NCBI GenBank assembly: GCA_964389705.1
Contig: CAYMEO010000001.1
Coordinates: 2,591 to 66,590 of the forward strand
Reading direction: 5' to 3'
Length of the DNA stretch: 64,000 nucleotides
Source of the DNA: an uncultured Spirochaetia bacterium
GTDB lineage: Bacteria; Desulfobacterota_D; UBA1144; Nemesobacterales; CSP1-2
In this document: piece after piece, positions 1 through 64,000 of the stretch
Layout: each line of letters starts with the position of its first letter
Numbering within the stretch: position 1 is the stretch's first letter
Translations under genes and position numbers: made by a program
Notes under the pieces: model-generated
What the model was told of the DNA's origin: nothing
Seen by the model: the letters and a program-made list of their open reading frames with translations, nothing else
Database searches by the model: none

Positions 1-236
1 TTTCTATTTCCTCCTTTTCGTACTGAACAGGACTTACCTTAAAACTGTAGAGAGCTTCTATAAATTCTTGTCTCGAAAGACCAGCTATCTGTGCAGCCCT
101 CTCCTGAGAGATCTTACCAATTTCATACCACTTCACCGCAGCCGCTAATCTCAATTCTTTAGCAAAGCTTTCCGGGTCTTCTTTCACAGCGGAAAAAACA
201 TCTTCAGGAAGTTCAAAAGCTATTTGGGTTGACATA
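1..236 (-). CDS. UPF0175 family antitoxin-like protein (partial; start at 236, 3' end beyond window)
   Basis: Own translation of the minus strand from the ATG at 234-236: MSTQIAFELPEDVFSAVKEDPESFAKELRLAAAVKWYEIGKISQERAAQIAGLSRQEFIEALYSFKVSPVQYEKEEIE. This matches the UPF0175 pattern MST..ELPDDL...GKIS.GKAAELAG.SR.EF.E.L. The ORF runs off the window edge. Confidence 0.5.
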
Positions 237-249
237 ATTTATCCTCCTG

Positions 250-432
250 CTATTTCTTAATTATTGGCTTATATCCTTTTTCATCAAAATGACACTTTAA
301 AGCGTCTTTAATGTTTTCCCTGAGTTCCTCTAAAGTTTCACCTTCTGTGAATATAGAATGTCCAAGGGCTTTGGCGTTATATCCGCCCTCAGGGTCTTCC
401 TCAACCATAAAAATTATCTCTTCTACTTTCAT
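250..432 (-). CDS. HicB-like antitoxin (UPF0150/HicB_lk family) small protein
   Basis: 60 aa ORF. Contains EDPEGGYNAKALGHSIFTEGETLEELRENIKDAL, which matches the HicB-like signature (GGY..P.L.G..T.GET.EEA..NI.EAL). No hicA partner was seen. Confidence 0.55.
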   Translation of the reverse strand: MKVEEIIFMVEEDPEGGYNAKALGHSIFTEGETLEELRENIKDALKCHFDEKGYKPIIKK

Positions 433-435
433 ATC

Positions 436-612
436 TCAGACCTCCCTTGAAATCAAATTTGTTACCCTCTTCTTCCCACTCAGCAAATCATCCATCAATC
501 CCTTTTTCACCCTTTCCAGCTTCTCTTTTTTCTTCCTTAACAACTCCAGCCTCTTATCCACCGTGCTGAGAATCTCAGCGATTTTTTCTGTTCAGAAAGT
601 GGAGGGATCGGT
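436..612 (-). pseudogene. 3' fragment of a second hsdS (Type I RM specificity subunit) gene, frameshifted
   Basis: Minus-strand translation gives (PIPPLSEQKK)/frameshift/IAEILSTVDKRLELLRKKKEKLERVKKGLMDDLLSGKKRVTNLISREV*. This is near-identical in DNA and protein to the C-terminus of hsdS at 1936-2100. The T-run is 6 here (582-587) versus 7 in hsdS. A stop codon lies immediately upstream and there is no N-terminal part. Confidence 0.7.
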
Positions 613-637
613 CAATGCTTTCTCCAATTCATCAATC

Positions 638-856
638 CTATTTTTCTAGAGCGTTAAGTATTCTCTGACGAAGTCCTATTATCGTAAGTCCAACCACTTC
701 CATGGTTTGCGGTTCTACCCTGGCAATTATGCCTTCTCCAATATCCATTCCTTCAGCATTTCTCGGCTCTCCAACAGAGATATAGAGAACATCTGCTTCT
801 GCATCGTATTCCCAGTTTAAATCTTTTTGTTTTTCATTAATCTTCAGGGTTTCCAT
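638..856 (-). CDS. DUF2283 domain protein (antitoxin-like)
   Basis: 72 aa. Contains WEYDAEADVLYISVGEPRNAEG...EGIIARVEPQTMEVVGLTIIGL, matching the DUF2283 pattern Y.YD.E.DALYI.L......E.....GVI.D.D..G..VGIEIL. Confidence 0.6.
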   Translation of the reverse strand: METLKINEKQKDLNWEYDAEADVLYISVGEPRNAEGMDIGEGIIARVEPQTMEVVGLTIIGLRQRILNALEK

Positions 857-886
857 GTTGTATTGAATCTATCTGAACACTGACTA

Positions 887-956
887 TGTCATTCTGAGCG
901 CAGCGAAGAATCTATGGATTTAATGCTGAGATGCTTCACTTCGTTCAGCATGACAA
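887..956. repeat. REP/MITE-like imperfect palindrome, copy A (family GTCATYCTGAGC..GAAGRATC)
   Basis: Left arm TGTCATTCTGAGCGCAGCGAAGAATCT. Loop of about 15 nt. Right arm AGATGCTTCACTTCGTTCAGCATGACA, the inverted complement. Same family as the copies at 3249, 3347, 3744, 5776 and 5879. Confidence 0.7.
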
Positions 957-997
957 ACGGATAATCCTCACCCAGATTTGACATTCCTCCTTTATCA

Positions 998-1273
998 TCA
1001 AAGAGTCCCTAACGCTTTCTCCAATTCATCCTTTTTGAACTCAAGATGGTCGAGCCTCTGTAAATCCTGCCATGTTTCTTTCTCCTCAATCTCACCTTTT
1101 TTGTATCGCTCTTCAAACTCTTCAACCGAAGAAACTCCGTATTTTGTTCTTATCTTAAAAATTTCCGTCTTTATCTCTCTCAGTTTTCTTTCCAGGAAGA
1201 GCCGTAAACTTTCTCTTAGCATCTCTTCCTTTGAAAGATTTAGCTTCTTGGCTAATTCTTCTATTTCCTTCAT
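998..1273 (-). CDS. small charged coiled-coil protein with N-terminal ribbon-helix-helix-like segment (putative antitoxin or transcriptional regulator)
   Basis: 91 aa. The N-terminus MKEIEELAKKLNLSKEEMLRESLRLFLERKL fits an RHH (strand-helix-helix) pattern. The rest is a Glu/Lys-rich helical region. No confident family assignment. The 3' end (DELEKAL) is duplicated as a fragment at 612-640. Confidence 0.35.
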   Translation of the reverse strand: MKEIEELAKKLNLSKEEMLRESLRLFLERKLREIKTEIFKIRTKYGVSSVEEFEERYKKGEIEEKETWQDLQRLDHLEFKKDELEKALGTL

Positions 1274-1314
1274 CTCTAGTTGTGTATCTTACCCCTTGTT
1301 ATAGGTTAATTTTC

Positions 1315-1924
1315 TTAGGGATTCCGTATTACTTTCTCGCTTTTTTCAATATTGTTTGGATTTTCTTTATCTGTTTCCCATTTTATAGGGTTGTTAACAA
1401 TGTATTCCCTTATACGGTTTAAGGATTCTTCATTTCTTATAATATGTTCATAATAATTGCGTTGCCATACAGGCATACCAGGCGTTTTCCGAATTATGTT
1501 TATATGTTTTGCTGAATGCATTTTATACCAACCTACGATTTTGGGAATCAACATTTTTCGGCGGAATTGTTGTAATTGTAGGGGCAATTAGCTTCGCTGA
1601 AATGCCCCACCCGCTACCCGCATTTTCATGAATTGCCCCTACGGAATCCTTGATGATAATGATTCCGTGTATGTGATTTGGCATTATAACAAATTCGTCC
1701 AATTCTACATTTAGAAAATGTTCTGGTATTTCTAACCAGAATTTCCTCACGACTTCCCCAAATGGTGACAATCTAATTAGAGATATGTTGTCATCTATAA
1801 TTTCTCCTAATAAACACTCCTTATTCTTTGTGCATATTGTTATAAAATACGCTCCCGATTTGGAATAGTCGTAATCCCTTAACCTTAGAGAATGTCTATG
1901 ATATTTTTCTCTAAAATCATTCAT
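1315..1924 (-). pseudogene. REP-associated tyrosine transposase (RAYT / IS200-like Y1 transposase), frameshifted
   Basis: Two overlapping ORFs. 1523-1924 encodes the N-terminal part: HRHSLRLRDYDYSKSGAYFITICTKN...VELDEFVIMPNHIHGIIII, with the HUH motif HIH. 1315-1587 encodes the C-terminal part: RRKMLIPKIVGWYKMHSAKHINIIRKTPGMPVWQRNYYEHIIRNEESLNRIREYIVNNP, with the catalytic Tyr region. The frames are joined only across an insertion of about 38 nt at 1588-1625. The gene starts 12 nt after the hsdS stop. Confidence 0.75.
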
Positions 1925-1935
1925 AGTTGATCCCT

Positions 1936-3231
1936 TTATCCTACTTTCACTCTTATTCTCCCACTCAGCAAATCATCCATCAACCCCTTCTTCACCCTTT
2001 CAAGCTTCTCTTTCCTCTTCCTCAACAACTCCAACCTCTTATCCACCGTAGAAAGAATCTCAGCGATTTTTTTCTGTTCGGGAAGGGGAGGGAGGGGGAG
2101 TTTTATCTTTTCTACTTGTGAGCTATTTAAGGCAGGATACTGTCCTCCTACCATCATTTTATTACATTGTTCTATAACAGGTTTTGAGAAGAGAGTATAC
2201 AGTAAATAGAGAGGCAATATTTTTTCTTTGCAAGTTAGTACAGCAAATCCTGTTGAACATATCTGGTTATCATACTCTCTAGGAACAATCGCAAATGCTT
2301 TTAAATATGGACGAACCATAGACATAATAACATCGTTATAATGAATCAATCTTCTTGCTCTTGAAGGAGCTTCTTTTCCAACCATTGCTTTAGCATTTCT
2401 AACAATTCCCCGTCCATTTTCAACAGAGTCAATATCAATATAAAAGAATTGTTTGTCTGGAAATTCTCTTGTAGGGTCTCTTGATTCTTTATTAATATCA
2501 ACTACTTCTTTTAATTCCTTAATCTCCCACTCCTTCGGTATCCTTCCTATATCCGTATCCGTTTGTTTAAATTCTCTTCTCCCCTGTCTACCGTCTACCG
2601 TATTCCGTCTACCAGTCAATAGCTCCTGCATCAAGCCCTTCTTCAGCCTCTCGGTCTTTTCTATGGCTTCATCAACCTTCTCAATGGCTTTATCCACAGT
2701 AGAAAGAATCTCTGCAATTTTTTTCTGTTCGGGAAGTGGAGGGAGAGCAATAGTAATAGCTTCCAATGTACTCTTCCTTATGGATGGTGCCGCTGTCTGT
2801 CCAGCTAGTCGTTTAAGGTCGATTTTCTCTAAAAGATAATAAAACAAAAATTCTGGTTCTATTTCATTTTTTGAAATTAGTCCTGCAACATTGTTGTCAA
2901 AAGTTCCCCAAATTTTTAGAATCCTAAATTTATTTAGGTATGTGGACATTCCAATTTTAGGAAAAATAATTGTGTTTGGTGGACAAATTTTAACCTTCAA
3001 AGTTTCTAAGATCGTATCATCTATAAAATTCTCTGAGTAGCTTATGTATTTAGGAGCAAGATTTAGATCATTTACTTTGATAAAAGGATACTTTCCATCT
3101 TTGTTTCCCTGATACTTTATAGGAAATCCAAATCCACTTACTACTTCTGCTATTTCTCCCAACCTCACCACATCCCACTCCTTCGGTATCCTTCCTATTT
3201 CTGTTTGCTTGAATTCTTGTTGTGTCGTCAT
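1936..3231 (-). CDS. hsdS: Type I restriction-modification system specificity subunit HsdS
   Basis: 431 aa. Two target-recognition domains, each preceded by EFKQT.IGRIPKEW. Two copies of the conserved coiled-coil spacer LPPLPEQKKIAEILSTVDK..E......RLKKGLMQ/DLL. This is the classic duplicated HsdS architecture. Confidence 0.9.
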   Translation of the reverse strand: MTTQQEFKQTEIGRIPKEWDVVRLGEIAEVVSGFGFPIKYQGNKDGKYPFIKVNDLNLAPKYISYSENFIDDTILETLKVKICPPNTIIFPKIGMSTYLNKFRILKIWGTFDNNVAGLISKNEIEPEFLFYYLLEKIDLKRLAGQTAAPSIRKSTLEAITIALPPLPEQKKIAEILSTVDKAIEKVDEAIEKTERLKKGLMQELLTGRRNTVDGRQGRREFKQTDTDIGRIPKEWEIKELKEVVDINKESRDPTREFPDKQFFYIDIDSVENGRGIVRNAKAMVGKEAPSRARRLIHYNDVIMSMVRPYLKAFAIVPREYDNQICSTGFAVLTCKEKILPLYLLYTLFSKPVIEQCNKMMVGGQYPALNSSQVEKIKLPLPPLPEQKKIAEILSTVDKRLELLRKRKEKLERVKKGLMDDLLSGRIRVKVG

Positions 3232-3248
3232 CCTATTTTTGCCTCTTT

Positions 3249-3324
3249 TGTCATTCTGAACGAAGTGAAGAATCTAGGGTTCAATTTAATTTCACTAGAT
3301 CCTTCGCTGTCGCTCAGGATGACA
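3249..3324. repeat. REP/MITE-like palindrome, copy B
   Basis: TGTCATTCTGAACGAAGTGAAGAATCTAG ... CTAGATCCTTCGCTGTCGCTCAGGATGACA, about 28 bp inverted arms. Confidence 0.7.
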
Positions 3325-3346
3325 GATACTATAGACCAGTCCTAGA

Positions 3347-3404
3347 TGTCATTCTGAGCCGAAGGCGAAGAATCTGAGACCCTTCGCTAACGCTCAGGGT
3401 GACA
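3347..3404. repeat. REP/MITE-like palindrome, copy C
   Basis: TGTCATTCTGAGCCGAAGGCGAAGAATCTGAG / ACCCTTCGCTAACGCTCAGGGTGACA, inverted arms. Confidence 0.7.
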
Positions 3405-3438
3405 AAAACGACCTCTTTGTTCATTGCGTTTATCAAAA

Positions 3439-3723
3439 TCATCCTTCACTCAAATCCTTCCATTCTGGATTTATGGATTCAATCAAAGCTATCTTTTTCC
3501 TTCGCAACCATCCCTTGATTTGCTTCTCCCTTGCAATCGCGGCTTGGACATCATCAGTTTCCTCATAATATACTAGCTTTGTGATGTTGTATTTTTTAGT
3601 GAAGCCATCAATCATTTTGTTTTTATGTTCATAGACGCGTCTCATTAGGTCGTTTGTCACACCTGTATATAATGTCTTTGAACGGTTGGTCATTATGTAA
3701 ACATAATATCGGTTCATTTGCAC
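3439..3723 (-). CDS. GIY-YIG nuclease family protein (YhbQ/UPF0213-like small standalone nuclease domain)
   Basis: 94 aa. Motif YVYIMTNRSKTLYTGVTNDLMRRVYEHKN matches GIY-(10-11)-YTG..R...H.. Flanked on both sides by the REP-like palindromes. Confidence 0.85.
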   Translation of the reverse strand: MQMNRYYVYIMTNRSKTLYTGVTNDLMRRVYEHKNKMIDGFTKKYNITKLVYYEETDDVQAAIAREKQIKGWLRRKKIALIESINPEWKDLSEG

Positions 3724-3743
3724 AATTGCCTTAGTTGGCTATG

Positions 3744-3831
3744 TGTCATTCTGAGCCGAAGCGTAGCGAAGGCGAAGAATCCCGGAGTTTGAGATGCTTC
3801 GCTAGATCCTTCGCTGTTGCTCAGGATGACA
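3744..3831. repeat. REP/MITE-like palindrome, copy D
   Basis: TGTCATTCTGAGCCGAAGCGTAGCGAAGGCGAAGAATCCCGGAG / ...GATCCTTCGCTGTTGCTCAGGATGACA. Confidence 0.7.
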
Positions 3832-3852
3832 GCATTGATTAATAAAATTAAC

Positions 3853-5610
3853 TCACAAGCCGTTACTTTCCTTTAGCTCCCTAAGATACCCATCAATCCT
3901 TCTTTCAATCTCCTGAAGCTCCTCCTCCAATGCACGGATTTCCTTCCACTCTTCCTCAACATTTATCTCTTCGCTTTCTTCCTCAGGAAACACATAAAGC
4001 GTAACATTCAGGTTATAGTCATTCTCTTTTATCTTTTCCAAATCAACAGCCTTAGAAAACCCATCTGAATCTTTGAATTCCCTATAAGCCTCAACTATTT
4101 TCTCTATATTCTCATCTCCCAGTTGGTTGAGTTTCCTTACTTCAGGGTGCTGTTTGAATTCCCTACTTGCGTTTATGAATAGTATTTTCCCTCTTCTTTC
4201 CTCCGGCTTGTTTTTATTGAGGATTATCACGGCCCCAGGCGCTCCTGTGTTATAGAAGAGCTTTTCGGGAAGGAGAATGACGGATTCTATCAAATCGGAA
4301 TTTACTACCCCTGTTCTTATTACCTTTTCCTTTCCTCCCCTAAAAAGGCAACCGTTGTCTATTACAACTCCAACCCTTCCCGTCTTGTCATACGCAGAAG
4401 CCAGCATGTGCTCTATCCATGCCCAGTCTGCGGACTGCTTGGGAGGAAACCCGAACTTAAATCTCTCCTTCCAGAACTCCCCTCGCTTCAGGATTTCCTC
4501 ATCGTATCCGTCTTGATTCCACGGCGGATTGGCTATCACGATATCGAATCTCTTTATTCTTTCACCTTCTTTAAACTTGGGATAAAGCAATGTGTCTCCA
4601 AGTGTAAGCTGAGCGTTTCTTATATCATGTATGTAGAGATTCATTTTAGATAGGGCAAGTGTCTTATGATTGGCTTCTTGTCCAAAGAGAAAGAGCCTAT
4701 CCGCTTCGCCTTTTCCGTGTTCATTCTCAACATGCTGGTATGAGGTTATGAGCATACCTCCAGAGCCACACGCCGGGTCATAAACGCCTTCACCGGGCTT
4801 TGGATTGAGTATTTCAACAATGAGTTTTATAACCTCTCGCGGGGTGTATACCTCTCCCTCTTTAGCCTTCTGAGGGGCAAAATATCTCAAAATCCATTCG
4901 TAGGCATCTCCAAGGATGTCTGGGGATACATGATTAAGAGGCTTGGCGCTGAAGAGTTCAACAAGCTGCCTTAATATCTCCGCGTTTTCCCTATTTGTGG
5001 TGAATTGAACAAAGTCCACATTTTCAAATACGTCCTTGAGTTCCGGGTTTCTCTCCGCGAGGGTCTTCATCGCCTTTGAGAAGTTTTCAGGCAACCTTGC
5101 GGGCTCTTTTCTTATTTCTTTCCACAGGAATCCTTCGGGAATGTCGAAGTCATGGTAAATCGAATTCTTGGCTTCTTCTCTTGCCTCTTTGTCACTTAGC
5201 CCATCCGAAAGGGCTTCGTTATAAGCCCCTTCAAACTCCATTTCCCACTTATCGCTTATTCTCTTATAGAAGAGGAGAACGAGTATGAAGCTGTAATCAA
5301 CCCTTGTCCTTATGAGATCGGCTGCCCCTTTTAGAAGCGATTCAAGGTCGCTCCTTGTTAATTGATTTTTATCTATTGATAACCTCTCGGATATTATTTT
5401 CACTCTGTTTTCCAGCCGGTATATCCTCTTTCTAGCATCCTCGGAATCAAACTCCACTTTTAACAATTTCTGCTTTCTTAGCTCGGAGAGGAAAACATTT
5501 ATCTGATCTTCACTATCCTGCATCTTCTCTTTAAGAACCTTGGCGGCGTCTTCAAAACGGAAATCATTGTCATGGTGCTCATCCCCACAGAATCTTATAT
5601 CTCTTCTCAA
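3853..5610 (-). CDS. hsdM: Type I restriction-modification system DNA methyltransferase subunit HsdM (N6-adenine)
   Basis: 585 aa. HsdM N-terminal domain. SAM motif I is DPACGSGGML. Motif IV is NPPW (FDIVIANPPWNQ). Confidence 0.9.
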   Translation of the reverse strand: MRRDIRFCGDEHHDNDFRFEDAAKVLKEKMQDSEDQINVFLSELRKQKLLKVEFDSEDARKRIYRLENRVKIISERLSIDKNQLTRSDLESLLKGAADLIRTRVDYSFILVLLFYKRISDKWEMEFEGAYNEALSDGLSDKEAREEAKNSIYHDFDIPEGFLWKEIRKEPARLPENFSKAMKTLAERNPELKDVFENVDFVQFTTNRENAEILRQLVELFSAKPLNHVSPDILGDAYEWILRYFAPQKAKEGEVYTPREVIKLIVEILNPKPGEGVYDPACGSGGMLITSYQHVENEHGKGEADRLFLFGQEANHKTLALSKMNLYIHDIRNAQLTLGDTLLYPKFKEGERIKRFDIVIANPPWNQDGYDEEILKRGEFWKERFKFGFPPKQSADWAWIEHMLASAYDKTGRVGVVIDNGCLFRGGKEKVIRTGVVNSDLIESVILLPEKLFYNTGAPGAVIILNKNKPEERRGKILFINASREFKQHPEVRKLNQLGDENIEKIVEAYREFKDSDGFSKAVDLEKIKENDYNLNVTLYVFPEEESEEINVEEEWKEIRALEEELQEIERRIDGYLRELKESNGL

Positions 5611-5775
5611 GCCAGTTGGGTATCATAAGCTTCCTCCCTCGATTATATAAGCTTTTAAACAATTACTTATACTATAAGCAGAAAGGATAATTATCAAGAG
5701 AAGGTAGAAAAATCGCAGTCAAAAGTAGAAGAAAGGATTAGAAATGACATCTAGAGCTGATATTATAATAGGGTC

Positions 5776-5845
5776 TGTCATCCTGAGCGGTAGCGAAGGA
5801 TCTACCTCTTCTGGCTTCTTTGTCGCTTCGCTCCTCAGAATGACA
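5776..5845. repeat. REP/MITE-like palindrome, copy E
   Basis: TGTCATCCTGAGCGGTAGCGAAGGATCTACC ... TGTCGCTTCGCTCCTCAGAATGACA. Confidence 0.65.
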
Positions 5846-5878
5846 TTTATGGGTGTATTGGAGTTGCTCCCGGTATTT

Positions 5879-5990
5879 GTCACTCTGAGCACATTCATTA
5901 TTATTCAGTGTAAACTCCGCGAAGAATCTCGGAGTGCTAGACCCTTCGCGGAGTTTACACTGAATAAGGCACGCCCTGAGTGCAACCGAA
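5879..5990. repeat. REP/MITE-like element, copy F, with nested perfect 19 bp inverted repeat
   Basis: GTCACTCTGAGC...CAGTGTAAACTCCGCGAAG AATCTCGGAGTGCTAGACC CTTCGCGGAGTTTACACTG...GCCCTGAGTGCAAC. Confidence 0.65.
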
Positions 5991-6066
5991 GGGTGAATGT
6001 GTTTGGAATGATAACACTAAATGCAAAGTTTGACTCATCTTCAACTCTAATTTAACCTAAACCCGC

Positions 6067-7467
6067 ATGAGTGTGAGAACGAGATTTGCTCCAAGCCCAA
6101 CGGGGGCGCTCCATATAGGCGGGGCAAGGACTGCGATCTTTAACTGGCTTTTTGCAAGGCACTATGGCGGAAAATTTATTCTCCGAATTGAAGACACAGA
6201 TCGTGCCCGCTCTACCGAAGAATCTGTATCTGAGATATTAGATGGCATGACATGGCTCGGACTCAATTGGGATGAGGGTCCGTTCAGGCAGTCCGATAGA
6301 CTCTCTATTTACCAGGAATATGCCGAAAGGCTCCTTCAGTCTGGAAAGGCATACAGATGCTATTGCACGCCAGATGAGCTTGATAGGAGAAGGAAAGAGG
6401 CGGAAAAACAGGGAAGGATCTACAGATACGAGGGCACATGCAGAAGTCTGAAATCCAATCCCCTAGATAAGCCCTTTGCTATCCGTCTTATGACTCCTGA
6501 GGTGGGGACCATTGAGGTTGATGATTTAATTAGGGGAATTATCCATTTTGATGCCAAAGAGATTGACGATTTTGTTATTCAAAAGACAGATGGGTTTCCG
6601 ACATATAACTTTGCCGTAGTAATTGATGATGCCACTATGGATATAACCCACGTCATACGCGGGGACGACCATATTGCAAACACCCCAAAACAGATCCTCA
6701 TATATGAGGCGTTATCTCAAGGGATTCCCAAATTCGCTCATGTCTCAATGATTCTTGGCTCTGATAAGGCAAGACTAAGCAAGAGACACGGCGCTACCTC
6801 GGTCATTGCATATAGGGAGATGGGCTATCTTCCGGAGGCGGTTGTAAACTATCTTGCCCGTCTCGGCTGGTCTTATGGGGATCAAGAGATCTTTTCAAAA
6901 GAAGAGTTGATTGAGAAATTCACGCTTGAGAATGTGGGGAAATCTGCTGCCGTTTTTAATCCTGAAAAACTCTTATGGCTAAACGGTTGGTATATAAGAA
7001 ACAAACCGGCTGAGGAGATTGCGAGGCTTCTGATTCCGTTCCTACAAAAGAAGGGATTTCAGGTTGCTTTCGATGAGAGGCTTATAAAGATCGTAAGTGT
7101 ACTTCGAGAAAGGGCAAAGACACTCCTAGAGCTCGCTGACTCTGCGCAATATTTCTTCACCGATGAAATCAAGTATGAAGAGGTGGCTCGAAAGAAGTTT
7201 CTTACATCCGATGCGCTTCCGATTCTTGAAGAACTCATAAATAGGCTCTCTTCCCTTCATGATTTTACGGCCCCAGAGCTGCAAAGGATATTTGGAGAAA
7301 TTACGGAGAGGAGGGGAATAAAGCTCATTCAAATCGCCCAGCCAACAAGGGTTGCTCTTACCGGAGGAACGGTAAGCCCTGGAATCTTCGAGGTAATGGA
7401 GATTCTAGGAAAGGATAGGGTGATAGAGAGATTAAAAAGGGCAGTCTCCTATATTTCAAAAAATTAA
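6067..7467 (+). CDS. gltX: glutamyl-tRNA synthetase
   Basis: 466 aa. RFAPSPTGALHIGGARTA (HIGH motif). ...RLSKRHGA (KMSKS-like motif). Typical GltX length. Confidence 0.95.
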   Translation: MSVRTRFAPSPTGALHIGGARTAIFNWLFARHYGGKFILRIEDTDRARSTEESVSEILDGMTWLGLNWDEGPFRQSDRLSIYQEYAERLLQSGKAYRCYCTPDELDRRRKEAEKQGRIYRYEGTCRSLKSNPLDKPFAIRLMTPEVGTIEVDDLIRGIIHFDAKEIDDFVIQKTDGFPTYNFAVVIDDATMDITHVIRGDDHIANTPKQILIYEALSQGIPKFAHVSMILGSDKARLSKRHGATSVIAYREMGYLPEAVVNYLARLGWSYGDQEIFSKEELIEKFTLENVGKSAAVFNPEKLLWLNGWYIRNKPAEEIARLLIPFLQKKGFQVAFDERLIKIVSVLRERAKTLLELADSAQYFFTDEIKYEEVARKKFLTSDALPILEELINRLSSLHDFTAPELQRIFGEITERRGIKLIQIAQPTRVALTGGTVSPGIFEVMEILGKDRVIERLKRAVSYISKN

Positions 7468-7537
7468 GTAGCTCTGCTTTCATCTACTCTCAGGGAATAG
7501 TATTAGAAGAGATGCCCTTACAGTAAGAGCGAAGATC

Positions 7538-8395
7538 TCAATACTTATAGAACCCCCTTCCCGTTTTTCTCCCCAGCCATCCTGCACGAACCATCTGACG
7601 TAGAAGCGGTGCAGCACGGAATTTTGGGTCTTTAAACTCGCGGTATAGGACATCTATTACATCGAGGGTTACATCGAGTCCTATGAGGTCTATGAGTGCA
7701 AGGGGTCCGATTGGCTGGTTCGTTCCGAGCTTCATTGCTTTGTCAATGTCCTCGGGTGTTCCCACCCCTTCTTCAAGGGCAAATACCGCCTCATTGAGCA
7801 TGGGCATGAGAAGACGGTTTACTATAAATCCGGGGACGTCTTTTGTTCTAACCGGGTCCTTTCCAAGGGCCTTGGCGAAGTTATAGGCGAATTCCGCTGT
7901 TTCATCCGATGTTGCAAGGCTCCTTACTACCTCTACGAGCTTCATAATAGGGGCTGGATTAAAAAAGTGCATCCCTACTACTTTATCGGGTCTTTTTGTA
8001 TTTACGGCAATTTCTATAATTGGAAGCGAAGATGTATTTGTAGCAAGTATGACATCCGGGCGTGTAAATGAATCCAATTTTTTAAAGGTCTCCTTTTTTA
8101 CATCCATGTTTTCAAATACGGCCTCTATAACTAAATCAACATCACCTAAATCCTCAAACTTTGTAGTTGTGTGGATTCGGGATAAGATGGAATTTCTGTC
8201 TTCCTCTTTTATTTCTCCCTTTTTTACGAACCTCCCTAGACTATCCCCTATTGTCTTTATTCCACGACTGAGTGCGGAATCAGAAACATCTAAGAGAACA
8301 ACATCCTTGCCATTTGAAGCTATAACCTGAGCGATCCCAGAGCCCATTGTCCCTGCTCCTAGAACACCTACCTTTTTCACATCCTCTACATTCAT
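7538..8395 (-). CDS. 3-hydroxyacyl-CoA / 3-hydroxybutyryl-CoA dehydrogenase (NAD-dependent)
   Basis: 285 aa. N-terminal Rossmann motif VGVLGAGTMGSGIAQV. Family-typical residues across the full length. Confidence 0.85.
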   Translation of the reverse strand: MNVEDVKKVGVLGAGTMGSGIAQVIASNGKDVVLLDVSDSALSRGIKTIGDSLGRFVKKGEIKEEDRNSILSRIHTTTKFEDLGDVDLVIEAVFENMDVKKETFKKLDSFTRPDVILATNTSSLPIIEIAVNTKRPDKVVGMHFFNPAPIMKLVEVVRSLATSDETAEFAYNFAKALGKDPVRTKDVPGFIVNRLLMPMLNEAVFALEEGVGTPEDIDKAMKLGTNQPIGPLALIDLIGLDVTLDVIDVLYREFKDPKFRAAPLLRQMVRAGWLGRKTGRGFYKY

Positions 8396-8477
8396 GATGG
8401 CCTCCTAATTAGAAGTTTGGAACAGTATTATACCTAATGATCAGCCTACCCCTTATTATCATCATTATTATCATCAT

Positions 8478-8510
8478 TTGACAATCTATATAACTTGTGC
8501 TAGCTATTAA
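8478..8510 (+). promoter_or_regulatory. possible sigma70-type promoter upstream of ffh (weak -10)
   Basis: TTGACA at 8478-8483, followed by AT-rich candidate -10 elements (TAGCTA/TATTAA) at 17-21 nt spacing. Lies 40-70 nt upstream of the ffh ATG. Confidence 0.25.
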
Positions 8511-8548
8511 TGTTTATACCATTTTTAGGAGCCTTCTTTTAGACGACT

Positions 8549-9880
8549 ATGTTTGAGGGAATTTCTGAAAAGCTCAATTCAACTTTAAAGAAAATAAGGG
8601 GCTATGGAAAGCTCAGCGAGGGCAACATCCAAGAGGCACTCCGTGAGGTGCGCCTCAGCCTTCTTGAGGCCGACGTGAATTTCAAGGTAGTAAAGGATTT
8701 TATAGATTCCGTCAGGAAGCGTGCCCTAGGGCAGGAAGTAATTGAGAGCCTTAGTCCTGGACAGCAGTTTATAAAAATCGTCTATGAGGAGCTTGTAAGA
8801 ACGCTTGGAGAAAAAAGCTCTGAGCTTGACCTGAGGGCTACCCCTCCGGTGGGCATAATGCTTGCGGGGCTTCAGGGTTCTGGAAAAACCACAACTGCTG
8901 CAAAGCTCGCAAAATACCTCAAGCAGAATAAGAGGAATCCTTATCTTGTTCCTGCAGACGTTTATCGCCCAGCCGCTATAGAACAGCTCCGTGTGCTTGC
9001 TCATCAGGTCGGGGTTGGTGTATACGATACTGAGCCGGGTAAGGACCCGGTTGAGATTTGTAAGGAAGCAATGTCTGCTGCCATCTATGGCGGGTATGAT
9101 GTTGTAATAATGGATACAGCGGGAAGGCTCCATATTGATGAAGAGCTCATGAATGAACTCAGAAGGATAAAGGCCGAGATCAATCCTCATGAGATACTTC
9201 TTGTTGTGGATGCAATGACGGGTCAGGATGCGGTAAATGTCTCGACCAGCTTTAACGATGCCCTCGATATTGATGGCGTGATACTTACGAAGATGGATGG
9301 AGACGCAAGGGGTGGAGCTGCCCTCTCGATTAAGGCAGTAACGGGAAAGCCTATAAAGTTCTTTGGGGTTGGAGAGAAGCTCGATGCCTTAGAAGTGTTT
9401 CACCCTGAGAGGATTGCCTCTCGAATTCTTGGCATGGGCGATGTGCTTACATTTATTGAAAAGGCCCAAACTGCATTTGAAGAGAAGCAGGCTGAGGAGA
9501 TGGCAAAGAAGCTTCTCAAAAAGGAGTTCTCGATTGAAGATTTCAGAGAAGCGATGCTTGCTATGCGTAAGATGGGTTCCCTTGAGAGCATGGTGGAGAT
9601 GATTCCTGGAATGAAGCAGGTTGCTAAGAACCCTAAAGCCCTTGAGGCGGCTGAGAAAGAGATTAAAAAAACGATTGCCATAATTAACTCTATGACAAGG
9701 GAAGAGAGAAAAAATCACACAATACTAAACGGTAGTCGGCGCAGGAGAATCGCAAAGGGAAGCGGCACGAAGGTTGAGGATGTAAACCGTGTGATTAAGA
9801 ACTATGTTCAGATGCGGGATATGATGAAAAACATGGGAAAGATAGGGAAACTCGCAAAGAGAATGATGAGATTTATGTAG
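8549..9880 (+). CDS. ffh: signal recognition particle protein Ffh
   Basis: 443 aa. N-terminal domain, GTPase motifs (GLQGSGKTTT, DTAGR) and a Met-rich M domain. Confidence 0.95.
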   Translation: MFEGISEKLNSTLKKIRGYGKLSEGNIQEALREVRLSLLEADVNFKVVKDFIDSVRKRALGQEVIESLSPGQQFIKIVYEELVRTLGEKSSELDLRATPPVGIMLAGLQGSGKTTTAAKLAKYLKQNKRNPYLVPADVYRPAAIEQLRVLAHQVGVGVYDTEPGKDPVEICKEAMSAAIYGGYDVVIMDTAGRLHIDEELMNELRRIKAEINPHEILLVVDAMTGQDAVNVSTSFNDALDIDGVILTKMDGDARGGAALSIKAVTGKPIKFFGVGEKLDALEVFHPERIASRILGMGDVLTFIEKAQTAFEEKQAEEMAKKLLKKEFSIEDFREAMLAMRKMGSLESMVEMIPGMKQVAKNPKALEAAEKEIKKTIAIINSMTREERKNHTILNGSRRRRIAKGSGTKVEDVNRVIKNYVQMRDMMKNMGKIGKLAKRMMRFM

Positions 9881-9914
9881 TAGGACCCTAAGAATTTTAA
9901 GGAGGAAAAACGTT

Positions 9915-10148
9915 TTGGTCAAGATAAGGCTTACGAGGATGGGGTCAAACAAGCAGCCGTTTTATAGAATCGTAGCTGCCGATTCGCGCGCGCCGCGCGA
10001 TGGAAGGTTTTTGGAGATCTTGGGTTATTATGACCCAAGAAAAGACCCCCAGATAATTAATGTAAAAATCGAAAGAATAAAGGAATGGATTGGACGCGGC
10101 GCAAAGCCTACAGGAAGGGTAGAGAAACTTATCTCAAAACTAATGTAG
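9915..10148 (+). CDS. rpsP: 30S ribosomal protein S16
   Basis: MVKIRLTRMGSNKQPFYRIVAADSRAPRDGRFLEILGYYDP. AAGGAGG RBS upstream. Confidence 0.95.
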   Translation: MVKIRLTRMGSNKQPFYRIVAADSRAPRDGRFLEILGYYDPRKDPQIINVKIERIKEWIGRGAKPTGRVEKLISKLM

Positions 10149-10212
10149 GATTTCAATTGTGACAAGTCAGATCAGTGAAACTTGAGGGATAAAAACCAGG
10201 AGGTAAAGGGAT

Positions 10213-10452
10213 ATGGAGAAACTAAAGGAGCTTGTAAGCTACATTGCGAAATCGCTTGTGGATAGCCCGGAGAAGGTGGAGGTGCGCGAAGTTGCCGGTG
10301 AACAGACATCGGTGCTTGAACTAAAGGTCTCTCCCGAGGATTTGGGAAAAATCATTGGAAAGCAGGGAAAAACCGCTAAGGCCATAAGAACGATACTGAG
10401 CGCCGCCGCCGCCAAGATGAGAAAGCGGGCGGTACTTGAGATTCTTGAATAG
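10213..10452 (+). CDS. KH-domain RNA-binding protein (YlqC/UPF0109 family)
   Basis: 79 aa. Contains [18 protein letters not shown] (KH GXXG motif). Conserved position between rpsP and rimM. Confidence 0.85.
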
Positions 10453-10470
10453 GGAATTTCTCACTGAGAA

Positions 10471-10980
10471 ATGAGCCTTATCCCTTTTGGAAGAATTTCA
10501 AAAGTGCATGGGCTTTCAGGGGATCTGAGAGTCCATCCATTTAGTCGTCAATTAGGGAACCTTTCAAGACTGGAGAGGATTTTTATACAAAAATACGGTG
10601 AAGAAAAACCTCGAGAGTTTAAGATAATTCGAAGGAGACTCGAAAGGGAATCGGCTATAATAGGGCTCGAAGGAATTGAATCAGTAGATGACGCCGAGAA
10701 ACTTCAAGGGTGCTCAGTTATGGTTGATACCTCTGATCTTGCACAAACAGAAGAAGATGAGTACTATTGGTTTCAGCTCATAGGGCTTGTAGTCTATACA
10801 ACCGATGGGGAATACTTAGGGCATGTAGAGAATTTAATTGATAGAACACCGCAAAGCCTCCTTGTAGTTAAAGAGGGTAAGAAGGAATTCTTAATTCCAA
10901 TGATTGATGCTGTGGTAAAAGAGATAAACCTCAAAGATTCGCGAGTAGTTATTTCTCCCTTGGACGGACTTCTTGATTAA
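10471..10980 (+). CDS. rimM: 16S rRNA processing protein RimM
   Basis: 169 aa. GRISKVHGLSGDLRVHPFS N-terminal RimM motif. PRC barrel C-terminal region. Confidence 0.9.
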   Translation: MSLIPFGRISKVHGLSGDLRVHPFSRQLGNLSRLERIFIQKYGEEKPREFKIIRRRLERESAIIGLEGIESVDDAEKLQGCSVMVDTSDLAQTEEDEYYWFQLIGLVVYTTDGEYLGHVENLIDRTPQSLLVVKEGKKEFLIPMIDAVVKEINLKDSRVVISPLDGLLD

Positions 10981-11078
10981 AGACCGTTAACCACGATTTT
11001 ACAGAAAAAATTTTAAATAAACTCTCTTTAGCTAAAATCTTCAATATCCTCTACGGCTAAGGACGAATTTGGAAAATC

Positions 11079-12371
11079 ATGAGGTATGATATTCTTACCA
11101 TTTTCCCTAGGTTTTTTGAATCCCAATTTTCATTTGGGATTCTGAAAAAGGCTCAAGAAAAGGGTCTAATAAAGATAAGCATACATGATATAAGGGATTT
11201 TGCTTCAGATAAACACAACACGGTAGACGATAAGCCTTATGGTGGTGGAGGCGGTATGGTGTTTAAACCCGGACCGATTGGGGATGCAATAGAATTTGCA
11301 AAAGCCGACGGCACGCGATCACTTGTTATACTTACTACCCCTCAGGGAGAGCGGTTCTCAGATAAGATCGCAAGAGAACTTACCGAATATGAGCAGCTCA
11401 TAATAATCTGTGGAAGATATGAGGGAATAGACGAAAGAATTAGAGAGATCTATGTGGATAGAGAGATCTCAATTGGTGATTATGTGCTCTCAGGTGGAGA
11501 GTATGCTGCTTCTGTTATAGTTGATGCCGTCTCGAGGCTTATCCCCGGGGTTCTCGGCAATGAGAAGTCGCCATACGATGACTCATTTAGAGAAGGGCTC
11601 CTTGAATATCCACAGTACACAAGACCAGAGATTTATAAGGGAAAGGCGGTTCCCGAAATTCTACTTTCAGGAAACCATGGGGAGATTGAAAAATGGAGAA
11701 GAGAAGAAAGTATTAAAAGGACCTTTTTCAGAAGGCCCGATTTGCTTGATAGAACCAGGCTCACAGTCGCAGAGTTGAAATTAATAAATCTGCTCAAAAG
11801 GGAAAATCCGCCATCTTTTAGGGTGTATGTTGCATTGATCCATTATCCCGTTTACAATAAAGACCTCCGAATCGTTACTACCGCCTTTACGAATCTGGAT
11901 GTTCACGATATATCGAGGGTGTGTAGAACTTATGGGGTAAAGGGGTTTTTTCTTGTGCACCCCATTGAAGAACAGAGGGCACTTGTAGAGAGGGTGATTC
12001 GGCATTGGACGGAGGGACCAGGGGTTTTGTATAATCCAACGAGGAACGAAGCCCTTGGCCTTGTTCGGATAAAAACCTCTCTATATGAGGTCTTAGAGGA
12101 GATCGAAAAAACAGAGGGTTCAATACCCAAGATAGTTGTAACTGACGCAAGGCCTAGAGAGAATTTAACGGGCTACTCAGAACTCAGGGAGAATATTCAC
12201 TCAGGGAGGGAGCCTTATCTAATTCTTTTTGGCACAGGCTGGGGGATTGCCAAAGAGGTTATGGAAAAAGCTGATTACGCTCTCAAGCCAATTGAAGGAA
12301 ATACAAATTACAACCATCTCTCTGTAAGAAGTGCCGCGGCGATTATACTCGATAGGCTACTTGCGGTCTAA
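11079..12371 (+). CDS. trmD: tRNA (guanine37-N1)-methyltransferase TrmD fused to a second C-terminal SPOUT-like putative RNA methyltransferase domain
   Basis: 430 aa versus about 250 aa for a normal TrmD. Residues 1 to about 245 are TrmD (MRYDILTIFP..., GGGGGMVFKPGP, LLSGNHGEIEKWR). Residues about 250-430 (VALIHYPVYNKDLRIVTTAFTNLDVHDISRVCRTYGVKGFFLVHP ... LILFGTGWGIA ... YNHLSVRSAAAIILDRL) resemble the DUF2168/PF09936-type SAM-dependent RNA methyltransferase fold. Confidence 0.85.
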   Translation: MRYDILTIFPRFFESQFSFGILKKAQEKGLIKISIHDIRDFASDKHNTVDDKPYGGGGGMVFKPGPIGDAIEFAKADGTRSLVILTTPQGERFSDKIARELTEYEQLIIICGRYEGIDERIREIYVDREISIGDYVLSGGEYAASVIVDAVSRLIPGVLGNEKSPYDDSFREGLLEYPQYTRPEIYKGKAVPEILLSGNHGEIEKWRREESIKRTFFRRPDLLDRTRLTVAELKLINLLKRENPPSFRVYVALIHYPVYNKDLRIVTTAFTNLDVHDISRVCRTYGVKGFFLVHPIEEQRALVERVIRHWTEGPGVLYNPTRNEALGLVRIKTSLYEVLEEIEKTEGSIPKIVVTDARPRENLTGYSELRENIHSGREPYLILFGTGWGIAKEVMEKADYALKPIEGNTNYNHLSVRSAAAIILDRLLAV

Positions 12372-12527
12372 ATGATGAAAAAGGAAAATTTTAACCATGG
12401 ATGGACACCAATATATGCAAACAGAAGAAAATGGAACACGGAATACGGCTAAGAAATACTGCTGCATTCTGTATTCCACACTTATTTCATTCGTGTCAAT
12501 TCGTGGTAGTAAAGAAGGAGAGGTAAG

Positions 12528-12908
12528 ATGAACGTTATAGATGAGATTGAAAAAGCCGCTCAAAGAACGGATTTGCCGCAATTTCGCCCAGGCGATACCG
12601 TTACTGTGCACTATACAATCAAGGAAGGGGACAGAGAAAGAGTTCAGCTATTTGAAGGTGTTGTAATTGCCCAAAAAGGCGGAGGCCTAAGGGAGACTTT
12701 CATCGTGAGAAAGGTCTCTTATGGGATTGGAGTAGAGAGGATTTTCCCACTTCACTCGCCGCTTATAAAGAGGATAGATGTTAAGAGAAAAGGAAGGGTA
12801 AGAAGAGCAAAGCTCTACTACCTTAGAGGGCTCTCAAGAAAGGCAAGCAGGATAAAGGAGAGAACGGCGTTCGATAAGGAATCAAGTGAGAACAGTAAGT
12901 CTGAATAG
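12528..12908 (+). CDS. rplS: 50S ribosomal protein L19
   Basis: 126 aa. [48 protein letters not shown]. Strong RBS AAGGAGAGG. Confidence 0.95.
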
Positions 12909-12947
12909 TTGCAAAATATTAAAGCGAAGATACCGCAGCTTATAGAG

Positions 12948-12973
12948 CAAACCCTACCCCTGGTTGGTTTGCT
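12948..12973 (+). terminator. possible terminator hairpin downstream of rplS (no clear U-tract)
   Basis: AGCAAACC-ctacccctggtt-GGTTTGCT: 8 bp perfect stem, 12 nt loop, 40 nt after the rplS stop. Weak T-tail. Confidence 0.25.
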
Positions 12974-13070
12974 AAGGAGTGTTTACTCTTATACTTCACA
13001 AAGGATTATTCATTATTTTTGTGTTTCGACATTGAATTGTTATAAGTGCCAAATGTCTAAAGGCCGACAA

Positions 13071-13817
13071 TCAACTATCTAGCGGAGTTTTATCACCGCT
13101 TTCTTCGATTTTTCTGCTCTCCCTTTCTTTCAATTTTTTTGTTACATAGATCATCCTCTCAATGGCTGTATGAGCGGAAAAAACTAATATTATGGCCAGA
13201 GCGAGTTTAAGCAGGTAATCTCCCGGTCTAAGCCCAAGCGCCGATGTTATGAAGTTGCCAAATAAGTTAAATACGGAAAAGGCGCCTAGATATACTATTC
13301 TCTCTGTTCTCTGCATCATCCCCACTTCGCAATCAATCCCCAAACTCTCTGCCCTTGCTCTTGTGTAGCTTACCATAGTTGTTGCACCGAGAATTAGGAA
13401 GACGACATACGAAAACAGGGTCCCATGAAAATAGCTGAGCAGCCCTAAGTAAATGAGTATTTCGGCAAATCTATCTAAGCAGGAGTCAAAAAACGCCCCG
13501 TATTCACTGCTCAGTCCCTGCGCTCTTGCAACGCGGCCATCGAGCATATCAAAGTTTGAGCCGGCGAGGAGAACTATTCCGGCAATAAAAATCCACCCCA
13601 GATGGAATAGGAGCCCCGCTATAGCAGAAACTATCACAGACGTAAACGTAAGGACATTAGGATGTACCTTTTTCTCAATTAGGTAGTCTTCAATAGGGCG
13701 CATTATGAGTATCCACCAGGTCTTAATCTCACGCCCTAGAAGTTTTGATGTGGATGGTCCCTTTCTGCCCTTAGCCCTATCTAATACCTCATCAGGGGTA
13801 GACATTGCTAACTCCAT
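13071..13817 (-). CDS. CDP-alcohol phosphatidyltransferase family protein (PssA/PgsA-like)
   Basis: 248 aa, multi-TM. Signature D-G-(2)-A-R-(8)-G-(3)-G-(3)-D-(3)-D: DGRVARAQGLSSEYGAFFDSCLDRFAE. Confidence 0.8.
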   Translation of the reverse strand: MELAMSTPDEVLDRAKGRKGPSTSKLLGREIKTWWILIMRPIEDYLIEKKVHPNVLTFTSVIVSAIAGLLFHLGWIFIAGIVLLAGSNFDMLDGRVARAQGLSSEYGAFFDSCLDRFAEILIYLGLLSYFHGTLFSYVVFLILGATTMVSYTRARAESLGIDCEVGMMQRTERIVYLGAFSVFNLFGNFITSALGLRPGDYLLKLALAIILVFSAHTAIERMIYVTKKLKERESRKIEESGDKTPLDS

Positions 13818-13907
13818 TTCGGATTTTTTGCCTATTAGTTAGTATAATTGAATTTTGGCTCTAAAAACAGGAGAATTAAATCGGCTTTCTTTTATAGTTT
13901 GGGTCTA

Positions 13908-15122
13908 TCAATTATTCACTGTAATGAAGGCTGATTCTATAGATGGTTCCAGGTTCTTTAATTTATCCCTGTAGGTTTTGGCATCTTTTATAGTTTTAAA
14001 CTTTCCTATCCTTACTCTGTACCAGGTGCCTTTTCCGGGAATCTGCGCCGTTGTCACAAAGGCCGGGTATCCCTTGGATGTTAAGTCTTCTGTGGTTTCT
14101 TTTGCTTCCTCTTCTGTTTTAAAAGATCCTATTTGAATAGTGTATCTTCCGCTGGATTGAGTTGGAGGTATTGTCACAGTTTTGTTTTCAATACCCGTTT
14201 TTATCAGTTTTTCGGTAAACGGCGTAGGGGATGGAATTGGGTTTTTACCCCCCTCGGTTATTTTCAGTCTTCGTTTCTTTTCCATACCCTCTATTGGCAA
14301 GGTTTGCCTAGTCGTTCCGGCTTCAGCCCTTTTTATTGGCTCAGTGACGTGAGAGGAGGTTGAGATTTGCTCTTCAGTTTTTAATTTTATCGGCTCAGGT
14401 GTAGAAAGAGGAGAGGCTTCTCCTTGATCGATTTTTACCACGCGAAGGTTGTTAAAACCTCTCTTCATTATCAGGTTTCCCTCTTTGAGTTCTATCTCTG
14501 TAGATCCAACGATTTCTTTTGGACTTTCAATGACGAGCTTTCTTGGCGACTCAGCAATAAGCCTGGTCTCTCGGCCACCGATCTTAACTGCTGTAGTGTT
14601 GAAGTTTCCATCAAACAGTCCCCCAATCCAAATCGGTTTTCCTGCTTGTCCAATCCCAGGAAATTGGTAATTCCCAGGAGAAGGAGTTGCTGTTCTCTCA
14701 GCGGCAGGTGCAATCTCGAATGGAATTTGGGCTCTGGCTATCTCCTCCCCATTTTTATCTCTGAGAACGAGATATATCGGCTCTCGGCTTAAGGTGACAG
14801 GAACAGTCCATTTGATAACTCCTTCAGCCACAGATGTCCTCTCTTTTCCTATTTCAATGAGGTATCCGTTTAACTCATCTGCATTCTTGTGTCGCTCTTC
14901 TTCGATCTTGCCCCTTGGCTCTGTAGTTATTGTGCCTGAGATGGTATCGCCTACAGTTATATCATCGGGCAGGTTTACTGTAACCTTGCCTTGAATGACA
15001 TCGAAGACAATGACATAGAGTCCCAAGTCTGTTTCAAAGCTGGATGAAACCTTGCCTTCCGCAAAGGCAGCTACAGTAAAGGAGAAAATCAAGATCAGTA
15101 TAAATGGCGCCGGTTTTCTCAA
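13908..15122 (-). CDS. secreted SPOR-domain protein (peptidoglycan-binding, sporulation-related repeat)
   Basis: 404 aa. N-terminal signal peptide MRKPAPFILILIFSFTVAAFA. C-terminal SPOR domain YTIQIGSFKTEEEAKETTEDLTSKGYPAFVTT...GTWYRVRIGKFKTIKDAKTYRDKL. Confidence 0.8.
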   Translation of the reverse strand: MRKPAPFILILIFSFTVAAFAEGKVSSSFETDLGLYVIVFDVIQGKVTVNLPDDITVGDTISGTITTEPRGKIEEERHKNADELNGYLIEIGKERTSVAEGVIKWTVPVTLSREPIYLVLRDKNGEEIARAQIPFEIAPAAERTATPSPGNYQFPGIGQAGKPIWIGGLFDGNFNTTAVKIGGRETRLIAESPRKLVIESPKEIVGSTEIELKEGNLIMKRGFNNLRVVKIDQGEASPLSTPEPIKLKTEEQISTSSHVTEPIKRAEAGTTRQTLPIEGMEKKRRLKITEGGKNPIPSPTPFTEKLIKTGIENKTVTIPPTQSSGRYTIQIGSFKTEEEAKETTEDLTSKGYPAFVTTAQIPGKGTWYRVRIGKFKTIKDAKTYRDKLKNLEPSIESAFITVNN

Positions 15123-15703
15123 TCGTTCACCTTAATGAGCACCGATTTTATATCAGGATCCTTTTTTAAATTGTCTCCGTAGAGTTCGGCTTCCTCTCTA
15201 GTTTTAAACTTCCCTACTCTTATTCTATACCAGGTTCCCTTTCCTGGGATCTCGACAGATTTTATAAATGCAGGGTACCCCTTAGATATAAGGCTCTTTA
15301 CGATTTTTTTTGCCTCTTCTTCTCTTTGAAATGCCCCTATCTGAACCGTATACCTCCCATCTGTTTCGCCCCGAAAAACCGCTATATCCTTTTTGGTAAT
15401 TCCCATAGTCTCTATTTTTATGTCCTTGGGTGCGGGCGTTGAGGATAATTTTTCTTCTTCGAAGGGGGTCGGTATCTGCTCAGATATTGATTTTCTTTCG
15501 GCTGTTTCCTCAGGTGTTTTTCCTGTCTCTTTAAAATCGGTTAAATTTTTCGTGGGCTCCCCTTTTTTGTTTATCCAAGATTGCGCTCCCCCAAGTCCCT
15601 TTCCTACAACTACACCCAGGCTAAATGCAAGGACAAATAGGATTAAAAACCCAATGAATATATGTACAACCTGACGATTACTCGAATTATTTCTATCACT
15701 CAT
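15119..15703 (-). CDS. membrane-anchored SPOR-domain protein
   Basis: 194 aa. One N-terminal TM helix. C-terminal SPOR domain YTVQIGAFQREEEAKKIVKSLISKGYPAFIKS...GTWYRIRVGKFKTREEAE. 4-nt overlap with the downstream SPOR gene. Confidence 0.8.
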   Translation of the reverse strand: MSDRNNSSNRQVVHIFIGFLILFVLAFSLGVVVGKGLGGAQSWINKKGEPTKNLTDFKETGKTPEETAERKSISEQIPTPFEEEKLSSTPAPKDIKIETMGITKKDIAVFRGETDGRYTVQIGAFQREEEAKKIVKSLISKGYPAFIKSVEIPGKGTWYRIRVGKFKTREEAELYGDNLKKDPDIKSVLIKVND

Positions 15704-15706
15704 CCG

Positions 15707-17386
15707 TTACATTCTCTGGGGTACAGAGACTCCGAGTAACTTGAGTCCATTTCTTATAACCGTCCTGATACAGTCAATAAAGTAAAGTCGGGCACCACTG
15801 AGGTTCCGATCATCACTGAGGATTCTATTTTTATTATAGTAGATATGAAAATCCGAAGCAATCTCTTGCAGGTAAAACGCCACTCTATGGGGTGAGAGTG
15901 ATGAGGCGCTTTCCATTATCACTTCGGGGAAAAGCAGGAGTTTTTTTATAATCTCAATCTCCTCAGGGAGACTCAAAAGGCTTAAGGATTCCTTTGAGGG
16001 AAGAATTCCTCTTTCCCTGGCTTTTTCAAATATACTTCCAATCCTTGCGTGTGCATACTGGATGTAATAGACAGGGTTTTCGCTCGATTCCCGTTTTGCC
16101 AAATCCAGATCGAAGTCTAAATGGGCATCTGAACTCCGCATAAGGAGAAAAAACCTCATCACATCGCGCCCAACCTCTTCCATGACCTCACGCATTGTGA
16201 TGTAACTTCCAGCGCGCTTTGACATAGAGACTTCGCGTCCCTCTCTTATGAGTCTTACAAACTGGATTAGAACTACATCGAGTTGGGAGTCATCGAGCCC
16301 AAGTGCTCTAAGGGCGGCCTTAAGACGCGCAATGTGTCCGTGGTGGTCTGCTCCCCACACGTTTATGAGTCTTTTAAATCCCCTATAGAATTTGTCGTAG
16401 TGATATGTGATGTCTGAGAGGAAATACGTTGGGCTTCCGTCCTTTTTTACGAGCACCCAATCCTGAGAATCCCCAAATCGGGAGGCCTGAAACCAGAGTG
16501 CATCGTCTTTTTCCTCAATGGCATCCCGCTTTCTAAGTTCATTTTTTATACAATCGATTTTATTTTTATAGCCGAGCTCTGGAATAGGTCTATATAGTTC
16601 TTCCAGTTCGCTGTACCAGCTATCGAATGTCACGCCAAAGTCGGTTAAATCCCTCTTTATTTCATCAAGTAGTCTCCTCCTAGCATATTCCCTGCAATAA
16701 GATACAGCCTCTTCCTCTCGGGCTTCTTTAAGGAGCCCCATTCCTATTTTATCTTTGATCTCTTCGGCAATCTCTTTTATGTATTCCCCATAATACCCGT
16801 CTTCGGGCATATCTTTCTTAATTCCAAAGAGCTCTTCGTATTTTCTATAAACGGAAAGCCCGAGAAGCTCCATTTGTCTCCCCGCATCATTTATATAAAA
16901 TTCCCTTGTAACATCAAAGCCCGTGGCCTTTAGAATTTCTGAAATTGCATCTCCTACAGCGGCGTTTCTTGCATGACCGATGTGTAGGTATCCCGTCGGG
17001 TTTGCACTTACGAATTCAACGATTACCCTCTGTCCGTTTCCTATATTAGAATTTCCGAAATTCTCTCCAAGCCTTTCTATTTCTGTGATTTTAGTTGCAA
17101 TTGCCTCCTCTTTTATGAAAAAATTTATAAAACCGGGGCCCGCGATCTCTATCTTTTTAAACAGATTCCTTCTCTCTTTAGGTATATTTTCGATAATTAG
17201 TTCTGCAACTTCACGCGGGCTTTTCTTTATCTCACTCCCAAGGACGAGGGCAATGTTCGTTGAGAAATCTCCAAATTCCCTTTTTTTTGGAACTGTGATT
17301 GAAATTTCTACAGGAGCAGATACAAAACCCATTCTTTCTATAGCCTCTATGGACTCAGAAACTGCCTTTTGAATTTCCTCTTTCAT
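15707..17386 (-). CDS. argS: arginyl-tRNA synthetase
   Basis: 559 aa. HIGH motif (SANPTGYLHIGHARNAAVGD). Anticodon-binding C-terminal domain. Confidence 0.95.
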   Translation of the reverse strand: MKEEIQKAVSESIEAIERMGFVSAPVEISITVPKKREFGDFSTNIALVLGSEIKKSPREVAELIIENIPKERRNLFKKIEIAGPGFINFFIKEEAIATKITEIERLGENFGNSNIGNGQRVIVEFVSANPTGYLHIGHARNAAVGDAISEILKATGFDVTREFYINDAGRQMELLGLSVYRKYEELFGIKKDMPEDGYYGEYIKEIAEEIKDKIGMGLLKEAREEEAVSYCREYARRRLLDEIKRDLTDFGVTFDSWYSELEELYRPIPELGYKNKIDCIKNELRKRDAIEEKDDALWFQASRFGDSQDWVLVKKDGSPTYFLSDITYHYDKFYRGFKRLINVWGADHHGHIARLKAALRALGLDDSQLDVVLIQFVRLIREGREVSMSKRAGSYITMREVMEEVGRDVMRFFLLMRSSDAHLDFDLDLAKRESSENPVYYIQYAHARIGSIFEKARERGILPSKESLSLLSLPEEIEIIKKLLLFPEVIMESASSLSPHRVAFYLQEIASDFHIYYNKNRILSDDRNLSGARLYFIDCIRTVIRNGLKLLGVSVPQRM

Positions 17387-17775
17387 TTTGATTCGGTCTT
17401 AGAAATTCAACCAATTAGTCAACTGAATTTGTAGGAGCTTTTTGCAAGGCTTCTCTACAATGTCCTTTCAATCGAATACTTAAAATTACACCATACTTGT
17501 GGAATTTACAATGGCGTAATTTGTTTCGCTTCTTTTTCACAAAACTGAACTATCTATGCTGCCGTATCCTTTTTATGTAACGGAGCCTTTTCTATTTACA
17601 TCAAAGGATCTCGATGTTACTGTTAATGGTACATTATCTACGCGTTTTGGTCAGCGAGAAGTTAAAAATAGAGCAAAAAGAGACACTTAGAAGCTTGTAA
17701 ACCTATTCATTATGACTTATACTTAGCTTTACTCAAGGGTAGATATAGGGGTAGGGAAAAGGGGGTGAGGAAGAA

Positions 17776-18798
17776 ATGAAGGTTAGAGTTCTTTTCTTAG
17801 TTCTGGCGGTAGCGTTGGGCTTTGGGATCACATATTTATATAATCCACATCATACCGAGAGTACTATTATCGTTATGGCAGCTGCTATTGGAATTATATT
17901 CGGTGCCGTAGCCCTTGGAATTTTATGGGGGCTTGAACCCAAGATTGATCAAATTACTCCAAGGTCAATGCTCGGAGGCGCAATAGGAGTAGCTATTGCC
18001 TCGCTTGCTTTTTTGGCATTTAAAGAATTGATTGAGGAGTTGGGAATCCCACACATCGCTCCGTACGCCCTTATTGTAGCTTTTCTTTGGCTTTTCTATA
18101 TCGGAATAAGGATGGGAATGAGGAAGGGTTGGGAAGCCGACCAGATGGGAAAGAGGTCTTTTGCTAAGAGTAACTTTGGTGGACCCAAGATACTCGATAC
18201 AAGCGTCATTATAGACGGAAGGATCGCGGATGTTGCCGAGGCTGGGTTTATTGAGGGGCTTATAATTGTGCCCAAGTTTATAATTAAAGAGCTCCAATAC
18301 ATAGCTGATTCAATTGATCCGATTAAGAGGGTAAGGGGAAGAAGGGGACTCGATGTGCTAAAGCGTATGCAGGAGATTCCCAATATTGTAATTAAGATTA
18401 CAAGCCACGATTTCCCGAAGATAAAGGAGACGGATTTAAAGCTTGTAGAACTCGCAAAGAGTATCAAAGGGATTATAGTAACGAATGATTTCAATCTGAA
18501 TAAGGTTGCAGGGCTTCACGGTGTGAAGGTACTCAATCTCAATCAGCTTTCAAGCGCGCTTAGACCCGTGGTGCTTCCGGGCGAGACAATCAATATACGC
18601 GTCGTTAAAGAGGGAAAGGAAGAAAACCAAGGCATAGGTTATCTTGAGGATGGGACTATGGTTGTTGTAGATGATGCTAAGAGGTATGTGGGAAGGGAGA
18701 TAGAGGTTTCCATAACGAGTGTACTTCAAACTCCTACGGGAAGGATGATATTCTCAAGGGTTAAGGAAGAGGGCATGGTCTCTGGTTTTGGTGGTTGA
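17776..18798 (+). CDS. PIN and TRAM domain membrane protein (YacL family)
   Basis: 340 aa. N-terminal TM helices. PIN region ILDTSVIIDGRIADVAEAGFIEGLIIVPKFIIKEL. C-terminal TRAM-like beta domain. Conserved position upstream of ispDF. Confidence 0.75.
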   Translation: MKVRVLFLVLAVALGFGITYLYNPHHTESTIIVMAAAIGIIFGAVALGILWGLEPKIDQITPRSMLGGAIGVAIASLAFLAFKELIEELGIPHIAPYALIVAFLWLFYIGIRMGMRKGWEADQMGKRSFAKSNFGGPKILDTSVIIDGRIADVAEAGFIEGLIIVPKFIIKELQYIADSIDPIKRVRGRRGLDVLKRMQEIPNIVIKITSHDFPKIKETDLKLVELAKSIKGIIVTNDFNLNKVAGLHGVKVLNLNQLSSALRPVVLPGETINIRVVKEGKEENQGIGYLEDGTMVVVDDAKRYVGREIEVSITSVLQTPTGRMIFSRVKEEGMVSGFGG

Positions 18799-18918
18799 GA
18801 AGTCAATAGAAGATATAAATAAATATACGGGGAATAAAGGGATCAGGAGTTAGAAGTATTCCTCATTCTTTTATCCTGACCCTGTGTTTTTCTTTATACC
18901 TTCTGGGTATTTATATAT

Positions 18919-19623
18919 ATGATTAATGTAAAAGCCGCCGCAATAATAGCCGCAGCGGGGTGGGGAAAAAGATTCAGTGTAGGTAGGAGAAAACAGTTTC
19001 AGCTCCTTGGCGGAAAACCGGTTCTTGTCCATTCAATTGAGAGATTCGAAGAATCCCCTTCGGTAGGAGAGATAATACTCGTTGTCTCCGAAGATTCGAC
19101 TGAGTACTGTCGTGAAGAAATAGTGAAGAGGTTTCAATTTAAAAAGATCAAAGAGATTGTCCCTGGCGGTGAAGAAAGGCAGCATTCTGTAAAAAGGGGT
19201 TTTAGTTCAATCTCAAACGAAACAGATATAGTTGTAGTCCATGACGGGGTGCGCCCGTTTGTAACAGTTGATCTGATTGAAAAATCTATAGAAGAGGCTC
19301 TAAAATCAGGCGGGGCGATTGTCGCCGTGCCAGTAAAAGATACGGTAAAGGAATCCTCTGAGGGATACATTCAAAGGACTCTACCGCGTGAGTCTCTTTG
19401 GCTTGCTCAGACCCCTCAGGCTTTTCGGTACGATATTCTAAAGAGGGCTTATGGAATGAGTGAAGAAGACGGATTTCTCGGTACAGATGAGTCATCTCTA
19501 GTTGAGAGGCTTGGTATACGGGTAAGACTTATACAGGGCTCTCAAATGAATATGAAAATCACTACCGAAGAGGATTTGCTCATTGCAGAACTGGCTTTGA
19601 AAGATGCAAAAAATCATGTATAG
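18919..19623 (+). CDS. ispD: 2-C-methyl-D-erythritol 4-phosphate cytidylyltransferase
   Basis: 234 aa. AAIIAAAGWGKRF...KQFQLLGGKPVL N-terminal IspD motif. Confidence 0.9.
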   Translation: MINVKAAAIIAAAGWGKRFSVGRRKQFQLLGGKPVLVHSIERFEESPSVGEIILVVSEDSTEYCREEIVKRFQFKKIKEIVPGGEERQHSVKRGFSSISNETDIVVVHDGVRPFVTVDLIEKSIEEALKSGGAIVAVPVKDTVKESSEGYIQRTLPRESLWLAQTPQAFRYDILKRAYGMSEEDGFLGTDESSLVERLGIRVRLIQGSQMNMKITTEEDLLIAELALKDAKNHV

Positions 19624-20098
19624 AGTGGGAATTGGATTTGACGCACATAGGTTCTCAAAAGAAAGAAAGCTAATTCTTGGAGGGGTAGAGATTCCGTTTG
19701 AGCTGGGGCTTAAAGGTCATTCGGATGCCGATGTTCTCACGCATGCTATATGCGACGCTATATTGGGGGCAATTGGAGAAAGGGATATTGGAAGCCATTT
19801 CCCGGATAGTGATCCCAGATACAAGGGGGTGTCAAGTTTAATTCTTCTCAATCAAGTGATAGCGCTATCGAATTCCAGGGGTTTCAAGATTGAAAACATA
19901 GATAGCATATTAGTCTGCGAAAGGCCAAGGCTCTCTCAATACATATCTCAGATGAAAGAAAGGCTCTCTTTGGTAACCCAGGTTTCAGAGGATTCTCTGT
20001 GTATAAAAGCAACAACGACAGACACTATGGGTTTCACTGGCAGGGGAGAAGGAATAGCGGCCTATGCAGTGGTTCTTGTAAAAAGGGTATCTATTTAA
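19604..20098 (+). CDS. ispF: 2-C-methyl-D-erythritol 2,4-cyclodiphosphate synthase
   Basis: 164 aa. YRVGIGFDAHRF...GHSDADVLTHAICDAILGA. Overlaps ispD by 20 nt. Confidence 0.9.
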   Translation: MQKIMYRVGIGFDAHRFSKERKLILGGVEIPFELGLKGHSDADVLTHAICDAILGAIGERDIGSHFPDSDPRYKGVSSLILLNQVIALSNSRGFKIENIDSILVCERPRLSQYISQMKERLSLVTQVSEDSLCIKATTTDTMGFTGRGEGIAAYAVVLVKRVSI

Positions 20099-20127
20099 TC
20101 ATAAATAGGCGTGGATAGAATGAATAA

Positions 20128-22509
20128 ATGGATTCCTTTCTCCTAAAATATAAAATCCTAGGTCCGCTCCTTGGCTTTGTCTCAGGAATACTAATTGCCG
20201 AGTGGGCAAAGAACGGATGGATTCTGATCGTACTTCTCTCTCCCATCTTCGGTGCCTTGTCCCTTTTTAAACCCAAATTCGGTTTCTTAATATTCATTCC
20301 AATTGGGATTCTATTTTCTACAAGACCGAACCTTCCAGAAAATCACATCTCTCACTTTACGGGAAAAGAACTCGACATTGAAGGGATTCTATTTGAATCT
20401 CCAGAGAGTAGGGAAAAGGGATCGAGGTTGTTTATTGATGCCCAAGCCGTTTTTATAGAAGGGAAAAGGGAGCAGGTATCGGGGAAGGTAATGATATCTA
20501 CGGAGGAGAGAATAGGAGGGCTTGCAGACGGGGATAGGGTTAGGGTGCTCCGTACGAATCTCAGAATCCCAAGGAGTTTTCAAAATCCGGGCAGTTTCAA
20601 CATCAAGCGCTACTATGAAAGACAGGGGATTTATGCTACTGGATTTGTTCCGGGAGAGCAATGGATTATATCGTTTGGGAAGGACAAGTCCTCGAATTTC
20701 TTTCTCCACGCGATAGATAGATTTAGAGTGAGGTTTGGAAATTTTGTAAGAAAGAAATCTCCTTTTCCCGAGAGCGAAATACTAAATGCTATGACAATTG
20801 GGGATCAAGGTGCGGTGCCATCTGAATTAAGGGATCAGTTCTCCAAATCTGGAATAAGCCACATCCTTTCAATTTCAGGGCTTCATGTGGCAGCGGTTGT
20901 ACTTGTTTTTTATATCTTGATTAAATGGACTTTGAAGCGCTCCGAATTCCTTCTTCTTAGGTTTCGGGTGCAAAGACTTGCAGCCGCTCTCACAATTATT
21001 CCCCTTTTCATATACACAGCCCTTGCGGGATTCGCCACCCCTGTGGTACGGGCATCTATAATGGCTGCGCTTTACTTAATCTCGATAGTTATAGGCAGAG
21101 AGGAAAATAGATTAAATACGCTTGCCGTTTCAGCTTTTATTATTCTCCTTTGGCACCCATGGGCAATCTTTGAGCTATCATTTCAACTCTCTTTTGCCTC
21201 GGTTCTCGGAATACTCATTATGAATAAGTTTTATCCGTTCAAGCTAAGCACGCTTAAAGATAAGTTCTCATCAAGCGTAAAGACCACTATTGCTGCATCA
21301 GCCGCCACTTTGCCGTTTATAATAACGTCTTTTGGAATCTTCTCTTTTGTATCTATCCCTGCAAACCTCATTCTTGTTCCTTTCTCCGAATTTCTTATAG
21401 TTCCCCTTGGGCTTCTCTCTTTCTTGGCCTTTGTAATGTCCAAAACTATTGCTATGCCTTTCCTTTATGCGGACATTTTTTTTACGAAATTATTTCTTTG
21501 GGGGAACAGTCAGTTTTTAAAAATCCCTCTTTCTTCTCTGACTGTTCCGCCTCTAAGTGGTGTAAGTTGGATATTCTACATGGCTATAGCTTTGGTTATC
21601 CTTTTTCAAAAGATACATCACAGACTCAGATTTCTTCTTCCATTTCTCATTCTGGGATTTCTTCTCGCCTCGGCATACGGTATATTGAGCAATTCGAAGA
21701 AGGGGTTTCTAGAGGTGGATTTTCTTGATGCCGGAAGTAGGGATATAATCTTCATACGCCTTCCCGAAGAAAAGACAGTTCTCGTTGACGGTGGGTTTTC
21801 ATACCACGACACAGGCGGCTACATAGAAAAAGGGGTTGTTGTCCCATTTCTTCTTAAATCGGGTGTTACAAGGATTAATTATCTGATCTTAACCTCCCTC
21901 GATAGAGACCATCTAGCAGGTGTCAAAGGCATAATACAGAAATTAAGTGTAGAGAGGTTGTGGACAAATGGACAGAGGCTTGACAGCAAGATTTGGGAGA
22001 TAATGAGGGATAGAAATATTATTTGGAAGGATATATCGGATGAGGTAGAAACTCTCAATATAGAAGGAGTTCAAATCGAGTTTCTAAAGCCAAGAGTGGA
22101 ACTTAGGTATGAGGATTCATTAAGGCCCTATCCGATTATAGGGAAATTGACTTTCAAAAACACGGGCTTTCTCTTTGGAGAAGGTATAACAGAAGAGAGG
22201 GTACAGTCCGAGCTTATTAAGACATATAGAGATAGAATCAGAAGCGATGTGCTCTATGTACCAAAGTTCTTTATGAGGCAAAATAGCATTACTGATTTCA
22301 TATCGGCGATTTCTCCGATGATTATCGTGACAAACTCTGGATTCCAGAATTTTAATGAATCACATTACCCAAGGACAATAAAAGGCGATGATGAGAAAAC
22401 ACAGTATATTTTTCAAACCGACGTTCAGGGTACAATCACAGTTCTTACCGATGGAAAACAGATTAGAGTTAGAACATTTCTAGATAAAAGTATGGAATCA
22501 GTGTATTGA
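20128..22509 (+). CDS. comEC: DNA internalization-related competence protein ComEC/Rec2 with C-terminal metallo-beta-lactamase domain
   Basis: 793 aa. DUF4131 N-terminus. Polytopic competence domain (SGISHILSISGLHVAAV). C-terminal MBL fold (LDAGSRDIIFIRLPEEKTVLVDGG, LTSLDRDHLAG). Confidence 0.85.
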   Translation: MDSFLLKYKILGPLLGFVSGILIAEWAKNGWILIVLLSPIFGALSLFKPKFGFLIFIPIGILFSTRPNLPENHISHFTGKELDIEGILFESPESREKGSRLFIDAQAVFIEGKREQVSGKVMISTEERIGGLADGDRVRVLRTNLRIPRSFQNPGSFNIKRYYERQGIYATGFVPGEQWIISFGKDKSSNFFLHAIDRFRVRFGNFVRKKSPFPESEILNAMTIGDQGAVPSELRDQFSKSGISHILSISGLHVAAVVLVFYILIKWTLKRSEFLLLRFRVQRLAAALTIIPLFIYTALAGFATPVVRASIMAALYLISIVIGREENRLNTLAVSAFIILLWHPWAIFELSFQLSFASVLGILIMNKFYPFKLSTLKDKFSSSVKTTIAASAATLPFIITSFGIFSFVSIPANLILVPFSEFLIVPLGLLSFLAFVMSKTIAMPFLYADIFFTKLFLWGNSQFLKIPLSSLTVPPLSGVSWIFYMAIALVILFQKIHHRLRFLLPFLILGFLLASAYGILSNSKKGFLEVDFLDAGSRDIIFIRLPEEKTVLVDGGFSYHDTGGYIEKGVVVPFLLKSGVTRINYLILTSLDRDHLAGVKGIIQKLSVERLWTNGQRLDSKIWEIMRDRNIIWKDISDEVETLNIEGVQIEFLKPRVELRYEDSLRPYPIIGKLTFKNTGFLFGEGITEERVQSELIKTYRDRIRSDVLYVPKFFMRQNSITDFISAISPMIIVTNSGFQNFNESHYPRTIKGDDEKTQYIFQTDVQGTITVLTDGKQIRVRTFLDKSMESVY

Positions 22510-22631
22510 GCTTTACTGTCCTGTCTAGACCTTATTTCTGATCCAATCTTGTATATATTGCGCAACTCCTTTTCACCCAATATAAGGGGTTATTTCGGAG
22601 AATAACTCGAGCCTTAGGATTTAATTTAGAC

Positions 22632-23381
22632 TTAATCGTCTTCGAGTCTGCCGTGAATAAAATCGCTTAGAGCCTCAATTGTCGTATTCTTAGCCTCTTC
22701 TACAGTTCCTACGAATATGATTTTTCCCTTATAGAGAAACGCGATTCTATCTGAAATCTCGAATGCGCTCGTAACATCGTGCGTGATAATAACTCCGGTT
22801 ACTCCAAATTTTTGCTGCATCTCTCTTATTAGGTGATTGATTCTGCTTGTGTTCGGTGGGTCAAGTCCTGTTGTCGGTTCATCATAGAGCAGGATCTTTG
22901 GTTCCATAGCCATTGCCCTTGCAAGCCCGACGCGCTTTTTCATGCCCCCGCTTAGATCCGAAGGGAGTTTATCCTCTATTCCTGGAAGTCCTACAAGCTC
23001 GAGATTTCTTGAAACTATCTCCTTTATTTCATTTTCGGTGTGTTTTGAGTGTTCTCTAAGTGGGTAGGCTATGTTCTCATACACAGTGAGAGAATCAAAA
23101 AGGGCTGCCCCCTGAAAAAGCATTCCGATTTTTTTTCTTACATGTACAAGCTCATTCTCATCCATTGGAACAATGTCTTCGCCATCCACAATAATCTGAC
23201 CGCTATCGGGTTTTATAAGGCCGGTAATCTCTTTAAGGAGAACGCTTTTGCCTGATCCGCTACCACCGAGTATGGTTATATTCTCATCTCTTCTGATCGA
23301 GAGTGTAACACCCGTGTGGACTTCTTTTGAGTTAAATGACTTATAGACATCTTTAAGTTCTATAATAAAATCTTCTTTCAT
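22632..23381 (-). CDS. ABC transporter ATP-binding protein (MlaF/Ttg2A-like)
   Basis: 249 aa. Walker A GGSGSGKS. ABC signature LSGGMKKRVGLARA. Walker B ILLYDEPTTGLD. No adjacent permease gene. Confidence 0.9.
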   Translation of the reverse strand: MKEDFIIELKDVYKSFNSKEVHTGVTLSIRRDENITILGGSGSGKSVLLKEITGLIKPDSGQIIVDGEDIVPMDENELVHVRKKIGMLFQGAALFDSLTVYENIAYPLREHSKHTENEIKEIVSRNLELVGLPGIEDKLPSDLSGGMKKRVGLARAMAMEPKILLYDEPTTGLDPPNTSRINHLIREMQQKFGVTGVIITHDVTSAFEISDRIAFLYKGKIIFVGTVEEAKNTTIEALSDFIHGRLEDD

Positions 23382-23593
23382 GCCCCAGACCTTTTCTTAG
23401 TTCATATATAGAATCAAATACGCCGATAGCATCTATTTATTTGTGATAAAGACAACAGTCCTCACCCTGCTCAGAATAATAGGGTTTGTATTTATAATGA
23501 GATATACAAGAAATTCAATACACTTTTTAGATAATAAAACCAAAATGGCTCCTTTGTCAAAGATTGATATATCGCATTTTGAACTAATTCTTT

Positions 23594-23622
23594 TTGACAC
23601 CCTCCAATTAGAAAGCTATAAT
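23594..23622 (+). promoter_or_regulatory. near-consensus sigma70 promoter upstream of the superoxide dismutase gene
   Basis: TTGACA (23594-23599), 17 nt spacer, TATAAT (23617-23622). About 95 nt upstream of the ATG at 23716. RBS GAAGGAGG. Confidence 0.5.
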
Positions 23623-23715
23623 ATCTTAATAAAATCCTTTACTTACAATCTCTCAATGGTTATTTTTGTTTTTCATCATTTATATAAATAAAATTTCAGT
23701 AGAAGGAGGTTTGTT

Positions 23716-24327
23716 ATGGCACACGAATTACCGAAATTGCCCTATAGTTATGACGCACTCGAGCCGCACATTGACGCCCGTACAATGGAGATTCACTATA
23801 CAGGGCATCATCGCACTTACGTAAACAACCTCAACGCGGCCTTAGAAAAGTACCCCGATCTACAGAGCAAGAGCGTTGAGGATCTGCTAAAGAATCTAAA
23901 TGCGATCCCTGAAGACATACGTACTGCTGTTCGTAACAATGGCGGAGGTCATCTTAACCACACCATGTTTTGGCCCATGATGAGTCCAAACGGCGGAGGG
24001 GAGCCTAAAGGCGAGCTTGCAGATGCGATTAATTCTGCTTTTGGCAGTTTCGCGAACTTCAAGGATCAGTTCTCCAAAGCTGCCCTCGGTCGGTTCGGAA
24101 GTGGCTGGGCCTGGCTATGTGTGGATAAAGGCGGTAAGCTGATCATAACTTCGACCCCCAATCAGGATAACCCCATATCCGAAGGCTTAAAGCCTATTCT
24201 CGGTCTTGACGTTTGGGAGCACGCCTACTATCTCAAATACCAAAATCGGCGCGCAGATTATATTTCAGCTTGGTGGAATGTGGTCAACTGGGATCAGATA
24301 GCTAAAAATTACGCGAGTACAAAATAG
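23716..24327 (+). CDS. Fe/Mn superoxide dismutase
   Basis: 203 aa. [32 protein letters not shown]. Metal ligands in the DVWEHAYY region. Confidence 0.95.
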
Positions 24328-24430
24328 GCAATAAATGTTGCTAAATTCAGAGAGGGTTATTACTCCAGCTATAGGGGGGTACATTGTAACGTACTCCCCT
24401 CTAATCTTCTTTAGAAGGACGGGTCCTTCT

Positions 24431-24844
24431 TCATTCCGGTAGCTCACTCAGCGTCCAGTACATATTGATAGTTCTTATCACGTCGACGAATTGCATATAG
24501 TCAATCGGTTTAATCATATAGCCCGCAACACCCAAATTAAAGCTTTCAATTTTATCCTGATCCTGTTTGGATGTTGTCAAAACTACAACTGGAATCCTTT
24601 TTAGCGAGTTGTCTTGTTTTGCTAACTTTAGAAACTCTATACCGTTCATCTTAGGCATATTTAAGTCCAGAAGAATAATACTAGGTTTTTCATTTTTCTC
24701 ATCTCTTAAAAACTCAAGTGCCTCCTCGCCATTGCCGACGATGATTAACTGATTAGTGACATTTATATCTTTGAGGGCCCGTTTAACGGTTATTTGATCA
24801 ACTCGATCGTCTTCGACAAGGAGAATTGGTTTTTGGCTCTTCAT
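24431..24844 (-). CDS. single-domain response regulator (CheY-like receiver)
   Basis: 137 aa. LLVEDDRVD...IILLDLNMPKMNGIEFLK receiver motifs. No output domain. 4-nt overlap with the upstream kinase gene. Confidence 0.85.
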   Translation of the reverse strand: MKSQKPILLVEDDRVDQITVKRALKDINVTNQLIIVGNGEEALEFLRDEKNEKPSIILLDLNMPKMNGIEFLKLAKQDNSLKRIPVVVLTTSKQDQDKIESFNLGVAGYMIKPIDYMQFVDVIRTINMYWTLSELPE

Positions 24845-27078
24845 CTTCTACCCCCTGTGGCATTGTTAAAAGTCGAGTTCCTTGCTTCCCCCTTCGGCAG
24901 TGTAAAAAAGAATGTACTTCCGTAACCGACCTTCGATTCTACCCAAACCTCTCCACCATACATTTCGATAATTTTTTTTACTATTGAAAGACCAATACCT
25001 GTGCTCTCAAATTCATCACGCGGTGATAATGTTTGAAATATCTGAAAAATCTTTGTAAAGTGCTTTTCATCAATCCCCGGTCCGTTATCTGTGACACTAA
25101 ATCTCCAACAGCCATTATTTTCAATACAGCCAATTTTAATCTCCCCTTTCGGTTTATCCATAAATTTTATGGCATTGCTTAGTAAGTTTTGGAAGACCTG
25201 TTGGATGCGTGTCTTCTCACACAGAATGTTAGGTAATTCGTTTTCGATCTTTATTTCAATATTTTCTGGTGGGGCGATCATATCAATTATTTCAGGCACA
25301 AGCCCGTTTAGGTTCACCTCTACCTTTTCTTCTCTGATACGCCCAACCCTTGAGTATTGTAGAATGCCCTCAATTAAATCGTGCATTCGCTTTACCCTGC
25401 TGAGGAGCAGATTCATTTGCTCTTTACCATCTTCATCGAATTTATCGGCGTAATCGGCCAGTATCCAATTTGCTAACGAACCGATTGCACGTAGAGGGGC
25501 TTTCAGATCATGGGAAACGATATATGCAAAATCATTTAGCTCTCGATTAACGCTTTCTAGTTCTCTGAGGAGCTGGGCCTGCCTTTCTTCTGCCATTTTG
25601 CGCTCTGTGACATCACGTACAAAGCGATAGTGACCCTTGAGTTGCCCATTCTTATCAATGTTTTTAATGATTGTTACTTCTTGATAAAAAGTGGAACCGT
25701 CCTTACGAAAGCCTCTTGATTCGAACTTTACCTTTCCGATTCTCAGCATATCCTTATGGGCGTTTATCTCCCTTTCGAGGTCATTAGGGTGCACGGTTTT
25801 CTGCCATTCCATGCCAATCATCTCATTGACATTGCAACCAAATATGGTTGCATATGCCCTGTTTACACTTAGGTAACGGCCCTGCATATCCAAAAAACTT
25901 ATACCTTCAAGGGCGTTTTCAAGAGCGGCATTGATTTCATATAACTTTCCTTCTGTCCTCTTACGCTCTGTGATGTCACGGATAATACCACTGTAGAAGA
26001 TTCCTTCTCCTATTTTCCAATCGGCGAGTGAAAGCTCCAGTGGGAATTCGCTACCGTTTTTCCTAAGCCCACGCAGTTCAACTGTTTTTCCGATAATACC
26101 GTGTTTGCTGCCGCTTAATTTAAACCACCCAAGCCTTATATCGTTTCTGTGTTGTTCAGATAACAAAAGATCAAGGGGCTTGCCCAGCAGTTCTTCTTGA
26201 GTATAACCGAAGATGATTTGTGTGCTTTTATTGCATGAAATGATATTTCCACTGTCATTAGCCAAAATAATCGCATCATTAGCCGACTCCACCACAGAGC
26301 GGAATTTCATCTCTGATTCTCGCAGTATCTCCTCTACCCGCTTGTGCTCGGTAATATCAAGTGCTGTTCCTAGAATGCCTACTTGTTTCCCTTCTTTATT
26401 AATCAGTGGACTCCAGGAACTCAAACACCATTTTGTCTGTCCATCTTTGGTTAGAATACGGAATTCCTCTCCCCAGAGACTCTTGCCTTGAAGCAGCTTT
26501 TCCCATTGTTGCGTAATCCTCGCCTTGTCATCTGGATGAACGTAATTGATAAAGTCCCTATCATAGAGTTCTTTGGTTGTGTACCCAGTTAATACCTCGA
26601 ATGGTGAATTCGCATACTGGAGCTTGCAGTTTATATCGTATACAAGAACGGCCTCTTCTATATTTTCGGTGATAAGTTGAAATTTGTGATTGGATTCTAT
26701 TAGCGCCTTCTCCGTTTGCCTGCACTTAGCAATTTGGTTCTGTAGCTCTTGCTTGAGCGATTCGATTTCCTTTGCGCGAAGTCGCGCTGTTTGAACAAGT
26801 TGGATCGCCAACGCAAGTAGTAAAGCCATTATAAATCCTGTAACCAGCAACGCCTTGGGTAGGACGGACTGGGCTTTAGTAAGTATCTCCAGATTTGACC
26901 AGACTTGCATGTGCCAAATGATGACATATAAACCCAAAGTGACTACTACTGTGACACCGAAACCGGCTAAAACTGGAAGCCATCGCATCTCGTTGGGAGA
27001 CCATTTTATGCCAGTTGCTAGGGAAGCGTTTCTTTGGTTTTTCCCTCTGCTTTTTCTGGATAGAGCTGTTCCGATCAT
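24841..27078 (-). CDS. PAS-domain sensor histidine kinase
   Basis: 745 aa. N-terminal TM segments. Several PAS/PAC repeats (TERK..E motifs). HisKA H-box SHDLKAPLRAI. HATPase_c with G-boxes (DNGPGID, GTGIGLSI). Confidence 0.9.
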   Translation of the reverse strand: MIGTALSRKSRGKNQRNASLATGIKWSPNEMRWLPVLAGFGVTVVVTLGLYVIIWHMQVWSNLEILTKAQSVLPKALLVTGFIMALLLALAIQLVQTARLRAKEIESLKQELQNQIAKCRQTEKALIESNHKFQLITENIEEAVLVYDINCKLQYANSPFEVLTGYTTKELYDRDFINYVHPDDKARITQQWEKLLQGKSLWGEEFRILTKDGQTKWCLSSWSPLINKEGKQVGILGTALDITEHKRVEEILRESEMKFRSVVESANDAIILANDSGNIISCNKSTQIIFGYTQEELLGKPLDLLLSEQHRNDIRLGWFKLSGSKHGIIGKTVELRGLRKNGSEFPLELSLADWKIGEGIFYSGIIRDITERKRTEGKLYEINAALENALEGISFLDMQGRYLSVNRAYATIFGCNVNEMIGMEWQKTVHPNDLEREINAHKDMLRIGKVKFESRGFRKDGSTFYQEVTIIKNIDKNGQLKGHYRFVRDVTERKMAEERQAQLLRELESVNRELNDFAYIVSHDLKAPLRAIGSLANWILADYADKFDEDGKEQMNLLLSRVKRMHDLIEGILQYSRVGRIREEKVEVNLNGLVPEIIDMIAPPENIEIKIENELPNILCEKTRIQQVFQNLLSNAIKFMDKPKGEIKIGCIENNGCWRFSVTDNGPGIDEKHFTKIFQIFQTLSPRDEFESTGIGLSIVKKIIEMYGGEVWVESKVGYGSTFFFTLPKGEARNSTFNNATGGRR

Positions 27079-27259
27079 TAATGTTTTTAATATCGCAAGA
27101 ACTATGCCATAACGCTTCCTTTTCTAACTTATCTAAACCATTTGATTTTTATAACGGGGCAGGATTTGATATACAATCTACAACAAATTTTTGTCAGGAA
27201 CTCAGCGGTTTTTAGGTGATTTATTCAGGGGATTTCTAAGTCGCGGACCAAATGTCTAT

Positions 27260-28933
27260 CTACTCTAGGTTGTTCATCTTTATAGGAGTCATTTCTTTTA
27301 TCTCGTTGTTTTCAATGGTGATTCTTCTTATCTCTGGCTCATCCTTTCCCTGTGGACCCGTCGCGGCGGTTTGAATAACAAATGGCCTATTTTTCTCCCA
27401 CCACCCTTTTCTCGCCTTCGATGTTGTTTTGCCGGCCAGTTGGTCGCTGTAATTCCAGCAGTATATCCCCACCTCTTTCCTTTTATCCTTGCGGTCGTAG
27501 TAGGATTCTAGCCGAAACTCTATGTTTTGATGTGCGTGTCCTGAGAGGACTAGATCTACCTTGTATCCCCTTTTGTTTGTTAGTCCGGTAAGAACCTCAA
27601 GAAACCTCTCCCAATTATATGCAAGGGAACCATAGCTCAGGTCCCTGTCTCTATAATCTATCCAGCCGTTGCCTGTTTTCTCCCTACGAAAATCCTCATA
27701 GAGTTCCTCTTTTACATATTTTCCCCTTATGTTTACAGGCGGCGTGTGCATAACCATAAGAATGGGGCCTTTATTTTTCTTCTGTTCGAAATATGAATCA
27801 ATAATCTCCATCTGGAGGTCTGTTACACAATCCGTATCAGGAGAGCCGCCGATCGCATCCCAGAGGTGGGAAAAAAAAGAGTAGTTGTCTTTACCGCCAT
27901 CGAGAAACAACAGGTCGGTACTTCCAAACCTGACAATATAGTCTAAATCCGGATTTACATGCCTGAAATATTCCTTTAGCCATTTGATATTGGCGGTGAG
28001 TATTGGGTCCAGATGAAGTACCTTCGTTTCATCGAGATAGTGGACATACTCCTCTTTTAGTCCGAAACTTTTAAACAACTCCTCCTGGCTTAGGTTGTAA
28101 TGATAGGGTCGGAAATCATGGTTTCCAGTCGTAGTAAATATTGGAATTGTGAGTTCATTATTTTGGTTTAGATCCCTTCCTAGAACAGAGTCGCAGAAGA
28201 TAGACAAATTCGATTCCTCAAAAGGGCATACGCTCATATCTAATGGGTCTGGCTTATAAAATTCATCTGGCTGATAATAGTCAACTATGTCTCCAGAGAC
28301 AATCAAAAAATCTATTTCATCTGAGTGGCTGTTGACGTACCGGATGAGGCGTCGAAAGTTTTCATTGAAGTTAATAAGACCCTTTTTGGCATCTTCGTAG
28401 ACAACCTTGGGCGCTTTGCCCTTTATCATTTCGAGTATTTTATCGTTTCTCCTTGCAATATGGAGGTCTGTTGAATGTATGAATCTCAGATTATTTCCAA
28501 TCGACTCGTAAACGCATAGGGCATGGTTATTTTCACTTATCTCAGAGCCGTGGGTGAGAATTAAATCAAAAAGGCGCTTCCTCTTGCCGCTCAGTACATC
28601 GCCTCCTTGAATGTGGACAATCACCTCCCAAAATGGGATTTCCTTTCTCCCCAGTTCAAGGATTTTGTGTATGATTAAGTGGGTTTCAATGTGGTTAAAG
28701 GACACGTCTCTTTGGTGGTTGACATTTGCTGCCTGCACGCTGACGACTTCAAGTGGAAATTTTATGTCCTTCTGGTCAACGGGTCTGATTGTCAGATTAT
28801 TGTTCAGCGAGTTTTTAACATCTGAGTCTTTCATATTTGACTCGGCAGAGATTATAAGGCTGATACCTGAGGAGAGCTCAGAGGCTGTGGTTATTAAGGG
28901 CTGTCCAAGATTCGGCCGCGTTATGTATAACAT
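27260..28933 (-). CDS. calcineurin-like metallophosphoesterase with uncharacterised N-terminal region of about 170 aa
   Basis: 557 aa. MPE motifs HSTDLH, SGDIVDY, GNHDF, MHTPP and SGHAHQ, in canonical order. The ORF could alternatively start at an internal Met. Confidence 0.65.
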   Translation of the reverse strand: MLYITRPNLGQPLITTASELSSGISLIISAESNMKDSDVKNSLNNNLTIRPVDQKDIKFPLEVVSVQAANVNHQRDVSFNHIETHLIIHKILELGRKEIPFWEVIVHIQGGDVLSGKRKRLFDLILTHGSEISENNHALCVYESIGNNLRFIHSTDLHIARRNDKILEMIKGKAPKVVYEDAKKGLINFNENFRRLIRYVNSHSDEIDFLIVSGDIVDYYQPDEFYKPDPLDMSVCPFEESNLSIFCDSVLGRDLNQNNELTIPIFTTTGNHDFRPYHYNLSQEELFKSFGLKEEYVHYLDETKVLHLDPILTANIKWLKEYFRHVNPDLDYIVRFGSTDLLFLDGGKDNYSFFSHLWDAIGGSPDTDCVTDLQMEIIDSYFEQKKNKGPILMVMHTPPVNIRGKYVKEELYEDFRREKTGNGWIDYRDRDLSYGSLAYNWERFLEVLTGLTNKRGYKVDLVLSGHAHQNIEFRLESYYDRKDKRKEVGIYCWNYSDQLAGKTTSKARKGWWEKNRPFVIQTAATGPQGKDEPEIRRITIENNEIKEMTPIKMNNLE

Positions 28934-29142
28934 TATTTATCCCCCTGATTTATATAGCCGGAGATTTTTGATTCCCTGTATATATAACAAACGGAATTTC
29001 TTGTCAATGTGTCATTGTGGTGAAAATCCTGCCCGGAGCGTATAATAATAGAGTCAGTGGCTTTGCCTCAAAAATTGAGACGGGAAACGGTAGTTCTCCT
29101 TAATTTTTGGCAAAACCGGGTTAATGCATAAGGAGGAAGAAC

Positions 29143-29715
29143 ATGGATACCTTACTTGGCATATGTCTTGGAATCGGCCTGAGTGCGGCATGTGGCTTTA
29201 GGGTGTTTGTGCCCCTTTTTATAATGGGCATTGCGTCTCTTGCAGGACACCTTAATCTGGCACCGGGCTTTGAGTGGATCGGCACTTATCCCGCCCTTAC
29301 GGCCTTTGGAGTGGCTACGTGCCTTGAAATCTCCGGCTATTATATTCCCTGGATTGATAATCTATTGGATACAGTTGCTATGCCTGCCGCAATCGTTGCA
29401 GGCACAATTGTAATGGCCTCATCTGTTTCCGATATGAGTCCGCTTCTTAAATGGGCGCTTGCTATCATAGTGGGCGGCGGCGTTGCCGGTACGGTTCAAA
29501 GCGCCACGACCATAACGCGCCTGGCTTCAACTGCGACAACATGGGGTTTGGCAAATCCAATTATAGCAACGATTGAGGCAGGTGGATCAATTACTCTATC
29601 CATTTTGGCTGTTGCCCTTCCGGTGTTTGCCGCTGTGGGGGTTATTGGAGTCATCTATTTCGGTGCAAAAAAGATATTTGAAAGATTCCAAAAGAATCAG
29701 GAGATTAAAGCCTAG
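29143..29715 (+). CDS. DUF4126-family integral membrane protein
   Basis: 190 aa. MDTLLGICLGIGLSAACGFRVFVPLFIMGIASLAGHL matches the characteristic DUF4126 N-terminus. Multi-TM. Confidence 0.6.
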   Translation: MDTLLGICLGIGLSAACGFRVFVPLFIMGIASLAGHLNLAPGFEWIGTYPALTAFGVATCLEISGYYIPWIDNLLDTVAMPAAIVAGTIVMASSVSDMSPLLKWALAIIVGGGVAGTVQSATTITRLASTATTWGLANPIIATIEAGGSITLSILAVALPVFAAVGVIGVIYFGAKKIFERFQKNQEIKA

Positions 29716-29967
29716 TCGGTGTAAATTCCCTTTATACTCTTCTGAGGAGAAATGGCCTATACTTCCGGACTTCTGTATGGGAATACCCTCATCAAATGTC
29801 TGGTATACACAACGCGGCATTTTGTAATCCGCTTATATTTGATGTTTGTCTGGCTATGCGGTAATACCAGCGAAAACCGTATAGATTCAACTGAAACATT
29901 TGGTAATGCAAAGGATCTCTCTTATACTTAAACAACTCTAATTTATGTTTCTTAAAGAGGAGAAAAA

Positions 29968-31224
29968 ATGGACGATCTATTTAAGTCGCCTGCCTTTGAG
30001 AATGCAGTTGCACAGTTTGAAAGGGCTTGCGAGAATCTTGCACTTGCCGATGACCTAAGAGAAAGGCTCAGGCTTCCTCAACGCACCTTAGTTGTAAATT
30101 TCCCGGTTAGAATGGATAACGGAAAGATTAAGGTTTTTACCGGTTACCGAATACAGCATAACCTGACGCTTGGGCCGTGCAAGGGCGGGGTTCGATACCA
30201 CCCCGATGTTGATATGGGGGAGGTGGCCGCGCTTGCTATGGGAATGAGTTGGAAATGCGGCCTTGCAGAGCTCCCATTTGGCGGGGCAAAAGGGGGTGTA
30301 GCTGTCGACCCGGTAAAATTATCACTTGGCGAAGTCGAACGCCTTACGCGTAGGTACACGGCGGAGATTCTCCCAATAATCGGTCCTAATAAGGACATTC
30401 CCGCCCCTGATATGGGGACGAACCCACAGATCATGGCATGGATGATGGATACATACAGTATGACCGAAGGATACACGATCCCTGCAGTGGTTACAGGAAA
30501 ACCGGTTCTCATAGGAGGCTCTTTAGGAAGAGAGGAGGCTACGGGCTTTGGAGTGGCATACATAGTTGAGGATGCACTGAGATACTTTGGAAAAACGCTT
30601 TCAGAGACGCGGGTTGCCATTCAGGGGTTCGGCAATGTGGGGACATACACGGCACTAAAACTCTCAGAGTTGGGTTGTCGGATCGTTGCCATAAGCGATA
30701 TATATGGCGGTGTTTATAATCCCTCTGGTCTGCCGATTCCAAAACTAATTGAGATTTCGAGACAGAGAGGTAGGGTACAAGAGTTTAAAGAGGCTGATAA
30801 GATAACCAACCTGGAACTCCTGACAATTGAATGTGACATTCTTATTCCCGCGGCGGTGGGAAGGGTAATTACAAAGGAAAACGCCTCGCAATTGAGGTGC
30901 AAGATGGTTGTAGAGGCAGCAAACGGGCCTACGACAACGGATGCCGATGATATACTTGAAGAAAGGGGAATTCCGGTAGTTCCAGATATCCTTGCAAATG
31001 CCGGTGGGGTAATTGTTTCGTATTTTGAATGGGTTCAAGGCCTCCAGGAATACTACTGGTCAAAGGATATTGTCTTTGCAGAACTCCAGAAGCGCATGCA
31101 CAATGGATTTAGAAGGGTGTCTAATTATGCAAAGGAAAAATCGGTCTCACTGCGCACAGCGGCCTTAATGCTGGGTATAAACCAGGTCGCGCAGGCCAAG
31201 ATATTGCGGGGATTATATCCGTAA
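29968..31224 (+). CDS. gdhA: glutamate dehydrogenase
   Basis: 418 aa. GPCKGGVRYHPDV...GGAKGGV active-site region. GFGNVG nucleotide motif. Confidence 0.95.
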   Translation: MDDLFKSPAFENAVAQFERACENLALADDLRERLRLPQRTLVVNFPVRMDNGKIKVFTGYRIQHNLTLGPCKGGVRYHPDVDMGEVAALAMGMSWKCGLAELPFGGAKGGVAVDPVKLSLGEVERLTRRYTAEILPIIGPNKDIPAPDMGTNPQIMAWMMDTYSMTEGYTIPAVVTGKPVLIGGSLGREEATGFGVAYIVEDALRYFGKTLSETRVAIQGFGNVGTYTALKLSELGCRIVAISDIYGGVYNPSGLPIPKLIEISRQRGRVQEFKEADKITNLELLTIECDILIPAAVGRVITKENASQLRCKMVVEAANGPTTTDADDILEERGIPVVPDILANAGGVIVSYFEWVQGLQEYYWSKDIVFAELQKRMHNGFRRVSNYAKEKSVSLRTAALMLGINQVAQAKILRGLYP

Positions 31225-31325
31225 GAATTCCCAAAATATGTAGCTCCCATCGCTTTGATCCGAATCTGATTCAAAACCAGTTTGAATCCGCGGTAGGTTA
31301 GGATAGACTTAGAGTTTAGTTGATC

Positions 31326-32174
31326 TCAGGGAATAAGAGCAGCATATTTGTCGAGTAATGGAAGTAAAGTCTCTTTACTGGCTGATGGTAATCCGAAGAT
31401 CACACGCTCAACTCCCGCCTTCTCCAACTCATCAACCGTTCTCTGATCGGGATTAGTATCATAGAAGTAGTAAACGATGGAGACCGAGATTTGCTTAGGA
31501 TCTCGCCCTGCAGCTTCTGCGCGCTGACGCAGTATCGTGATCTTTTCTGACAAGACAGAGGGCTCTATACCAGTAGGTATCCAGCCATCACAAAACTCGA
31601 TAATGCGATCAAAGGTTTTTGGCCCATCGCCTCCCATTAGGATAGGTGGGTGTGGCTTCTGTACAGGTTTGGGATACGACCAGATCTTATCGAAGTTGAC
31701 GAATTCTCCGTGAAATTCTGCCTCCTCCTTGGTCCAAATCTCTTTCATCGCTAAAATACGCTCGCGCAACACACGCCATCTTCTCTTGAAATCGGTGCCA
31801 TGATTTCCCATTTCTTCTGCGTTCCAGCCCCCACCAATACCGAATATAAAACGGCCTCCCGACAACTGGTCTAAGCTAGCGACCTCTTTCGCTGTAATGA
31901 TCGGGTCACGCTCAATAACTAAGCATATTCCAGTTGCAATCCGTAGCCGAATTGTAACTGTAGCAGCCGCAGTGAGTGTAATGAAAGGGTCATAAGTGTG
32001 CCAGTATTCTTTGGGTAGTTCTTTTCCGCCAGGCCAGGGACTGCGGCGGCTCGCCGGGATATGGGTGTGTTCAGGTACCCATAGGGATTCAAAACCGCGC
32101 TCTTCGAGTGCGCGTGCCAGATCGGCAGGGTGCATGGCATATTCTGTTGCAAAGATTGAAGCTCCAAATAACAT
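31326..32174 (-). CDS. LLM-class (luciferase-like) flavin/F420-dependent oxidoreductase
   Basis: 282 aa. MLFGASIFATEYAMHPADLARALEERGFESLWVPEHTHIP, a typical LLM N-terminus. Confidence 0.75.
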   Translation of the reverse strand: MLFGASIFATEYAMHPADLARALEERGFESLWVPEHTHIPASRRSPWPGGKELPKEYWHTYDPFITLTAAATVTIRLRIATGICLVIERDPIITAKEVASLDQLSGGRFIFGIGGGWNAEEMGNHGTDFKRRWRVLRERILAMKEIWTKEEAEFHGEFVNFDKIWSYPKPVQKPHPPILMGGDGPKTFDRIIEFCDGWIPTGIEPSVLSEKITILRQRAEAAGRDPKQISVSIVYYFYDTNPDQRTVDELEKAGVERVIFGLPSASKETLLPLLDKYAALIP

Positions 32175-32267
32175 CTTTGCCTCCTTTTAAAGATCCGACC
32201 AACCTCGATCCAGTCCCAAATTTCATCTTGGTTGAGTTGGTGTTCTCTCATACTATCTGGGTTCATT

Positions 32268-33182
32268 CTACTTCCTCTCATGCCCTCCACCTCTTAGAAT
32301 ATGGAACGCATGAAGCACCCAGGGAAATAGGGCATCCATTGATTCCGAAGCTCCCCTTGAGCTCCCAGGTAGGTTTATAATTATGGTCTTTCCCCTTACC
32401 CCTGCAGTCTCTCTTGATAACATTGCATAAGGGGTTCTTTGGAATCCATAGATCCTCGCAGCCTCAGGGATTCCAGGAACATCCCTTTGTATCACCGTTT
32501 TTGTGGCATCAACCGTTACGTCCCTTGGGTTGAGTCCAGTCCCTCCACTTGTCAGAATTAAATCCACTTTCTCCTCATCGGAGAGCCTTATAAGCTCCCT
32601 TTTTATCATGTCAAAGTCATCCGGAAGGATTCTGTACTCTACAACCTCAACAGGCTCTTTCTTGAGTTTTTCAACTATAATTTTTCCGGACTTATCCTCC
32701 TTTTTGCCCTGAGAGACCGTATCGGAAAGCACAAGGACCGCGGCCTTAAGAGGGGGCTTAAGATGCTGTTTCCACTCGCTCTTCCCGCCTCGTTTTTCAA
32801 TGAGTTTCACTGAGGTAATCTCGAGTGAATCGTCAATCGGCTTTAGCATATCGTATATGGTTAGAGCCGCAATTGAGGCTGCGGTAAGGGCCTCCATCTC
32901 TACACCCGTTTTCCATATAGCCTTTGCCTGAGTTTTAATTACAATCTTTTCTCCGAACTCAAAATCTACAGAGATCCAGTCTAGTGGAACCTGATGGCAA
33001 AATGGAATGAGTTCAGAGGTCTTCTTGGCCCCCAGAATTCCCGCCGCACGCGCCATCTCAATTACATCTCCTTTTGGCACATCCCCACTTTTAACCATAT
33101 CAATCGTCTCTGGCCTTGCTCGGACGGTAGCCTCAGCGGTAGCCTCTCTGAGGGTATCTAATTTTTCGCTTACATCTATCAT
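32268..33182 (-). CDS. moaC: bifunctional molybdenum cofactor biosynthesis protein: MoaC (cyclic pyranopterin monophosphate synthase) fused to a MogA/MoaB-like domain
   Basis: 304 aa. N-terminal about 150 aa is MoaC (PFCHQVPLDWISVDFEF..., EMEALTAASIAALTIYDM). C-terminal about 150 aa is MogA/MoaB-like (AAVLVLSDTVSQG...LILTSGGTGLNPRDVT...INLPGS). Confidence 0.85.
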   Translation of the reverse strand: MIDVSEKLDTLREATAEATVRARPETIDMVKSGDVPKGDVIEMARAAGILGAKKTSELIPFCHQVPLDWISVDFEFGEKIVIKTQAKAIWKTGVEMEALTAASIAALTIYDMLKPIDDSLEITSVKLIEKRGGKSEWKQHLKPPLKAAVLVLSDTVSQGKKEDKSGKIIVEKLKKEPVEVVEYRILPDDFDMIKRELIRLSDEEKVDLILTSGGTGLNPRDVTVDATKTVIQRDVPGIPEAARIYGFQRTPYAMLSRETAGVRGKTIIINLPGSSRGASESMDALFPWVLHAFHILRGGGHERK

Positions 33183-33400
33183 GGTTTTATTCCATCAATG
33201 ATTTATGGTATTGTGCTTTTATTCTATTGCCCATCTATAAATACATTACAGTTTACAGAATTTAGACTAAAAAACTACATTCGAAAGAACCTTGCTTATC
33301 ATACATTCATCTAATAGATAAGAAATGGTTGACATCTCTAAGCACATTTAATCTGGAGGTGTGAGGTATAGCGTATAATTAAGTAGTAGAGCTTCTGTTT

Positions 33401-34348
33401 GTGATGGGAGTTACAAGTGCCCTTATTATACTGGTTAGAGGGAGAAGCGGAGTCAGAATGAAGACTAAGGATCAAGAGAACAACGATAGAGAAGAAAATA
33501 AGGAAAAGGCTATCATAGAAGAGAAGCAGCCCCATATCGTCGAGTTTAGTTATACAGATAAGACCGCCATCGAGCCTGGGACATATCTTGATAGCGGCGG
33601 GGCCCTAATACCTCAGAATCTAATCTCCCGACGACACCATTGGGTTGTCCGTCTTACGCACTGGGTCAACGTGTTGGCGCTTACCATAATGGTGACAAGC
33701 GGACTGAGGATATTCAATGCCTATCCTATGTTTGCCCGTAGGGGAGATACATTCTGCTGTTATCCGTTTGAGGGGATTCGAATTCCGGAGTGGCTCACAT
33801 TTGGCGGATGGCTGGCAGGGGCACGTAATTGGCACTTCGCTATGATGTGGCTCTTGGTACTAAACGGGCTGGTGTATCTGGGGTTTATATACATCCACGG
33901 TGAGTGGCGAGAGTTGGTGCCACGGCGCGGAGACCATCGCGACGCCTGGGAGATGTTCAAGTTCTACATGTTTGTGCGAAAAGAGCACCCAAAACAGAGA
34001 AAGCATAACACACTCCAGAGGCTTACATACTTCGCAATGCCGCTTATCGGTATTGTCGCGGTGCTCACGGGGGTCGCAATCTGGAAGCCGGTGCAGCTTG
34101 GATTTCTCACGAATCTGTTCGGGGGCTATGTATGGGCGCGATACTGGCACTTTATGTCAATGGTCGCGCTGGTGGCATTATCCATTGTGCACATATTTAT
34201 GGTCTTCGCGGTTGATCCCTACTCCCTACCTTCTATAATTACCGGCCGTTATAATGAGAGGTACGCGCCTGAGAGACGTAATGCACGGCCTTTTTATAAC
34301 CTGTTGCCAGTCCGGGGGTCTGCTATTGCCGGGGAGAAAGAAAAATGA
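33401..34348 (+). CDS. membrane b-type cytochrome (Ni/Fe-hydrogenase-type cytochrome b, PF01292-like), partner of the downstream Mo-oxidoreductase
   Basis: 315 aa from the GTG at 33401. The true start may instead be the ATG at 33458 (MKTKDQ..), which has a GGAG RBS. Four predicted TM helices with conserved His (HHWVVRLTHWVNVLALTIMV, WHFAMMWLLV, WHFMSMVAL..HIFMVF). The first 12 codons of the long ORF copy a pilin N-terminus (see findings). Confidence 0.6.
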   Translation: MMGVTSALIILVRGRSGVRMKTKDQENNDREENKEKAIIEEKQPHIVEFSYTDKTAIEPGTYLDSGGALIPQNLISRRHHWVVRLTHWVNVLALTIMVTSGLRIFNAYPMFARRGDTFCCYPFEGIRIPEWLTFGGWLAGARNWHFAMMWLLVLNGLVYLGFIYIHGEWRELVPRRGDHRDAWEMFKFYMFVRKEHPKQRKHNTLQRLTYFAMPLIGIVAVLTGVAIWKPVQLGFLTNLFGGYVWARYWHFMSMVALVALSIVHIFMVFAVDPYSLPSIITGRYNERYAPERRNARPFYNLLPVRGSAIAGEKEK

Positions 34349-35052
34349 AGATAGACCGCCGGAAATTCCTATATCTCAGCGGGGCATCAATATCAGCCGT
34401 GCTCCTTTCTGCATGCGACTCGGAGGGACCGGATTTTACACGTGGGCTCCTTCGCTTTGCGCAAAGGCAGAACGAGAAGGTAGAGCGCGCCCTGTTTCGC
34501 TATAGGGCTATTGATATAGGGAAAGGACACCTGGCTGGAGATGCACTTCCCCAGTACTACATATCGGATACAGTTCCCATATGGGATGAATCTGTATTTG
34601 GCAAGTGGTCACTAGAGATTACCGGCTCTGTCCACCGGACGCTGCGTCTGACACTGGAGGATTTAATGAAGCTTCCAAGCATTACTCATCGGGTAAATCA
34701 TTACTGCGTTGAAGGATGGACAGCGGTAACCGAGTGGACTGGGGTGCGGGTCAGCTATTTGGCTAAGATGGCCGGTGTTCAATCCGATGCGGAGTACGTA
34801 GACTTTAAATCATTCGATAGCGGCTATCATGAGAGTTGGGACATAGAAAGCGCAATGCACCCACAGACTCTTGTGGTCTACGGGCATGAAGGAAGGCTTC
34901 TTGAGCCAGGCTACGGAGCACCAGCGCGTCTTCACTCACCAATAAAGCTGGGATATAAGAGCACTAAGTATCTCACACAAATCGTGTTTTTGCCATATAG
35001 AACTGGTGGATATTGGAGCGATCAAGGCTATGATTGGTATGCGGGAACATGA
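34345..35052 (+). CDS. molybdopterin-dependent oxidoreductase, sulfite-oxidase family (small YedY/MsrP-like lipoprotein)
   Basis: 235 aa. Lipoprotein/Tat-like leader [24 protein letters not shown]. Moco-binding core [21 protein letters not shown]...[22 protein letters not shown]. 4-nt overlap with the cytochrome b gene. Confidence 0.8.
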
Positions 35053-36182
35053 TAGTAAAACAGCAGAGATTCCCTTATATAATGTGTTTTATGGGAGTGT
35101 ATGAATATGCCGGCAATTTTCAAGGTTTTATTTTTACAGTTATCCTATTATTTATGACAATGCAATCTAGCTCATATTCGGATACAAGGCTCGAAAAAGC
35201 CACATTTGCTGGGGGATGCTTCTGGTGTATGGTATCGCCTTTTGAAAAACTAGAGGGCGTCGTTGAGGTAATAGCGGGTTATACAGGAGGGCATAAAAAG
35301 AACCCGACTTATGAAGAGGTCTCAGCCGGAGGAACGGGGCACGTAGAGGCCGTTGAGGTCACTTATGATCCGTCTAAGATAACCTATTTACAGCTTCTTG
35401 AGGTATTCTGGAGGCAAATAGACCCGACCGATTCGGGCGGTCAATTCGTTGATAGGGGCGCGCAGTACAGAAGCATTATTTTTTATCACAATGATGAACA
35501 AAAAGCCCTGGCGGAGAGATCGAAAGAGGTGCTGGATAGATCGGGGATATATAAAAAGCCAATTGTTACGGAAATCGTTCCGGCTTCTGAATTTTATAAA
35601 GCGGAGGAATATCACCAGGATTTTTATAGGAAAAATCCTATAAGATACAAATATTACAGATACTTTTCGGGCCGTGATCAATACATTAAAAAGATATGGG
35701 GTGATGATATGGGAAATAAATATCCTCAAGACAGTAATGAGGCATATAAAAAACCGACTAAAGAGGAGCTCAGAAAGAGATTAACTCCATTGCAATATGC
35801 AGTTACACAGGAAGGGGGTACAGAGAGGCCATTTAACAATGAGTATTGGGACAATCACAGGGATGGAATATATGTTGATATAGTTTCAGGAGAGCCTCTT
35901 TTTAGCTCCCTTGATAAGTTTGATTCCGGAACCGGATGGCCGAGTTTTACGAAACCCCTTGAGCCAGAAAACATAGTAGAAAAGATAGATAAGAGCTTCT
36001 TTATGACAAGAACGGAGGTTAGGAGTAAACACGGAGATTCTCATCTCGGTCATGTCTTTGATGATGGACCCAAACCGACCGGGCTTCGATATTGTATAAA
36101 CTCCGCTGCCCTTCGTTTTATTCCAAAAGAGGATTTAGAAAAAGAGGGATACGGCAAGTATAAGAAGCTCTTTGAGAAATAA
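35034..36182 (+). CDS. msrAB: bifunctional peptide methionine sulfoxide reductase MsrA/MsrB
   Basis: 382 aa from the TTG at 35034; the start is uncertain (internal ATGs at 35049, 35082 and 35154). MsrA active site FAGGCFWC. C-terminal MsrB region ([47 protein letters not shown]). Confidence 0.9.
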
Positions 36183-36211
36183 CAAAATATATATACCCAA
36201 CGAGAGCCTAT

Positions 36212-37198
36212 ATGAACCACTTAGTGGATAAATTCGGAAGGACGGTTACAAAACTCAGGGTCTCTGTAACAGACAGATGCAATATGCGGTGCCTCTACTG
36301 TATGCCCGAAGAGGGTCTTAAGTGGACACCAAGAGAAGAGGTTTTGACATTTGAGGAGATTACGCGTGTCGTGAGATTATCCTCAGAACTGGGAGTAAGG
36401 AAAATCCGCATTACAGGGGGAGAGCCGCTTCTGAGAGAAGGTGTGGAAGAGCTGATCTATATCCTCTCCCAGGTGCCGGGGATTCAATCCGTCTCAATGA
36501 CTACAAATGGGTATTTCTTAAGGGAAAGAGCCGAAGCCCTGGCTCAAGCGGGGCTTCGCGGGATAAATATCAGCCTTGATTCCCTGAGGCCTGAGAAATT
36601 TAAGAAGATAATAAGGCGCAATTACTTCGACCGTGTCATTGAGGGAATTGATGCAGCAGAGCGTGCAGGCCTCTATCCGATAAAGATAAATGCAGTTGTT
36701 ATAAGGGGCTATAACGATGATGAAATAGAGGACTTTGCTCGGCTCTCCCTTACGAGGCCTTATAAGATCAGATTTATAGAGTTTATGCCCATTGATGGCC
36801 GAGGGATGTGGAAGAGGGATTTGGTTGTAACAAAGGCCGAGATTCTCGAAAGGGTAAATCGCGTCTCTGAGATAGTTGAGGTTGTAAACGGCGACGGAGG
36901 CCCTGCAAGAAATTACAGGTTTAAGAACGGCAATGGAGAAATAGGGGTTATAGCCTCTGTGTCTCAGCCGTTTTGCGGCAGTTGTAATAGAATCAGGCTT
37001 ACGGCTGACGGAAAGATTATGACATGCCTCTTTGCGCTTGATGAGCATGATGTCAAAGGGCTTCTAAGGGGCAATGGCACGGATGATGAGATTAAGGATT
37101 TTTTGATAAAGGCTGTAGGCACAAAATGGGCTGGGCATCTTATAAACCGTCCGGGTTTTATCAAACCTAAGAGGCCAATGTCTGCCATCGGAGGGTAG
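36212..37198 (+). CDS. moaA: GTP 3',8-cyclase MoaA (radical SAM)
   Basis: 328 aa. VTDRCNMRCLYCMPEEG radical-SAM CxxxCxxC. C-terminal Fe-S cluster (FCGSCNRIRLTADGKIMTCLF). Confidence 0.95.
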   Translation: MNHLVDKFGRTVTKLRVSVTDRCNMRCLYCMPEEGLKWTPREEVLTFEEITRVVRLSSELGVRKIRITGGEPLLREGVEELIYILSQVPGIQSVSMTTNGYFLRERAEALAQAGLRGINISLDSLRPEKFKKIIRRNYFDRVIEGIDAAERAGLYPIKINAVVIRGYNDDEIEDFARLSLTRPYKIRFIEFMPIDGRGMWKRDLVVTKAEILERVNRVSEIVEVVNGDGGPARNYRFKNGNGEIGVIASVSQPFCGSCNRIRLTADGKIMTCLFALDEHDVKGLLRGNGTDDEIKDFLIKAVGTKWAGHLINRPGFIKPKRPMSAIGG

Positions 37199-37555
37199 GG
37201 AACTAGTGTCAATTATATAAGCTCCTCGAAATTAGTTTGAGCTATTAGTTAAGAGAAATTTAACAGTCCTTTCATATCAGATTAATCTTCTCTATCTAAG
37301 CTCTAATAAAGAGTTCGTATTTTGATTTTACCTTAGTGTTTTGGTATATTTATTGATATAGTTTGAAATATTAGGAAAAGTTGCCAATTTGAGCTAAAAG
37401 CTGAGTGATTGCAATAGGAAAGATTAGTTTATATAATATCCAATCTATAAATCGAGGATTGAGATTCCGCTCAGACTTTTTTCCCTTTTATAGAAATCCA
37501 GAAATACAAAAATCTGTTTTCAATACCAAAATACAGGAGGAACTATAGAAAAAAT

Positions 37556-38536
37556 ATGCAGCAAGCTACCATAGAGGCCGAAAACGGGGTTACAAAGGAG
37601 CTGAATTTTGAGGATAACGGGGTGCTCAAACAACTCTACGGCGAGCATAACGAGAACCTCAAGGAAATAGAAAACGTCTTCGGAGTGAAAATCTACTCAA
37701 GGGGTGGAAAACTCTCTCTGAAAGGAGAAGCCCAAGAGGTTGGATCAGCAGAGAAATTCCTCAATGAGATTTATCGCCTCATCTCAAAGGGTTATTCGCT
37801 TGATCCCGGCGACATTGAACTTGCCGCAAGGGTCGTAACCGAGGATAAAACCCCTCTTGAAGATATTTTTCTAGACACCGTGTGTATATCGACGAGGAAG
37901 AAGGTGATTGCCCCTAAGAGCCTTGCACAGAAGCTCTACATTGAAGCCATACGCAGGCATGACATCGTTTTTGGTATAGGCCCCGCTGGAACCGGAAAAA
38001 CATATCTCGCAATGGCTATGGCAGTCTCGGCTTTTGTAAACCGCGAGGTGAATCGGATAGTACTTACAAGGCCGGCAGTAGAGGCTGGAGAGAAATTGGG
38101 GTTTCTTCCAGGAGACCTCTATCAGAAGATTGATCCATATCTGAGACCGCTTTTTGATGCCCTATATGAAATGATGGATTTTGAGAAGGCAACGAGGCTC
38201 ATAGAGAAGGGGGCAATAGAAATAGCCCCCCTTGCATACATGAGAGGAAGGACATTAAACGACGCCTTTGTAATTCTCGATGAGGCTCAGAACACTACGG
38301 CTATGCAGATGAAGATGTTTCTTACAAGACTCGGGTTCAGCTCAAAGGCCGTAATAACAGGAGACGTTACTCAGGTTGACCTCTCTGTAGGTGAAAGGTC
38401 GGGACTTCTCGAGGCCGAATCCCTCCTTAGGGGAATCGAGGGGATTGCATTTACGTACTTTTCAAAAAGGGATGTTGTAAGACACCCTCTCGTTAAAAGA
38501 ATAATAGAGGCCTATGAGAACAAGGGAAAAGAGTAG
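37556..38536 (+). CDS. phoH: PhoH-family ATPase (YbeZ-like)
   Basis: 326 aa. N-terminal KH-like region. Walker [14 protein letters not shown]. Walker [10 protein letters not shown]. Confidence 0.9.
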
Positions 38537-38543
38537 AGGTTAT

Positions 38544-38861
38544 CTATACTTTTTTCTTTCCTACTATCTTTACGGCAATGTTGGGACGGGTTCCTGAAAC
38601 GTCCTTTAGCCACCCATCTTCAAAGATGATCTCTCTCCCATCTCTGGTAATCTCGTGCACTCTAAAAGCCTCTTTTTGCTCCTTTGGATCTGAGAAAGGG
38701 GCATCAACCCAGATGCCCCAGATAATATCAACGTCTATCGTTTCAGGATGAGAGATTGTATAGCTTTTAAGCTCGGCCAGCAGTTCATTCGTATGGGAAT
38801 TATATATCTTCAGAGCCATCTTACTTATCACCCTCCGATTTGATTTTTCATTGTCAGGCAA
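38544..38861 (-). CDS. hypothetical protein (no recognisable family)
   Basis: 105 aa ORF convergent with phoH. Possible internal start at MALKIY.. No motif recognised. Confidence 0.3.
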   Translation of the reverse strand: MPDNEKSNRRVISKMALKIYNSHTNELLAELKSYTISHPETIDVDIIWGIWVDAPFSDPKEQKEAFRVHEITRDGREIIFEDGWLKDVSGTRPNIAVKIVGKKKV

Positions 38862-38914
38862 ATCTAGATCAGTTTACCATAGTGTGTAAAAGAAGTAGAT
38901 GCGCAGCCTCATAC

Positions 38915-38942
38915 TTGACCCGATATGGCAGTGTGCTAAAAT
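38915..38942 (+). promoter_or_regulatory. putative sigma70 promoter for the hemD-hemE fusion gene
   Basis: TTGACC (38915-38920), 16 nt spacer, TAAAAT (38937-38942). About 60 nt upstream of the GTG start. A 7 bp hairpin GTTGCTC-ctgc-GAGCAAC lies in the leader. Confidence 0.4.
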
Positions 38943-39002
38943 CAAACATGATGTTATTCAGTTGCTCCTGCGAGCAACAGCAATACTAAGGTTGGGTATC
39001 AA

Positions 39003-40961
39003 GTGGCATCTAATTTTAATGGACTGCGCGTAGTGGCGTTTGAGAGCCGCCGCGCTAGTGAGATAGAGAAACTAATCGCATATTACGGTGGTGTGCCAAA
39101 GGTTGCGCCCTCTATGCGTGAGGTGCCTTTATCTGAGTCAACTGAGGCACTAGAATTTGCGGAGAATCTGTTTAATGAGAGGATTGACGTTGTCATTTTT
39201 CTCACCGGTATAGGCACCCGCATCCTATCAGATGTTATTGCAACGCGGTATACTCGCGAGCGATTTACAGAGGCCTTAAAGCGCATCACTATTGTCTCCC
39301 GCGGTCCCAAACCGGTTGCGGTGCTGAGGGAGATGGGGCTAAAACCCGATATACTCATTCCTGAGCCAAATACCTGGCGAGACATACTCTCTACCCTAAG
39401 CAGTGCTCTTTCGCTTCAGGGCATTAGGGTTGCCGTGCAGGAATACGGCATCTCTAATCCAGAATTAATAGAGGGATTACGCAAATACGGTGCACTCGTC
39501 ACAGTAGTCCCTGTCTATCAATGGGCATTGCCAGAAGACATTACGCCGCTTCGCAATACGATCGGTGCAATAATAAGGGGGGAGGCAGACATTGCCCTTT
39601 TTACAAGCTCACAGCAGGTACGTCACCTAATTCAGGTTGCCTCTGCTGATGGATTAGAGCAGCCCCTTCGGGAGGCGTTCAAGCAGATCGCTATAGGTTC
39701 TATAGGGCCGACTACAACAGAGGCACTGCATGAGATGGGGCTTAGGGTAGACTATGAGCCTGACAGCCCCAAGATGGGCAATCTTGTGCGTGAGATGGCA
39801 AGGCGTGGGGCGGATCTTTTACGCAAGAAGCGGGTTGCATATTTAAATGGCGTAGACACAACCCAATGGCGGCGTATTGATATGGTCTGGACAACTGATG
39901 CAGTTTGTTGCCCTTCTGCTTCTGTCCAATCCGTATTTATGAAGGCCTGCCGTCGTGAGGCAGTTGATTATACCCCGATCTGGCTTATGCGGCAGGCAGG
40001 GCGGTTCATTCGCGAGTACCGTGAACTGCGTGCCAAAGTACCGTTCTTAGAACTCTGCAAGACCCCGGAACTCGTCTCTGAGGTGACGCTAATGGCGGTA
40101 GACCGCCTGGGGGTAGATGCCGCTATAATATTTGCGGATATTCTTCTTATCCTTGAACCTATGGGTATAGAATTGGAATTCTCGAGAGGAGACGGTCCGG
40201 TTATAAAAAAGCCCATTCGTACGGGTATAGCAGTGGATGCACTAAGGGACTTTGAGCCGGACGCATTGGGCTTTGTCTATGATGCTGTTCAAATTACTCG
40301 GCGTGCACTTGACTCAAATCTAGCGCTCATCGGATTCGCTGGTGCTCCATTTACAGTTGCATCTTATATAATTGAGGGCGGTGGCTCGCGCAATTATGAA
40401 AACACAAAGAGGCTTATGTACTTTGATTCGGGTGCGTGGCATGCATTAATGGAGCGGCTGTCTCAGGCAACTGCCGCTTATCTCAATAGGCAGATTGCTG
40501 CCGGTGCGGATGCGGTGCAGGTATTCGATAGCTGGGTGGGGTGTCTTTCACCCGATGACTATCGCGAGTTTGTGTTGCCCCATATGCGTCGTCTTATTCG
40601 AGGTCTTACGCCAGGCGTGCCCGTCATACACTTCGGTACCGATACGGCTGCATTGCTTGAGTTGATGAAAGAGGCAGGGGGCGACGTGATTGGGCTTGAC
40701 TGGCGCGTGGACTTGAAGGAGGCATGGGAGCGGCTTGGCTATGACATAGCCGTGCAGGGCAATCTCGACCCGGCTGTGCTTCTAGCTCCGCCATCCGAAA
40801 TTTCCCGTCGTGCCGTAAGAATTTTGGAAAAGGCCGAGGGGCGCCCTGGTCACATATTCAACCTAGGACACGGCGTGCTTCCGGGTACACCGGTTGACCA
40901 CGTGCTTGCTCTTGTGGATGCGGTTCATGAATACACAATCTCGCGTGAAGATAAACGATAA
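39003..40961 (+). CDS. hemE: fusion protein: uroporphyrinogen-III synthase (HemD) N-terminal domain plus uroporphyrinogen decarboxylase (HemE) C-terminal domain
   Basis: 652 aa, GTG start. Residues 1 to about 270 are HemD-like (two alpha/beta half-domains, LRVVAFESRRASEIEKLI...). Residues about 300-652 are URO-D (PIWLMRQAGRF, ...IFADILLILEPMG..., GHIFNLGHGVLPGTP). Confidence 0.85.
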   Translation: MASNFNGLRVVAFESRRASEIEKLIAYYGGVPKVAPSMREVPLSESTEALEFAENLFNERIDVVIFLTGIGTRILSDVIATRYTRERFTEALKRITIVSRGPKPVAVLREMGLKPDILIPEPNTWRDILSTLSSALSLQGIRVAVQEYGISNPELIEGLRKYGALVTVVPVYQWALPEDITPLRNTIGAIIRGEADIALFTSSQQVRHLIQVASADGLEQPLREAFKQIAIGSIGPTTTEALHEMGLRVDYEPDSPKMGNLVREMARRGADLLRKKRVAYLNGVDTTQWRRIDMVWTTDAVCCPSASVQSVFMKACRREAVDYTPIWLMRQAGRFIREYRELRAKVPFLELCKTPELVSEVTLMAVDRLGVDAAIIFADILLILEPMGIELEFSRGDGPVIKKPIRTGIAVDALRDFEPDALGFVYDAVQITRRALDSNLALIGFAGAPFTVASYIIEGGGSRNYENTKRLMYFDSGAWHALMERLSQATAAYLNRQIAAGADAVQVFDSWVGCLSPDDYREFVLPHMRRLIRGLTPGVPVIHFGTDTAALLELMKEAGGDVIGLDWRVDLKEAWERLGYDIAVQGNLDPAVLLAPPSEISRRAVRILEKAEGRPGHIFNLGHGVLPGTPVDHVLALVDAVHEYTISREDKR

Positions 40962-41026
40962 ATTGAAGTAATCTCGTATTGTCCAACCGACTTAGCGTAT
41001 CCAAGTGTAAACTGTCTTTAATATAA

Positions 41027-41560
41027 TTAATAAACTGGACTACAGCTGCTTGTCGAAGAGTTCCAGTTTCCCTCAACAACGCTTATTCTTCCAAATGGAC
41101 TTACTACGACTTGCCCACACCTCTCGCCATTTTTACTACTGGTGGGTTGTATATTAACCGTTCCACTAGCGCCGCCAAGTGTGCCATCTGGATTAAAATT
41201 AAATGTCTTGCTGGCCGGTGATAGAGTTACTTGTTTGACGTCTATTATTTGAGAGCTTTCAGTAACATAGCAACTAGAACAGGTACCCCTGTTGCTGTTG
41301 CCCCTTTGTGTTACTATAGTCAGGGTCTTAGCTGTCGAGTCGAATGTTAAAACCGCCTGATACTCTAAGCCCTGCCTTGCAGACTTGAGTTTTATGAGTT
41401 GAAGCGAGGATGAAATCGTCCTTGTTACATTGTCCGTTGAATGGCGCTTATAAAATTTCCCTGACAGTACCCCACCCAGTATAATAAGGGCACTTGTAAC
41501 TCCCATCACAAACAGGAGCTCTACTACACTAAATCCTTCTCCTTTTTCCATAAAAGCCAT
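41027..41560 (-). CDS. type IV pilin-like protein (PilE/FimT-like minor pilin; prepilin N-terminal methylation motif)
   Basis: 177 aa. Prepilin leader and cleavage motif KGEGFSVVELLFVMGVTSALIIL (G/FS...E at +5). Confidence 0.75.
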   Translation of the reverse strand: MAFMEKGEGFSVVELLFVMGVTSALIILGGVLSGKFYKRHSTDNVTRTISSSLQLIKLKSARQGLEYQAVLTFDSTAKTLTIVTQRGNSNRGTCSSCYVTESSQIIDVKQVTLSPASKTFNFNPDGTLGGASGTVNIQPTSSKNGERCGQVVVSPFGRISVVEGNWNSSTSSCSPVY

Positions 41561-41575
41561 TATATCACCTTCTCT

Positions 41576-44500
41576 CTATAAAATCTGCTCCCAGAAGAGG
41601 GTCTGGGTTCTCGTTGGAAACGGAGGGAGCTGCCATACCAGGAACTGTGAGCCCCCGGTGGTTGAGTTACCAGTAAAGGCTACAGTCAAGACAACAGAGC
41701 CACGGGCACCAAATGTAAGCTGTGCGGGTGTTGGCATCCCCTGTGCCACGGTTCTTCCGGCAGCCGCATTTTGTTGAGTTGAACTTCCCTGAATAAGGTT
41801 TTTTGCTCCGGGTATTCGTACTAAAGCGGGCTGTCCCGACAAATAATCCAGGGCAAATATGTTTCCTACTCCGGTGCTTTGCGCACAGGCATTGGTCAGA
41901 TTGGTGTTTGGGGCAAATGTTGTAAATACAAGCACCCTGTTTATTACTACAGGGGAGCCAAATCCCTTTTCACCGCTTGGGGTAGAGACATTATTAGGGA
42001 AATTAACTATAAACTGCCCTTGATTATTAACGGTGCTACCGCCTGAGGTTGTAAATTGATTAGATACCCCAGACTGGGCTACGAGGTTAATAATTTGACC
42101 CGAGGTGAAATTAGATTCAGTCTGCATTGGAACCGTTACTGCTGTACCACCGGCGAGAAACGCAGGGATATAACCGTCAATGAAGTTGTAGAGCTTTCCA
42201 AACTCTGCGGTACCGGTTGAGGAATTGGTGGTAAGGCTCGGATCCCTTCTGTCTCCGGTTATAAATATTACATGCCTCTGACCGAGGTCATCCAGTACGG
42301 CAGTCGGGGCAAAGAATATCGGTTGCCTATTGGTGGTTGGAACGTTATTGGCCTTGGTGCACTCTGTAGAGGAGTTTGCACAAAAGGCTATGTCGCCTGT
42401 CCAAACGCTTTTGCCCGTACTGGGGTTTATAGTGGTTATATTTGCAGTTCCGCGAAGGCCGGTTTTAGTAACGTCGTTGCCGGCATCGAATATAGGCTGT
42501 GAGACATCAAATCTCCAGAGCCTTCCACATGTATCGCCCTCATAGACTACATCTATAAACCCGTCTCCATTTAAATCAAACGCACCAACTTTACTCGGCA
42601 TATCGCAAATCATCCTAGAGTCGGTCACAGTGGCGTTTGGTGCACTCGCTGTATCATGGGCGAACTTGAATATTATGTTTCCCGTTGCTATATCTATGAC
42701 ATAAAAGGCATTACCTAAACTGACACCGCTGCTTGGGTTAAAGTTCTCAGGTGGTATAGTAGGGTCGGCTCCGCCTCCCACAAACATGACCCATCTGTCT
42801 ACTATAATGGCATTGCCGTTTTTATCCTTTGTGTTCATCCTTACCCTTCCGATTGTTGGATCGGACCACACGTTTCCAAAATTCTTATCAAATACAGTCC
42901 AAAGGTGCCTTGGGTAATCGGGGCCGTTGCTCAGTTTCTTCAGATTGGCTTGGGTTCTATCTACATTGGTAACATCAAGGGCTATATAAGCCCCGCCGCC
43001 GTTTCTAAAACCCGAAAGAAGGACTGAGTGCCATTCCTTTCCACATGGGTCTATAGTACCGTCGGTATCCGGATTACTTGTGCAGCTGGCATTATTTTGA
43101 ATCCCATTCTGATAGCCGTCAATCCAGACATCAGCAACGAGGGGCGAGCCATCAAAAAATGACCTCTCCGGTTGATTATTATTCATAACAAATGTCTTAA
43201 AATCACCGAACCGATAATCGGGCGGATTAATATTCGGAAGTACGGGTGGAGGCGACGGGGAAGGCGACGGTGCAGGTGAGGTAAGTGTGTCTGGGAGAAA
43301 TGTAGGAGGAGCAAATCCAAAGAGTTCTGTCCCATCCCCTGCACTAAAGAATGGGAGTGATTCGTTCTTCAGTGTAAATGGGTTCTTTTGCGGATTGGTT
43401 GCGGAGGCATTTACAAAGTCTCCGGCATTAAACCCATGTAGGAATCCGTCGTTGGCTCCTACATAAACAACCCCGGTCCTGTTTTGGAAGGCTCCGGCAA
43501 AGTTTTGAAAACCGACATCAAAGAATAGGGGGGAAGGTGAACCGACTACTACCGGGGTTGAGTGGAATATATCACCGAGACGGACAGAACATGTATCGAG
43601 GCTGCCGGTACCTGTTTGGGGATCAGGACAGTTTGTACCCATCGTACCCATAGGGTCTCCTACTGGCAGAACCTGGGTATCACCGCTCATGAAATCTACA
43701 ATCTCATCCCGGATACAGTTTTTAACACAGGTCTTACAGGTCGAACTTGTTACATCACTACAACTGGATGTGCAATCATCTATACCGCCCGTTGAGCAAA
43801 AATCGGGTATAGGACTAGCTACATCGCTATCTGTAATGCCAAAGAGTGAGGGCGGAAGGCTATTGTCAAATTTAGCCCGCTCGCCTCTGTATCTTATGCT
43901 GACAACATTACTCCCGCTTTTTACGGTATCAACCGTGCTTGAATTCGTTATATCTACACTAAAGAGATTTCGGGGGTTTTGAGTGAGGTTCCTTTCAGCT
44001 AAGCTCTTCCCAGCCTCCCAGTAGAAGTTCTGAGCGAAGTCATTTAATGAGCCATTAGCGTTAAATATAGGGTTCTGTTGTGGTGTATTATCAACGATTA
44101 TCTTGGCGCCTATGTTATTAGGGTCATCTATAAATGCGTAGAGTGCCAGCCTTCCCTGCCAGATACGCGATGTAGTAATGGGTGTGAGTATAGATAAAAA
44201 TACCCTGTCTCTAAGGGCCACGCTCGTTGATGACTGCGGTGCGGTAGGCGCAACCCCAGAGGTGCTAAATGTTTTAATAAACTGGAGTATGGTTTGGAGG
44301 GCGGTAGAGAGTTCTTCGGCGTTATTTGCAAAGAAGGCAAACCCATCAAGTGGTTGTGTGGATGTAAACGGTGCACCTGTGTCAAAGAAATTGTTATCAA
44401 ATATATTTGCCCCTTGAAATGTACAAACACCGCTTTCATTGGGGGTCTTACAGCCCTGGAGTTGCGCGCTGGAGGGGCTTGTATCAATACCGAGGGCCAT

Positions 44501-46198
44501 AGCAAGGTTCTTAAAAACCTGAAAGGCGCTTCCGCTCGGAATCATACTATTTATGTCCACAGTCCCAATAGTGGTTCCATCGGGAGCGGTGTGTTTTATT
44601 ATTCCCGTCGTACTGGTTCCTCCTGCGAGGGCCATAGCATTGAGCGTTCTCTTTGCCGTGTCGTCATGGATCCCAATTCCGATTACAAATGTAAGAATCT
44701 CTTTTTTAAAGGTCTGACCGCCGTTTGACGCCGGGTTTCTGGCATAATAGGTTCTGAGATTGCTTACAGCCTGTACTGAGCTCCTTCTGTTTGCATCGGT
44801 TGTTACACTACCACTGCAAGAGCCGCTGGTTGCACTGCATTGACCCGAGCACGTATCCTCTCCGTCTGTTATCACAATCACAAATTCGGGTCTGCAGGAG
44901 ATCGCAGGGTCGGTTTGAAGCTCTACCTTATAGACTCCAAGGGCATCGTTGTTTATGACATTTCCGCCTCCGGAGCCATTGCCGTTGTTATCATCAAGGC
45001 CCAGGGCATAGGCTAATGGTGTACCGCCGTTGGACTGACTTCCCCTAAAGAATTTCCAAAAGTTCTGAAGGTCGGATTGGCTTTGACCTGCGAATCCGCC
45101 CTGAGCAATTTGAAATGTGTTATTACTTGTACAACCGTTCCAACTTGCCCCTGAGTATGTCATGGCGCGGAGTCTTAAACCTAGAATTGAGGCATCATTA
45201 TTTGTAAGCTCATCAATTATGCCTTCTGCTGGGCTTGTAGGGAGCTTAAAATTGGTTCCCGTTCCCTGTACCTGTGCACTAACATCCCTAAATGGGGTCT
45301 GCATCCAGTTTTGACAGTTGATACTCGTACTTACCCCATCAAAGAGTCTACTTGGATCACTACATGTCTTTGAGGCGAGGGAATTATCAGCATCTAGGAG
45401 GCTATAGATCACATTGAGGGCCATATCGAGGCGTGAACTACCGAGTTGCGGCACACCCGTGCAGTTGGGCGTTCCACCTGAGCACGCAGAGGCTTTATTT
45501 GTAGTAATAGATTGTGAGGTCTGCATACAGGTTTTGAATCTGGTGTAGTCATTGCTCGTATTGCAAGCGGGGTTTGTATCACCACTGAGTTGACAATTTG
45601 CAGCGGTCATACACTGTGTAAGACCGGCTGCCGCCTCTACTGCTGCTGCCGCATCTTGCATCTTAGTTGAGGTGTTACAATTTGTCAGTGCATATGATAT
45701 TTGGGTTGATTGAGTACAACCCGACCCGCCGCAAATCGTCTGAAGTGTCGGACACATGTTGAAACTGGATTTTTTTTGTTGAATACAATTCAACTGATTA
45801 TTGAGCTCGCTTTGTGTGCTGCATATACCGTCTGCACAATTTTGAAAACCGCATACATCCGTACCCGCCGCGTTCTCAATGCAGTGCGAGGATTTTATGT
45901 ATTGGTCAGATGTTCCGTCAAGGAAGAAGTTCTCACAGGTTGAGATAACATTTGTATTGTCCCAGTTGCCTATTTCAGTGCCCCCGTAGTTTAGTGCCAT
46001 AGAGCCCGAAAGGTCGAGGATCATAAGAACGTCTGGCTGCCCGCCTACGAATTGAGAGATCAGTATATTTTGGTCCTCTACTTGGTTTTGGATGATGGGG
46101 TTTCCATGGGCGCCGGTCACAAAAAGCAGTGCAGCGAAAACCAAGGCTATTTTCAATTTGTAGATTCTCTCTTTCAAGAAACCTGGCTTAATAAACAT
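41576..46198 (-). CDS. pilY1: PilY1/PilC-like type IV pilus tip-associated adhesin with N-terminal vWA domain and C-terminal PilY1 beta-propeller/Ca-binding region
   Basis: About 1540 aa. The track ORF extends to 46228, but the likely start is the Met at 46198 (MFIKPGFLKERIYKLKIALVFAALLFVTGAHG signal peptide). vWA MIDAS motif DLSGSM. Extremely Cys-rich central region. Pro/Ser linker PAPSPSPSPPP. C-terminal EF-hand-like loop DLNGDGFIDVVYEGD, typical of PilY1. Confidence 0.75.
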   Translation of the reverse strand: MFIKPGFLKERIYKLKIALVFAALLFVTGAHGNPIIQNQVEDQNILISQFVGGQPDVLMILDLSGSMALNYGGTEIGNWDNTNVISTCENFFLDGTSDQYIKSSHCIENAAGTDVCGFQNCADGICSTQSELNNQLNCIQQKKSSFNMCPTLQTICGGSGCTQSTQISYALTNCNTSTKMQDAAAAVEAAAGLTQCMTAANCQLSGDTNPACNTSNDYTRFKTCMQTSQSITTNKASACSGGTPNCTGVPQLGSSRLDMALNVIYSLLDADNSLASKTCSDPSRLFDGVSTSINCQNWMQTPFRDVSAQVQGTGTNFKLPTSPAEGIIDELTNNDASILGLRLRAMTYSGASWNGCTSNNTFQIAQGGFAGQSQSDLQNFWKFFRGSQSNGGTPLAYALGLDDNNGNGSGGGNVINNDALGVYKVELQTDPAISCRPEFVIVITDGEDTCSGQCSATSGSCSGSVTTDANRRSSVQAVSNLRTYYARNPASNGGQTFKKEILTFVIGIGIHDDTAKRTLNAMALAGGTSTTGIIKHTAPDGTTIGTVDINSMIPSGSAFQVFKNLAMALGIDTSPSSAQLQGCKTPNESGVCTFQGANIFDNNFFDTGAPFTSTQPLDGFAFFANNAEELSTALQTILQFIKTFSTSGVAPTAPQSSTSVALRDRVFLSILTPITTSRIWQGRLALYAFIDDPNNIGAKIIVDNTPQQNPIFNANGSLNDFAQNFYWEAGKSLAERNLTQNPRNLFSVDITNSSTVDTVKSGSNVVSIRYRGERAKFDNSLPPSLFGITDSDVASPIPDFCSTGGIDDCTSSCSDVTSSTCKTCVKNCIRDEIVDFMSGDTQVLPVGDPMGTMGTNCPDPQTGTGSLDTCSVRLGDIFHSTPVVVGSPSPLFFDVGFQNFAGAFQNRTGVVYVGANDGFLHGFNAGDFVNASATNPQKNPFTLKNESLPFFSAGDGTELFGFAPPTFLPDTLTSPAPSPSPSPPPVLPNINPPDYRFGDFKTFVMNNNQPERSFFDGSPLVADVWIDGYQNGIQNNASCTSNPDTDGTIDPCGKEWHSVLLSGFRNGGGAYIALDVTNVDRTQANLKKLSNGPDYPRHLWTVFDKNFGNVWSDPTIGRVRMNTKDKNGNAIIVDRWVMFVGGGADPTIPPENFNPSSGVSLGNAFYVIDIATGNIIFKFAHDTASAPNATVTDSRMICDMPSKVGAFDLNGDGFIDVVYEGDTCGRLWRFDVSQPIFDAGNDVTKTGLRGTANITTINPSTGKSVWTGDIAFCANSSTECTKANNVPTTNRQPIFFAPTAVLDDLGQRHVIFITGDRRDPSLTTNSSTGTAEFGKLYNFIDGYIPAFLAGGTAVTVPMQTESNFTSGQIINLVAQSGVSNQFTTSGGSTVNNQGQFIVNFPNNVSTPSGEKGFGSPVVINRVLVFTTFAPNTNLTNACAQSTGVGNIFALDYLSGQPALVRIPGAKNLIQGSSTQQNAAAGRTVAQGMPTPAQLTFGARGSVVLTVAFTGNSTTGGSQFLVWQLPPFPTRTQTLFWEQIL

Positions 46199-46745
46199 TG
46201 CTTGCACCTCCGGGAATAAAGCTTTCAAAACCTGCGGATAGCTCCGTTCCTGTGTTTATATTCGGATTTGTATCATTCATGTCTTTATCCCTAGCATCCT
46301 TTCCAGTAACCAGGAAACTCGTTGGAACCAGTGCGGCACCCCCAATACCACCGGAGGGAAGACTCACATGCTTCAGGGGCCTTCCTAAAATTTTTGTCGG
46401 CGGTGGGACCTGTAAGAAGGGAACGGGGCCATTGGAGCTACTATAGTCTCTCGGACCAGTTCTGCATTGTGCCCCGTTTGGAAGTGTGATTTGTATGCCT
46501 GTGGTAATGCCACTTTGGAGTTGAAAATAGAGCGTTTCAATCCCCACTACTTCGAATTGCCTTCTTGCCTCATCAATGCACCTTTCGGCAGCAAGAAAGG
46601 CCTCCTGTCCTTGCTTATAATTAGACATCATCTGGAAATCCACATTTGATGTGAAAGAAACTGAGATTGCCAGTATAGAGATTATAAGGAGTATTATTAA
46701 GGCTAGGATTAGGGCGACTCCGTTCTCTTTCTTCAGATTTTTCAT
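46188..46745 (-). CDS. pilX: PilX-like minor pilin (pilus assembly protein PilX N-terminal domain)
   Basis: 185 aa. ENGVALILALIILLIISILAISVSF... hydrophobic N-terminus followed by AFLAAERCIDEA, the PilX pattern. Confidence 0.65.
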   Translation of the reverse strand: MKNLKKENGVALILALIILLIISILAISVSFTSNVDFQMMSNYKQGQEAFLAAERCIDEARRQFEVVGIETLYFQLQSGITTGIQITLPNGAQCRTGPRDYSSSNGPVPFLQVPPPTKILGRPLKHVSLPSGGIGGAALVPTSFLVTGKDARDKDMNDTNPNINTGTELSAGFESFIPGGASNVY

Positions 46746-46783
46746 CCTTAGATCTCCTTCTTTATGCGCATCAAATACTACAA

Positions 46784-48064
46784 TTATCCAAAATCCTCTC
46801 TTGCCATGTTTCTTATATAAACAGTTGTTGAAAAAACCTTATATATGTATCCAGCTCCTAATGATGGAAACGTATCTGATGTAGTGGATGTTGTTCTTTG
46901 AGGCACATCGCCAATCCCCGTGATTGTCTGTACAGGGATGCGGAGTCCCTCTGTTAAAAGGGGTTTGACTCTAGATCTTACTAGTAGGTAGATTTCGACA
47001 CTCCTTATATCCTTTTGTCTGCCTAAAAGAGAGGGATCGGCAGAGAAATCCGAAAACATTCTTTTGGTAGTATCCTTACAGCTACTTGAGGAGCAGACGC
47101 CGACCTTTGTAACTCCGCCATCTGTATCTTGGAGGTTAAAGACGAATTGAAGGTCAACTATACCTGGGGCATCGCTACCACCGGCAATGGGTTGAAAGCT
47201 GCCTGCCCCATTTTGCTGCATTTCAAGCTGCCTTGAGGTTGTATCTACACTAAAGGTCCTTGACCGTACTATAGTCATCTCAGATGTCTGGGAGGCAATG
47301 GTTGGTATAAAGCCGTAGTTTACTCCATTTACTGTCACGCCGTTTATAAAACTAGACATGCTGGAAAAACTGCTCACTGGAAAATTCTCTTCTACAATTG
47401 AACTAACATTATCTGCAATTGTAGCCTGCTGATTAGTTGTATCAACTGTGCTTACACTCAGTATAACCGAGCATTCAGTGCATGACTTTGGCTGTGTTCC
47501 ACAGTTTATATTAGGGTCTGGACTACAGAGATTGATCCTTGACCTGAAACCTAGTAGGTCTCCGGCTTGTAATAATGGTATTGTTAATGAAGTCCCATCA
47601 GGGTTCTTAAACCAATCTGATGGAAGCTGTAATTTCAAGGGCGGCCCTGGACTAACAATTGACACAACACCTGGAACCGATGGGAATCTCGGGGCTAGTG
47701 GGTTAGCAGGCTGGCCGCTGTTCTCCCCCCTTGTTATATCCCATGTGAATATCATAAGACAGTCAGGTGGAGAGTTTACTGTCCCGGGTTTGGTTGTATT
47801 TGTTGTAGTACAGCCAGTTGATGAGCTGCCTCCATTTACAAAAATCAGTGAAAATGGCTTTCCTTGCCTTGCTGTAGCGTTTCTAATTTCTGATGCAATG
47901 TAGTTAAGGGCGGCTCTTCCTGTCTGGTCTAGGTCTATATCTTCTTGTGTAAAGGTAGATTGCTTTTGCTGCTGTATAAATGCTATGGTCAACCCCGTGA
48001 GGATGATAGTAAAAATAGCCGTTGCGATTAAAAGCTCAACCATTGTAAAGCCTCTGCTGTTCAT
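46784..48064 (-). CDS. pilW: PilW-like minor pilin
   Basis: 426 aa. Prepilin motif RGFTMVELLIATAIFTIIL. Large variable C-terminal domain. Confidence 0.7.
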   Translation of the reverse strand: MNSRGFTMVELLIATAIFTIILTGLTIAFIQQQKQSTFTQEDIDLDQTGRAALNYIASEIRNATARQGKPFSLIFVNGGSSSTGCTTTNTTKPGTVNSPPDCLMIFTWDITRGENSGQPANPLAPRFPSVPGVVSIVSPGPPLKLQLPSDWFKNPDGTSLTIPLLQAGDLLGFRSRINLCSPDPNINCGTQPKSCTECSVILSVSTVDTTNQQATIADNVSSIVEENFPVSSFSSMSSFINGVTVNGVNYGFIPTIASQTSEMTIVRSRTFSVDTTSRQLEMQQNGAGSFQPIAGGSDAPGIVDLQFVFNLQDTDGGVTKVGVCSSSSCKDTTKRMFSDFSADPSLLGRQKDIRSVEIYLLVRSRVKPLLTEGLRIPVQTITGIGDVPQRTTSTTSDTFPSLGAGYIYKVFSTTVYIRNMAREDFG

Positions 48065-48097
48065 AAAAAGCCTCCTTTACTCTCTCAAATGAAATAA

Positions 48098-48859
48098 CTA
48101 AGGGATATGTGGAATGCGAACTTGAGACCAACCCGGAATATAGGTGGAATATGTAGTATCTATATGAGCCGTGACCTGATATGCCTGACTTGCAAGGGAA
48201 TCCTTTATACTTAGGCTGGTTAAACCGGTTTTATTAAATTGGGCCTGCGTTTTTACAGCATATATAATCGAAACTGTGACTATGTTTGGAACAACCGTGG
48301 TATCCACATTTGTTGTTGCTTGCTTGATCATAAATAGGGCTGGCCTCTTTGCATTAGTAATGTTAGTAAAATCAGTCTGGCACTGTGTTTTTGAGGTTGT
48401 AAAATTCAGATTCTTGGGATCAAAGTTCTGAATATCTATAGCCGCACAGGTGGTTTCAGTAGTGCCACTGGTTGTAGTGGGCGTTATAGCCTGCAGTGGA
48501 TCGCACGGGCACGCACTACAGACTGAGTTAGTTGAACCACTACAATAGCTAAGGTCGTAACATTGGGTGGTGTAGATTTGTGTAGGGTAAGTGGGTGAAC
48601 TAGAACACTTGGGATATCCCCCTTGTGCGATTGCATATGCCGTAGAATTAAGTAGATACCGGCGCTTTACCTCCGATATATCTCTATCACTTACAAATTG
48701 AATTATATTTGTTGCGGTTGTCCCGTTCTCCGCATATTGTTTTTGTCTGAGCGAAAGGGCTTCCATCTCGGCTAGACTCAAGAAACCGATGGCCATTATA
48801 AGTGTGGCAACGAGGATTTCTATAAGGGTAAATCCGTCTCGGTTTTTAATTCTCGACAT
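48098..48859 (-). CDS. pilV: PilV-like minor pilin (type IV pilus modification protein)
   Basis: 253 aa. Prepilin motif DGFTLIEILVATLIMAIGFLSLAEM. Cys-rich C-terminal region. Confidence 0.7.
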   Translation of the reverse strand: MSRIKNRDGFTLIEILVATLIMAIGFLSLAEMEALSLRQKQYAENGTTATNIIQFVSDRDISEVKRRYLLNSTAYAIAQGGYPKCSSSPTYPTQIYTTQCYDLSYCSGSTNSVCSACPCDPLQAITPTTTSGTTETTCAAIDIQNFDPKNLNFTTSKTQCQTDFTNITNAKRPALFMIKQATTNVDTTVVPNIVTVSIIYAVKTQAQFNKTGLTSLSIKDSLASQAYQVTAHIDTTYSTYIPGWSQVRIPHIP

Positions 48860-49010
48860 ATATTGCTCTGCGAGGATTTTTGATTATGAGTATCGTACTT
48901 GAACTGTAGTAAATAGCAATTTCTATACCAGAGAGATCTGAGATTTAAGCAATTGATTTTATTAGAAATTTTTAGAACTAAAGGGATTAAAGCGACAATA
49001 ACTGCATATA

Positions 49011-49030
49011 GTGTGAAGAGCTTTTCACAC
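49011..49030 (-). terminator. possible terminator hairpin downstream of metG
   Basis: GTGTGAA-gagctt-TTCACAC, 7 bp stem, about 30 nt after the metG stop on the minus strand. Only a moderately U-rich tail. Confidence 0.3.
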
Positions 49031-49061
49031 CCGCGATTATTTTAGAGGCAACCCTACCTCA

Positions 49062-50597
49062 TTATTTTATCTCGTATCTTGGAAATAATCCTTCGCCCTT
49101 TTCTACCAGCCATCCGGGTTTGGTTATTCCCCACTGCTTCGCATGAGAAAGGCGTTGAGATTCAATCGGGTCTGGAGAACCGATCTTTTTCCAGATCTCC
49201 TCAGCCGATTTAGGGATGAATGGATATAAGAGTATGGCAATTATCCTTATTGACTCGACAAGTGTCCAGAGCACTGCATTTAGCCTTTCCCTTTTTCCAG
49301 CCTTTTGAAGGCTCCAGGGGGCGGATTCATCTATATATTTATTTACAAGGGCTATGAAGTCCCATACTATGCCGAGTGCCTTGTGGAATGCGACTTCATT
49401 CATTGCTTCTTCTAATTGCCGGGCTGTATAGAGCGCCTTTTCTCTTACATTCTCATCGAGCGGCTCAGATGAAATGGGTTTTGGAACCCGGCCTTCGGAG
49501 TATTTCTCTATCATTCCGAGGCTTCGGCTTACCAGGTTTCCAAGCCCGTTTGCAAGGTCGCCGTTTATTCTTCCAATGAGTGCGCTTCTTGAGAAATCTC
49601 CGTCGAGTCCAAAAGGAACCTCCCGAAGGAGGAAGAATCTCAGGGCGTCCGCGCCAAACTCATCAACGATGGCATATGGGTCTACGACATTCCCCTTTGA
49701 TTTTGACATCTTCTCTCCCTCAATGGTCCACCAGCCGTGGGCAAACACATGAAGCGGAATAGGAAGCCCTGCGGACATGAGGAACGCGGGCCAGTAGACG
49801 GCATGAAATCTGAGAATATCCTTTCCCACGAGGTGGATATCGGCTGGCCAGGTTATGTTGAATCTCTCTATGTCATTGGGAAAACCGGCTGCGGTGATGT
49901 AGTTTGCAAGTGCATCAAACCAGACATAGATTACGTGCCTTGGATTGCCCGGCACGGGGATTCCCCATGAAAAGGACGTGCGGCTTATACTCAGGTCTCG
50001 AAGCCCGCCCCTTACAAAACTCACAACCTCGTTTCTTCTAAAGGGTGGCTGAACGAAATCTGGGTTCTCATCATAGAATTCCAAAAGGGGTTTCTCATAT
50101 TTGGATAGCCTAAAGAAGTAGCTCTCTTCTTTCAGCCTCTCGAGTGGACGGCCACAATCGGGGCATATTCTCGAGCCCCCGAGTTGGGTTTCGGTCCAGA
50201 ATGTCTCATCAAACACGCAGTACCAGTCTTCATATTCTCCGAGATATATATCGCCTTTTTCCTCAATCCTTCTGAAAAATTCGATTACGGATTTTTTGTG
50301 CCTCTCTTCAGTCGTTCTTATGAAATCATCGTTCATTATATTTAGCCTTTTCCAAAGCTCTTTGAACCTAATTACCACCCTGTCTGCAAGCTCAATTGGC
50401 CTTTCACCAGATGCCGTTGCCACCCTCTCTATCTTTTGCCCATGCTCATCTGTGCCCGTGAGGAAAAACGTTTTATCCCCCTTGAGCCTCCTAAACCTCG
50501 CAATCACATCTGCCGCAATGGTGGTATATGCATGGCCTATGTGTGGAACGTCATTTACATAGTAGATTGGTGTAGTAACGTAAAAGGTTTTTGACAT
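49062..50597 (-). CDS. metG: methionyl-tRNA synthetase
   Basis: 511 aa. TTPIYYVNDVPHIGHAYT (HIGH). KMSKSKGN. Zinc knuckle CPDCGRP. Confidence 0.95.
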   Translation of the reverse strand: MSKTFYVTTPIYYVNDVPHIGHAYTTIAADVIARFRRLKGDKTFFLTGTDEHGQKIERVATASGERPIELADRVVIRFKELWKRLNIMNDDFIRTTEERHKKSVIEFFRRIEEKGDIYLGEYEDWYCVFDETFWTETQLGGSRICPDCGRPLERLKEESYFFRLSKYEKPLLEFYDENPDFVQPPFRRNEVVSFVRGGLRDLSISRTSFSWGIPVPGNPRHVIYVWFDALANYITAAGFPNDIERFNITWPADIHLVGKDILRFHAVYWPAFLMSAGLPIPLHVFAHGWWTIEGEKMSKSKGNVVDPYAIVDEFGADALRFFLLREVPFGLDGDFSRSALIGRINGDLANGLGNLVSRSLGMIEKYSEGRVPKPISSEPLDENVREKALYTARQLEEAMNEVAFHKALGIVWDFIALVNKYIDESAPWSLQKAGKRERLNAVLWTLVESIRIIAILLYPFIPKSAEEIWKKIGSPDPIESQRLSHAKQWGITKPGWLVEKGEGLFPRYEIK

Positions 50598-50617
50598 CAG
50601 GGTCTTATCTCCGAAAT

Positions 50618-51625
50618 TTATTTTGTGGTCTCCGTAATCTTCAAAATCAGATTCTCGATCACGATCTGCTTATTTGCGTTTCCGTGGAATACGGTATACC
50701 AAGCCTCCTCAAGAAATTCGATTTTATCTAATATACTATCTAGACTATATCTATCGGCAAGTTTACGTGTTGCAGAAATCAGGTCTCTATTTGATAGTAA
50801 CTCTCCGTCGAACCCGATTTTGATCAGAGCCATATCCCTCAGCCAAAGTAGAATAATATCGAATATCAACATGAGTTTTTCTAATTCCCCAGAGGCCGAA
50901 CCCTTTAGTATTGACTCTGTAAAACCGAGAACATCAGAGGCGCGGTTAGGGTTTATACTCGATAGACTCATAATTATCTCTTTTCTCTGGGATAAGAGAT
51001 TTTTATCTAAAGAAAGTGCCCTTCCCAGACTTCCGCCTGAGAGCCTTGAAGCAATTATACATTCATCAGGTGATAAATCTGTTCTTTTCTTAATCTCTTC
51101 AAAGATTATATCTTGAGGCAGGGACTTAAATTCAATCGACTGACACCTTGATCTGATTGTCGGAAGAAGAGCCTGGGGTTGAGAGGAGATGAGAACTATA
51201 ACCGAATCGGAAGGAGGCTCTTCGAGGGTTTTAAGAAAGGCGTTCTGGGCACTCAGATTCATCCTGTGTGCGTCGTCTACTATTGCCAGTTTAAACCTTC
51301 CTTCAAATGGCCTAAAAGAGAGCCTCTCCTCTACCTCTTCGCGTATTTGATCGACCTTAATGTCCTTTATACCCTTGTATTCTACAAGAAACACATCTGG
51401 GTGAATCCCCTTTTCTATCTTTTTACATGAGTTGCAATCACAATATCTGCCATTTGGGTTCCCTTTTAGGCAGTTTAGAATCTTTCCGAACCCAATTGCA
51501 ATGAGTTTTTTCCCTATCCCATCGGGACCAAAAAATAGGTATGCATGAGAAACGCGCCATTCGCGAGAGGCGCGAAGTAGGGCCTCTTTTTGAAATTCAT
51601 GTCCGATTATGTTATCGAAAGACAC
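50618..51625 (-). CDS. holB: DNA polymerase III delta-prime subunit
   Basis: 335 aa. AAA+-like HAYLFFGPDGIGKKLIA. CxxC zinc module. Conserved tmk-holB-metG order. Confidence 0.85.
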   Translation of the reverse strand: MSFDNIIGHEFQKEALLRASREWRVSHAYLFFGPDGIGKKLIAIGFGKILNCLKGNPNGRYCDCNSCKKIEKGIHPDVFLVEYKGIKDIKVDQIREEVEERLSFRPFEGRFKLAIVDDAHRMNLSAQNAFLKTLEEPPSDSVIVLISSQPQALLPTIRSRCQSIEFKSLPQDIIFEEIKKRTDLSPDECIIASRLSGGSLGRALSLDKNLLSQRKEIIMSLSSINPNRASDVLGFTESILKGSASGELEKLMLIFDIILLWLRDMALIKIGFDGELLSNRDLISATRKLADRYSLDSILDKIEFLEEAWYTVFHGNANKQIVIENLILKITETTK

Positions 51626-51686
51626 CTTAATTATTTAGCTGCAAATCCATACGAGATACGGGCAGTGGCAAGCTGGTGTATTGTCA

Positions 51687-52307
51687 CTACCTCTTTTTAG
51701 ATAAGCGCTCAAGCACTATGGCCCTTATCTCTTCCTGTATCTCATCAACGTCCCTTGCGGCGTTTACCACCCTTACCCTTTTCGGTTCTTTTTGTGCAAT
51801 AGAAATATACCCGTGCCTTACCCGCTCATGGAATTCTACGGGTTCTTCATCCATCCTTGTCTTTCCACTCCTCTTTTCGAGCCTTGAGAGTGCGAGCTTT
51901 ACGGGGAGATTAAGCAGTATTGTAATCTCAGGCTTCAGGCTAAGGGCTGCCGTCTTTGAGACCCTTTCAACAAGGTCTAGGTCGAGCCTCCTTCCGTACC
52001 CCTGATACGCTATGGTTGAATCTGTAAACCTGTCGCATATTACGATATGACCCTCTCTGAGCATGGGCTTTATGAAGTCCCTTACGTGCTGGGTTCTATC
52101 AGCACAGAATAGGTAAAGCTCTGCCAGTGGGTCTAAATCTAGGTCTTTTTCCTCAAGGAGCATCTTGCGTATGAGTCTCCCAAGCGCACCCCATCCAGGC
52201 TCGCGCGTAAGGGCTACTTCACGCCCCTGCTTCAATAAGAACCTCTTAAGAAGCTCGGCCTGAGTGCTCTTTCCGCTTCCCTCTACGCCTTCAAATGTAA
52301 TAAACAT
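51687..52307 (-). CDS. tmk: thymidylate kinase
   Basis: 206 aa. MFITFEGVEGSGKSTQ P-loop. DRF motif DRFTDSTIAYQG. Confidence 0.95.
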   Translation of the reverse strand: MFITFEGVEGSGKSTQAELLKRFLLKQGREVALTREPGWGALGRLIRKMLLEEKDLDLDPLAELYLFCADRTQHVRDFIKPMLREGHIVICDRFTDSTIAYQGYGRRLDLDLVERVSKTAALSLKPEITILLNLPVKLALSRLEKRSGKTRMDEEPVEFHERVRHGYISIAQKEPKRVRVVNAARDVDEIQEEIRAIVLERLSKKR

Positions 52308-52310
52308 ATC

Positions 52311-53048
52311 CTATATTATCTGGTATTGTGGATATACAAAACTCCCTTTTACATAACTCGCCCACTCTATACTAATAGGCCTTATTGAATAAAGGGGATG
52401 GTTCTCAGGCATCTTAAAGGTGATGGTTGCATTTTCAGTTCTCACAGGTCTTGAGACAAAGGGAATTGGAAACTTTATGATATGAGTTGATTCTGAGCTA
52501 TTCCCCTGCAATCTCCCATATGTAAAATAGTTAAGATGCCCTCCCACCGCGGTTTGGAGCTTACTGTCTACATCGGCGGTTGCTTCAACAAACACCTGCC
52601 CTCCGACTTCGAGAACTGCTTTAAGTTTTCCTTTTCTCTTTGTGAGTGTTGTAATCCCCGGTTCGGCGGGGATTCCCACGCTCCTGGTAAACTCCCTTAC
52701 GACCTCAGAACTATTAAAATATCCAACCCAGAACCTGCCTGGCTCTCCTACATCTGAGCCCATTATATATGAGTCATGGTCCTTTATTTGAACAGTTATA
52801 TATGTGAGCGTGTAGGCACCGAATCCGGAGGTTTGAGATGGGTCTGGGACTGTATATAGGTTAATAACAACCATATTATTCGGATGGGGTTCAAGCCTAG
52901 TTGGAAGAAGTGCCCTTATAGCACCGGGGTCTGATTTAAAACCCATCATAAGCATCCATGCATCCGTTACAAGCTGAGGGGCTGGCAGAATATTAATCTT
53001 TGTCATTATCTTAATCCTCCCTAGACTGAATTTGGGCTTTATAAACAA
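52311..53048 (-). CDS. hypothetical protein, possibly acetoacetate decarboxylase (ADC)-like family
   Basis: 245 aa. The N-terminal segment SDPGAIRALLPTRLEPHP resembles the ADC-family DP.ALRA.VPEPLE region. Weak assignment. Confidence 0.35.
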   Translation of the reverse strand: MFIKPKFSLGRIKIMTKINILPAPQLVTDAWMLMMGFKSDPGAIRALLPTRLEPHPNNMVVINLYTVPDPSQTSGFGAYTLTYITVQIKDHDSYIMGSDVGEPGRFWVGYFNSSEVVREFTRSVGIPAEPGITTLTKRKGKLKAVLEVGGQVFVEATADVDSKLQTAVGGHLNYFTYGRLQGNSSESTHIIKFPIPFVSRPVRTENATITFKMPENHPLYSIRPISIEWASYVKGSFVYPQYQII

Positions 53049-53079
53049 AATCCTAACATAAGAAGCCGTGAATATAAAC

Positions 53080-53847
53080 CTAAAAAGCGAAGGGATGTTG
53101 CAACGCGTCTCTACTCAAGGCCTTCAATTCCTCTTCTGTCATATCCCTCCACACCCCCCTTTGAAGCCCTCCGAGTTTGATTGGGCCTACTGCAATCCTC
53201 TTGAGTTTCAAAACGGGATGCTCGAATTTCAGGAGAAACCTCTTGACCAGACGGTTCCTGCCCTCGTGGAATGTTATCTCAATGAGCGTGTTTTGGGCCT
53301 CGTATTTTATTATCTTTACACGGTCGGGCCTTGCAAACCCATCCTCAAGCCGGGCTCCCGCCGTCATATTCTCAAGCGTTTTTCGCTCAACTCTCCCCTT
53401 CACAAGAGCCACATAGACCTTGGGCATCTTGTATCTCGGATGGATTATGGTATTTGCAATCTCCCCGTCATTTGTAAGGATTAAAAGCCCCTCCGTATCA
53501 TAATCGAGTCGTCCTACGGGATAGACCCTCTCTGGTATGTCCTTTATCAGTTCCCGAATCGTCTTTTTGCCTTCTTGTTTTAGGGTCGTAAGGTAAAGAG
53601 GCGGTTTATTGAGGACTATGTATCTCTTTTTCTGAGGTCTTATAATTTCGCCGCCGACATCAATTGTATCCTTTTCCGTATCAACTCTATATCCAAGCTC
53701 ATTTACGACAAGACCGTTAACCCTAACCTTCCCTTCAATTATAATCTGATCTGCCTTTCTCCTTGAAGCGATGCCACAAATGGAGAGGTATCTGTTTAAC
53801 CTGACTATCATTATATATTTCCTAATCCAAGAACTCACTGTCCTCAA
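53080..53847 (-). CDS. rluB: 23S rRNA pseudouridine synthase, RluB/RsuA family
   Basis: 255 aa. S4 domain RLNRYLSICGIASRRKADQIIIEGKVRVNG. Catalytic motif VYPVGRLDYDTEGLLILTNDG. Confidence 0.9.
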   Translation of the reverse strand: MRTVSSWIRKYIMIVRLNRYLSICGIASRRKADQIIIEGKVRVNGLVVNELGYRVDTEKDTIDVGGEIIRPQKKRYIVLNKPPLYLTTLKQEGKKTIRELIKDIPERVYPVGRLDYDTEGLLILTNDGEIANTIIHPRYKMPKVYVALVKGRVERKTLENMTAGARLEDGFARPDRVKIIKYEAQNTLIEITFHEGRNRLVKRFLLKFEHPVLKLKRIAVGPIKLGGLQRGVWRDMTEEELKALSRDALQHPFAF

Positions 53848-54198
53848 ACATTGGATAATGTTTTTTGTTCAAGGTCCAGAGCTTAAAACTGTTTGCTTTT
53901 GCTGCGGCTCCAATTAGCACATCTGCTATTGTTACATTATGAGATCTTCCATACTTGTTAATGAACTCACCAGCAAGCCTCCCAACCTGTTTATCAATCT
54001 CAATTATATTGAAGGATTGGAGAAAGTTTTCTGCCTTCATCTTCTCTTTCTCTCTTACTCCGGTATAAATCTCTGCTATCTGGACGGGAGTTATAAAGAC
54101 ATGGCCTTTTGTTTCAAGACTAACTCTGTAAATCGTCTTTTTATGGTTTCATTTCCTTTTAAAATCCATATTAGAATATCTGTGTCAACTACTGTCAT
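53822..54198 (-). pseudogene. vapC-like PIN-domain toxin gene, frameshifted
   Basis: My translation: N-terminal frame from the ATG at 54198 gives MTVVDTDILIWILKGNETIKRRFTELV... and stops after 35 codons. The C-terminal frame gives ...SLETKGHVFITPVQIAEIYTGVREKEKMKAENFL...VTIADVLIGAAAKANSFKLWTLNKKHYPMF..* ending at 53822. The two parts are in different frames, so a 1-nt indel lies near 54120. A short 26-47 codon ORF (54237-54314) upstream may be an antitoxin remnant. Confidence 0.65.
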
Positions 54199-54600
54199 AA
54201 GTTTCTATCTCTTCGGAGGTCTCTTATGTATCCTTAAGTGTCAAATTCCCTATCTTTCCATATACCATGAACGTTCTGTGTTCTTTTTAGAATCTCTTCA
54301 ACTCTTTGATTCATTTTACCTTTTATGCTCTCCCGTATAAGTTCAGATATAGCCTTGCCTGTAATCTTGCTCTCTCTTTAAAAGCTTATAAGTGTTCTCT
54401 ATATATATTTAATATATTTGCGTTCTTTTCATATTATACCTCGTTATGATGTATACATACATTATATCACTTTTTCTTACCTTTTAAGCTCTAGTGGATT
54501 GCCATGACGAGCAGTAGAACAAAAATGGAATATATAACTTGCTTTAATTACAAGAAATATTGACATATCACTCTAGAATATGTAACTTTGATTCTCTGAT

Positions 54601-57006
54601 ATGAGATTTACCCTAAGTTGGCTTAAGGAATATATAGAATTTGATAATCCGCCTGAGGAGATTGCAGAAAGGCTCACTATGTCAGGGCTTGAGGTGGAAT
54701 CCATTGAGTATTTGGGAAGAGGATTGGAGGATATAGTTGTAGCCCAGATTCTCGATATAAGACCCCATCCGAATGCATCAAAGCTCGTTCTCTGTGATGT
54801 TACAGACGGCCGGAGGAGATACAACATAGTCTGCGGGGCAAAGAACATGAAATCTGGGGATAAGGTCGCCCTTGCAAGGGCGGGGACGAGACTCCCTCCC
54901 AGCGCCAAGTTTCCTGAGGGCATATTGATTCAATCTGCAAGGATTCGGGGAGAGACATCAGAGGGTATGCTCTGTGCAGAAAATGAATTGGGACTTGGCA
55001 ATGAGGGGGAGGGAATCCTAGTTCTTCCTGAGTCGGCAGGGGTTGGGTCGAGATTGATTGACGAAATAGGATTAAACGACGTTGTTATTGAGGTAGGTGT
55101 TACGCCGAACCGCCCGGACTGTTTGAGTGTTCTTGGAATAGCAAGAGAGGTTGCGGCTATTTTAGGGAAGAGGATTAATCATCCCGATTACACAGTATCC
55201 GAGGAAGGGGATGATATTAGGAGCCTTGCTTCAGTTGAGTTAATCGATTCAGAGGGATGTCCCAGATATTCGTGCCGTGTGATTACCGGTGTAACAATCG
55301 CCCCCTCGCCTAAATGGCTAAAGACCCGACTTGAGACATCGGGCATAAGGTCAATAAACAACGTAGTGGATGCCACAAATTTTGTCCTCCTTGAATTGGG
55401 ACAGCCGCTCCATGCCTTTGATTATGATTTAATTGAAGGGAGAAGAATCATCGTGAGGCCTGCAAATGAAGGAGAATCCATAGAGACACTCGATGGGATA
55501 AAGAGAAGCCTGGTCTATGAGGATTTACTCATATGTGACTCCCAAAAACCCATTGCGATTGCAGGGGTAATGGGGGCGGCAAACACCGAGGTCTCAGAAG
55601 GGACGAGAAATATTCTTCTTGAGAGTGCCTATTTTAACCCCATAAGGGTGAGGAGAACATCCAGGAGGGCAAATCTGAGGTCTGAGTCGTCTTATAGATT
55701 TGAAAGGGGGGTTGATCCTAATGGGGTTGTAAAGGCGCTCGATAGGGCCTCCGAGCTTATAAGAGGGCTTTCGGGCGGAAAGGTGGCTAAAGGGAAAATA
55801 GACATATATCCGAACCCGATTAAACCAAAGGAAATAGATGTTTCAACAAGTCGCGTAAATTCAGTTCTCGGTACTGAGATTGAATCTGATAGGATAAGGC
55901 ATATACTCGAGGGGCTTGAGATTGAGGCTCTTAACACCAAAGACGGCGAGATTTCATTTAGGGTTCCGACATTTAGGGTAGATATTACAAGGGAGATTGA
56001 TCTAATAGAGGAGATAGCAAGACACTATGGATACAATTCTATCGCCGCGACGCTTCCTGCCGTTCGTATGAAGGCAGAGGGGGTAAAAAGAGAAAAGGTG
56101 ATTGAAGACAGGTTAAGGAACATCCTCACCTCACTTGGATTCCTAGAGGTGATTAACTACAGCTTTGAAGACCCGGAGTTTCTCCGCCTATTTAGTGGGA
56201 GTGAGCCTCTTAGAATACTCAATCCGCTTAATAAGGAAGGCTCTGTTATGAGAACTAATCTCACGGCGGGAGTTCTGAGGAACGTTGTATTCAACCTAAA
56301 CCATCAGGTTCATGATATAAGGATATTTGAAATAGGTAGGGTTTTTACTCCCCGGGAAAATATCCTTCCTGAGGAGACTAGAAAGGCCGCCGGGGCTATA
56401 ACTGGCAGACGGCAGGTGGAGATATGGGATAAGGAGGAATTTGATTTCTTTGACCTCAAGGGTATTTTAGAAAGGGTGTTTGAGGCCTTCTCCATTTCCG
56501 AGGCGGTATTTGAAGAGGCCTCGCAAATCAGTTTCCTCCATCCGGGTAAATCTGCAAAGGCTCTGTTAGAGGATAAAGAGGTAGGGTTCTTTGGAGAACT
56601 CCATCCTGAATTTCAGGAGAGGTTGGGTATTTCAAAAAGGGTTTATCTATTTGAGATTAACCTAGATAGGCTCTCCGCTTTCCAGAGGGATGCGGACAAG
56701 AGGTTCCATCCGCTTCCAAAATTCCCATCTGTAAGGAGGGACATCGCTCTGGTTGTTGATGAAAACGTGCCTGCTGGGGAGATCTTAAAGGAGATAAAGG
56801 AGGTTAAGTCTCCTTTAATTGAGGAGGTAAATGTATTTGACGTATTTAAAGGTGAGTCTGTAGGTAGAGGGAAAAAAAGCATCGCCATATCTATCGTTCT
56901 TAGGGCACCGGATAAAACACTCACGGATGAAGAGGCAAATGAGGCTCAAACAAGGGTATTACATAGACTCGAATCGGCTCTTAGGGCAGAATTACGCAAA
57001 ACATAA
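54601..57006 (+). CDS. pheT: phenylalanyl-tRNA synthetase beta subunit
   Basis: 801 aa. MRFTLSWLKEYIEFD N-terminus. tRNA-binding, B3/B4, B5 and catalytic-like domains. No pheS immediately upstream. Confidence 0.95.
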   Translation: MRFTLSWLKEYIEFDNPPEEIAERLTMSGLEVESIEYLGRGLEDIVVAQILDIRPHPNASKLVLCDVTDGRRRYNIVCGAKNMKSGDKVALARAGTRLPPSAKFPEGILIQSARIRGETSEGMLCAENELGLGNEGEGILVLPESAGVGSRLIDEIGLNDVVIEVGVTPNRPDCLSVLGIAREVAAILGKRINHPDYTVSEEGDDIRSLASVELIDSEGCPRYSCRVITGVTIAPSPKWLKTRLETSGIRSINNVVDATNFVLLELGQPLHAFDYDLIEGRRIIVRPANEGESIETLDGIKRSLVYEDLLICDSQKPIAIAGVMGAANTEVSEGTRNILLESAYFNPIRVRRTSRRANLRSESSYRFERGVDPNGVVKALDRASELIRGLSGGKVAKGKIDIYPNPIKPKEIDVSTSRVNSVLGTEIESDRIRHILEGLEIEALNTKDGEISFRVPTFRVDITREIDLIEEIARHYGYNSIAATLPAVRMKAEGVKREKVIEDRLRNILTSLGFLEVINYSFEDPEFLRLFSGSEPLRILNPLNKEGSVMRTNLTAGVLRNVVFNLNHQVHDIRIFEIGRVFTPRENILPEETRKAAGAITGRRQVEIWDKEEFDFFDLKGILERVFEAFSISEAVFEEASQISFLHPGKSAKALLEDKEVGFFGELHPEFQERLGISKRVYLFEINLDRLSAFQRDADKRFHPLPKFPSVRRDIALVVDENVPAGEILKEIKEVKSPLIEEVNVFDVFKGESVGRGKKSIAISIVLRAPDKTLTDEEANEAQTRVLHRLESALRAELRKT

Positions 57007-57158
57007 GGGCATTAATATTGGCCACAAGTTTACACGAGTGGGCGTGTTACGGAATAGAATATTGGCTACAGGGGGCATAGAATTCGAGTGTGTTTAATCC
57101 AAAAGATCTTTCTTTGTGGCTAAGCAGTTACTCAGAGAACCAAAGAGAGGAAAAAGGG

Positions 57159-57449
57159 ATGACGAAAAAAGAGCTTGCCGATGTAATCCATACAAGAATC
57201 GGGCTTTCAAAAAGAGAGGCGGCTGAGATCGTTGAGTTTTTCTTCGAGACTGTGAAAGAAAAGCTCACTAGCGGAGAGGGGATTAAGATTCCCAACTTCG
57301 GGAGCTTTCGCGTCCAGAATAGAAAGTCAAGAAAGGGAAGAAACCCGGCTACCGGAGAAACTATAGAGATCGTTGAGAGAAAGGCCATTGTGTTTAAGCC
57401 CAGTAAGTTTCTCCGCAATGTCCTAAATAAAAAGTCATCTAATGAATGA
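57159..57449 (+). CDS. ihfA: integration host factor / HU-family DNA-binding protein (IHF alpha-like)
   Basis: Likely start MTKKELADV at 57159, with RBS AGAGGAAAAAGGG (the track ORF begins at 57090). GLSKREAAEIVEFFFE...GFGSFRVQNRKSRKGRNPATGE, the bhl beta-arm signature. Conserved pheT-ihfA linkage. Confidence 0.85.
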   Translation: MTKKELADVIHTRIGLSKREAAEIVEFFFETVKEKLTSGEGIKIPNFGSFRVQNRKSRKGRNPATGETIEIVERKAIVFKPSKFLRNVLNKKSSNE

Positions 57450-58111
57450 AACGCATTATCGGCTCTCTTAGGCGGAATTTCCTTGCAGGGCTTCTCGTTA
57501 CCATTCCCTTTGGACTTACAATACTTATACTCTTTAAACTCGGCAAATGGATTGTCGGACTTGTAAGCGCCGCTCCAGCTAGATTTTTGATAAGACCGCT
57601 TTCCGAGCTCCCTCCCTTTCTATTTCAATTTGTCACTTTTGCAATAGGCATTACAGGAACAGTACTGATTGTTCTTGTCGCCGGGGCGATTACAAGAAAT
57701 TATATAGGCCGAAAACTCCTAGGCCTCGGTGAGGGACTAATTTCAAGGATTCCACTGGCAAGAACCATCTATACGGCGACTAAGCAGATAATCGAGACTC
57801 TTTTCCTCAGCACCGGATTTAAGGGCATAAGCCGTGTCGTGATGTTTGAATATCCAAGAAAGGGGATATATTCAATAGGGTTTGTAACGGGGGTTCTACA
57901 GCAGGCAGAGTCCGGAAAAAGACTTTTAGGTGTATTTCTCCCTACGGCTTTTAATCCCACCGGCGGATATTATATTATGATTCCTGAAGACGAGGTTAAG
58001 GAGCTTTCAATGAGTATTGAAGAGGCGTTTAGGATAATAATTTCGGGAGGGCTTGCATCTAATCAAAGTGAAGGCACTAGAATCAGCGAGGAAGACGATA
58101 AAGCGGTTTAA
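57446..58111 (+). CDS. DUF502-family membrane protein
   Basis: 221 aa. N-terminal TM hairpin LAGLLVTIPFGLTILILFKLGKW. Family-typical PTAFNPTGGYYIM C-region. Confidence 0.7.
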   Translation: MKRIIGSLRRNFLAGLLVTIPFGLTILILFKLGKWIVGLVSAAPARFLIRPLSELPPFLFQFVTFAIGITGTVLIVLVAGAITRNYIGRKLLGLGEGLISRIPLARTIYTATKQIIETLFLSTGFKGISRVVMFEYPRKGIYSIGFVTGVLQQAESGKRLLGVFLPTAFNPTGGYYIMIPEDEVKELSMSIEEAFRIIISGGLASNQSEGTRISEEDDKAV

Positions 58112-58112
58112 T

Positions 58113-59435
58113 ATGCTCTCTTCCGGTGAGACGGTTGTTGTTGGGGTTTCGGGGGGAGCAGACTCTCTGGGGCTGCTCTACATCCTTGCCGAGATCGAGG
58201 AATATAATCTCAAGCTCATCGTTTCTCACATAAATCATGGAATAAGGCCTGAAGAGGGAAAAAGGGATGCCAGATTTGTGGGAGAGGTTGCAAGACGACT
58301 CAGTCTTCCATTTGAAATCAGAGAGGCAAATGCGCCTGAGTTTAAAAGGATTTCGAATCTCTCACTCGAAGAGGCCGCAAGAATCCTCAGATATGGGTTC
58401 TTTAAAGAGGTTCTATCTAAGTATAGGGCGCAAAAGATTGCAACTGCCCACACCCTCGATGACCAGGCTGAGACCGTTCTTATGAGGATCATAAGGGGAA
58501 GCGGTGCATCGGGGCTCTCAGGGATTCCTCCTGTATCCGAAGGCTATATAATAAGGCCCTTGATTGAAACGCCTAGATCTGAGATCGAAGATTACCTAAG
58601 GGCAAAGGGGATTAAATGGGTTGAAGACTCGACAAACACAGCAACGGATTTTCTTAGGAATAGAATAAGACACGAGCTTATTCCTAGGCTTCAAGAATAC
58701 AACCCAAGGGTTAAAGAGGCGCTCTCTAGAACGGCGGATATACTCAGGGCTCAAGAGGGTTTTATAAGGAGTCGGGCAAAGAATTGGTTTGAATATGTGT
58801 TTGGGTCTACAGAGGGCGAAATGGTTGGCAGTATATCTCATTATAGGCTTATTCCAGAGGCGCTGAGGTCTGAGTTTTTGAGAATGGCGATAGAGAAAAT
58901 AAAGGGGAATTTAAGAGAGATCTCATTTGTCCATATAGATTCCGTAGATGGGCTTCTTCTCTCCGAGACCCCCTCAGGCGAGATCTCTCTTCCTGATGGA
59001 ATCGTAGTGGCAAAGGGTTATGACCTTTTTCTGATTACTCGAGGATCAGAGCTAAGGCGCGAATTCTCATACGCGATTTTATCCCCCGGTAAATGGGATT
59101 TTCCTGAATTTGAGTGTGAGATTGAGATCGTTGAGGCAGAATCTTTGGGTAATGATAGGTTTATCGGTGTGTTTGATGCAGATTCGGTTGAATTTCCGAT
59201 TATTGTAAGGAACTTCTGTCCGGGAGACAGGTTTATCCCCCTTGGGATGAAAACGCCCAAGAAGTTGAAGCGGTTTTTTATTGACGAAAAAATCCCTAAG
59301 TTCTTCAGGAATCGAATCCCTATATTCTCTAGCAGAGGCGAGATTATGTGGATTGGAGGGAGGAGGATAGATGAGAGATTTAAGTTGAAAGGAAAGAGGG
59401 CTGTAAAAATCAGATTAATCAGACCGAGGTGGTAG
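58113..59435 (+). CDS. tilS: tRNA(Ile)-lysidine synthetase
   Basis: Start chosen at MLSSGETVVVGVSGGADS, 58113, one nt after the DUF502 stop (the track ORF starts at 58053). PP-loop SGGADS. C-terminal TilS domain. Confidence 0.9.
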   Translation: MLSSGETVVVGVSGGADSLGLLYILAEIEEYNLKLIVSHINHGIRPEEGKRDARFVGEVARRLSLPFEIREANAPEFKRISNLSLEEAARILRYGFFKEVLSKYRAQKIATAHTLDDQAETVLMRIIRGSGASGLSGIPPVSEGYIIRPLIETPRSEIEDYLRAKGIKWVEDSTNTATDFLRNRIRHELIPRLQEYNPRVKEALSRTADILRAQEGFIRSRAKNWFEYVFGSTEGEMVGSISHYRLIPEALRSEFLRMAIEKIKGNLREISFVHIDSVDGLLLSETPSGEISLPDGIVVAKGYDLFLITRGSELRREFSYAILSPGKWDFPEFECEIEIVEAESLGNDRFIGVFDADSVEFPIIVRNFCPGDRFIPLGMKTPKKLKRFFIDEKIPKFFRNRIPIFSSRGEIMWIGGRRIDERFKLKGKRAVKIRLIRPRW

Positions 59436-60174
59436 AGAATAATGGTGGAAGAATCTCAAGCCCCGGCTTTCCCTCTTTTATGAACTCTACCATGACGAGT
59501 TCCGCTTTTTCATGTGGGTTTGGATATACAAACTGCGCCCTCTTTGGCTCAAGCTGTTTTCTCTTAGATCTTATAATGAGTTCTCCCAATCTCAGGACTG
59601 GATAGACACAGGCACTCCGCTTTAGGGGTTTGAGTAGATACCTCATCGCCTCCAAAACGTCATTCATATCACATAGAATCTCGTGTCTTGCCAGTGCCCT
59701 TTGGGATGCGGGGTTTATTAGTCCCGACCTCGTTTTTATATATGGAGGATTGGTTATAACATAATCAAAAGAGCCCGGGGGAAAAAGGGACTCGATCTTT
59801 CTTATGTCGCCCTCGACAATCTCGATTTTTTCTTCAAAGCCATTGAGTCTCACATTCCTTCTTGAGAGCTCTGCAAGCTCTCTTTGAATCTCGACCCCGA
59901 CGATCCTCTTTCCTAGTCCTCTTTTAGCCAGGATAAGAGCCATAACACCGGAGCCTGTTCCAAGGTCAATCACTTCGTCATTTCTCTTTATACAGGCGAA
60001 ATCTACAAGCTGTAGAGAGTCCTGAGAATACCGGTATCCGTGTTTTTTCTGTATGATCTTAAGCCCGTATGGGCCGTCTAGGGTTTCATCTTCTTTGGGT
60101 TCTGATTCTAAATCCATAAATAAATCGGCTGTCTTTCTATTAATCCTTGGTGGATTTAAGAAAAGGTTGTCCAC
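59419..60174 (-). CDS. tRNA (adenine37-N6)-methyltransferase-like small MTase (YfiC/TrmN6 family)
   Basis: 251 aa. GTGSGVMALILA (motif I). NPPY (motif IV) in FDYVITNPPYIK. Confidence 0.75.
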   Translation of the reverse strand: MDNLFLNPPRINRKTADLFMDLESEPKEDETLDGPYGLKIIQKKHGYRYSQDSLQLVDFACIKRNDEVIDLGTGSGVMALILAKRGLGKRIVGVEIQRELAELSRRNVRLNGFEEKIEIVEGDIRKIESLFPPGSFDYVITNPPYIKTRSGLINPASQRALARHEILCDMNDVLEAMRYLLKPLKRSACVYPVLRLGELIIRSKRKQLEPKRAQFVYPNPHEKAELVMVEFIKEGKPGLEILPPLFSTTSV

Positions 60175-60283
60175 ATTAGCCCTTATTATCTATCTATCGG
60201 GTCATGAGTCTCGCTCATGGCTGTTCTCATCAATATTATCCCATCTTAGGGAGCGGGTTATGTGTTGAGAACCTCTTTGGCTC

Positions 60284-62497
60284 TCACAGGTTTTTTGCGC
60301 TAAGCAACTCAATCATTTTATTTATGTCAGTAGTTGGAAGATTGCAGACGTAGTTGAGACAGACATAGGCAGTAGCTTTGCTGCCCAAGCTCGATTGATT
60401 CTTTGTGAACCCTGCAATTCGGGTTATATCCGGCGATTCCTTTTCGGTTGGGCGTAGGAGTACTACCTTATTGGGCACAAATTGTCTTCCTATGGCGTTT
60501 AACATGGCTTTTGTGTCCTCTGATTGAGAATTGCCGACAATGACCACTTCATAAGAGGGACCCAATGCGAAATCTAAGGCAACCATGAGTTGAGTGAATA
60601 CTCCAGGGAATTGCCTGACCATATTGGAGAATGCGTGTCCGATTTTCGATGCCTTTTCCTCAAGGTCGGGATTTGCCGTTATCCGTCCCAGTCGAAGAAG
60701 GTTTAACATCGCAACGGAGTTACCCGATGGAGTAGCGCCATCATATATCTCTTTTTGCCGAACGATCAGACTCTCACTATCATCTGCTGTAAAATAAAAT
60801 CCGCCGCCCTTATTATCCCAGAAGTGTTTTATCAGACTACTATTGAGATCAATGGCTGATTTAAGGTAATTGGCATCAAATGTAGATTCATAGAGTTCGA
60901 TAAGTCCCCAGATTAGAAAGGCATAGTCATCTAGATTCCCTTCAATATTTGCCTGACCGTCTCTGTATCGATGCAAAAGCCGTCCATCGGGCTTCCGCAT
61001 ATTTTTAAATATGAAATCCACAGCGCGCTGGGCGGCCTCGGCATATCTCGGCTCACCGAAGACCTGAGCCCCTTTTGCGAGAGCGGCAATCATAAGGCCG
61101 TTCCAATCTGTAAGGATCTTATCGTCCTTATGAGGATGAACGCGCCTTTCACGCATCTCAAAGAGTTTCTGCCTTGCCGTCTCGAGGCGAGACTCGAGCT
61201 CCGACTCAGATATTTTTAGCTGGGAGGCAATTTCAGGGAGTGATCTCCTTAGATATAGAATGTTCCTACCTGTCCCTTTGCCGGTTGCCTCTTCTCTGAA
61301 GTTGCCCCCCTTTTCGACATTGAAGACCCTGATAAATAAATCCGCCTCGTCTTTGCCCAATATCTGTCTGATTTCTCCCTCTGTCCAGAGATAGAATTTC
61401 CCCTCTTCCCCTTCGCTGTCTGCATCCTCAGCAGAGTAAAAACCCCCTTCCTGTGAGGTCATATCACGCAAAACATAGGTGAAGATCTCGCGCGCCGTTT
61501 TTTTATATTCCTCTTTCCCAGTTGCCTGATAGGCCTCTATGTATGCCATCGCGATCATAGCCTGGTCGTAGAGCATCTTCTCAAAATGTGGTAAAAACCA
61601 CTCCGCGTCTGTGGAATAGCGATGAAATCCGAATCCGATGTGGTCATATATGCCGCCCTGTCGCATTGCCTGAAGGGTTTTTTCTACCATATCTAAGGCT
61701 TCCTTATTATCGCTTCGCTTCCAATAGCGGAGCAGAAAGGATAAATTATGGGGGGTTGGAAACTTTGGGGCACCTCCAAAGCCGCCATGATATTTATCAA
61801 AACTATGGGCGAGCTGTTCGTATGCGGCCTTCAAAGTGGATTTATCTAGCTCACCGCCGTGCGATTCCTTCATCCTCTGCTGAAGCGCGGATGTAATTTG
61901 ATTGGCTGAGTCGAGTACCTCATTGTGCTGTTTTGTCCAGACCTCTTTAATCCTCGGCACAAGGGTTAGCATCCCTGCACGTCCAAAACGGTCTTCTTTC
62001 GGAATGTATGTGGCGGCAAAGAAAGGCTTTTTGTCCGGGGTCATAACGATATTAAGCGGCCAGCCGCATCCCCCTCTTGAGATCATCTGACATACCATCA
62101 TATATATGCCGTCAATATCGGGGCGCTCCTCTCGATCCACTTTAATTGAGACAAAGGCGTCGTTCATAAGTCTCGCAACCTCTTCGTCCTCAAACGACTC
62201 TTTTTCCATTACATGGCACCAATGGCAGGTTGAGTATCCAATAGATAGGAAAATCGGTTTATTCTCTTTCCGGGCCTTCTCAAAGGCCTCTTCTCCCCAC
62301 GGGTACCAGTCCACCGGATTGTATGCGTGCTGAAGCAGATAGGGACTCTTCTCATGTATTAGACGATTTGGTTTTTTCATAGTCTTTGGTTCAACTGTCT
62401 CAGACATCACTTTCTCACTTACTAAACAGGATAACATTAATATCGTGATAATCCTAGCGGAGGATGATAATAAATCTCTTCTTTTTGGTTTCACCAA
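60284..62497 (-). CDS. thioredoxin-domain protein of the YyaL/DUF255 family (thioredoxin-like plus six-hairpin glycosidase-like domains), secreted
   Basis: 737 aa. Signal peptide. [23 protein letters not shown]...[16 protein letters not shown], the hallmark DUF255 CxxC region. Confidence 0.85.
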
Positions 62498-62567
62498 TTA
62501 TCCCTTGTAATTTTTATATTTATAACGTTCGTAAGTACCCTATTGTCGTGAACTAAATCCCGTCTTT

Positions 62568-63839
62568 TCAATCAAGACCTTGAAGATAATGAATTGCCGC
62601 ATCTAATTGGGCGTCCTGAGCCATAGCCATTGGGGTTGACTGGTTGTTAATCTCCACATCCGGGGTTAAGCCAACTCCCTCGGGACTTCTCCCATTGGCA
62701 AAGTAATAAATGGCTATTGTCAGTTTAAATCCCCCTCCATTACTGAGTTGGGTTACGCTCTGTGCACTACCCTTTCCATAAGTCCTCTCACCAATGAGTC
62801 TAAAGCCCTCGAGTTGCAGTGCACCTGCCACAATCTCGCTTGCAGAGGCTGAGTTCTTATTTACGAGAACAACACCCCTCCAATCTGCATACTCACCGCG
62901 ACCGGTTGATATAAACTCCTTAAGACTATCTTTTCCCTCTTTAAGGTGTAGGCTGAGAAAGGGCTTATTCTTTTCCTTGATAAAAAGTCCTATCAACTTA
63001 GCAGCCTCTTTAACACTTCCTCCTAGGTTGTTGCGTAGATCAAGGATAATCCTATCTACTCCCCTTGCCCTAAATTCCTTTAGTATAGGGGAAATCCTGT
63101 CATCTACTAGGTTACCCTCAAAGGAGTATATTCGGAGATAGCCGATGTTGTTGTCATATGTCTTGTGATCAACGAGTCTTATGTCGATCTTAGAGCGTAT
63201 AAGAGTGACATTACCAAACTCTTGGCCCCCACGCCATATATTGAGTGTTACCTTTGTTCCAACAGGCCCACGTATACGGAGCGCGATCTGATCGCTTGAC
63301 TCTCCTACTACCGACCGCAGCGGCTTCCCGTATTCTCCGACTGCCCTAATTTCATCATCAATCCGTAGCGTGCCGTCTTTCTCTGCAGGGGAGCCTGGAA
63401 TAAAGGCCTTAATAATTGCCCCTTTTGAACTGGTAATCATACGTATACCGACTCCCCCATACATTCCGTCTATATTAACGAGAAAGAGTCTATATCCTTC
63501 TGGGGAGTAATACTCGGCTGACCTGTCCTGTGGAAAACACCGAGCAAGAATAAAATTCTCTTTCAACTTTCCCTGAAGTTCTTCTACAGGAATGTCCTTT
63601 TTGGCGTAGTTGGCAAAGCAATTTTCCAATTTCTCCTTGCTTTCGACATCTAGATTATAATATGACTCCTTCTCTATAATTCTAGTTATCTCATCATAGG
63701 GTCTTACGATAGAGGCTCCGGATACAGAAACACCTGGAAGTAAATCGGTGATTCTTACTTCTTTTTGAGGTGTGACACAACTATCCATTAGAAACGTAAA
63801 TACAATGACCCATATCATCACCATCTGTCTTACCTTCAT
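62568..63839 (-). CDS. carboxyl-terminal processing protease (S41 family, PDZ-containing)
   Basis: 423 aa. Signal peptide. PDZ region. S41 catalytic region VLVNKNSASASEIVAGALQ with Ser/Lys dyad context. Confidence 0.9.
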   Translation of the reverse strand: MKVRQMVMIWVIVFTFLMDSCVTPQKEVRITDLLPGVSVSGASIVRPYDEITRIIEKESYYNLDVESKEKLENCFANYAKKDIPVEELQGKLKENFILARCFPQDRSAEYYSPEGYRLFLVNIDGMYGGVGIRMITSSKGAIIKAFIPGSPAEKDGTLRIDDEIRAVGEYGKPLRSVVGESSDQIALRIRGPVGTKVTLNIWRGGQEFGNVTLIRSKIDIRLVDHKTYDNNIGYLRIYSFEGNLVDDRISPILKEFRARGVDRIILDLRNNLGGSVKEAAKLIGLFIKEKNKPFLSLHLKEGKDSLKEFISTGRGEYADWRGVVLVNKNSASASEIVAGALQLEGFRLIGERTYGKGSAQSVTQLSNGGGFKLTIAIYYFANGRSPEGVGLTPDVEINNQSTPMAMAQDAQLDAAIHYLQGLD

Positions 63840-64000
63840 TCTCTAAGGTCTCTTTTTAGTGGAAGAATATGATTCTATTTTATATAGGGACACTGCCCTA
63901 TTGCAAATATCCTTATGCCAATTTCCTATTGAGGTGTGCCATTAATATATAATAGCAACAAGCAAGATTCATTGCCTACCTAGTTTGTTTAGGTCAGATT

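Follow-up and report, generated by a model that had tools for sequence, protein, structure and literature searches.

The segment at 3245-3835 of the window (the whole 64,000-nucleotide stretch of DNA that was analysed) is very probably an Ssn module, comprising the gene ssn and three inverted doublets of a variant SRM repeat, which is carried as a passenger in a complete type I restriction-modification (R-M) operon and whose mechanism, by analogy, would be the cutting of single-stranded DNA (ssDNA). Proteins of the Ssn family, whose CDD domain is cd10448 (GIY-YIG_unchar_3), are single-domain GIY-YIG nucleases that cut ssDNA beside cognate hairpins, the NTS of Neisseria and, more generally, the SRM or Ssn-related motif (Chenal et al., 2025, Nat Commun 16:2388; PMC11893778). 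Cutting of ssDNA next to the repeat, with none on dsDNA or RNA, has been shown for four homologues, and an NTS-ssnA-NTS architecture has been described in Neisseria (PMC11893778). The features of the window that bear on this assignment are listed below.

883-959, no strand assigned: SRM doublet A, solo without a gene, in the cargo region between hsdS and hsdR (covariance model E = 4.9e-10 and 3e-9)
1315-1924: frameshift-split gene like those of REP-associated tyrosine transposases (RAYT), 12 bp beyond the end of hsdS (NCBIfam REP_Tyr_transpos, E = 5.7e-11, C-terminal half)
1936-3231, minus strand: hsdS, type I specificity subunit, a host gene (Pfam Methylase_S, E = 4e-51; two target-recognition domains)
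3245-3328, arms 3245-3278 (plus) and 3294-3328 (minus): SRM doublet B, adjoining the hsdS start (covariance model E = 1.4e-9 and 8.7e-9)
3343-3408, arms 3343-3378 (plus) and 3374-3408 (minus): SRM doublet C, directly downstream of ssn (covariance model E = 3.5e-8 and 8.3e-9)
3439-3717, minus strand: ssn, gene for a 92-aa single-domain GIY-YIG nuclease (Pfam GIY-YIG, PF01541, E = 2.5e-15)
3740-3835, inverted arms 3740-3785 (plus) and 3801-3835 (minus): SRM doublet D, between the hsdM stop and the ssn start (covariance model E = 8.6e-6 and 4.8e-8)
3853-5610, minus strand: hsdM, type I methyltransferase subunit, a host gene outside the module (Pfam N6_Mtase, E = 5.5e-115, and HsdM_N)
5772-5932, no strand assigned: SRM doublet E (5772-5849) and degenerate composite palindrome F (from 5879), between the hsdM promoter region and gltX (one covariance-model match at E = 2.3e-8, weak partner arms at E = 0.22 and 0.33, and motif matches as well)

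An earlier note on this DNA had placed a GIY-YIG open reading frame (3439-3723, 94 aa) between hsdS and hsdM, and this was borne out, with all three genes on the minus strand and the frame matching PF01541. The ATG at 3717 is likely to be the start of ssn, giving the 92-aa product, and is preferred over the alternative GTG at 3723 (94 aa) because all homologues begin M-x-x-YYVY there; an exact look-up with the 94-aa GTG-start protein returned no match, the 92-aa ATG-start form being the recorded one. The GIY-YIG domain spans residues 6-77, there is no second domain, and the protein stops 15 residues past the domain; no NCBIfam model matches it. The catalytic-type residues V6-Y7-I8, Y17, G19, R27, H31, E64 and N83 are invariant among 11 aligned family members, gonococcal SsnA included. 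The Neisseria reference used here is the gonococcal orthologue, recognised by its NTS flanks, and not meningococcal CAX49033.1. Window Ssn is 49% identical to this orthologue over 85 aa (residues 6-89; pairwise E = 5e-30), which falls within the blastp E < 1e-10 and coverage of at least 75% used to define SsnA homology (PMC11893778). In two N. gonorrhoeae chromosomes, a tblastn search of a 7.3-Gb database found a single homologous locus (E = 5e-20, 91% coverage), a 94-aa ORF around which the published NTS occurs in nine exact copies within 3.2 kb. Proteins of the UPF0213 / YhbQ type, such as BH0048 (PDB 1ZG2), likewise consist of a stand-alone GIY-YIG domain of ∼100 aa, but they form a different subfamily that matches window Ssn only weakly (E = 3.4e-4, 24 bits), and we know of no repeat association for them.

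The REP copies that the earlier note had recorded, B and C on one side of the GIY-YIG gene and D on the other, are arranged as described, with B and C on the hsdS side and D on the hsdM side. The consensus of the repeat arm, TGTCATTCTGAGCGAAGCGAAGAATCTC, is made up of a directional TGTC head, a 5-bp stem (AYBCT/AGVRT), a tandem G-A/A-G step and a GC-GNA-GC mini-hairpin. Since the published SRM pattern gave no matches, the arm was described by a purpose-built covariance model, which detects nine arms at E ≤ 1e-5, all of them within 883-5806 and none in the remaining 58 kb, and six arms lie within 330 bp of ssn, on both sides. The window contains 11 copies of the core motif GTCATTCTGAGCG, with up to two mismatches allowed, where 1.1 would be expected; none of 100 shuffles reached 11. 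Every repeat arm forms a hairpin in which base changes compensate one another: variable dinucleotides are complementary in 218 of 221 arms (83 expected), 98.8% of cells are paired, compensatory changes are seen at four of seven pairs, and none of 500 shuffles equalled the observed covariation score. The case for the hairpin is built on covariation because thermodynamic folding of single arms, taken alone, is not significant (z = -0.5 to -1.8, one arm +0.8). Folded as ssDNA, whole doublets give -22.6 kcal/mol for D (z = -4.8), -15.4 for C (z = -4.1) and -17 for B (z = -5.0). An Rfam scan of positions 1-7000 yielded only chance miRNA-like matches, on palindrome F, and literature searches found nothing relevant on the literal repeat string or on GIY-YIG proteins in connection with REP or MITE elements, COG2827 or YhbQ.

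The published SRM pattern, HGTCWYN(0-2)YYVSBRHN(0-5)WNVSBRGN(0-2)RNCYNB, is accompanied by a flanking criterion of 500 bp on both sides of the gene. It has no match in the whole window, though it does match NTS, and it matches at one of the 80 closest loci. The window repeat is classed as a variant of SRM because the published pattern misses it both in the window and in 79 of those 80 loci; by analogy, it too would be cleaved. If SRM is taken broadly, as any directional hairpin repeat whose head is of the GTCA type, the window ssn is flanked by SRMs on both sides. More distant homologues (46-54% identical; Azospirillum, Rhizobium and Sphingobium) have flanking repeats that do match the published pattern. 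The repeat variant that escapes this pattern is new here, a modest novelty, and could account for some of the 29% of Ssn homologues that were reported to be without SRMs (Chenal et al., 2025; PMC11893778). Like the SsnA/NTS system of N. meningitidis, with its single-domain GIY-YIG protein of ∼94 aa, the window module has inverted doublets on both sides of the gene, a (Y)GTCA head, an ATTC...GAAT-type stem and a GCGNAGC-type core, and its repeats are clustered at the gene. It differs in the 5-bp stem and GA/AG step, which lie outside the published degenerate pattern, in having ∼11 arms in the window, all within 5 kb, where Neisseria has hundreds genome-wide, and in its position inside a type I R-M operon of an uncultured, Dadabacteria-like host.

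The gene-plus-repeat unit recurs in 80 other species of more than 10 phyla among unrelated neighbours, which answers the suggestion in the earlier note that it be looked for at other loci and in other genomes. Of the 80 species loci, 69 have the repeat motif no more than 400 bp from the gene and 52 have it on both flanks; motif density is 2-8.5 per kb near the gene vs 0.048 per kb beyond 1.2 kb. Neighbours span 163 and 158 different Pfam families, no family occurring more than three times; the protein family is found in ∼150 unrelated contexts, and other members split sufB/sufC or glycoside-hydrolase operons. Orientation is shared with the upstream neighbour in 65 of 76 cases and with the downstream neighbour in 61 of 77. 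The window ssn falls in a large, very conserved subclade with its own hairpin variant, in which amino acid identity is 64-83% across Chloroflexota, Cyanobacteria, Planctomycetota, Ignavibacteria and others. Synonymous sites of ssn are saturated (dS above 2) and dN/dS is 0.02-0.08, values on which recent horizontal transfer was rejected as the source of the ∼80% cross-phylum identity.

The operon that carries the module is complete. Its apparent lack of hsdR, on which the earlier note had remarked, is an artefact of the window edge: there is no hsdR within the 64-kb window itself, and on the source contig (ENA ERZ1669417 NODE_25) a protein with HSDR_N, SWI2_SNF2 and T1R_D3 domains starts ∼0.5 kb beyond window position 1. 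The gene order is hsdM-[ssn]-hsdS-[RAYT pseudogene, toxin-antitoxin genes]-hsdR, and that of a sister lineage (L003) is hsdM-GIY-hsdS-HicBA-hsdR, with a full hsdR (1003 aa) 0.5 kb after hsdS. What looked like an HsdR-less restriction system is an ordinary complete type I operon with a passenger. No sigma70-like promoter or terminator was found on the minus strand between hsdM and hsdS, and ssn is probably co-transcribed with the operon.

Comparison of related operons bears on the age and mobility of the module. It is held in the same slot in all operons whose HsdM is at least 87% identical, and the hsdM-GIY-YIG-hsdS order, whose conservation in unrelated genomes the earlier note had proposed as a check, is kept only in these and in a single independent case beyond the window clade among the 80 species (L067). 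The operon without the GIY-YIG insert that was to be sought in close relatives was not found among them: every operon at or above this HsdM identity is filled; empty or different states appear only at 79-82% HsdM identity, where the module is absent from two homologous type I operons (L093 and L097), at another junction in two (L095 and L096), and represented by an ssn pseudogene beside an intact hsdMSR in one (L092). Among related operons ssn is dispensable and variable in position, and the R-M operons of the window clade are general cargo sinks that hold Fic, TIR, AbiE, SLFN and toxin-antitoxin genes. Within the window lineage the module is old and vertically kept, because it occupies the same slot wherever HsdM is at least 87% identical and because its synonymous sites are saturated under low dN/dS. 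The idea of a REP-bounded mobile cassette with a stand-alone GIY-YIG nuclease, put forward in the earlier note, stands as a description, given the recurrence in 80 species and the absent, moved or inactivated copies in homologous operons, although the cassette is of a known kind and its past mobility is something that we infer.

By analogy with the characterised enzymes of Neisseria, N. elongata, N. wadsworthii and Wolbachia, a monomeric Ssn would bind the folded arm in ssDNA only, and on the head-bearing strand only, and would cut a few nucleotides 5′ of the arm while ignoring dsDNA and RNA. The outcome would be cleavage of repeat-bearing ssDNA, either incoming transforming or conjugative strands or replication intermediates, by which recombination could be modulated and repeat spread possibly helped. 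The module itself sits as a passenger in a variable 'cargo slot' between hsdM and hsdS.

Passenger status is possibly incomplete, because the five of 80 species loci at which the module lies in R-M- or DISARM-type operons exceed the random-insertion prediction, the background rate of such contexts being a rough estimate. These loci are hsdM/hsdS (L067), hsdS/hsdR (L026), hsdR-like/hsdM (L052), SNF2/DrmD-like/type IIG MTase (L015) and a position next to DrmA (L013), the last of which resembles a P. agardhii plasmid locus (L099; MmeI/DrmA) in context. Restriction-type operons may hold more of these modules than expected, which offers a testable clue to what Ssn does outside Neisseria; the link to defence operons is unreported by Chenal et al., whose paper makes no mention of restriction-modification (PMC11893778). 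It is unlikely that modules of the subclade lodge preferentially within methyltransferase-based defence operons (type I R-M, DISARM-like and type IIG), at the junctions between their genes, sharing orientation and transcription with them and adding restriction of ssDNA to that of dsDNA, a reading to which a pan-phylum repeat variant unseen by the published pattern also belongs. Quite unlikely, too, is the reading in which Ssn has been co-selected with such operons as an ssDNA-restriction adjunct, cutting incoming single strands (transformation, conjugation, ssDNA phage) that are invisible to type I enzymes while HsdMSR handles dsDNA. The module is always co-oriented with the R-M-type genes at the five loci, HsdM in the type I cases is 22-31% identical to window HsdM, which implies independent events, the homologous operons L095 and L096 supply two further junctions, and distal control genes ∼4 kb away include no R-M families among their top matches. 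Against this, 75 of the 80 loci are in housekeeping or unrelated contexts, none of six more distant plasmid or chromid homologues has an R-M neighbour, Ssn targets DNA with the host's own repeat rather than foreign DNA generally, and the ssn pseudogene of L092 lies beside an intact hsdMSR. The enrichment may also merely reflect insertion tolerance, as the R-M operons of the clade are cargo sinks.

A free-standing homing endonuclease of the Seg/I-TevI-like GIY-YIG kind, with a dsDNA target and spread by gene conversion, is very improbable. The fold family is the right one, the gene lies exactly within one doublet (left arm, gene, right arm) at three loci (L048, L053 and L070), and nested arrays at two others (L085 and L089) resemble insertion at a preferred site. 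However, 92 aa leave no room for the DNA-binding domain common to all homing GIY-YIG enzymes, characterised relatives cut ssDNA only (PMC11893778), a scan of 2.9 million viral contigs found one relative, a distant one, and saturated synonymous sites under strong purifying selection are unlike a recently sweeping homing gene.

The proposal in the earlier note that the GIY-YIG protein acts as the cleavage subunit with HsdM/HsdS in place of HsdR is refuted and retains hardly any probability. It drew on the absence of a visible hsdR in the window, and it has a precedent for a nuclease inside a type I locus in PrrC, encoded between the hsd genes of EcoprrI. PrrC, an anticodon (RNA) nuclease, is kept latent by the R-M enzyme and is tied to the EcoprrI type I context; unlike it, the Ssn module is mostly found outside R-M operons and is dispensable within them. 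The hsdR gene lies just beyond the window edge and is intact in the sister lineage, homologous operons lack the GIY-YIG gene, carry it elsewhere or have it inactivated, the family occurs in its many unrelated contexts, and characterised members leave dsDNA uncut (PMC11893778).

That the palindromes are ordinary REP/REPIN elements of the neighbouring RAYT, with the GIY-YIG gene a chance arrival, can be all but dismissed: the RAYT-like gene does adjoin hsdS, and the repeats are REPIN-like doublets of short palindromes, but the window RAYT is frameshifted and without flanking repeats, the repeats hug the GIY-YIG gene across the 80 loci while a RAYT relative is seen at one (L037, a weak 30-aa match), the sister lineage L003 has repeats and ssn with HicAB where RAYT would be, and the repeat head is TGTC as in NTS/SRM and not GTAG, the typical head of RAYT REPs.

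As an Ssn module, the segment nonetheless resembles the RAYT/REPIN systems, reportedly treated by Nunvar in 2010, Bertels and Rainey in 2011 and Ton-Hoang in 2012, in that a single-copy nuclease gene is flanked by inverted doublets of short palindromes, its product presumably works on hairpins in ssDNA, and the element may be of selfish origin and since domesticated. The window enzyme is GIY-YIG and not an HUH/Y1 transposase, so that covalent strand-transfer chemistry is not to be expected; its repeat has a different head, and the window RAYT is a broken bystander. With IS200/IS605 elements the module shares a small gene lying between subterminal hairpins, recognition that depends on ssDNA (by analogy for window Ssn) and a tendency to co-orientation with neighbours; unlike them, it has no transposase fold, and neither defined ends nor a target-site signature could be identified at the window module. 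The host is an uncultured Candidatus Dadabacteria-like MAG. The Ssn family is extended to the candidate phylum Dadabacteria. Because Ssn enzymes are under development as programmable ssDNA cutters, a new pair of enzyme and repeat whose source lineage is probably thermotolerant is of some practical use.

The GIY-YIG gene (ssn) between hsdM and hsdS is, together with its flanking palindromes, an Ssn/SRM module of the kind described in 2025 (Chenal et al., Nat Commun 2025; PMC11893778), and what is new here relative to that paper is the repeat variant and the genomic context, neither of which is covered there. Ssn proteins are single-domain GIY-YIG proteins of ~94 aa (CDD cd10448) whose genes are bordered by hairpin repeats of their own, generally named 'Ssn-related motifs' (SRM), the Neisseria SRM being NTS (CGTCATTCCCGCGMAVGCGGGAATCYRG; PMC11893778). 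Four Ssn homologues bind the folded repeat solely in ssDNA and in a single orientation, cleave immediately upstream and are inactive on dsDNA and RNA; an SRM lies near the gene in 71% of Ssn homologues and on both sides in 42% (PMC11893778). The NTS-ssnA-NTS unit was considered by its authors to have an insertion-sequence architecture and was likened to RAYT/REP systems (PMC11893778).

Features of the operon in the window, in order of transcription
5610..3853, minus strand: hsdM (N6_Mtase, E 5.5e-115, and HsdM_N)
between hsdM and the GIY-YIG ORF: palindromic element of 96 nt
3717 (ATG) or 3723 (GTG)..3439, minus strand: GIY-YIG ORF (PF01541, E 2.5e-15)
between the GIY-YIG ORF and hsdS: two further palindromic elements
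3231..1936, minus strand: hsdS (Methylase_S, two target-recognition domains)
1924..1315, minus strand: REP-associated tyrosine transposase gene, frameshifted, 3' of hsdS
after the transposase gene, minus strand: small ribbon-helix-helix, DUF2283 and UPF0175-type genes

The ATG at 3717, used by gene callers and by all homologues, gives a 92-aa protein. When this was compared by tblastn with a plasmid collection, two N. gonorrhoeae chromosomes deposited as plasmids gave one match each (E 5e-20, 91% coverage), at a 94-aa ORF that lies amid nine exact NTS copies within 3.2 kb and is 49% identical to the window protein over 85 residues (pairwise E 5e-30). NTS and the hairpin unit (arm) of the window, two of which in inverted orientation form a doublet, share a (Y)GTCAT head, a stem of the ATTC...GAAT type and a core of the GCGNAGC type. 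Homologues from Azospirillum, Rhizobium and Sphingobium (46-54% identical) have flanking repeats that fit the published SRM pattern. That degenerate pattern has no match anywhere in the window, and it matches only 1 of the 80 closest loci against 66 of 80 for the window-type arm pattern; the repeat in this subclade is therefore a variant missed by the published SRM search; it combines a 5-bp stem with a tandem GA/AG step and a GC-GNA-GC mini-hairpin.

These 80 loci, each from a different species, are the best of more than 580 relatives found in a one-genome-per-species scan (64-83% identity to the window protein), and come from Chloroflexota, Cyanobacteria, Planctomycetota, Ignavibacteria, Bacteroidota, Zixibacteria, deltaproteobacteria, Binatia, Clostridiales and others. 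The host of the window operon is itself probably a Candidatus Dadabacteria bacterium, to judge by the 90%-identity cluster to which its SRP54 belongs. The earlier note had proposed, as one hypothesis, that the gene is a REP-bounded cassette, and the palindromes it described are confirmed: with up to 2 mismatches allowed, the window holds 11 copies of the core GTCATTCTGAGCG where 1.1 are expected, a count reached by none of 100 shuffles. The same combination of gene and repeat exists elsewhere: 69 of the 80 species loci have the motif TGTCAYBCTGA or its complement no more than 400 bp from ssn, and 52 have it on both sides. Its density is 2-8.5 per kb up to 300 bp from the gene as opposed to 0.048 per kb beyond 1.2 kb. 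The cassette reading thus holds in outline, the unit recurring among unrelated neighbours in 80 species, but the object is a known one, the Ssn/SRM module. Either complete doublets stand on each side of ssn (the window, L018, L026, L041) or the gene lies within a single doublet, in the order left arm, gene, right arm (L048, L053, L070). Nested arms, with 3-5 left arms upstream and right arms downstream of ssn at a regular spacing of 49-92 bp (L085:5760-6560, L089:1700-2320), could have arisen by tandem duplication or by successive insertions into the loop of a doublet already there. One Anaerolineales contig (L025) carries two diverged ssn copies 1.2 kb apart (1051-1320 and 2246-2515; 71% and 76% identity to the query) and is the sole multi-copy locus among the 80.

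The arm has the consensus TGTCATTCTGAGCGAAGCGAAGAATCTC. Two variable positions in its 5' half are complementary to two in its 3' half in 218 of 221 arms (83 expected if independent), through six pair types (TT/AA, TC/GA, CC/GG, TG/CA, TA/TA and CT/AG), and the inner mini-stem also covaries (e.g., GCGNAGC, ACGNAGT and GCC...GGC). In an alignment of 82 arms from 50 species, collected with a pattern that fixed three of the seven pairs and left the four informative ones free, standard pairs occupy 98.8% of cells and compensatory changes are found at 4 of 7 pairs (66 cells); the covariation score was reached by none of 500 shuffles, and pairing drops to 18-45% when partner columns are slid. A covariance model built from these arms and run unfiltered over the whole window detected nine arms at E<=1e-5, all within 883-5806, and two weak partner arms at 5810-5932, with no credible arms in the other 58 kb. 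The doublets form long hairpins when folded as ssDNA (z -4.1 to -5.0); the fold of single arms is thermodynamically unremarkable.

The protein family is very large, with at least 8000 matches, the top 120 of which are all at least 82% identical and ~94 aa long, and Y7, Y17, G19, R27, H31, E64 and N83 do not vary among the family members sampled. Viral contigs (2.9 million) yielded a single distant relative, and the closest solved structure belongs to another small GIY-YIG family, UPF0213 (1ZG2, E 3.4e-4). Synonymous divergence of ssn exceeds 2 against the copies in L096 and L092 (operons with HsdM ~80% and 87% identical) and in Dehalococcoidales (L011), the one pairwise comparison with unsaturated synonymous sites being that with L101 (dS 0.32; HsdM 91% identical), and dN/dS is 0.02-0.08. 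Strong purifying selection, presumably for recognition of a conserved hairpin, therefore accounts for the amino-acid conservation across phyla, and recent transfer is rejected as its cause.

The second proposal of the earlier note, that the nuclease acts in place of HsdR, is refuted: it fails at its premise of an operon without hsdR, since an hsdR-type gene (HSDR_N, SWI2_SNF2 and T1R_D3) starts ~0.5 kb past window position 1 on the source contig (ENA ERZ1669417 NODE_25; L001). The order hsdM-GIY-hsdS-HicB-HicA-hsdR (1003 aa)-YgjP is seen in a sister lineage, whose GIY-YIG protein is 99% identical and whose operon occupies the same site next to gltX. Predictions for the minus strand gave neither a sigma70-like promoter nor an intrinsic terminator in the hsdM-hsdS interval, which is consistent with co-transcription of ssn with the hsd genes.

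Homologous operons were traced via HsdM. At 87-99% HsdM identity a repeat doublet and ssn directly follow hsdM in every operon (L003, L100, L101, L091, L092), and an operon without the insert, which the earlier note sought in close relatives, appears only at 79-82%, where two operons (L093, L097) lack the module and carry Bles03/TIR or Fic/SLFN/AbiE cargo in the hsdM-hsdS slot. At the same distance the module is found after hsdS and a HepT toxin-antitoxin pair (L095) or between hsdS and hsdR (L096). The ssn copy at L092:6629-6904 (89% identical; HsdM 87%) has a TAA at codon 13 beside intact hsdM, hsdS and hsdR; this natural knockout shows that retention of the operon does not depend on ssn. 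Thus, the hsdM-hsdS and hsdS-hsdR spacers are general cargo slots, of which ssn is one dispensable occupant. In the window operon the hsdS-hsdR interval comprises 4.5 kb of small cargo genes (window 1-1300 and L001:12242-14227), including ribbon-helix-helix, DUF2283, UPF0175 and DUF3368 PIN-like genes, and in related operons those slots hold Fic, TIR, Bles03, SLFN/AlbA, AbiE or HepT/MNT genes; type I operons of this family behave as hotspots for defence or toxin-antitoxin cargo.

Modules lie inside restriction-type operons in 5 of the 80 species loci, always co-oriented with the operon.

Modules inside restriction-type operons
L067, 4299-7746: hsdM-hsdS junction
L026, 4679-9647: hsdS-hsdR junction
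L052, 3158-7981: hsdR-like-hsdM junction
L015, 2404-9381: junction of SNF2/DrmD-like and type IIG methyltransferase genes
L013: adjoins DrmA

The full context of L013, between an MmeI-type enzyme and DISARM DrmA, is seen in P. agardhii plasmid p1 (L099, outside the 80). The type I cases are independent events, because their HsdM proteins are 22-31% identical to that of the window. Internal junctions of restriction-type systems make up, by rough estimate, ~0.1% of the intergenic junctions of a genome; five of 80 is far above this and looks like enrichment over random placement, and 103 control genes ~4 kb from ssn included no restriction families among their top PADLOC matches. A real defence synergy between module and operon is nevertheless improbable, given that the surroundings are unrelated at 75 of the 80 loci and for all six distant homologues on plasmids or chromids, that operons of the window family collect all kinds of cargo, and that the L092 copy is a pseudogene. 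Placement of ssn at internal junctions of type I R-M, DISARM-like and type IIG operons is not mentioned in the Ssn paper (PMC11893778).

Across the species loci the genes next to ssn have nothing in common: 76 upstream and 77 downstream neighbours represent 163 and 158 Pfam families, respectively, none occurring more than three times. Adjacent bacterial genes are typically ~70-75% co-oriented, and the neighbours of ssn are somewhat above this (65 of 76 upstream and 61 of 77 downstream in L011-L090), which may indicate that ssn depends on read-through transcription or that its insertion is strand-specific. In Azospirillum lipoferum 4B plasmid AZO_p3 (L105:2882-3390) a family member with NTS-like doublets on its flanks (CGTCATCCCCGCGAAGGCGGGGATCCAG) lies between sufB and sufC of an Fe-S cluster assembly operon, and a Spirosoma member separates two glycoside-hydrolase genes; operon splitting is therefore a general habit of ssn modules.

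The RAYT (IS200-like Y1) gene directly 3' of hsdS (1315-1924, minus strand) is split by its frameshift into ORFs of 133 and 90 aa that match NCBIfam REP_Tyr_transpos (E 1.5e-4 and 5.7e-11); it is not flanked by Ssn-type repeats, and HicAB occupies its position in the sister lineage. Downstream of the intact hsdS, at a distance of 1.5 kb, is a 114-nt hsdS remnant (474-587, conserved 3' region) with 90% identity to the 3' end of the gene (1959-2072) and 63% to its central repeat (2610-2723); this suggests an older hsdS end displaced by past recombination or cargo insertion. A 103-aa ORF called on the source contig (5744-6055, plus strand) has no Pfam match, consists almost wholly of doublets E and F and is probably a spurious gene call. 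Element F (5879-6010), which gave chance miRNA-like matches only in Rfam, is a longer composite palindrome with an SRM-like head and an extended inner stem, and is also found after hsdM in L091.

Follow-up and report, generated by a model that had tools for sequence, protein, structure and literature searches.

Neisseria PilB and streptococcal MsrAB2 are MsrA–MsrB fusions with an N-terminal export signal and a thioredoxin/CcdA–DsbD electron supply, while E. coli MsrPQ (YedYZ) joins a Tat-exported periplasmic SUOX-fold enzyme, with Cys-ligated Mo-molybdopterin and a CVE(A/G)W motif, to a membrane heme-b protein that feeds it. A Cys-ligated SUOX-fold Moco domain is also found in SorA, SorT, SoxC and sulfite oxidase. 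In UPEC CFT073, C3566/C3567/C3568 constitute an OrhK/OrhR-regulated ‘Msr system’, where c3566 and c3567 mutants are peroxide-sensitive and the same operon carries Met-rich c3568 (PMC8550376); in Brucella melitensis, BcrXQP is controlled by the ECF sigma factor BcrS and anti-sigma AbcS, is HOCl-induced and is required for HOCl resistance (PMC8315932); and in Azospira suillum, YedY1Z1–MrpX is SigF/NrsF-controlled (PMC4436054). The locus described here, from a 64-kb window (the whole stretch of Candidatus Dadabacteria DNA that was analysed), is read with a probability of roughly 0.6 as an envelope oxidised-methionine repair operon, a new example of a repair system for oxidative damage that has been little studied and is known genetically from E. 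coli and Brucella; this lineage's additions to the known module are exported MsrAB, moaA and the facing moaC/moaB.

All five genes named in the original prediction are present. The moaC/moaB (mogA-like) fusion for Moco biosynthesis (32268–33182, minus strand; Pfam MoaC E 1.8e-50, MoCF_biosynth E 1.5e-30; NCBIfam NF002947 bifunctional MoaC/MoaB, 399 bits against a cutoff of 285) is divergent from the operon, a position kept in the Dadabacteria loci L067, L091, L094/95 and L096/97. The plus strand carries a membrane di-heme cytochrome b (33458–34348), an MsrP-like SUOX-fold Mo subunit of 235 aa (34345–35052; PF00174, E 1.5e-31), the MsrA–MsrB fusion (35049–36182, start uncertain; PMSR E 1.9e-65, SelR E 1.6e-49) and moaA, encoding GTP 3',8-cyclase (36212–37198; TIGR02666, 385.5 bits against a cutoff of 284), which starts 29 nt past the msrAB stop and is the final gene of the putative operon. 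The anticipated 4-nt overlap exists as an ATGA shared by the cytochrome b stop and the Mo gene start; a 19-nt overlap between the Mo gene and msrAB, also proposed, is an artefact of choosing the longest ORF, and depends on TTG 35034. A simple scan, not above shuffled background, gave no plus-strand terminator-like site between 33458 and 37198, and a search of the 64-kb window gave no Met-rich peptide gene, Trx, CcdA or ECF sigma gene, an absence that weighs against the repair reading.

The longest cytochrome b ORF extends from GTG 33401 to 34348 on the plus strand (PF01292, E 1e-26); conservation places the start at ATG 33458, for a 296-aa protein (PF01292, E 1.1e-25) as in L067. Four His residues are invariant across the family, one each in predicted TM1 and TM2 and two in TM4, 14 apart, a pattern of the FdnI/HyaC type, and the best NCBIfam matches are HyaC (74.5 bits) and FdnI (39.4 bits). 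Comparison with MsrQ/YedZ gave no similarity, in keeping with the earlier description of this protein as PF01292-like rather than YedZ-like; the window differs from MsrPQ in having a four-His PF01292 cytochrome b in place of the ferric-reductase-domain MsrQ, as well as in its reversed gene order.

The same order of genes is found in UPEC, where a PF01292-type cytochrome b that also matches the HyaC and FdnI models is followed by a roughly 250-aa Tat-lipoprotein SUOX subunit with CVEGW. The CFT073 c3566–c3568 locus was checked and is present, with c3566 flagged as frameshifted by RefSeq; the window's cytochrome b and the c3566-type one of E. coli share 36% identity (E 1e-36), and the window's Mo subunit is 30–33% identical to CFT073 C3567 and to an IncF-plasmid paralogue (E 8e-36 and 5e-40), the latter sharing the C-terminal GGYWxDxGYxW motif. 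C3566 was called an MsrQ homologue by its authors (PMC8550376), a similarity that is not significant (E 1.1). In E. coli an MXKDX-like Met-rich peptide is encoded downstream, a two-component regulator lies next to the operon, and read-through continues into hlyCABD, whereas the window is without the peptide or an adjacent regulator and has exported MsrAB and Moco genes.

The Mo subunit carries a Tat signal (RRKFL) and a lipobox (LLSAC-D), predicting a Tat lipoprotein, and R5, R6 and C24 are invariant inside its own clade (A1). The Mo ligand, Cys121, sits in a CVEGW motif, and neither this Cys nor the GAPxR...KxGYK cofactor-binding motif varies among 80 sequences. Among proteins of solved structure, E. 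coli MsrP/YedY is closest to the subunit: a PDB profile search gave YedY at 1.4e-21 against SorA at 3.7e-9, hhalign against E. coli MsrP gave 99.15% probability (E 4e-19), and the top Foldseek match of the AF2 model (pLDDT 81.8) was 1xdy/1xdq (YedY), with an rmsd of about 2 Å and 31% identity. MsrP is also the best NCBIfam match (91.5 bits, against a cutoff of 207), with SoxC (51.6) and SorA (37.3) far lower. The sulfite-binding C-x-G-N-x-R loop (C-S-G-N-x-R in SorA) falls in a gap of the SorA alignment, Pfam-level domain assignment found no dimerisation domain, and the window lacks the cytochrome c or heme b5 partner of the sulfite-oxidising enzymes, to which similarity is much weaker. Sequence comparison and the structural model thus support an MsrP-like protein rather than a sulfite dehydrogenase, the distinction on which the original prediction had made its reading depend. 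The subunit is, as had been noted, much smaller than MsrP, about 100 aa short through internal and C-terminal deletions; this length, its lipid anchor and a score below the MsrP model cutoff set it apart from MsrP and count against an MsrP-like function.

The original prediction regarded MsrAB as cytoplasmic-type, with its start variants to be checked for signal peptides. Candidate starts are ATG 35049, 35079 or 35088, with TTG 35034 giving the longest ORF. In the near-identical L067, msrAB begins at an ATG 46 nt past the Mo gene stop, with MNISAIFKILFLSVILFMTMQSISYS as the encoded signal peptide; the equivalent ATG in the window (35101) is out of frame because of a 1-nt deletion relative to L067, between 35136 and 35137. 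Upstream, the MsrA frame has no stop as far as ATG 35049, whose overlap with the Mo stop reads ATGA, and the resulting variant N-terminus is also present in an independent protein (P0243). The hydrophobic core of the signal peptide lies at about 35127–35165, and a hydrophobic N-terminal signal sequence precedes GGCFWC in 106 of the 120 closest MsrAB homologues; judged by its N-terminus, MsrAB is exported, and the cytoplasmic label does not hold. The fusion differs from PilB and MsrAB2 in that nothing in the 64-kb window encodes a Trx domain, a Trx-like protein or CcdA/DsbD.

Of 80 genome loci, 79 have the cytochrome b and Mo genes side by side, and four proteins (P0366, P0409, P0464 and P0487) join the two subunits in a single chain; the pair is one functional unit. 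At least four other Dadabacteria lineages (L067, L094/95, L096/97 and L091) have the full five-gene layout, such that at least five lineages with 85–94% Mo-protein identity keep the layout, including close gene spacing and a conserved upstream element common to them, and moaA is constant in position in all Dadabacteria loci with the Mo pair beside msrAB. The arrangement is not due to chance. Its conservation in other genomes was a check proposed with the original prediction; linkage to MsrAB and Moco genes is confined to Dadabacteria: MsrAB adjacency is found only in several of these lineages, with one MsrB case in Gemmatimonadales (L066), where MsrB overlaps the cytochrome b start by 4 nt and the linkage arose independently, and functionally uninformative housekeeping genes surround the pair in 77 of the 79 Gemmatimonadota loci.

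Relatives repeatedly have further neighbours, including secreted Met-rich peptides encoded immediately before the cytochrome b gene (L081, L082, L091, L013 and Rhizobium L084), ECF sigma factors with NrsF/DUF1109 or, in L081, alone, Trx and CcdA, with a secreted Trx-like protein encoded beside the MsrA–MsrB fusion in L091, L081 and L092. For the Brucella bcrXQP genes the annotated products are an MXKDX peptide, a cytochrome b/b6-domain protein and a molybdopterin oxidoreductase; their relatedness, assigned from synteny and RefSeq product names, follows from a layout identical to that of L084, where the Mo protein shares 37% identity with that of the window. ECF control in Brucella parallels an ECF-like promoter element here; that operon includes a Met-rich peptide, lies beside a sigma/NrsF-type pair and is without MsrAB or Moco genes. 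The Azospira combination of periplasmic Mo reductase, membrane cytochrome, sacrificial Met-rich peptide and ECF sigma is seen in L081, L091 and L084, although its genes, compared by annotation, are yedY/yedZ, and the window has no peptide.

In the proposed mechanism, the inner-membrane di-heme cytochrome b would take electrons, most likely from the quinol pool, and hand them to the Tat-exported, lipid-anchored, MsrP/YedY-related Mo-molybdopterin enzyme, which would act on periplasmic proteins to reduce methionine sulfoxide and perhaps further sulfoxides. Homology, context and the mutant phenotypes of homologues make such a cytochrome-b-fed periplasmic methionine sulfoxide reductase probable. 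No published enzymology was found in the literature for any member of the cytochrome b–Mo family, and methionine sulfoxide is therefore a substrate that we infer. The module would be co-transcribed with the exported thiol-type MsrA–MsrB fusion and moaA, and sharing this operon, facing moaC/moaB, would thus allow cofactor supply and both kinds of methionine sulfoxide reductase to be expressed together, probably from an ECF-sigma-type stress promoter. The envelope methionine sulfoxide chain of the original prediction gains from the context of relatives (Met-rich peptides, ECF sigma/NrsF, Trx/CcdA and MsrB) and from the genetics of homologous systems (PMC8550376, PMC8315932); as a type of system it is not new, since UPEC c3566/c3567 and Brucella bcrQP already represent it.

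The pair could instead be a general periplasmic reductase of S-oxides or N-oxides (DMSO, TMAO or others) or of oxyanions, serving detoxification or respiration, with methionine sulfoxide a side substrate at most and MsrAB adjacency reflecting a common stress regulon instead of a common substrate. The first description of E. coli YedY was of a weak DMSO/TMAO reductase (PMC13488963; PMC6211008), the JGI annotation of the family is ‘DMSO/TMAO reductase YedYZ catalytic subunit’, and most loci offer no context pointing to Met; however, secreted Met-rich peptides encoded just upstream of the pair in five or more independent lineages, together with E. coli c3568, the MsrB or MsrAB beside it in some loci, and the HOCl or peroxide phenotypes of homologues (PMC8315932, PMC8550376) make this reading unlikely. 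It is improbable, too, that adjacency to msrAB and Moco genes is functionally meaningless, the pair and its cofactor genes having been inserted beside msrAB in a compact genome. L092, a Dadabacteria-related locus, has sigma, anti-sigma, Trx, MsrAB and PhoH with neither Mo pair nor moaA, L082 (90% identical Mo protein) has a cytochrome c peroxidase in place of msrAB downstream, and most family members have no Msr neighbour, yet the layout, spacing and upstream element persist across the Dadabacteria lineages, MsrB linkage arose independently in Gemmatimonadales with its 4-nt overlap, and the alternative neighbours (Met-rich peptide, Trx and peroxidase) are also oxidative-stress functions.

Reverse electron flow is conceivable because the usual role of PF01292 cytochromes, and that of the relatives of known function, is to receive electrons from periplasmic dehydrogenases (FdnI, HyaC). 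The Mo protein would then be an oxidase or dehydrogenase of sulfite or another reduced compound, passing electrons through the cytochrome to quinone, a reading favoured by the HyaC and FdnI matches and by the sulfite dehydrogenases within the fold family. The missing C-x-G-N-x-R loop, dimerisation domain and cytochrome c partner, SorA and SoxC scores far below that of MsrP, and contexts of oxidative stress rather than sulfur oxidation render it very unlikely. A non-catalytic pterin-binding sensor like PruR, itself a periplasmic SUOX-fold protein (PMC11194511) with structures that Foldseek also matched (E 2e-7 to 2e-5), is scarcely credible given the invariant Mo-ligand Cys and GAPxR...KxGYK motif, the obligate heme partner and flanking Moco genes, and 14–19% identity to PruR against 31% to YedY.

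Two elements lie upstream of the cytochrome b gene in the envelope repair operon favoured here. The intergenic block at 33247–33274, TACAGTTTACAGAATTTAGACTAAAAA, holds a TACAG-TT-TACAG direct repeat and is near-invariant across four Dadabacteria lineages, with one position differing in L094 while flanking intergenic DNA diverges; it has no match in Rfam and is possibly a regulator site. At 33287–33314 on the plus strand, an ECF (RpoE-like) promoter-like element, GAACCTT-N16-TCTAA(T), keeps its hexamers while the 16-nt spacer diverges (window, L067, L094/95 and L096/97). A simple promoter scan did not exceed shuffled background; the motif itself has a single occurrence in the window, where 0.07 would be expected, and we infer that it is a promoter. 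A similar G(A/C)A(A/C)CT(T/A)-N16-TCTAA is located upstream of the Trx-like gene adjoining the ECF sigma gene in L092 and L081.

Envelope methionine repair is required in bacteria, in a compartment without NADPH or thioredoxin, and MsrPQ (YedY/YedZ) is its textbook solution. The locus considered here appears to belong to a second, very widespread solution, in which an FdnI/HyaC-like di-heme cytochrome b is paired with a shorter, lipid-anchored relative of MsrP. ORF listing and HMM scans recover all five genes of the neighbourhood originally predicted: a MoaC/MoaB(MogA-like) fusion (32268–33182, minus strand; NCBIfam bifunctional MoaC/MoaB, 399 bits) faces, on the plus strand, a PF01292 cytochrome b, a 235-aa PF00174 molybdopterin-binding protein (the Mo subunit), an MsrA–MsrB fusion and MoaA. 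The predicted 4-nt overlap of the cytochrome b stop with the Mo-protein start is borne out by the ORF listing; the 19-nt overlap proposed between the Mo gene and msrAB was a product of choosing the longest ORF. The nearest public sequence, the Candidatus Dadabacteria MAG contig PSLL01000007.1 (L067), has the same layout with protein identities of 93–98%, which places the window in that lineage, and its msrAB begins 46 nt past the Mo gene.

The Mo subunit is best matched among curated models by MsrP (91.5 bits, against 51.6 for SoxC and 37.3 for SorA), at a score under the 207-bit MsrP equivalog cutoff (NF003767). A PDB search with the family profile gave the same ranking (E. coli YedY/MsrP, 1.4e-21, versus SorA, 3.7e-9), and a profile alignment with E. 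coli MsrP extends over almost the full length at 99.15% probability, the E. coli protein differing by an 18-residue insertion and ~55 additional C-terminal residues. In alignments, Cys121 falls on the Mo-ligand residue of YedY, Cys102, within a CVE(G/A)W motif common to both, and CVEGW is found without exception in 80 family sequences. In an AF2 model built from 80 diverse sequences (pLDDT 81.8) the predicted fold has YedY (1xdq/1xdy) as its top structural neighbour, at an rmsd of ~2 Å and 31% identity; an earlier model from 21 close sequences was discarded, its pLDDT being only 55.7. The N-terminus carries a twin-arginine motif and, after it, a lipobox, with R5, R6 and C24 invariant in the window's own clade and at least 90% conserved among 80 more diverse members (a regex tally of these motifs in 150 representatives was uninformative, since many are fragments).

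The original prediction had named membership of a sulfite-dehydrogenase clade, with conserved sulfite-binding residues, as the finding that would speak against it. The Mo subunit falls outside that description because MsrP outscores SoxC and SorA, because the sulfite-binding Arg loop C-x-G-N-x-R is absent (the protein reads HYCVEGWT, and the SorA C-S-G-N-x-R loop aligns to a gap), and because no C-terminal Moco dimerisation domain was found, PF00174 alone matching at residues 86–224 of 235. As regards a cytochrome c or b5 partner, no cytochrome c gene lies within the operon.

For the cytochrome b the most probable start is ATG 33458 (296 aa) and not GTG 33401, since L067 lacks the upstream stretch and begins at the equivalent ATG. 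As anticipated, it is of the PF01292 type and not YedZ-like, matching PF01292 and giving a BLASTP E of only 0.45 against E. coli MsrQ, the ferric-reductase-domain heme-b protein that is the partner in E. coli MsrPQ. The curated models that match it best, both under cutoff, are the hydrogenase (HyaC) and formate-dehydrogenase (FdnI) b subunits. Four histidines (H68, H126, H231 and H245, counting from ATG 33458) show no variation across nine diverse sequences drawn from Dadabacteria, Gemmatimonadota, Rhizobium, Agrobacterium, Sphingomonas and E. coli; in the predicted topology TM1 and TM2 have one each and TM4 has two, 14 residues apart, which is the established bis-heme arrangement of FdnI. A double-Cys motif, G(D/E)xFCCYPFEG, occupies the predicted periplasmic TM1–TM2 loop (~33770–33790), and is kept in Dadabacteria and Gemmatimonadota cytochromes and missing from proteobacterial members. 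Unlike the window's protein, the cytochromes of two sister Dadabacteria loci (L082, 271–1452; L091, 4057–5223) bear an N-terminal lipoyl/biotinyl-carrier domain (PF00364, 67 and 58 bits), with Lys at the hairpin tip (KTNK and KTGK) and then a charged linker; we are aware of no earlier description of a membrane cytochrome b with a fused lipoyl domain.

Pairing of the two subunits is nearly universal among relatives. A scan of one genome per species yielded 440 loci with close relatives, and in 79 of the best 80, which are mostly from Gemmatimonadota, the cytochrome b gene lies directly 5' of the Mo gene, the remaining locus lying at a contig end; the same order is common to E. coli, Rhizobium, Agrobacterium and Sphingomonas. 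Four metagenomic proteins among the best matches (P0366, P0409, P0464 and P0487) are natural fusions with N-terminal PF01292 and C-terminal PF00174 in one polypeptide, which is strong evidence that the separate subunits would likewise function as a complex. The family comprises 541 clusters (50% identity) at E ≤ 1e-30 among 1.84 billion cluster representatives, and ~6,500 proteins at E ≤ 1e-5 among 90%-identity cluster representatives; it is represented in Gemmatimonadota, Chloroflexota, Dadabacteria and Proteobacteria, and UPEC islands and IncF plasmids are among its carriers.

A system of this type is not new, since homologues have been studied genetically in UPEC and Brucella, but it is poorly characterised. 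On E. coli plasmids and UPEC chromosomes, genes for a two-component system precede those for a cytochrome b/b6-domain protein, for a molybdopterin-dependent oxidoreductase and for a small protein rich in Met; the CFT073 copy is c3564–c3568, upstream of hlyCABD, and has been described as an Msr system under OrhK/OrhR control, with peroxide sensitivity reported for mutants in c3566 and c3567 (PMC8550376). In Brucella melitensis, bcrXQP is under the ECF sigma factor BcrS, is induced by HOCl and is required for HOCl resistance (PMC8315932); it matches a Rhizobium locus (L084) in layout and names, and its assignment to the present type is based on synteny and on the product names in the paper's supplement. 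An Ochrobactrum locus considered as a bridge to Brucella was set aside, as it shows a TetR neighbourhood variant and not the sigma/MXKDX variant. The window's Mo protein conforms to the C3566/C3567–BcrQP type (~235–260 aa, Tat motif, lipobox Cys, CVEGW) and is nearer to C3567 and its paralogue (30–33% identity; E 8e-36 and 5e-40) than to MsrP (phmmer 3e-15 against YedY), C3567 itself having a weaker likeness to MsrP (E 1e-16). A C-terminal GGYWxDxGYxW motif is present in most members, and is found neither in the annotated CFT073 C3567 nor in the Sphingomonas protein. The window's cytochrome is 36% identical to the C3566 type (E 1e-36). Both genetic studies took the cytochrome for an MsrQ homologue (PMC8550376, PMC8315932), a homology that the sequences do not appear to support, the C3566-type cytochrome having no similarity to MsrQ (E 1.1), against the description in PMC8550376. 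The CFT073 c3566 gene (3476–4074 of the E. coli CFT073 locus L088) is a frameshifted pseudogene in RefSeq, yet has a deletion phenotype in PMC8550376; of 5426 complete E. coli genomes, 73 have an intact, 73%-identical paralogous operon on plasmids of IncF type. What is new here is the occurrence of the system in Dadabacteria and Gemmatimonadota, the identity of its cytochrome as an FdnI/HyaC-type di-heme b rather than MsrQ, and its packaging in Dadabacteria with exported MsrAB and Moco genes. Literature searches on Msr in Dadabacteria, and on molybdopterin oxidoreductases with cytochrome b561, returned nothing relevant.

The MsrA–MsrB fusion, initially described as cytoplasmic-type, is better regarded as an exported protein. 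In L067 the MsrA domain is preceded by MNISAIFKILFLSVILFMTMQSISYS, and among the 120 closest homologues of MsrAB, 106 begin with a hydrophobic stretch whose end resembles A-x-A (for example MLKIIILFSFLLLLIMQTRIYA, ahead of DTK), signals that point to export of the window's fusion. Relative to L067, a 1-nt deletion between 35136 and 35137 falls within the signal-peptide coding region of the window's gene, putting ATG 35101 out of frame and leaving the MsrA frame open upstream as far as ATG 35049; the n-region is thereby replaced through the frameshift (35101–35137) and the hydrophobic core retained. Recurrence of this variant N-terminus in P0243, from an independent assembly and cluster, argues that it is probably a real allele and not a sequencing error.

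Conservation of the five-gene arrangement holds within Dadabacteria and mostly fails outside. The moaC/B, cytochrome b–Mo–msrAB–moaA–phoH layout recurs in L067 and in the Dadabacteria loci L094/95 and L096/97, with an extended form in L091; Mo proteins of the Dadabacteria loci are 87–94% identical to the window's, and their MsrAB 78–83% identical to that of L067. Outside Dadabacteria an exception is a Gemmatimonadales locus (L066), where msrB overlaps the cytochrome b start by 4 nt. In L082, whose Mo protein is 90% identical, a cytochrome c peroxidase gene downstream replaces msrAB, and a further related locus, L092, combines genes for an ECF sigma and an anti-sigma factor with Trx-like, MsrAB and PhoH genes and has neither the Mo pair nor moaA, so that the Mo pair and the Moco genes come and go together beside msrAB.

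Regulation by an ECF sigma factor is suggested by the 275-bp intergenic region between moaC/B and the cytochrome b gene. A block of ~30 nt, TACAGTTTACAGAATTTAGACTAAAAA (33247–33274), is near-invariant across four Dadabacteria lineages, a single position differing in L094; it holds a TACAG-TT-TACAG repeat and sits just upstream of an ECF-like promoter element, GAACCTT-N16-TCTAAT (33287–33314), which is found a single time in the window where 0.07 occurrences would be expected. Across the Dadabacteria lineages both hexamers of the element are kept and the spacer has diverged, the signature of a promoter, and we infer that it acts as one; it resembles RpoE-type ECF promoters (GGAACTT-N16-TCnaA). 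Elements of the form G(A/C)A(A/C)CT(T/A)-N16-TCTAA precede the Trx-like gene beside ECF sigma genes in L092 and in L081, a close relative of the window. Rfam gave no match to the whole window at gathering thresholds or to the intergenic region at E ≤ 1, and a Moco riboswitch was thus not detected; no plus-strand terminator-like site was seen between the cytochrome b gene and moaA, and a generic scan for sigma-70 promoters and terminators did not rise above shuffled background. The C3566/C3567–BcrQP type is marked by an adjacent oxidant-responsive regulator (ECF sigma/NrsF or a two-component system) and a secreted Met-rich operon peptide; the window has the conserved ECF-type promoter-like element and no regulator gene, and no such peptide lies near its operon.

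Such peptides do accompany the pair in relatives. Secreted peptides of 18–32% Met, rich in M, E and K, are encoded directly 5' of the cytochrome b gene in the closest non-identical relatives of the window, L081, L082 and L091, and in one Gemmatimonadota genome, L013. The peptide genes beside the pair are at 1119–1328 and 4717–4971 in L081, 3–119 in L082, 3697–3945 in L091 and 8780–9103 in L013; none of them matches the MXKDX model TIGR02953, which suggests a Met-rich sink that is analogous to MXKDX and arose independently. A Met-rich peptide is also present in L084, L086 and L088. In Rhizobium phaseoli a plasmid-borne homologous pair (37% identity) has the gene of an MXKDX Met-rich repeat protein ahead of it and ECF sigma and NrsF genes facing it; in Sphingomonas, likewise on a plasmid, the pair comes after genes for thioredoxin, CcdA and DUF1223, with a sigma/DUF1109 pair facing it. 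These contexts, with those of the Dadabacteria relatives, follow the logic of the Azospira SigF/NrsF–YedY1Z1–MrpX system, in which the Mo enzyme re-reduces a sacrificial Met-rich peptide (PMC4436054).

The reading favoured here, to which as a whole mechanism a probability of roughly 60% is given, is a stress-induced, cytochrome-b-fed Mo-dependent Met-O reductase, combined with MsrAB and its own cofactor supply. Envelope oxidative stress would lead an ECF sigma factor to transcribe cytochrome b–Mo–msrAB–moaA; electrons, probably from quinol, would cross the hemes of the cytochrome to reach the periplasmic side, where the lipid-anchored Mo enzyme would use them to reduce Met-O on envelope proteins; exported MsrAB would also reduce Met-O, as a thiol enzyme, drawing on a reductant that is not encoded close by in the window's lineage; and MoaA and MoaC/B would secure the cofactor. 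Of this scheme, the identities of the genes, their export signals and ligand residues, the pairing and fusion of the subunits and the synteny are observed, whereas substrate, source and direction of the electrons, and regulation are inferred. The literature yielded no enzymology of any family member. A broader activity of the pair as an S-/N-oxide reductase is unlikely beside the Met-O specificity suggested by the neighbouring msrAB and the Met-rich peptides of relatives. That adjacency is uninformative about function is quite unlikely, as the msrAB and Moco linkage recurs in the Dadabacteria loci. In the Gemmatimonadota loci the clustered neighbours are housekeeping genes only (topA, trmFO, xerC, hslV, argF and aroK) and so give no functional hint.

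The Mo protein, MsrP-like in its scores although partnered by a relative of hydrogenase and formate-dehydrogenase b subunits, is very unlikely to be a dehydrogenase feeding quinone. A PruR-like pterin sensor is hardly credible: PruR is a ~140-aa non-catalytic pterin-binding SUOX fold, and in the present family neither the Cys ligand nor the cofactor-binding motifs vary, and identity to PruR structures is 14–19%. A different source of electrons is conceivable, with the PF01292 cytochrome b acting as a transmembrane wire that draws cytoplasmic, not quinol, electrons, because the cytoplasmic N-terminus in L082 and L091 carries a lipoyl/biotinyl-carrier domain and the FdnI-like membrane-spanning heme pair is kept; this is decidedly improbable, but if true would constitute a distinct, quinone-independent power route for periplasmic Met-O repair, so far conflated with MsrPQ. 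Since no Trx or CcdA partner lies near the window's MsrAB, such a cytoplasmic route might serve the exported MsrAB as well. Under the favoured reading of a quinol-fed Met-O reductase, the Dadabacteria operon, joining the module to exported MsrAB and Moco genes, would be unusually direct genomic evidence of role, and a compact gene set for biochemical reconstitution.

The remainder of the 64-kb window consists of housekeeping genes, with no further Moco genes, CcdA/DsbD or operon-linked thioredoxin found there; a search of the window for Met-rich ORFs, a Trx-like protein, ECF sigma and anti-sigma factors, CcdA, a cytochrome c peroxidase and a lipoyl domain likewise gave none, and a DUF255/YyaL-type thioredoxin-domain protein is encoded at 60284–62497. 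Other genes include type I restriction-modification S and M subunits (1936–5610), a 430-aa TrmD fused to a second SAM-dependent RNA methyltransferase domain (PF09936; 11079–12371), an Fe/Mn superoxide dismutase (23716–24327), a 652-aa HemD (uroporphyrinogen-III synthase)–UroD fusion (39003–40961), and a 1550-aa PilY1-like protein followed by PilX, PilW and minor-pilin genes (41576–48859). Beside the operon, an F420-dependent LLM-class oxidoreductase gene (31326–32174; TIGR03619, 283 bits) is intact in the window and variable among relatives, being represented by two short matching fragments in L067 and missing at that position in L096/L097.

Follow-up and report, generated by a model that had tools for sequence, protein, structure and literature searches.

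An inverted 52-nt copy of minor-pilin coding sequence in the leader of a cytochrome b operon: a probable one-off templated insertion in a Candidatus Dadabacteria lineage

Two pilin systems invite comparison with a locus at which part of a minor-pilin gene recurs, inverted and some distance away, in front of a cytochrome b gene. The Moraxella bovis/lacunata type IV pilin inversion (Piv, tfpQ/tfpI) involves a segment of roughly 2 kb that contains two alternative pilin 3′ halves, with the piv recombinase gene next to it; the likeness lies in inverted repeats, one of them within the constant 5′ coding part of a pilin gene. In the antigenic variation of Neisseria (pilE/pilS) the likeness lies in partial pilin-gene copies elsewhere in the genome; the pilS copies are multiple, have a variable 3′ part, are without the N-terminal constant region and the promoter, and serve as donors to pilE. 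At the locus considered here, in contrast to Moraxella, the arms enclose 8 kb of housekeeping genes, with a single pilin body, no recombinase and one observed orientation, and unlike the Neisseria copies the additional pilin fragment is single, is confined to the N-terminal helix and has received pilin sequence instead of donating it.

Other comparisons are with kinds of mutation. Filler-DNA capture by Ku/LigD-type NHEJ resembles the present case as a clean fragment insertion with neither microhomology nor duplication or loss at the target. Template-switch mutations (quasipalindrome or strand-switch) likewise leave an inverted templated copy of nearby sequence, but their usual span is from tens of bases up to roughly a kilobase and they depend on a priming microhomology, whereas the distance here is 8 kb and there is no such priming match. 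The best-described bacterial source of short ectopic templated tracts is, in the account given in summary by 10.1101/2023.11.22.568220, a process called short-patch double illegitimate recombination, or SPDIR, in which stray single strands anneal at microhomologies at the replication fork, with microindels of 3 to about 100 bp as the outcome; the same source, summarising work of 2016, has it seen under laboratory selection in Acinetobacter baylyi at ~1e-12 to 1e-13. Set against that summary, the likeness is of short ectopic intragenomic DNA at an unrelated locus, as a one-off, with no dedicated enzyme or mobile element and with the donor unchanged: a tract of 52 nt, 51 of them identical to a locus 8 kb away in the same genome, with two copies in the window and one in the sister genome. 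The difference, on the same description, is that microhomology at both crossovers defines SPDIR, whereas here it is 0 nt when exact and at chance level when extended; further, no target bases were replaced here, and the change is fixed in a natural lineage rather than recovered by selection in the laboratory.

The repeat pair and its pilin arm

A combined repeat and DNA search of the 64-kb window (by which we mean the whole stretch of DNA analysed) places the inverted pair at 33383-33434 (+) and 41476-41527 (−), the arms being about 8 kb apart. They are 52 nt long and identical at 51 positions, 40 nt of the pair form an exact repeat, and this is the longest inverted repeat of the entire window. 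A prior sequence-only reading had given the left arm correctly and had counted one mismatch over 52 nt, as is found; its right arm, put at 41481-41536, was displaced by 5-9 nt. Its judgement that the match is far beyond chance is also upheld, there being no such match in 100 dinucleotide-preserving shuffles. The sole mismatch is at position 12, where 33394 has T and the pilin gene has C (CTT/CTC, both Leu and so synonymous there).

No third copy of the 52-mer exists in the 64 kb with up to 3 mismatches allowed. The 40-mer occurs once, in the pilin gene, in the genome of Candidatus Dadabacteria MAG ERB_12_1 (GCA_040289575.1, L002 below), a sister species and the closest named genome; this is its only match among 185,579 species-representative genomes, a collection that is without the window's own genome. 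In JGI metagenome contigs, a collection without the relevant samples, the 40-mer found no match, and a scan there with a conserved intergenic 24-mer returned the contig of a more distant relative (L008) alone. The segment is thus probably no genome-wide dispersed repeat of the sort that the sequence-only reading had allowed for, with two copies in the window and one in the sister genome; a REP or MITE identity was rejected on the copy number of two and on the lack of an internal palindrome. Also rejected was a link to the REP-like elements or the RAYT-like ORF at the window's left end, the 52-mer having no hairpin and no sequence in common with them.

Those other repeats deserve brief mention in their own right. 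A family of REP-like hairpins with the core ...GTCATCCTGAGCG..CGAAGGATCT... clusters around type I restriction genes, at 929-957, 3247-3275, 3291-3332, 3371-3405, 3798-3832, 5768-5804 and 5901-5967, with related hairpin elements in relatives (L002 10580-10654; L018 7570-7664). Beside them lies a REP-associated tyrosine transposase-like gene (1315-1924, −; a weak match to NCBIfam NF047646) which appears to be split into two overlapping ORFs, 1523-1924 and 1315-1587, and is probably a pseudogene. A 114-nt direct repeat, 90% identical (474-587 versus 1959-2072 and 2610-2723), belongs to the conserved region of type I hsdS (1936-3231); its copy at 474-587 stands outside hsdS, near small HicB-like and DUF2283-like ORFs (250-432 and 638-856), and is probably a leftover hsdS fragment. 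A 197-nt repeat of 71% identity, 13954-14150 versus 15162-15358, involves two adjacent SPOR-domain genes, which is consistent with their being tandem paralogues.

An ORF of 177 aa (41027-41560, −), the last of a pilV-pilW-pilX-pilY1 operon and in the pilE position, contains the right arm; the other members of the operon (48859-41576) were recognised by profile-model matches as PilV-, PilW-, PilX_N- and PilY1-like. The N-terminus, MAFMEKGEG|FSVVELLFVMGV... (MAFMEKGEG|FSVVELLFVMGVTSALIILG at the start of the ORF), is of prepilin type, with Glu at +5, and the ORF combines the features of a type IV minor pilin: a G|F cleavage site, Glu+5, a hydrophobic helix and a pilV-W-X-Y1 operon. Its match to PF12019 GspH (E=0.0095) is below the cut-off, a weak GspH/FimT-like profile match, and JGI labels the pilin homologues FimT. 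The GspH/FimT match being weak and the JGI name as stated, we therefore describe the product as a minor pilin that occupies the pilE position.

The donor segment (41476-41527, −) comprises codons 12-29 of the minor pilin and encodes the N-terminal hydrophobic helix VVELLFVMGVTSALIIL(G), or more exactly V12-L28 and the first base of G29. Counted from the G|F prepilin cleavage site these are residues +3 to +20, Glu+5 included. The assignment of the segment to pilin 5′ coding sequence for the N-terminal helix, already made from the letters of the window, is thereby confirmed, and the orthologues agree. ERB_12_1 has a minor pilin with 93% protein identity to that of the window, the donor segment is conserved in both protein and DNA in the orthologues of L002, L008 and L014, and the pilin N-terminus is kept in every orthologue examined. 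Because the segment belongs to that conserved N-terminus, the pilin copy is the ancestral one and the donor.

The cytochrome b leader in the window and its relatives

The left arm lies within the 275 nt that separate a divergent pair of genes, a moaC-mogA fusion (32268-33182, −) and a cytochrome b561-type gene (PF01292; 33458-34348, +; 296 aa from its real start), so placed that the inserted copy (33383-33434, +) is part of the leader of the cytochrome b operon and sense relative to cytochrome b. The cytochrome b gene is the first of a cytb/MsrP-like Mo-oxidoreductase/msrAB/moaA cluster, and the plus strand after it carries an MsrP-like molybdopterin oxidoreductase gene, msrA-msrB, moaA, phoH and, beyond a single small ORF on the minus strand, a hemD-hemE fusion. 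ERB_12_1, whose locus has 91.1% DNA identity to the window, keeps the gene order: holB, pil operon, hemDE, phoH, moaA, msrAB, MsrP-like gene, cytochrome b, moaC. Nearby differences of another kind were seen as well. Some relatives have a hairpin element between the minor pilin gene and hemDE (in L002 it is 112 nt with a perfect 32-nt stem), and the window has no hairpin insertion there; the Logan contigs L003, L004 and L006 end 75 nt past the pilin stop, probably at this element. A luciferase-like (F420-type) oxidoreductase gene (31326-32174, −) is intact in the window, and in the ERB_12_1 MAG deletions of 399 and 143 nt have left a 152-aa remnant.

The intergenic region of ERB_12_1 aligns base for base with that of the window save for the 52 nt. 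Its empty site reads ...GCGTATAATTAA|TTGGAGGGAG (in the fuller alignment ...GCGTATAATTAA|TTGGAGGGAGAAGCGGAG...) and the filled site of the window ...GCGTATAATTAA[52 nt]TTAGAGGGAGAAGCGGAG..., with no bases of the target lost and none duplicated. The BLAST segments between the two genomes break at 33382|33435, which are exactly the homology boundaries, and because the boundaries of the indel equal those of the pilin homology the difference is a templated insertion, not a deletion, a polarity that is read from one empty-site genome (L002). The more distant L008, 82% identical and with the same synteny, has 89 nt of unrelated sequence at the site (18314-18402), which does not resemble the 52-mer (1266 of 2000 shuffles do as well in score). 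From the TATA-like box to the ribosome-binding site the length of leader accordingly differs by lineage: about 0, 52 and 89 nt.

Filled sites recur in four or five other data sets that are 98.6-100% identical to the window. JGI 3300062133 (L019, 98.8%) has both junctions and an insert identical at 52/52 positions; Logan SRR24490440 (L018, 98.6%) supplies the right junction and SRR24490441 (L023, 99.76%) the left; contigs L022 and L025 of Logan DRR163687 (100%) supply left and right junctions, this last being possibly the reads behind the window's own assembly and so perhaps not independent. The copy and the pilin gene of its own genome share GCC (Ala) where the ERB_12_1 pilin gene has GCT. At the mismatch the copy has the T of the L002 and L008 pilin genes, from which it follows that the C of the window's pilin gene is a later synonymous change. 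The insertion thus dates from the interval between the parting of the lineage from the ERB_12_1 species (~9% divergence) and the radiation of its strains, whose differences reach 1.4% at most. Judged by all the strains sampled, it is fixed in one species-level Ca. Dadabacteria lineage. The insert is perfectly conserved, which at ~1% strain divergence is uninformative on selection.

A TATAAT box (33374-33379, +) in a conserved TAGCGTATAAT motif is 3 nt upstream of the insertion point, and is kept in the window, L002 and L019 (TATATT in L008). A TAA stop (33380-33382, +) directly upstream of the insert is native target sequence, being found at the empty site also. The insert ends 23 nt upstream of ATG 33458, and a GGAG ribosome-binding site (33449-33452, +), conserved in L002, L019 and L018, is 5 nt before this ATG. 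A sigma-70 promoter scan gave the TATAAT box no canonical −35 partner, and the promoter and terminator scans together gave nothing beyond chance; by its sequence the box is a possible candidate for a −10 element. If it is one, the transcript would start within the insert, and the insertion would have lengthened the 5′ untranslated leader of the operon from ~22 to ~74 nt. Folding of leader plus insert gives no significant structure (z = −0.31), and a Moco or other riboswitch was considered and rejected, Rfam having no match over 33100-33520. Within the insert, at 33400-33415, is a CRP/FNR-like palindrome, TGTGA-N6-TTACA, with a 9/10 match to the CRP palindrome.

Alternative readings of the repeat

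Might the repeat be a product of assembly, through a chimeric join or a misplaced read, as the sequence-only reading had wondered? In its favour are the shortness of the copy and its source in a metagenome contig (ENA ERZ1669417 NODE_25, 81 kb at 19x coverage; an 88-kb NCBI version also exists). However, an identical insertion with the same junctions is present in JGI, Logan and ENA assemblies of different samples, and so independently of sample, assembler and strain; the flanks differ between strains, which marks these as separate sequences, and to either side of the insert the sequence is collinear with relatives. The Logan contigs, built with k=31, stop at the position that corresponds to 33424 and resume at 33405, which are the limits of unique 31-mers around the 40-nt exact repeat, and since the contigs break at these predicted limits the repeat is present in two contexts in the Logan read sets. 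With the filled site recurring in four or five other data sets a chimera is refuted, and the probability left for any artefact is negligible. Breakage has a consequence of its own, in that k=31 assemblies break at the repeat inside the pilin gene and so lack that gene, which is why there is no complete pilin protein on record from the Logan samples. A different reading takes the insert as protein, translated from GTG 33401 or ATG 33404, so that cytochrome b would truly gain a transmembrane extension at its N-terminus. In the window the insert is indeed in frame with cytochrome b, no stop lying between the TAA at 33380-33382 and ATG 33458, and for this reason the public gene call begins at ATG 33404, inside the insert, and gives 314 aa (MGVTSALIIL). 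Against an extension, L018 and L019 have a 2-nt deletion (TTAGA--GAGAA) between insert and start codon which puts the insert out of frame, and these close strains retain an intact gene called at 296 aa from MKTKDQ; an extension whose frame is broken in two strains is not a conserved feature of the protein. No Shine-Dalgarno sequence precedes 33401 or 33404, in contrast to the GGAG before 33458. Orthologues are called at 296-297 aa with starts at MKTKDQ/MEVRK, and of the 1,993 homologues retrieved those inspected have a charged, Lys/Glu-rich N-terminus and none has a pilin-like N-terminal helix. An added N-terminal helix would, moreover, invert the topology of a four-helix cytochrome b. An extension is hence extremely unlikely, and by homologue starts and the position of GGAG the real start is ATG 33458, the MKTKDQ methionine that had been favoured from the outset, with the start of the 314-aa entry an artefact of the insert. 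Of the in-frame extension earlier described, the frame holds in the window but is an accident of strain. (Four more distant cytochrome b relatives, P0055, P0058, P0061 and P0064, are called at 350-393 aa with an N-terminal biotinyl/lipoyl-like domain, PF00364; these long calls reflect either a genuine fusion or two genes merged in the calling.)

The remaining readings grant the insert a function. One takes the 8-kb segment as an on/off switch for the minor pilin, inverted by recombination at the two arms, and it draws on the arms' inverted disposition, their 52 nt with 40 nt exact, and the location of one of them in pilin 5′ coding sequence as in Moraxella. Inversion would leave a pilin body without promoter, start or leader peptide and would fuse the pilin leader to cytochrome b, in frame in the window; this frame, though, is broken in L018 and L019. 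Neither a leaderless pilin nor a pilin::cytochrome b chimera is present in the 90% clusters of a 15-billion-protein collection, and a chimeric query (pilin leader, helix and cytochrome b) returned no chimeric protein from 5.8 billion proteins. Every assembly with context has the ancestral orientation, that of L002 and L008, and the opposite one is absent from the assemblies of the window, L019, L022/L023/L025 and L018. The segment itself consists of seven housekeeping genes with no alternative pilin 3′ end, what lies beyond the second arm being cytochrome b and not a pilin body, and one arm is wholly absent from the sister species. No recombinase is encoded in the 64 kb: all ORFs were read, the doubtful ones against Pfam and NCBIfam, with no invertase, integrase or IS110-type gene among them, the only transposase candidate being the disrupted REP-associated Y1 transposase-like ORF 31 kb away. 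An invertible switch is accordingly very unlikely, although inverted repeats spaced 8 kb apart could in principle allow rare RecA-mediated inversion. The suggestion of a pilin 5′ cassette used in recombination is not supported, there being two copies only in the window and no second pilin body, recombinase or recombinant forms; in place of multiple promoterless copies of a variable region as in pilS there is one extra copy, of the conserved N-terminal helix only, and the ERB_12_1 genome carries the segment once, in the pilin gene alone. The other functional reading has the insert co-opted as a regulator, either through the 52 nt of RNA that it has in common with the pilin mRNA or as a CRP/FNR-like operator downstream of the promoter. 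The insert's position, 3 nt past the conserved TATAAT and 23 nt ahead of the start codon, means that the leader must be altered; the insert contains the palindrome mentioned above, and it is fixed in all sampled strains of the lineage. On the other side, the window has no enrichment of CRP-like sites (3 versus 1.2 expected, equalled by 17% of shuffles), the L008 pilin gene does not keep the motif, the leader is without significant RNA structure, and fixation within a clade of at least 98.6% identity is expected for a neutral change too. We regard co-option as unlikely, with the insert most likely, and by assumption, neutral or nearly so.

Mechanism and meaning of the insertion

The reading that we hold to be probable is a one-off templated insertion, with the pilin gene as donor and the copy inverted, 8 kb away and neutral or nearly so. 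A single mutational event would have copied 52 nt of the genome's own minor-pilin gene, codons 12-29, and set the copy down in the opposite orientation 8 kb off, downstream of the conserved TATAAT box and ahead of the operon's ribosome-binding site. It took place in the ancestor of one species-level Ca. Dadabacteria lineage, after ERB_12_1 had split off. The donor pilin gene is still intact, and the copy carries no start codon context, leader peptide or pilin body. That this is an insertion, where it came from, when it arose, that it is fixed and that it is not translated as a conserved piece of cytochrome b can be taken as shown; the longer leader, the neutrality and the route are inferred. 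The sequence-only reading had also thought of the transfer of a promoter or leader; a fragment did move, but it brought no pilin promoter, no start codon and no prepilin leader peptide.

That the event was a one-off follows from a survey of indels. Over 20 kb the window and L002 differ by 14 indels of at least 8 nt, among which only the 52-nt insert has a second copy. As to route, a templated insertion of a pilin-gene fragment can be asserted with high confidence, and the choice is between break capture and fork integration. By the former, a stray fragment of DNA would have been captured at a break; by the latter, a stray single strand would have been integrated at a replication fork, as a microindel of SPDIR type. 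Exact microhomology at the two junctions is 0 and 0 nt, and the best extended matches, with shifts allowed, are 6/10 and 5/10, a result equalled by 14% of random donors (p ~0.14). Junctions without microhomology lack the hallmark of annealing at a fork or of template switching, and together with the 8-kb distance they argue against a replication template switch. The junctions are best matched by blunt capture of a DNA fragment where a double-strand break had occurred, and nothing break-prone was identified at the insertion site. The window also encodes a ComEC/Rec2 competence-channel protein (20128-22509, +; PF03772, DUF4131 and a weak metallo-beta-lactamase match). Together with the pilus genes this may mean, circumstantially, that the organism takes up DNA, which could supply single strands.

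What, then, does the insert mean for its bearer? It is not a pilin-switching or new pilin-variation system, and owing to it the public 314-aa cytochrome b entry of this organism starts at the wrong codon. There is an outside chance that the insert, with its 52 nt of pilin mRNA sequence and CRP/FNR-like palindrome at the head of the transcript, puts an operon for the repair of oxidative damage under a regulator or small RNA to which the minor pilin is subject too, or provides for a RecA-dependent 8-kb inversion by which the minor pilin is silenced at low frequency. If true, either would be a natural random templated microindel exapted for regulation in an uncultivated phylum. Whatever its effect, the locus is a well-resolved natural case of an ectopic templated insertion in a bacterium, with empty site, filled site, donor and timing identified, and ectopic templated insertions being mostly known from laboratory selections, it may interest those who work on illegitimate recombination.
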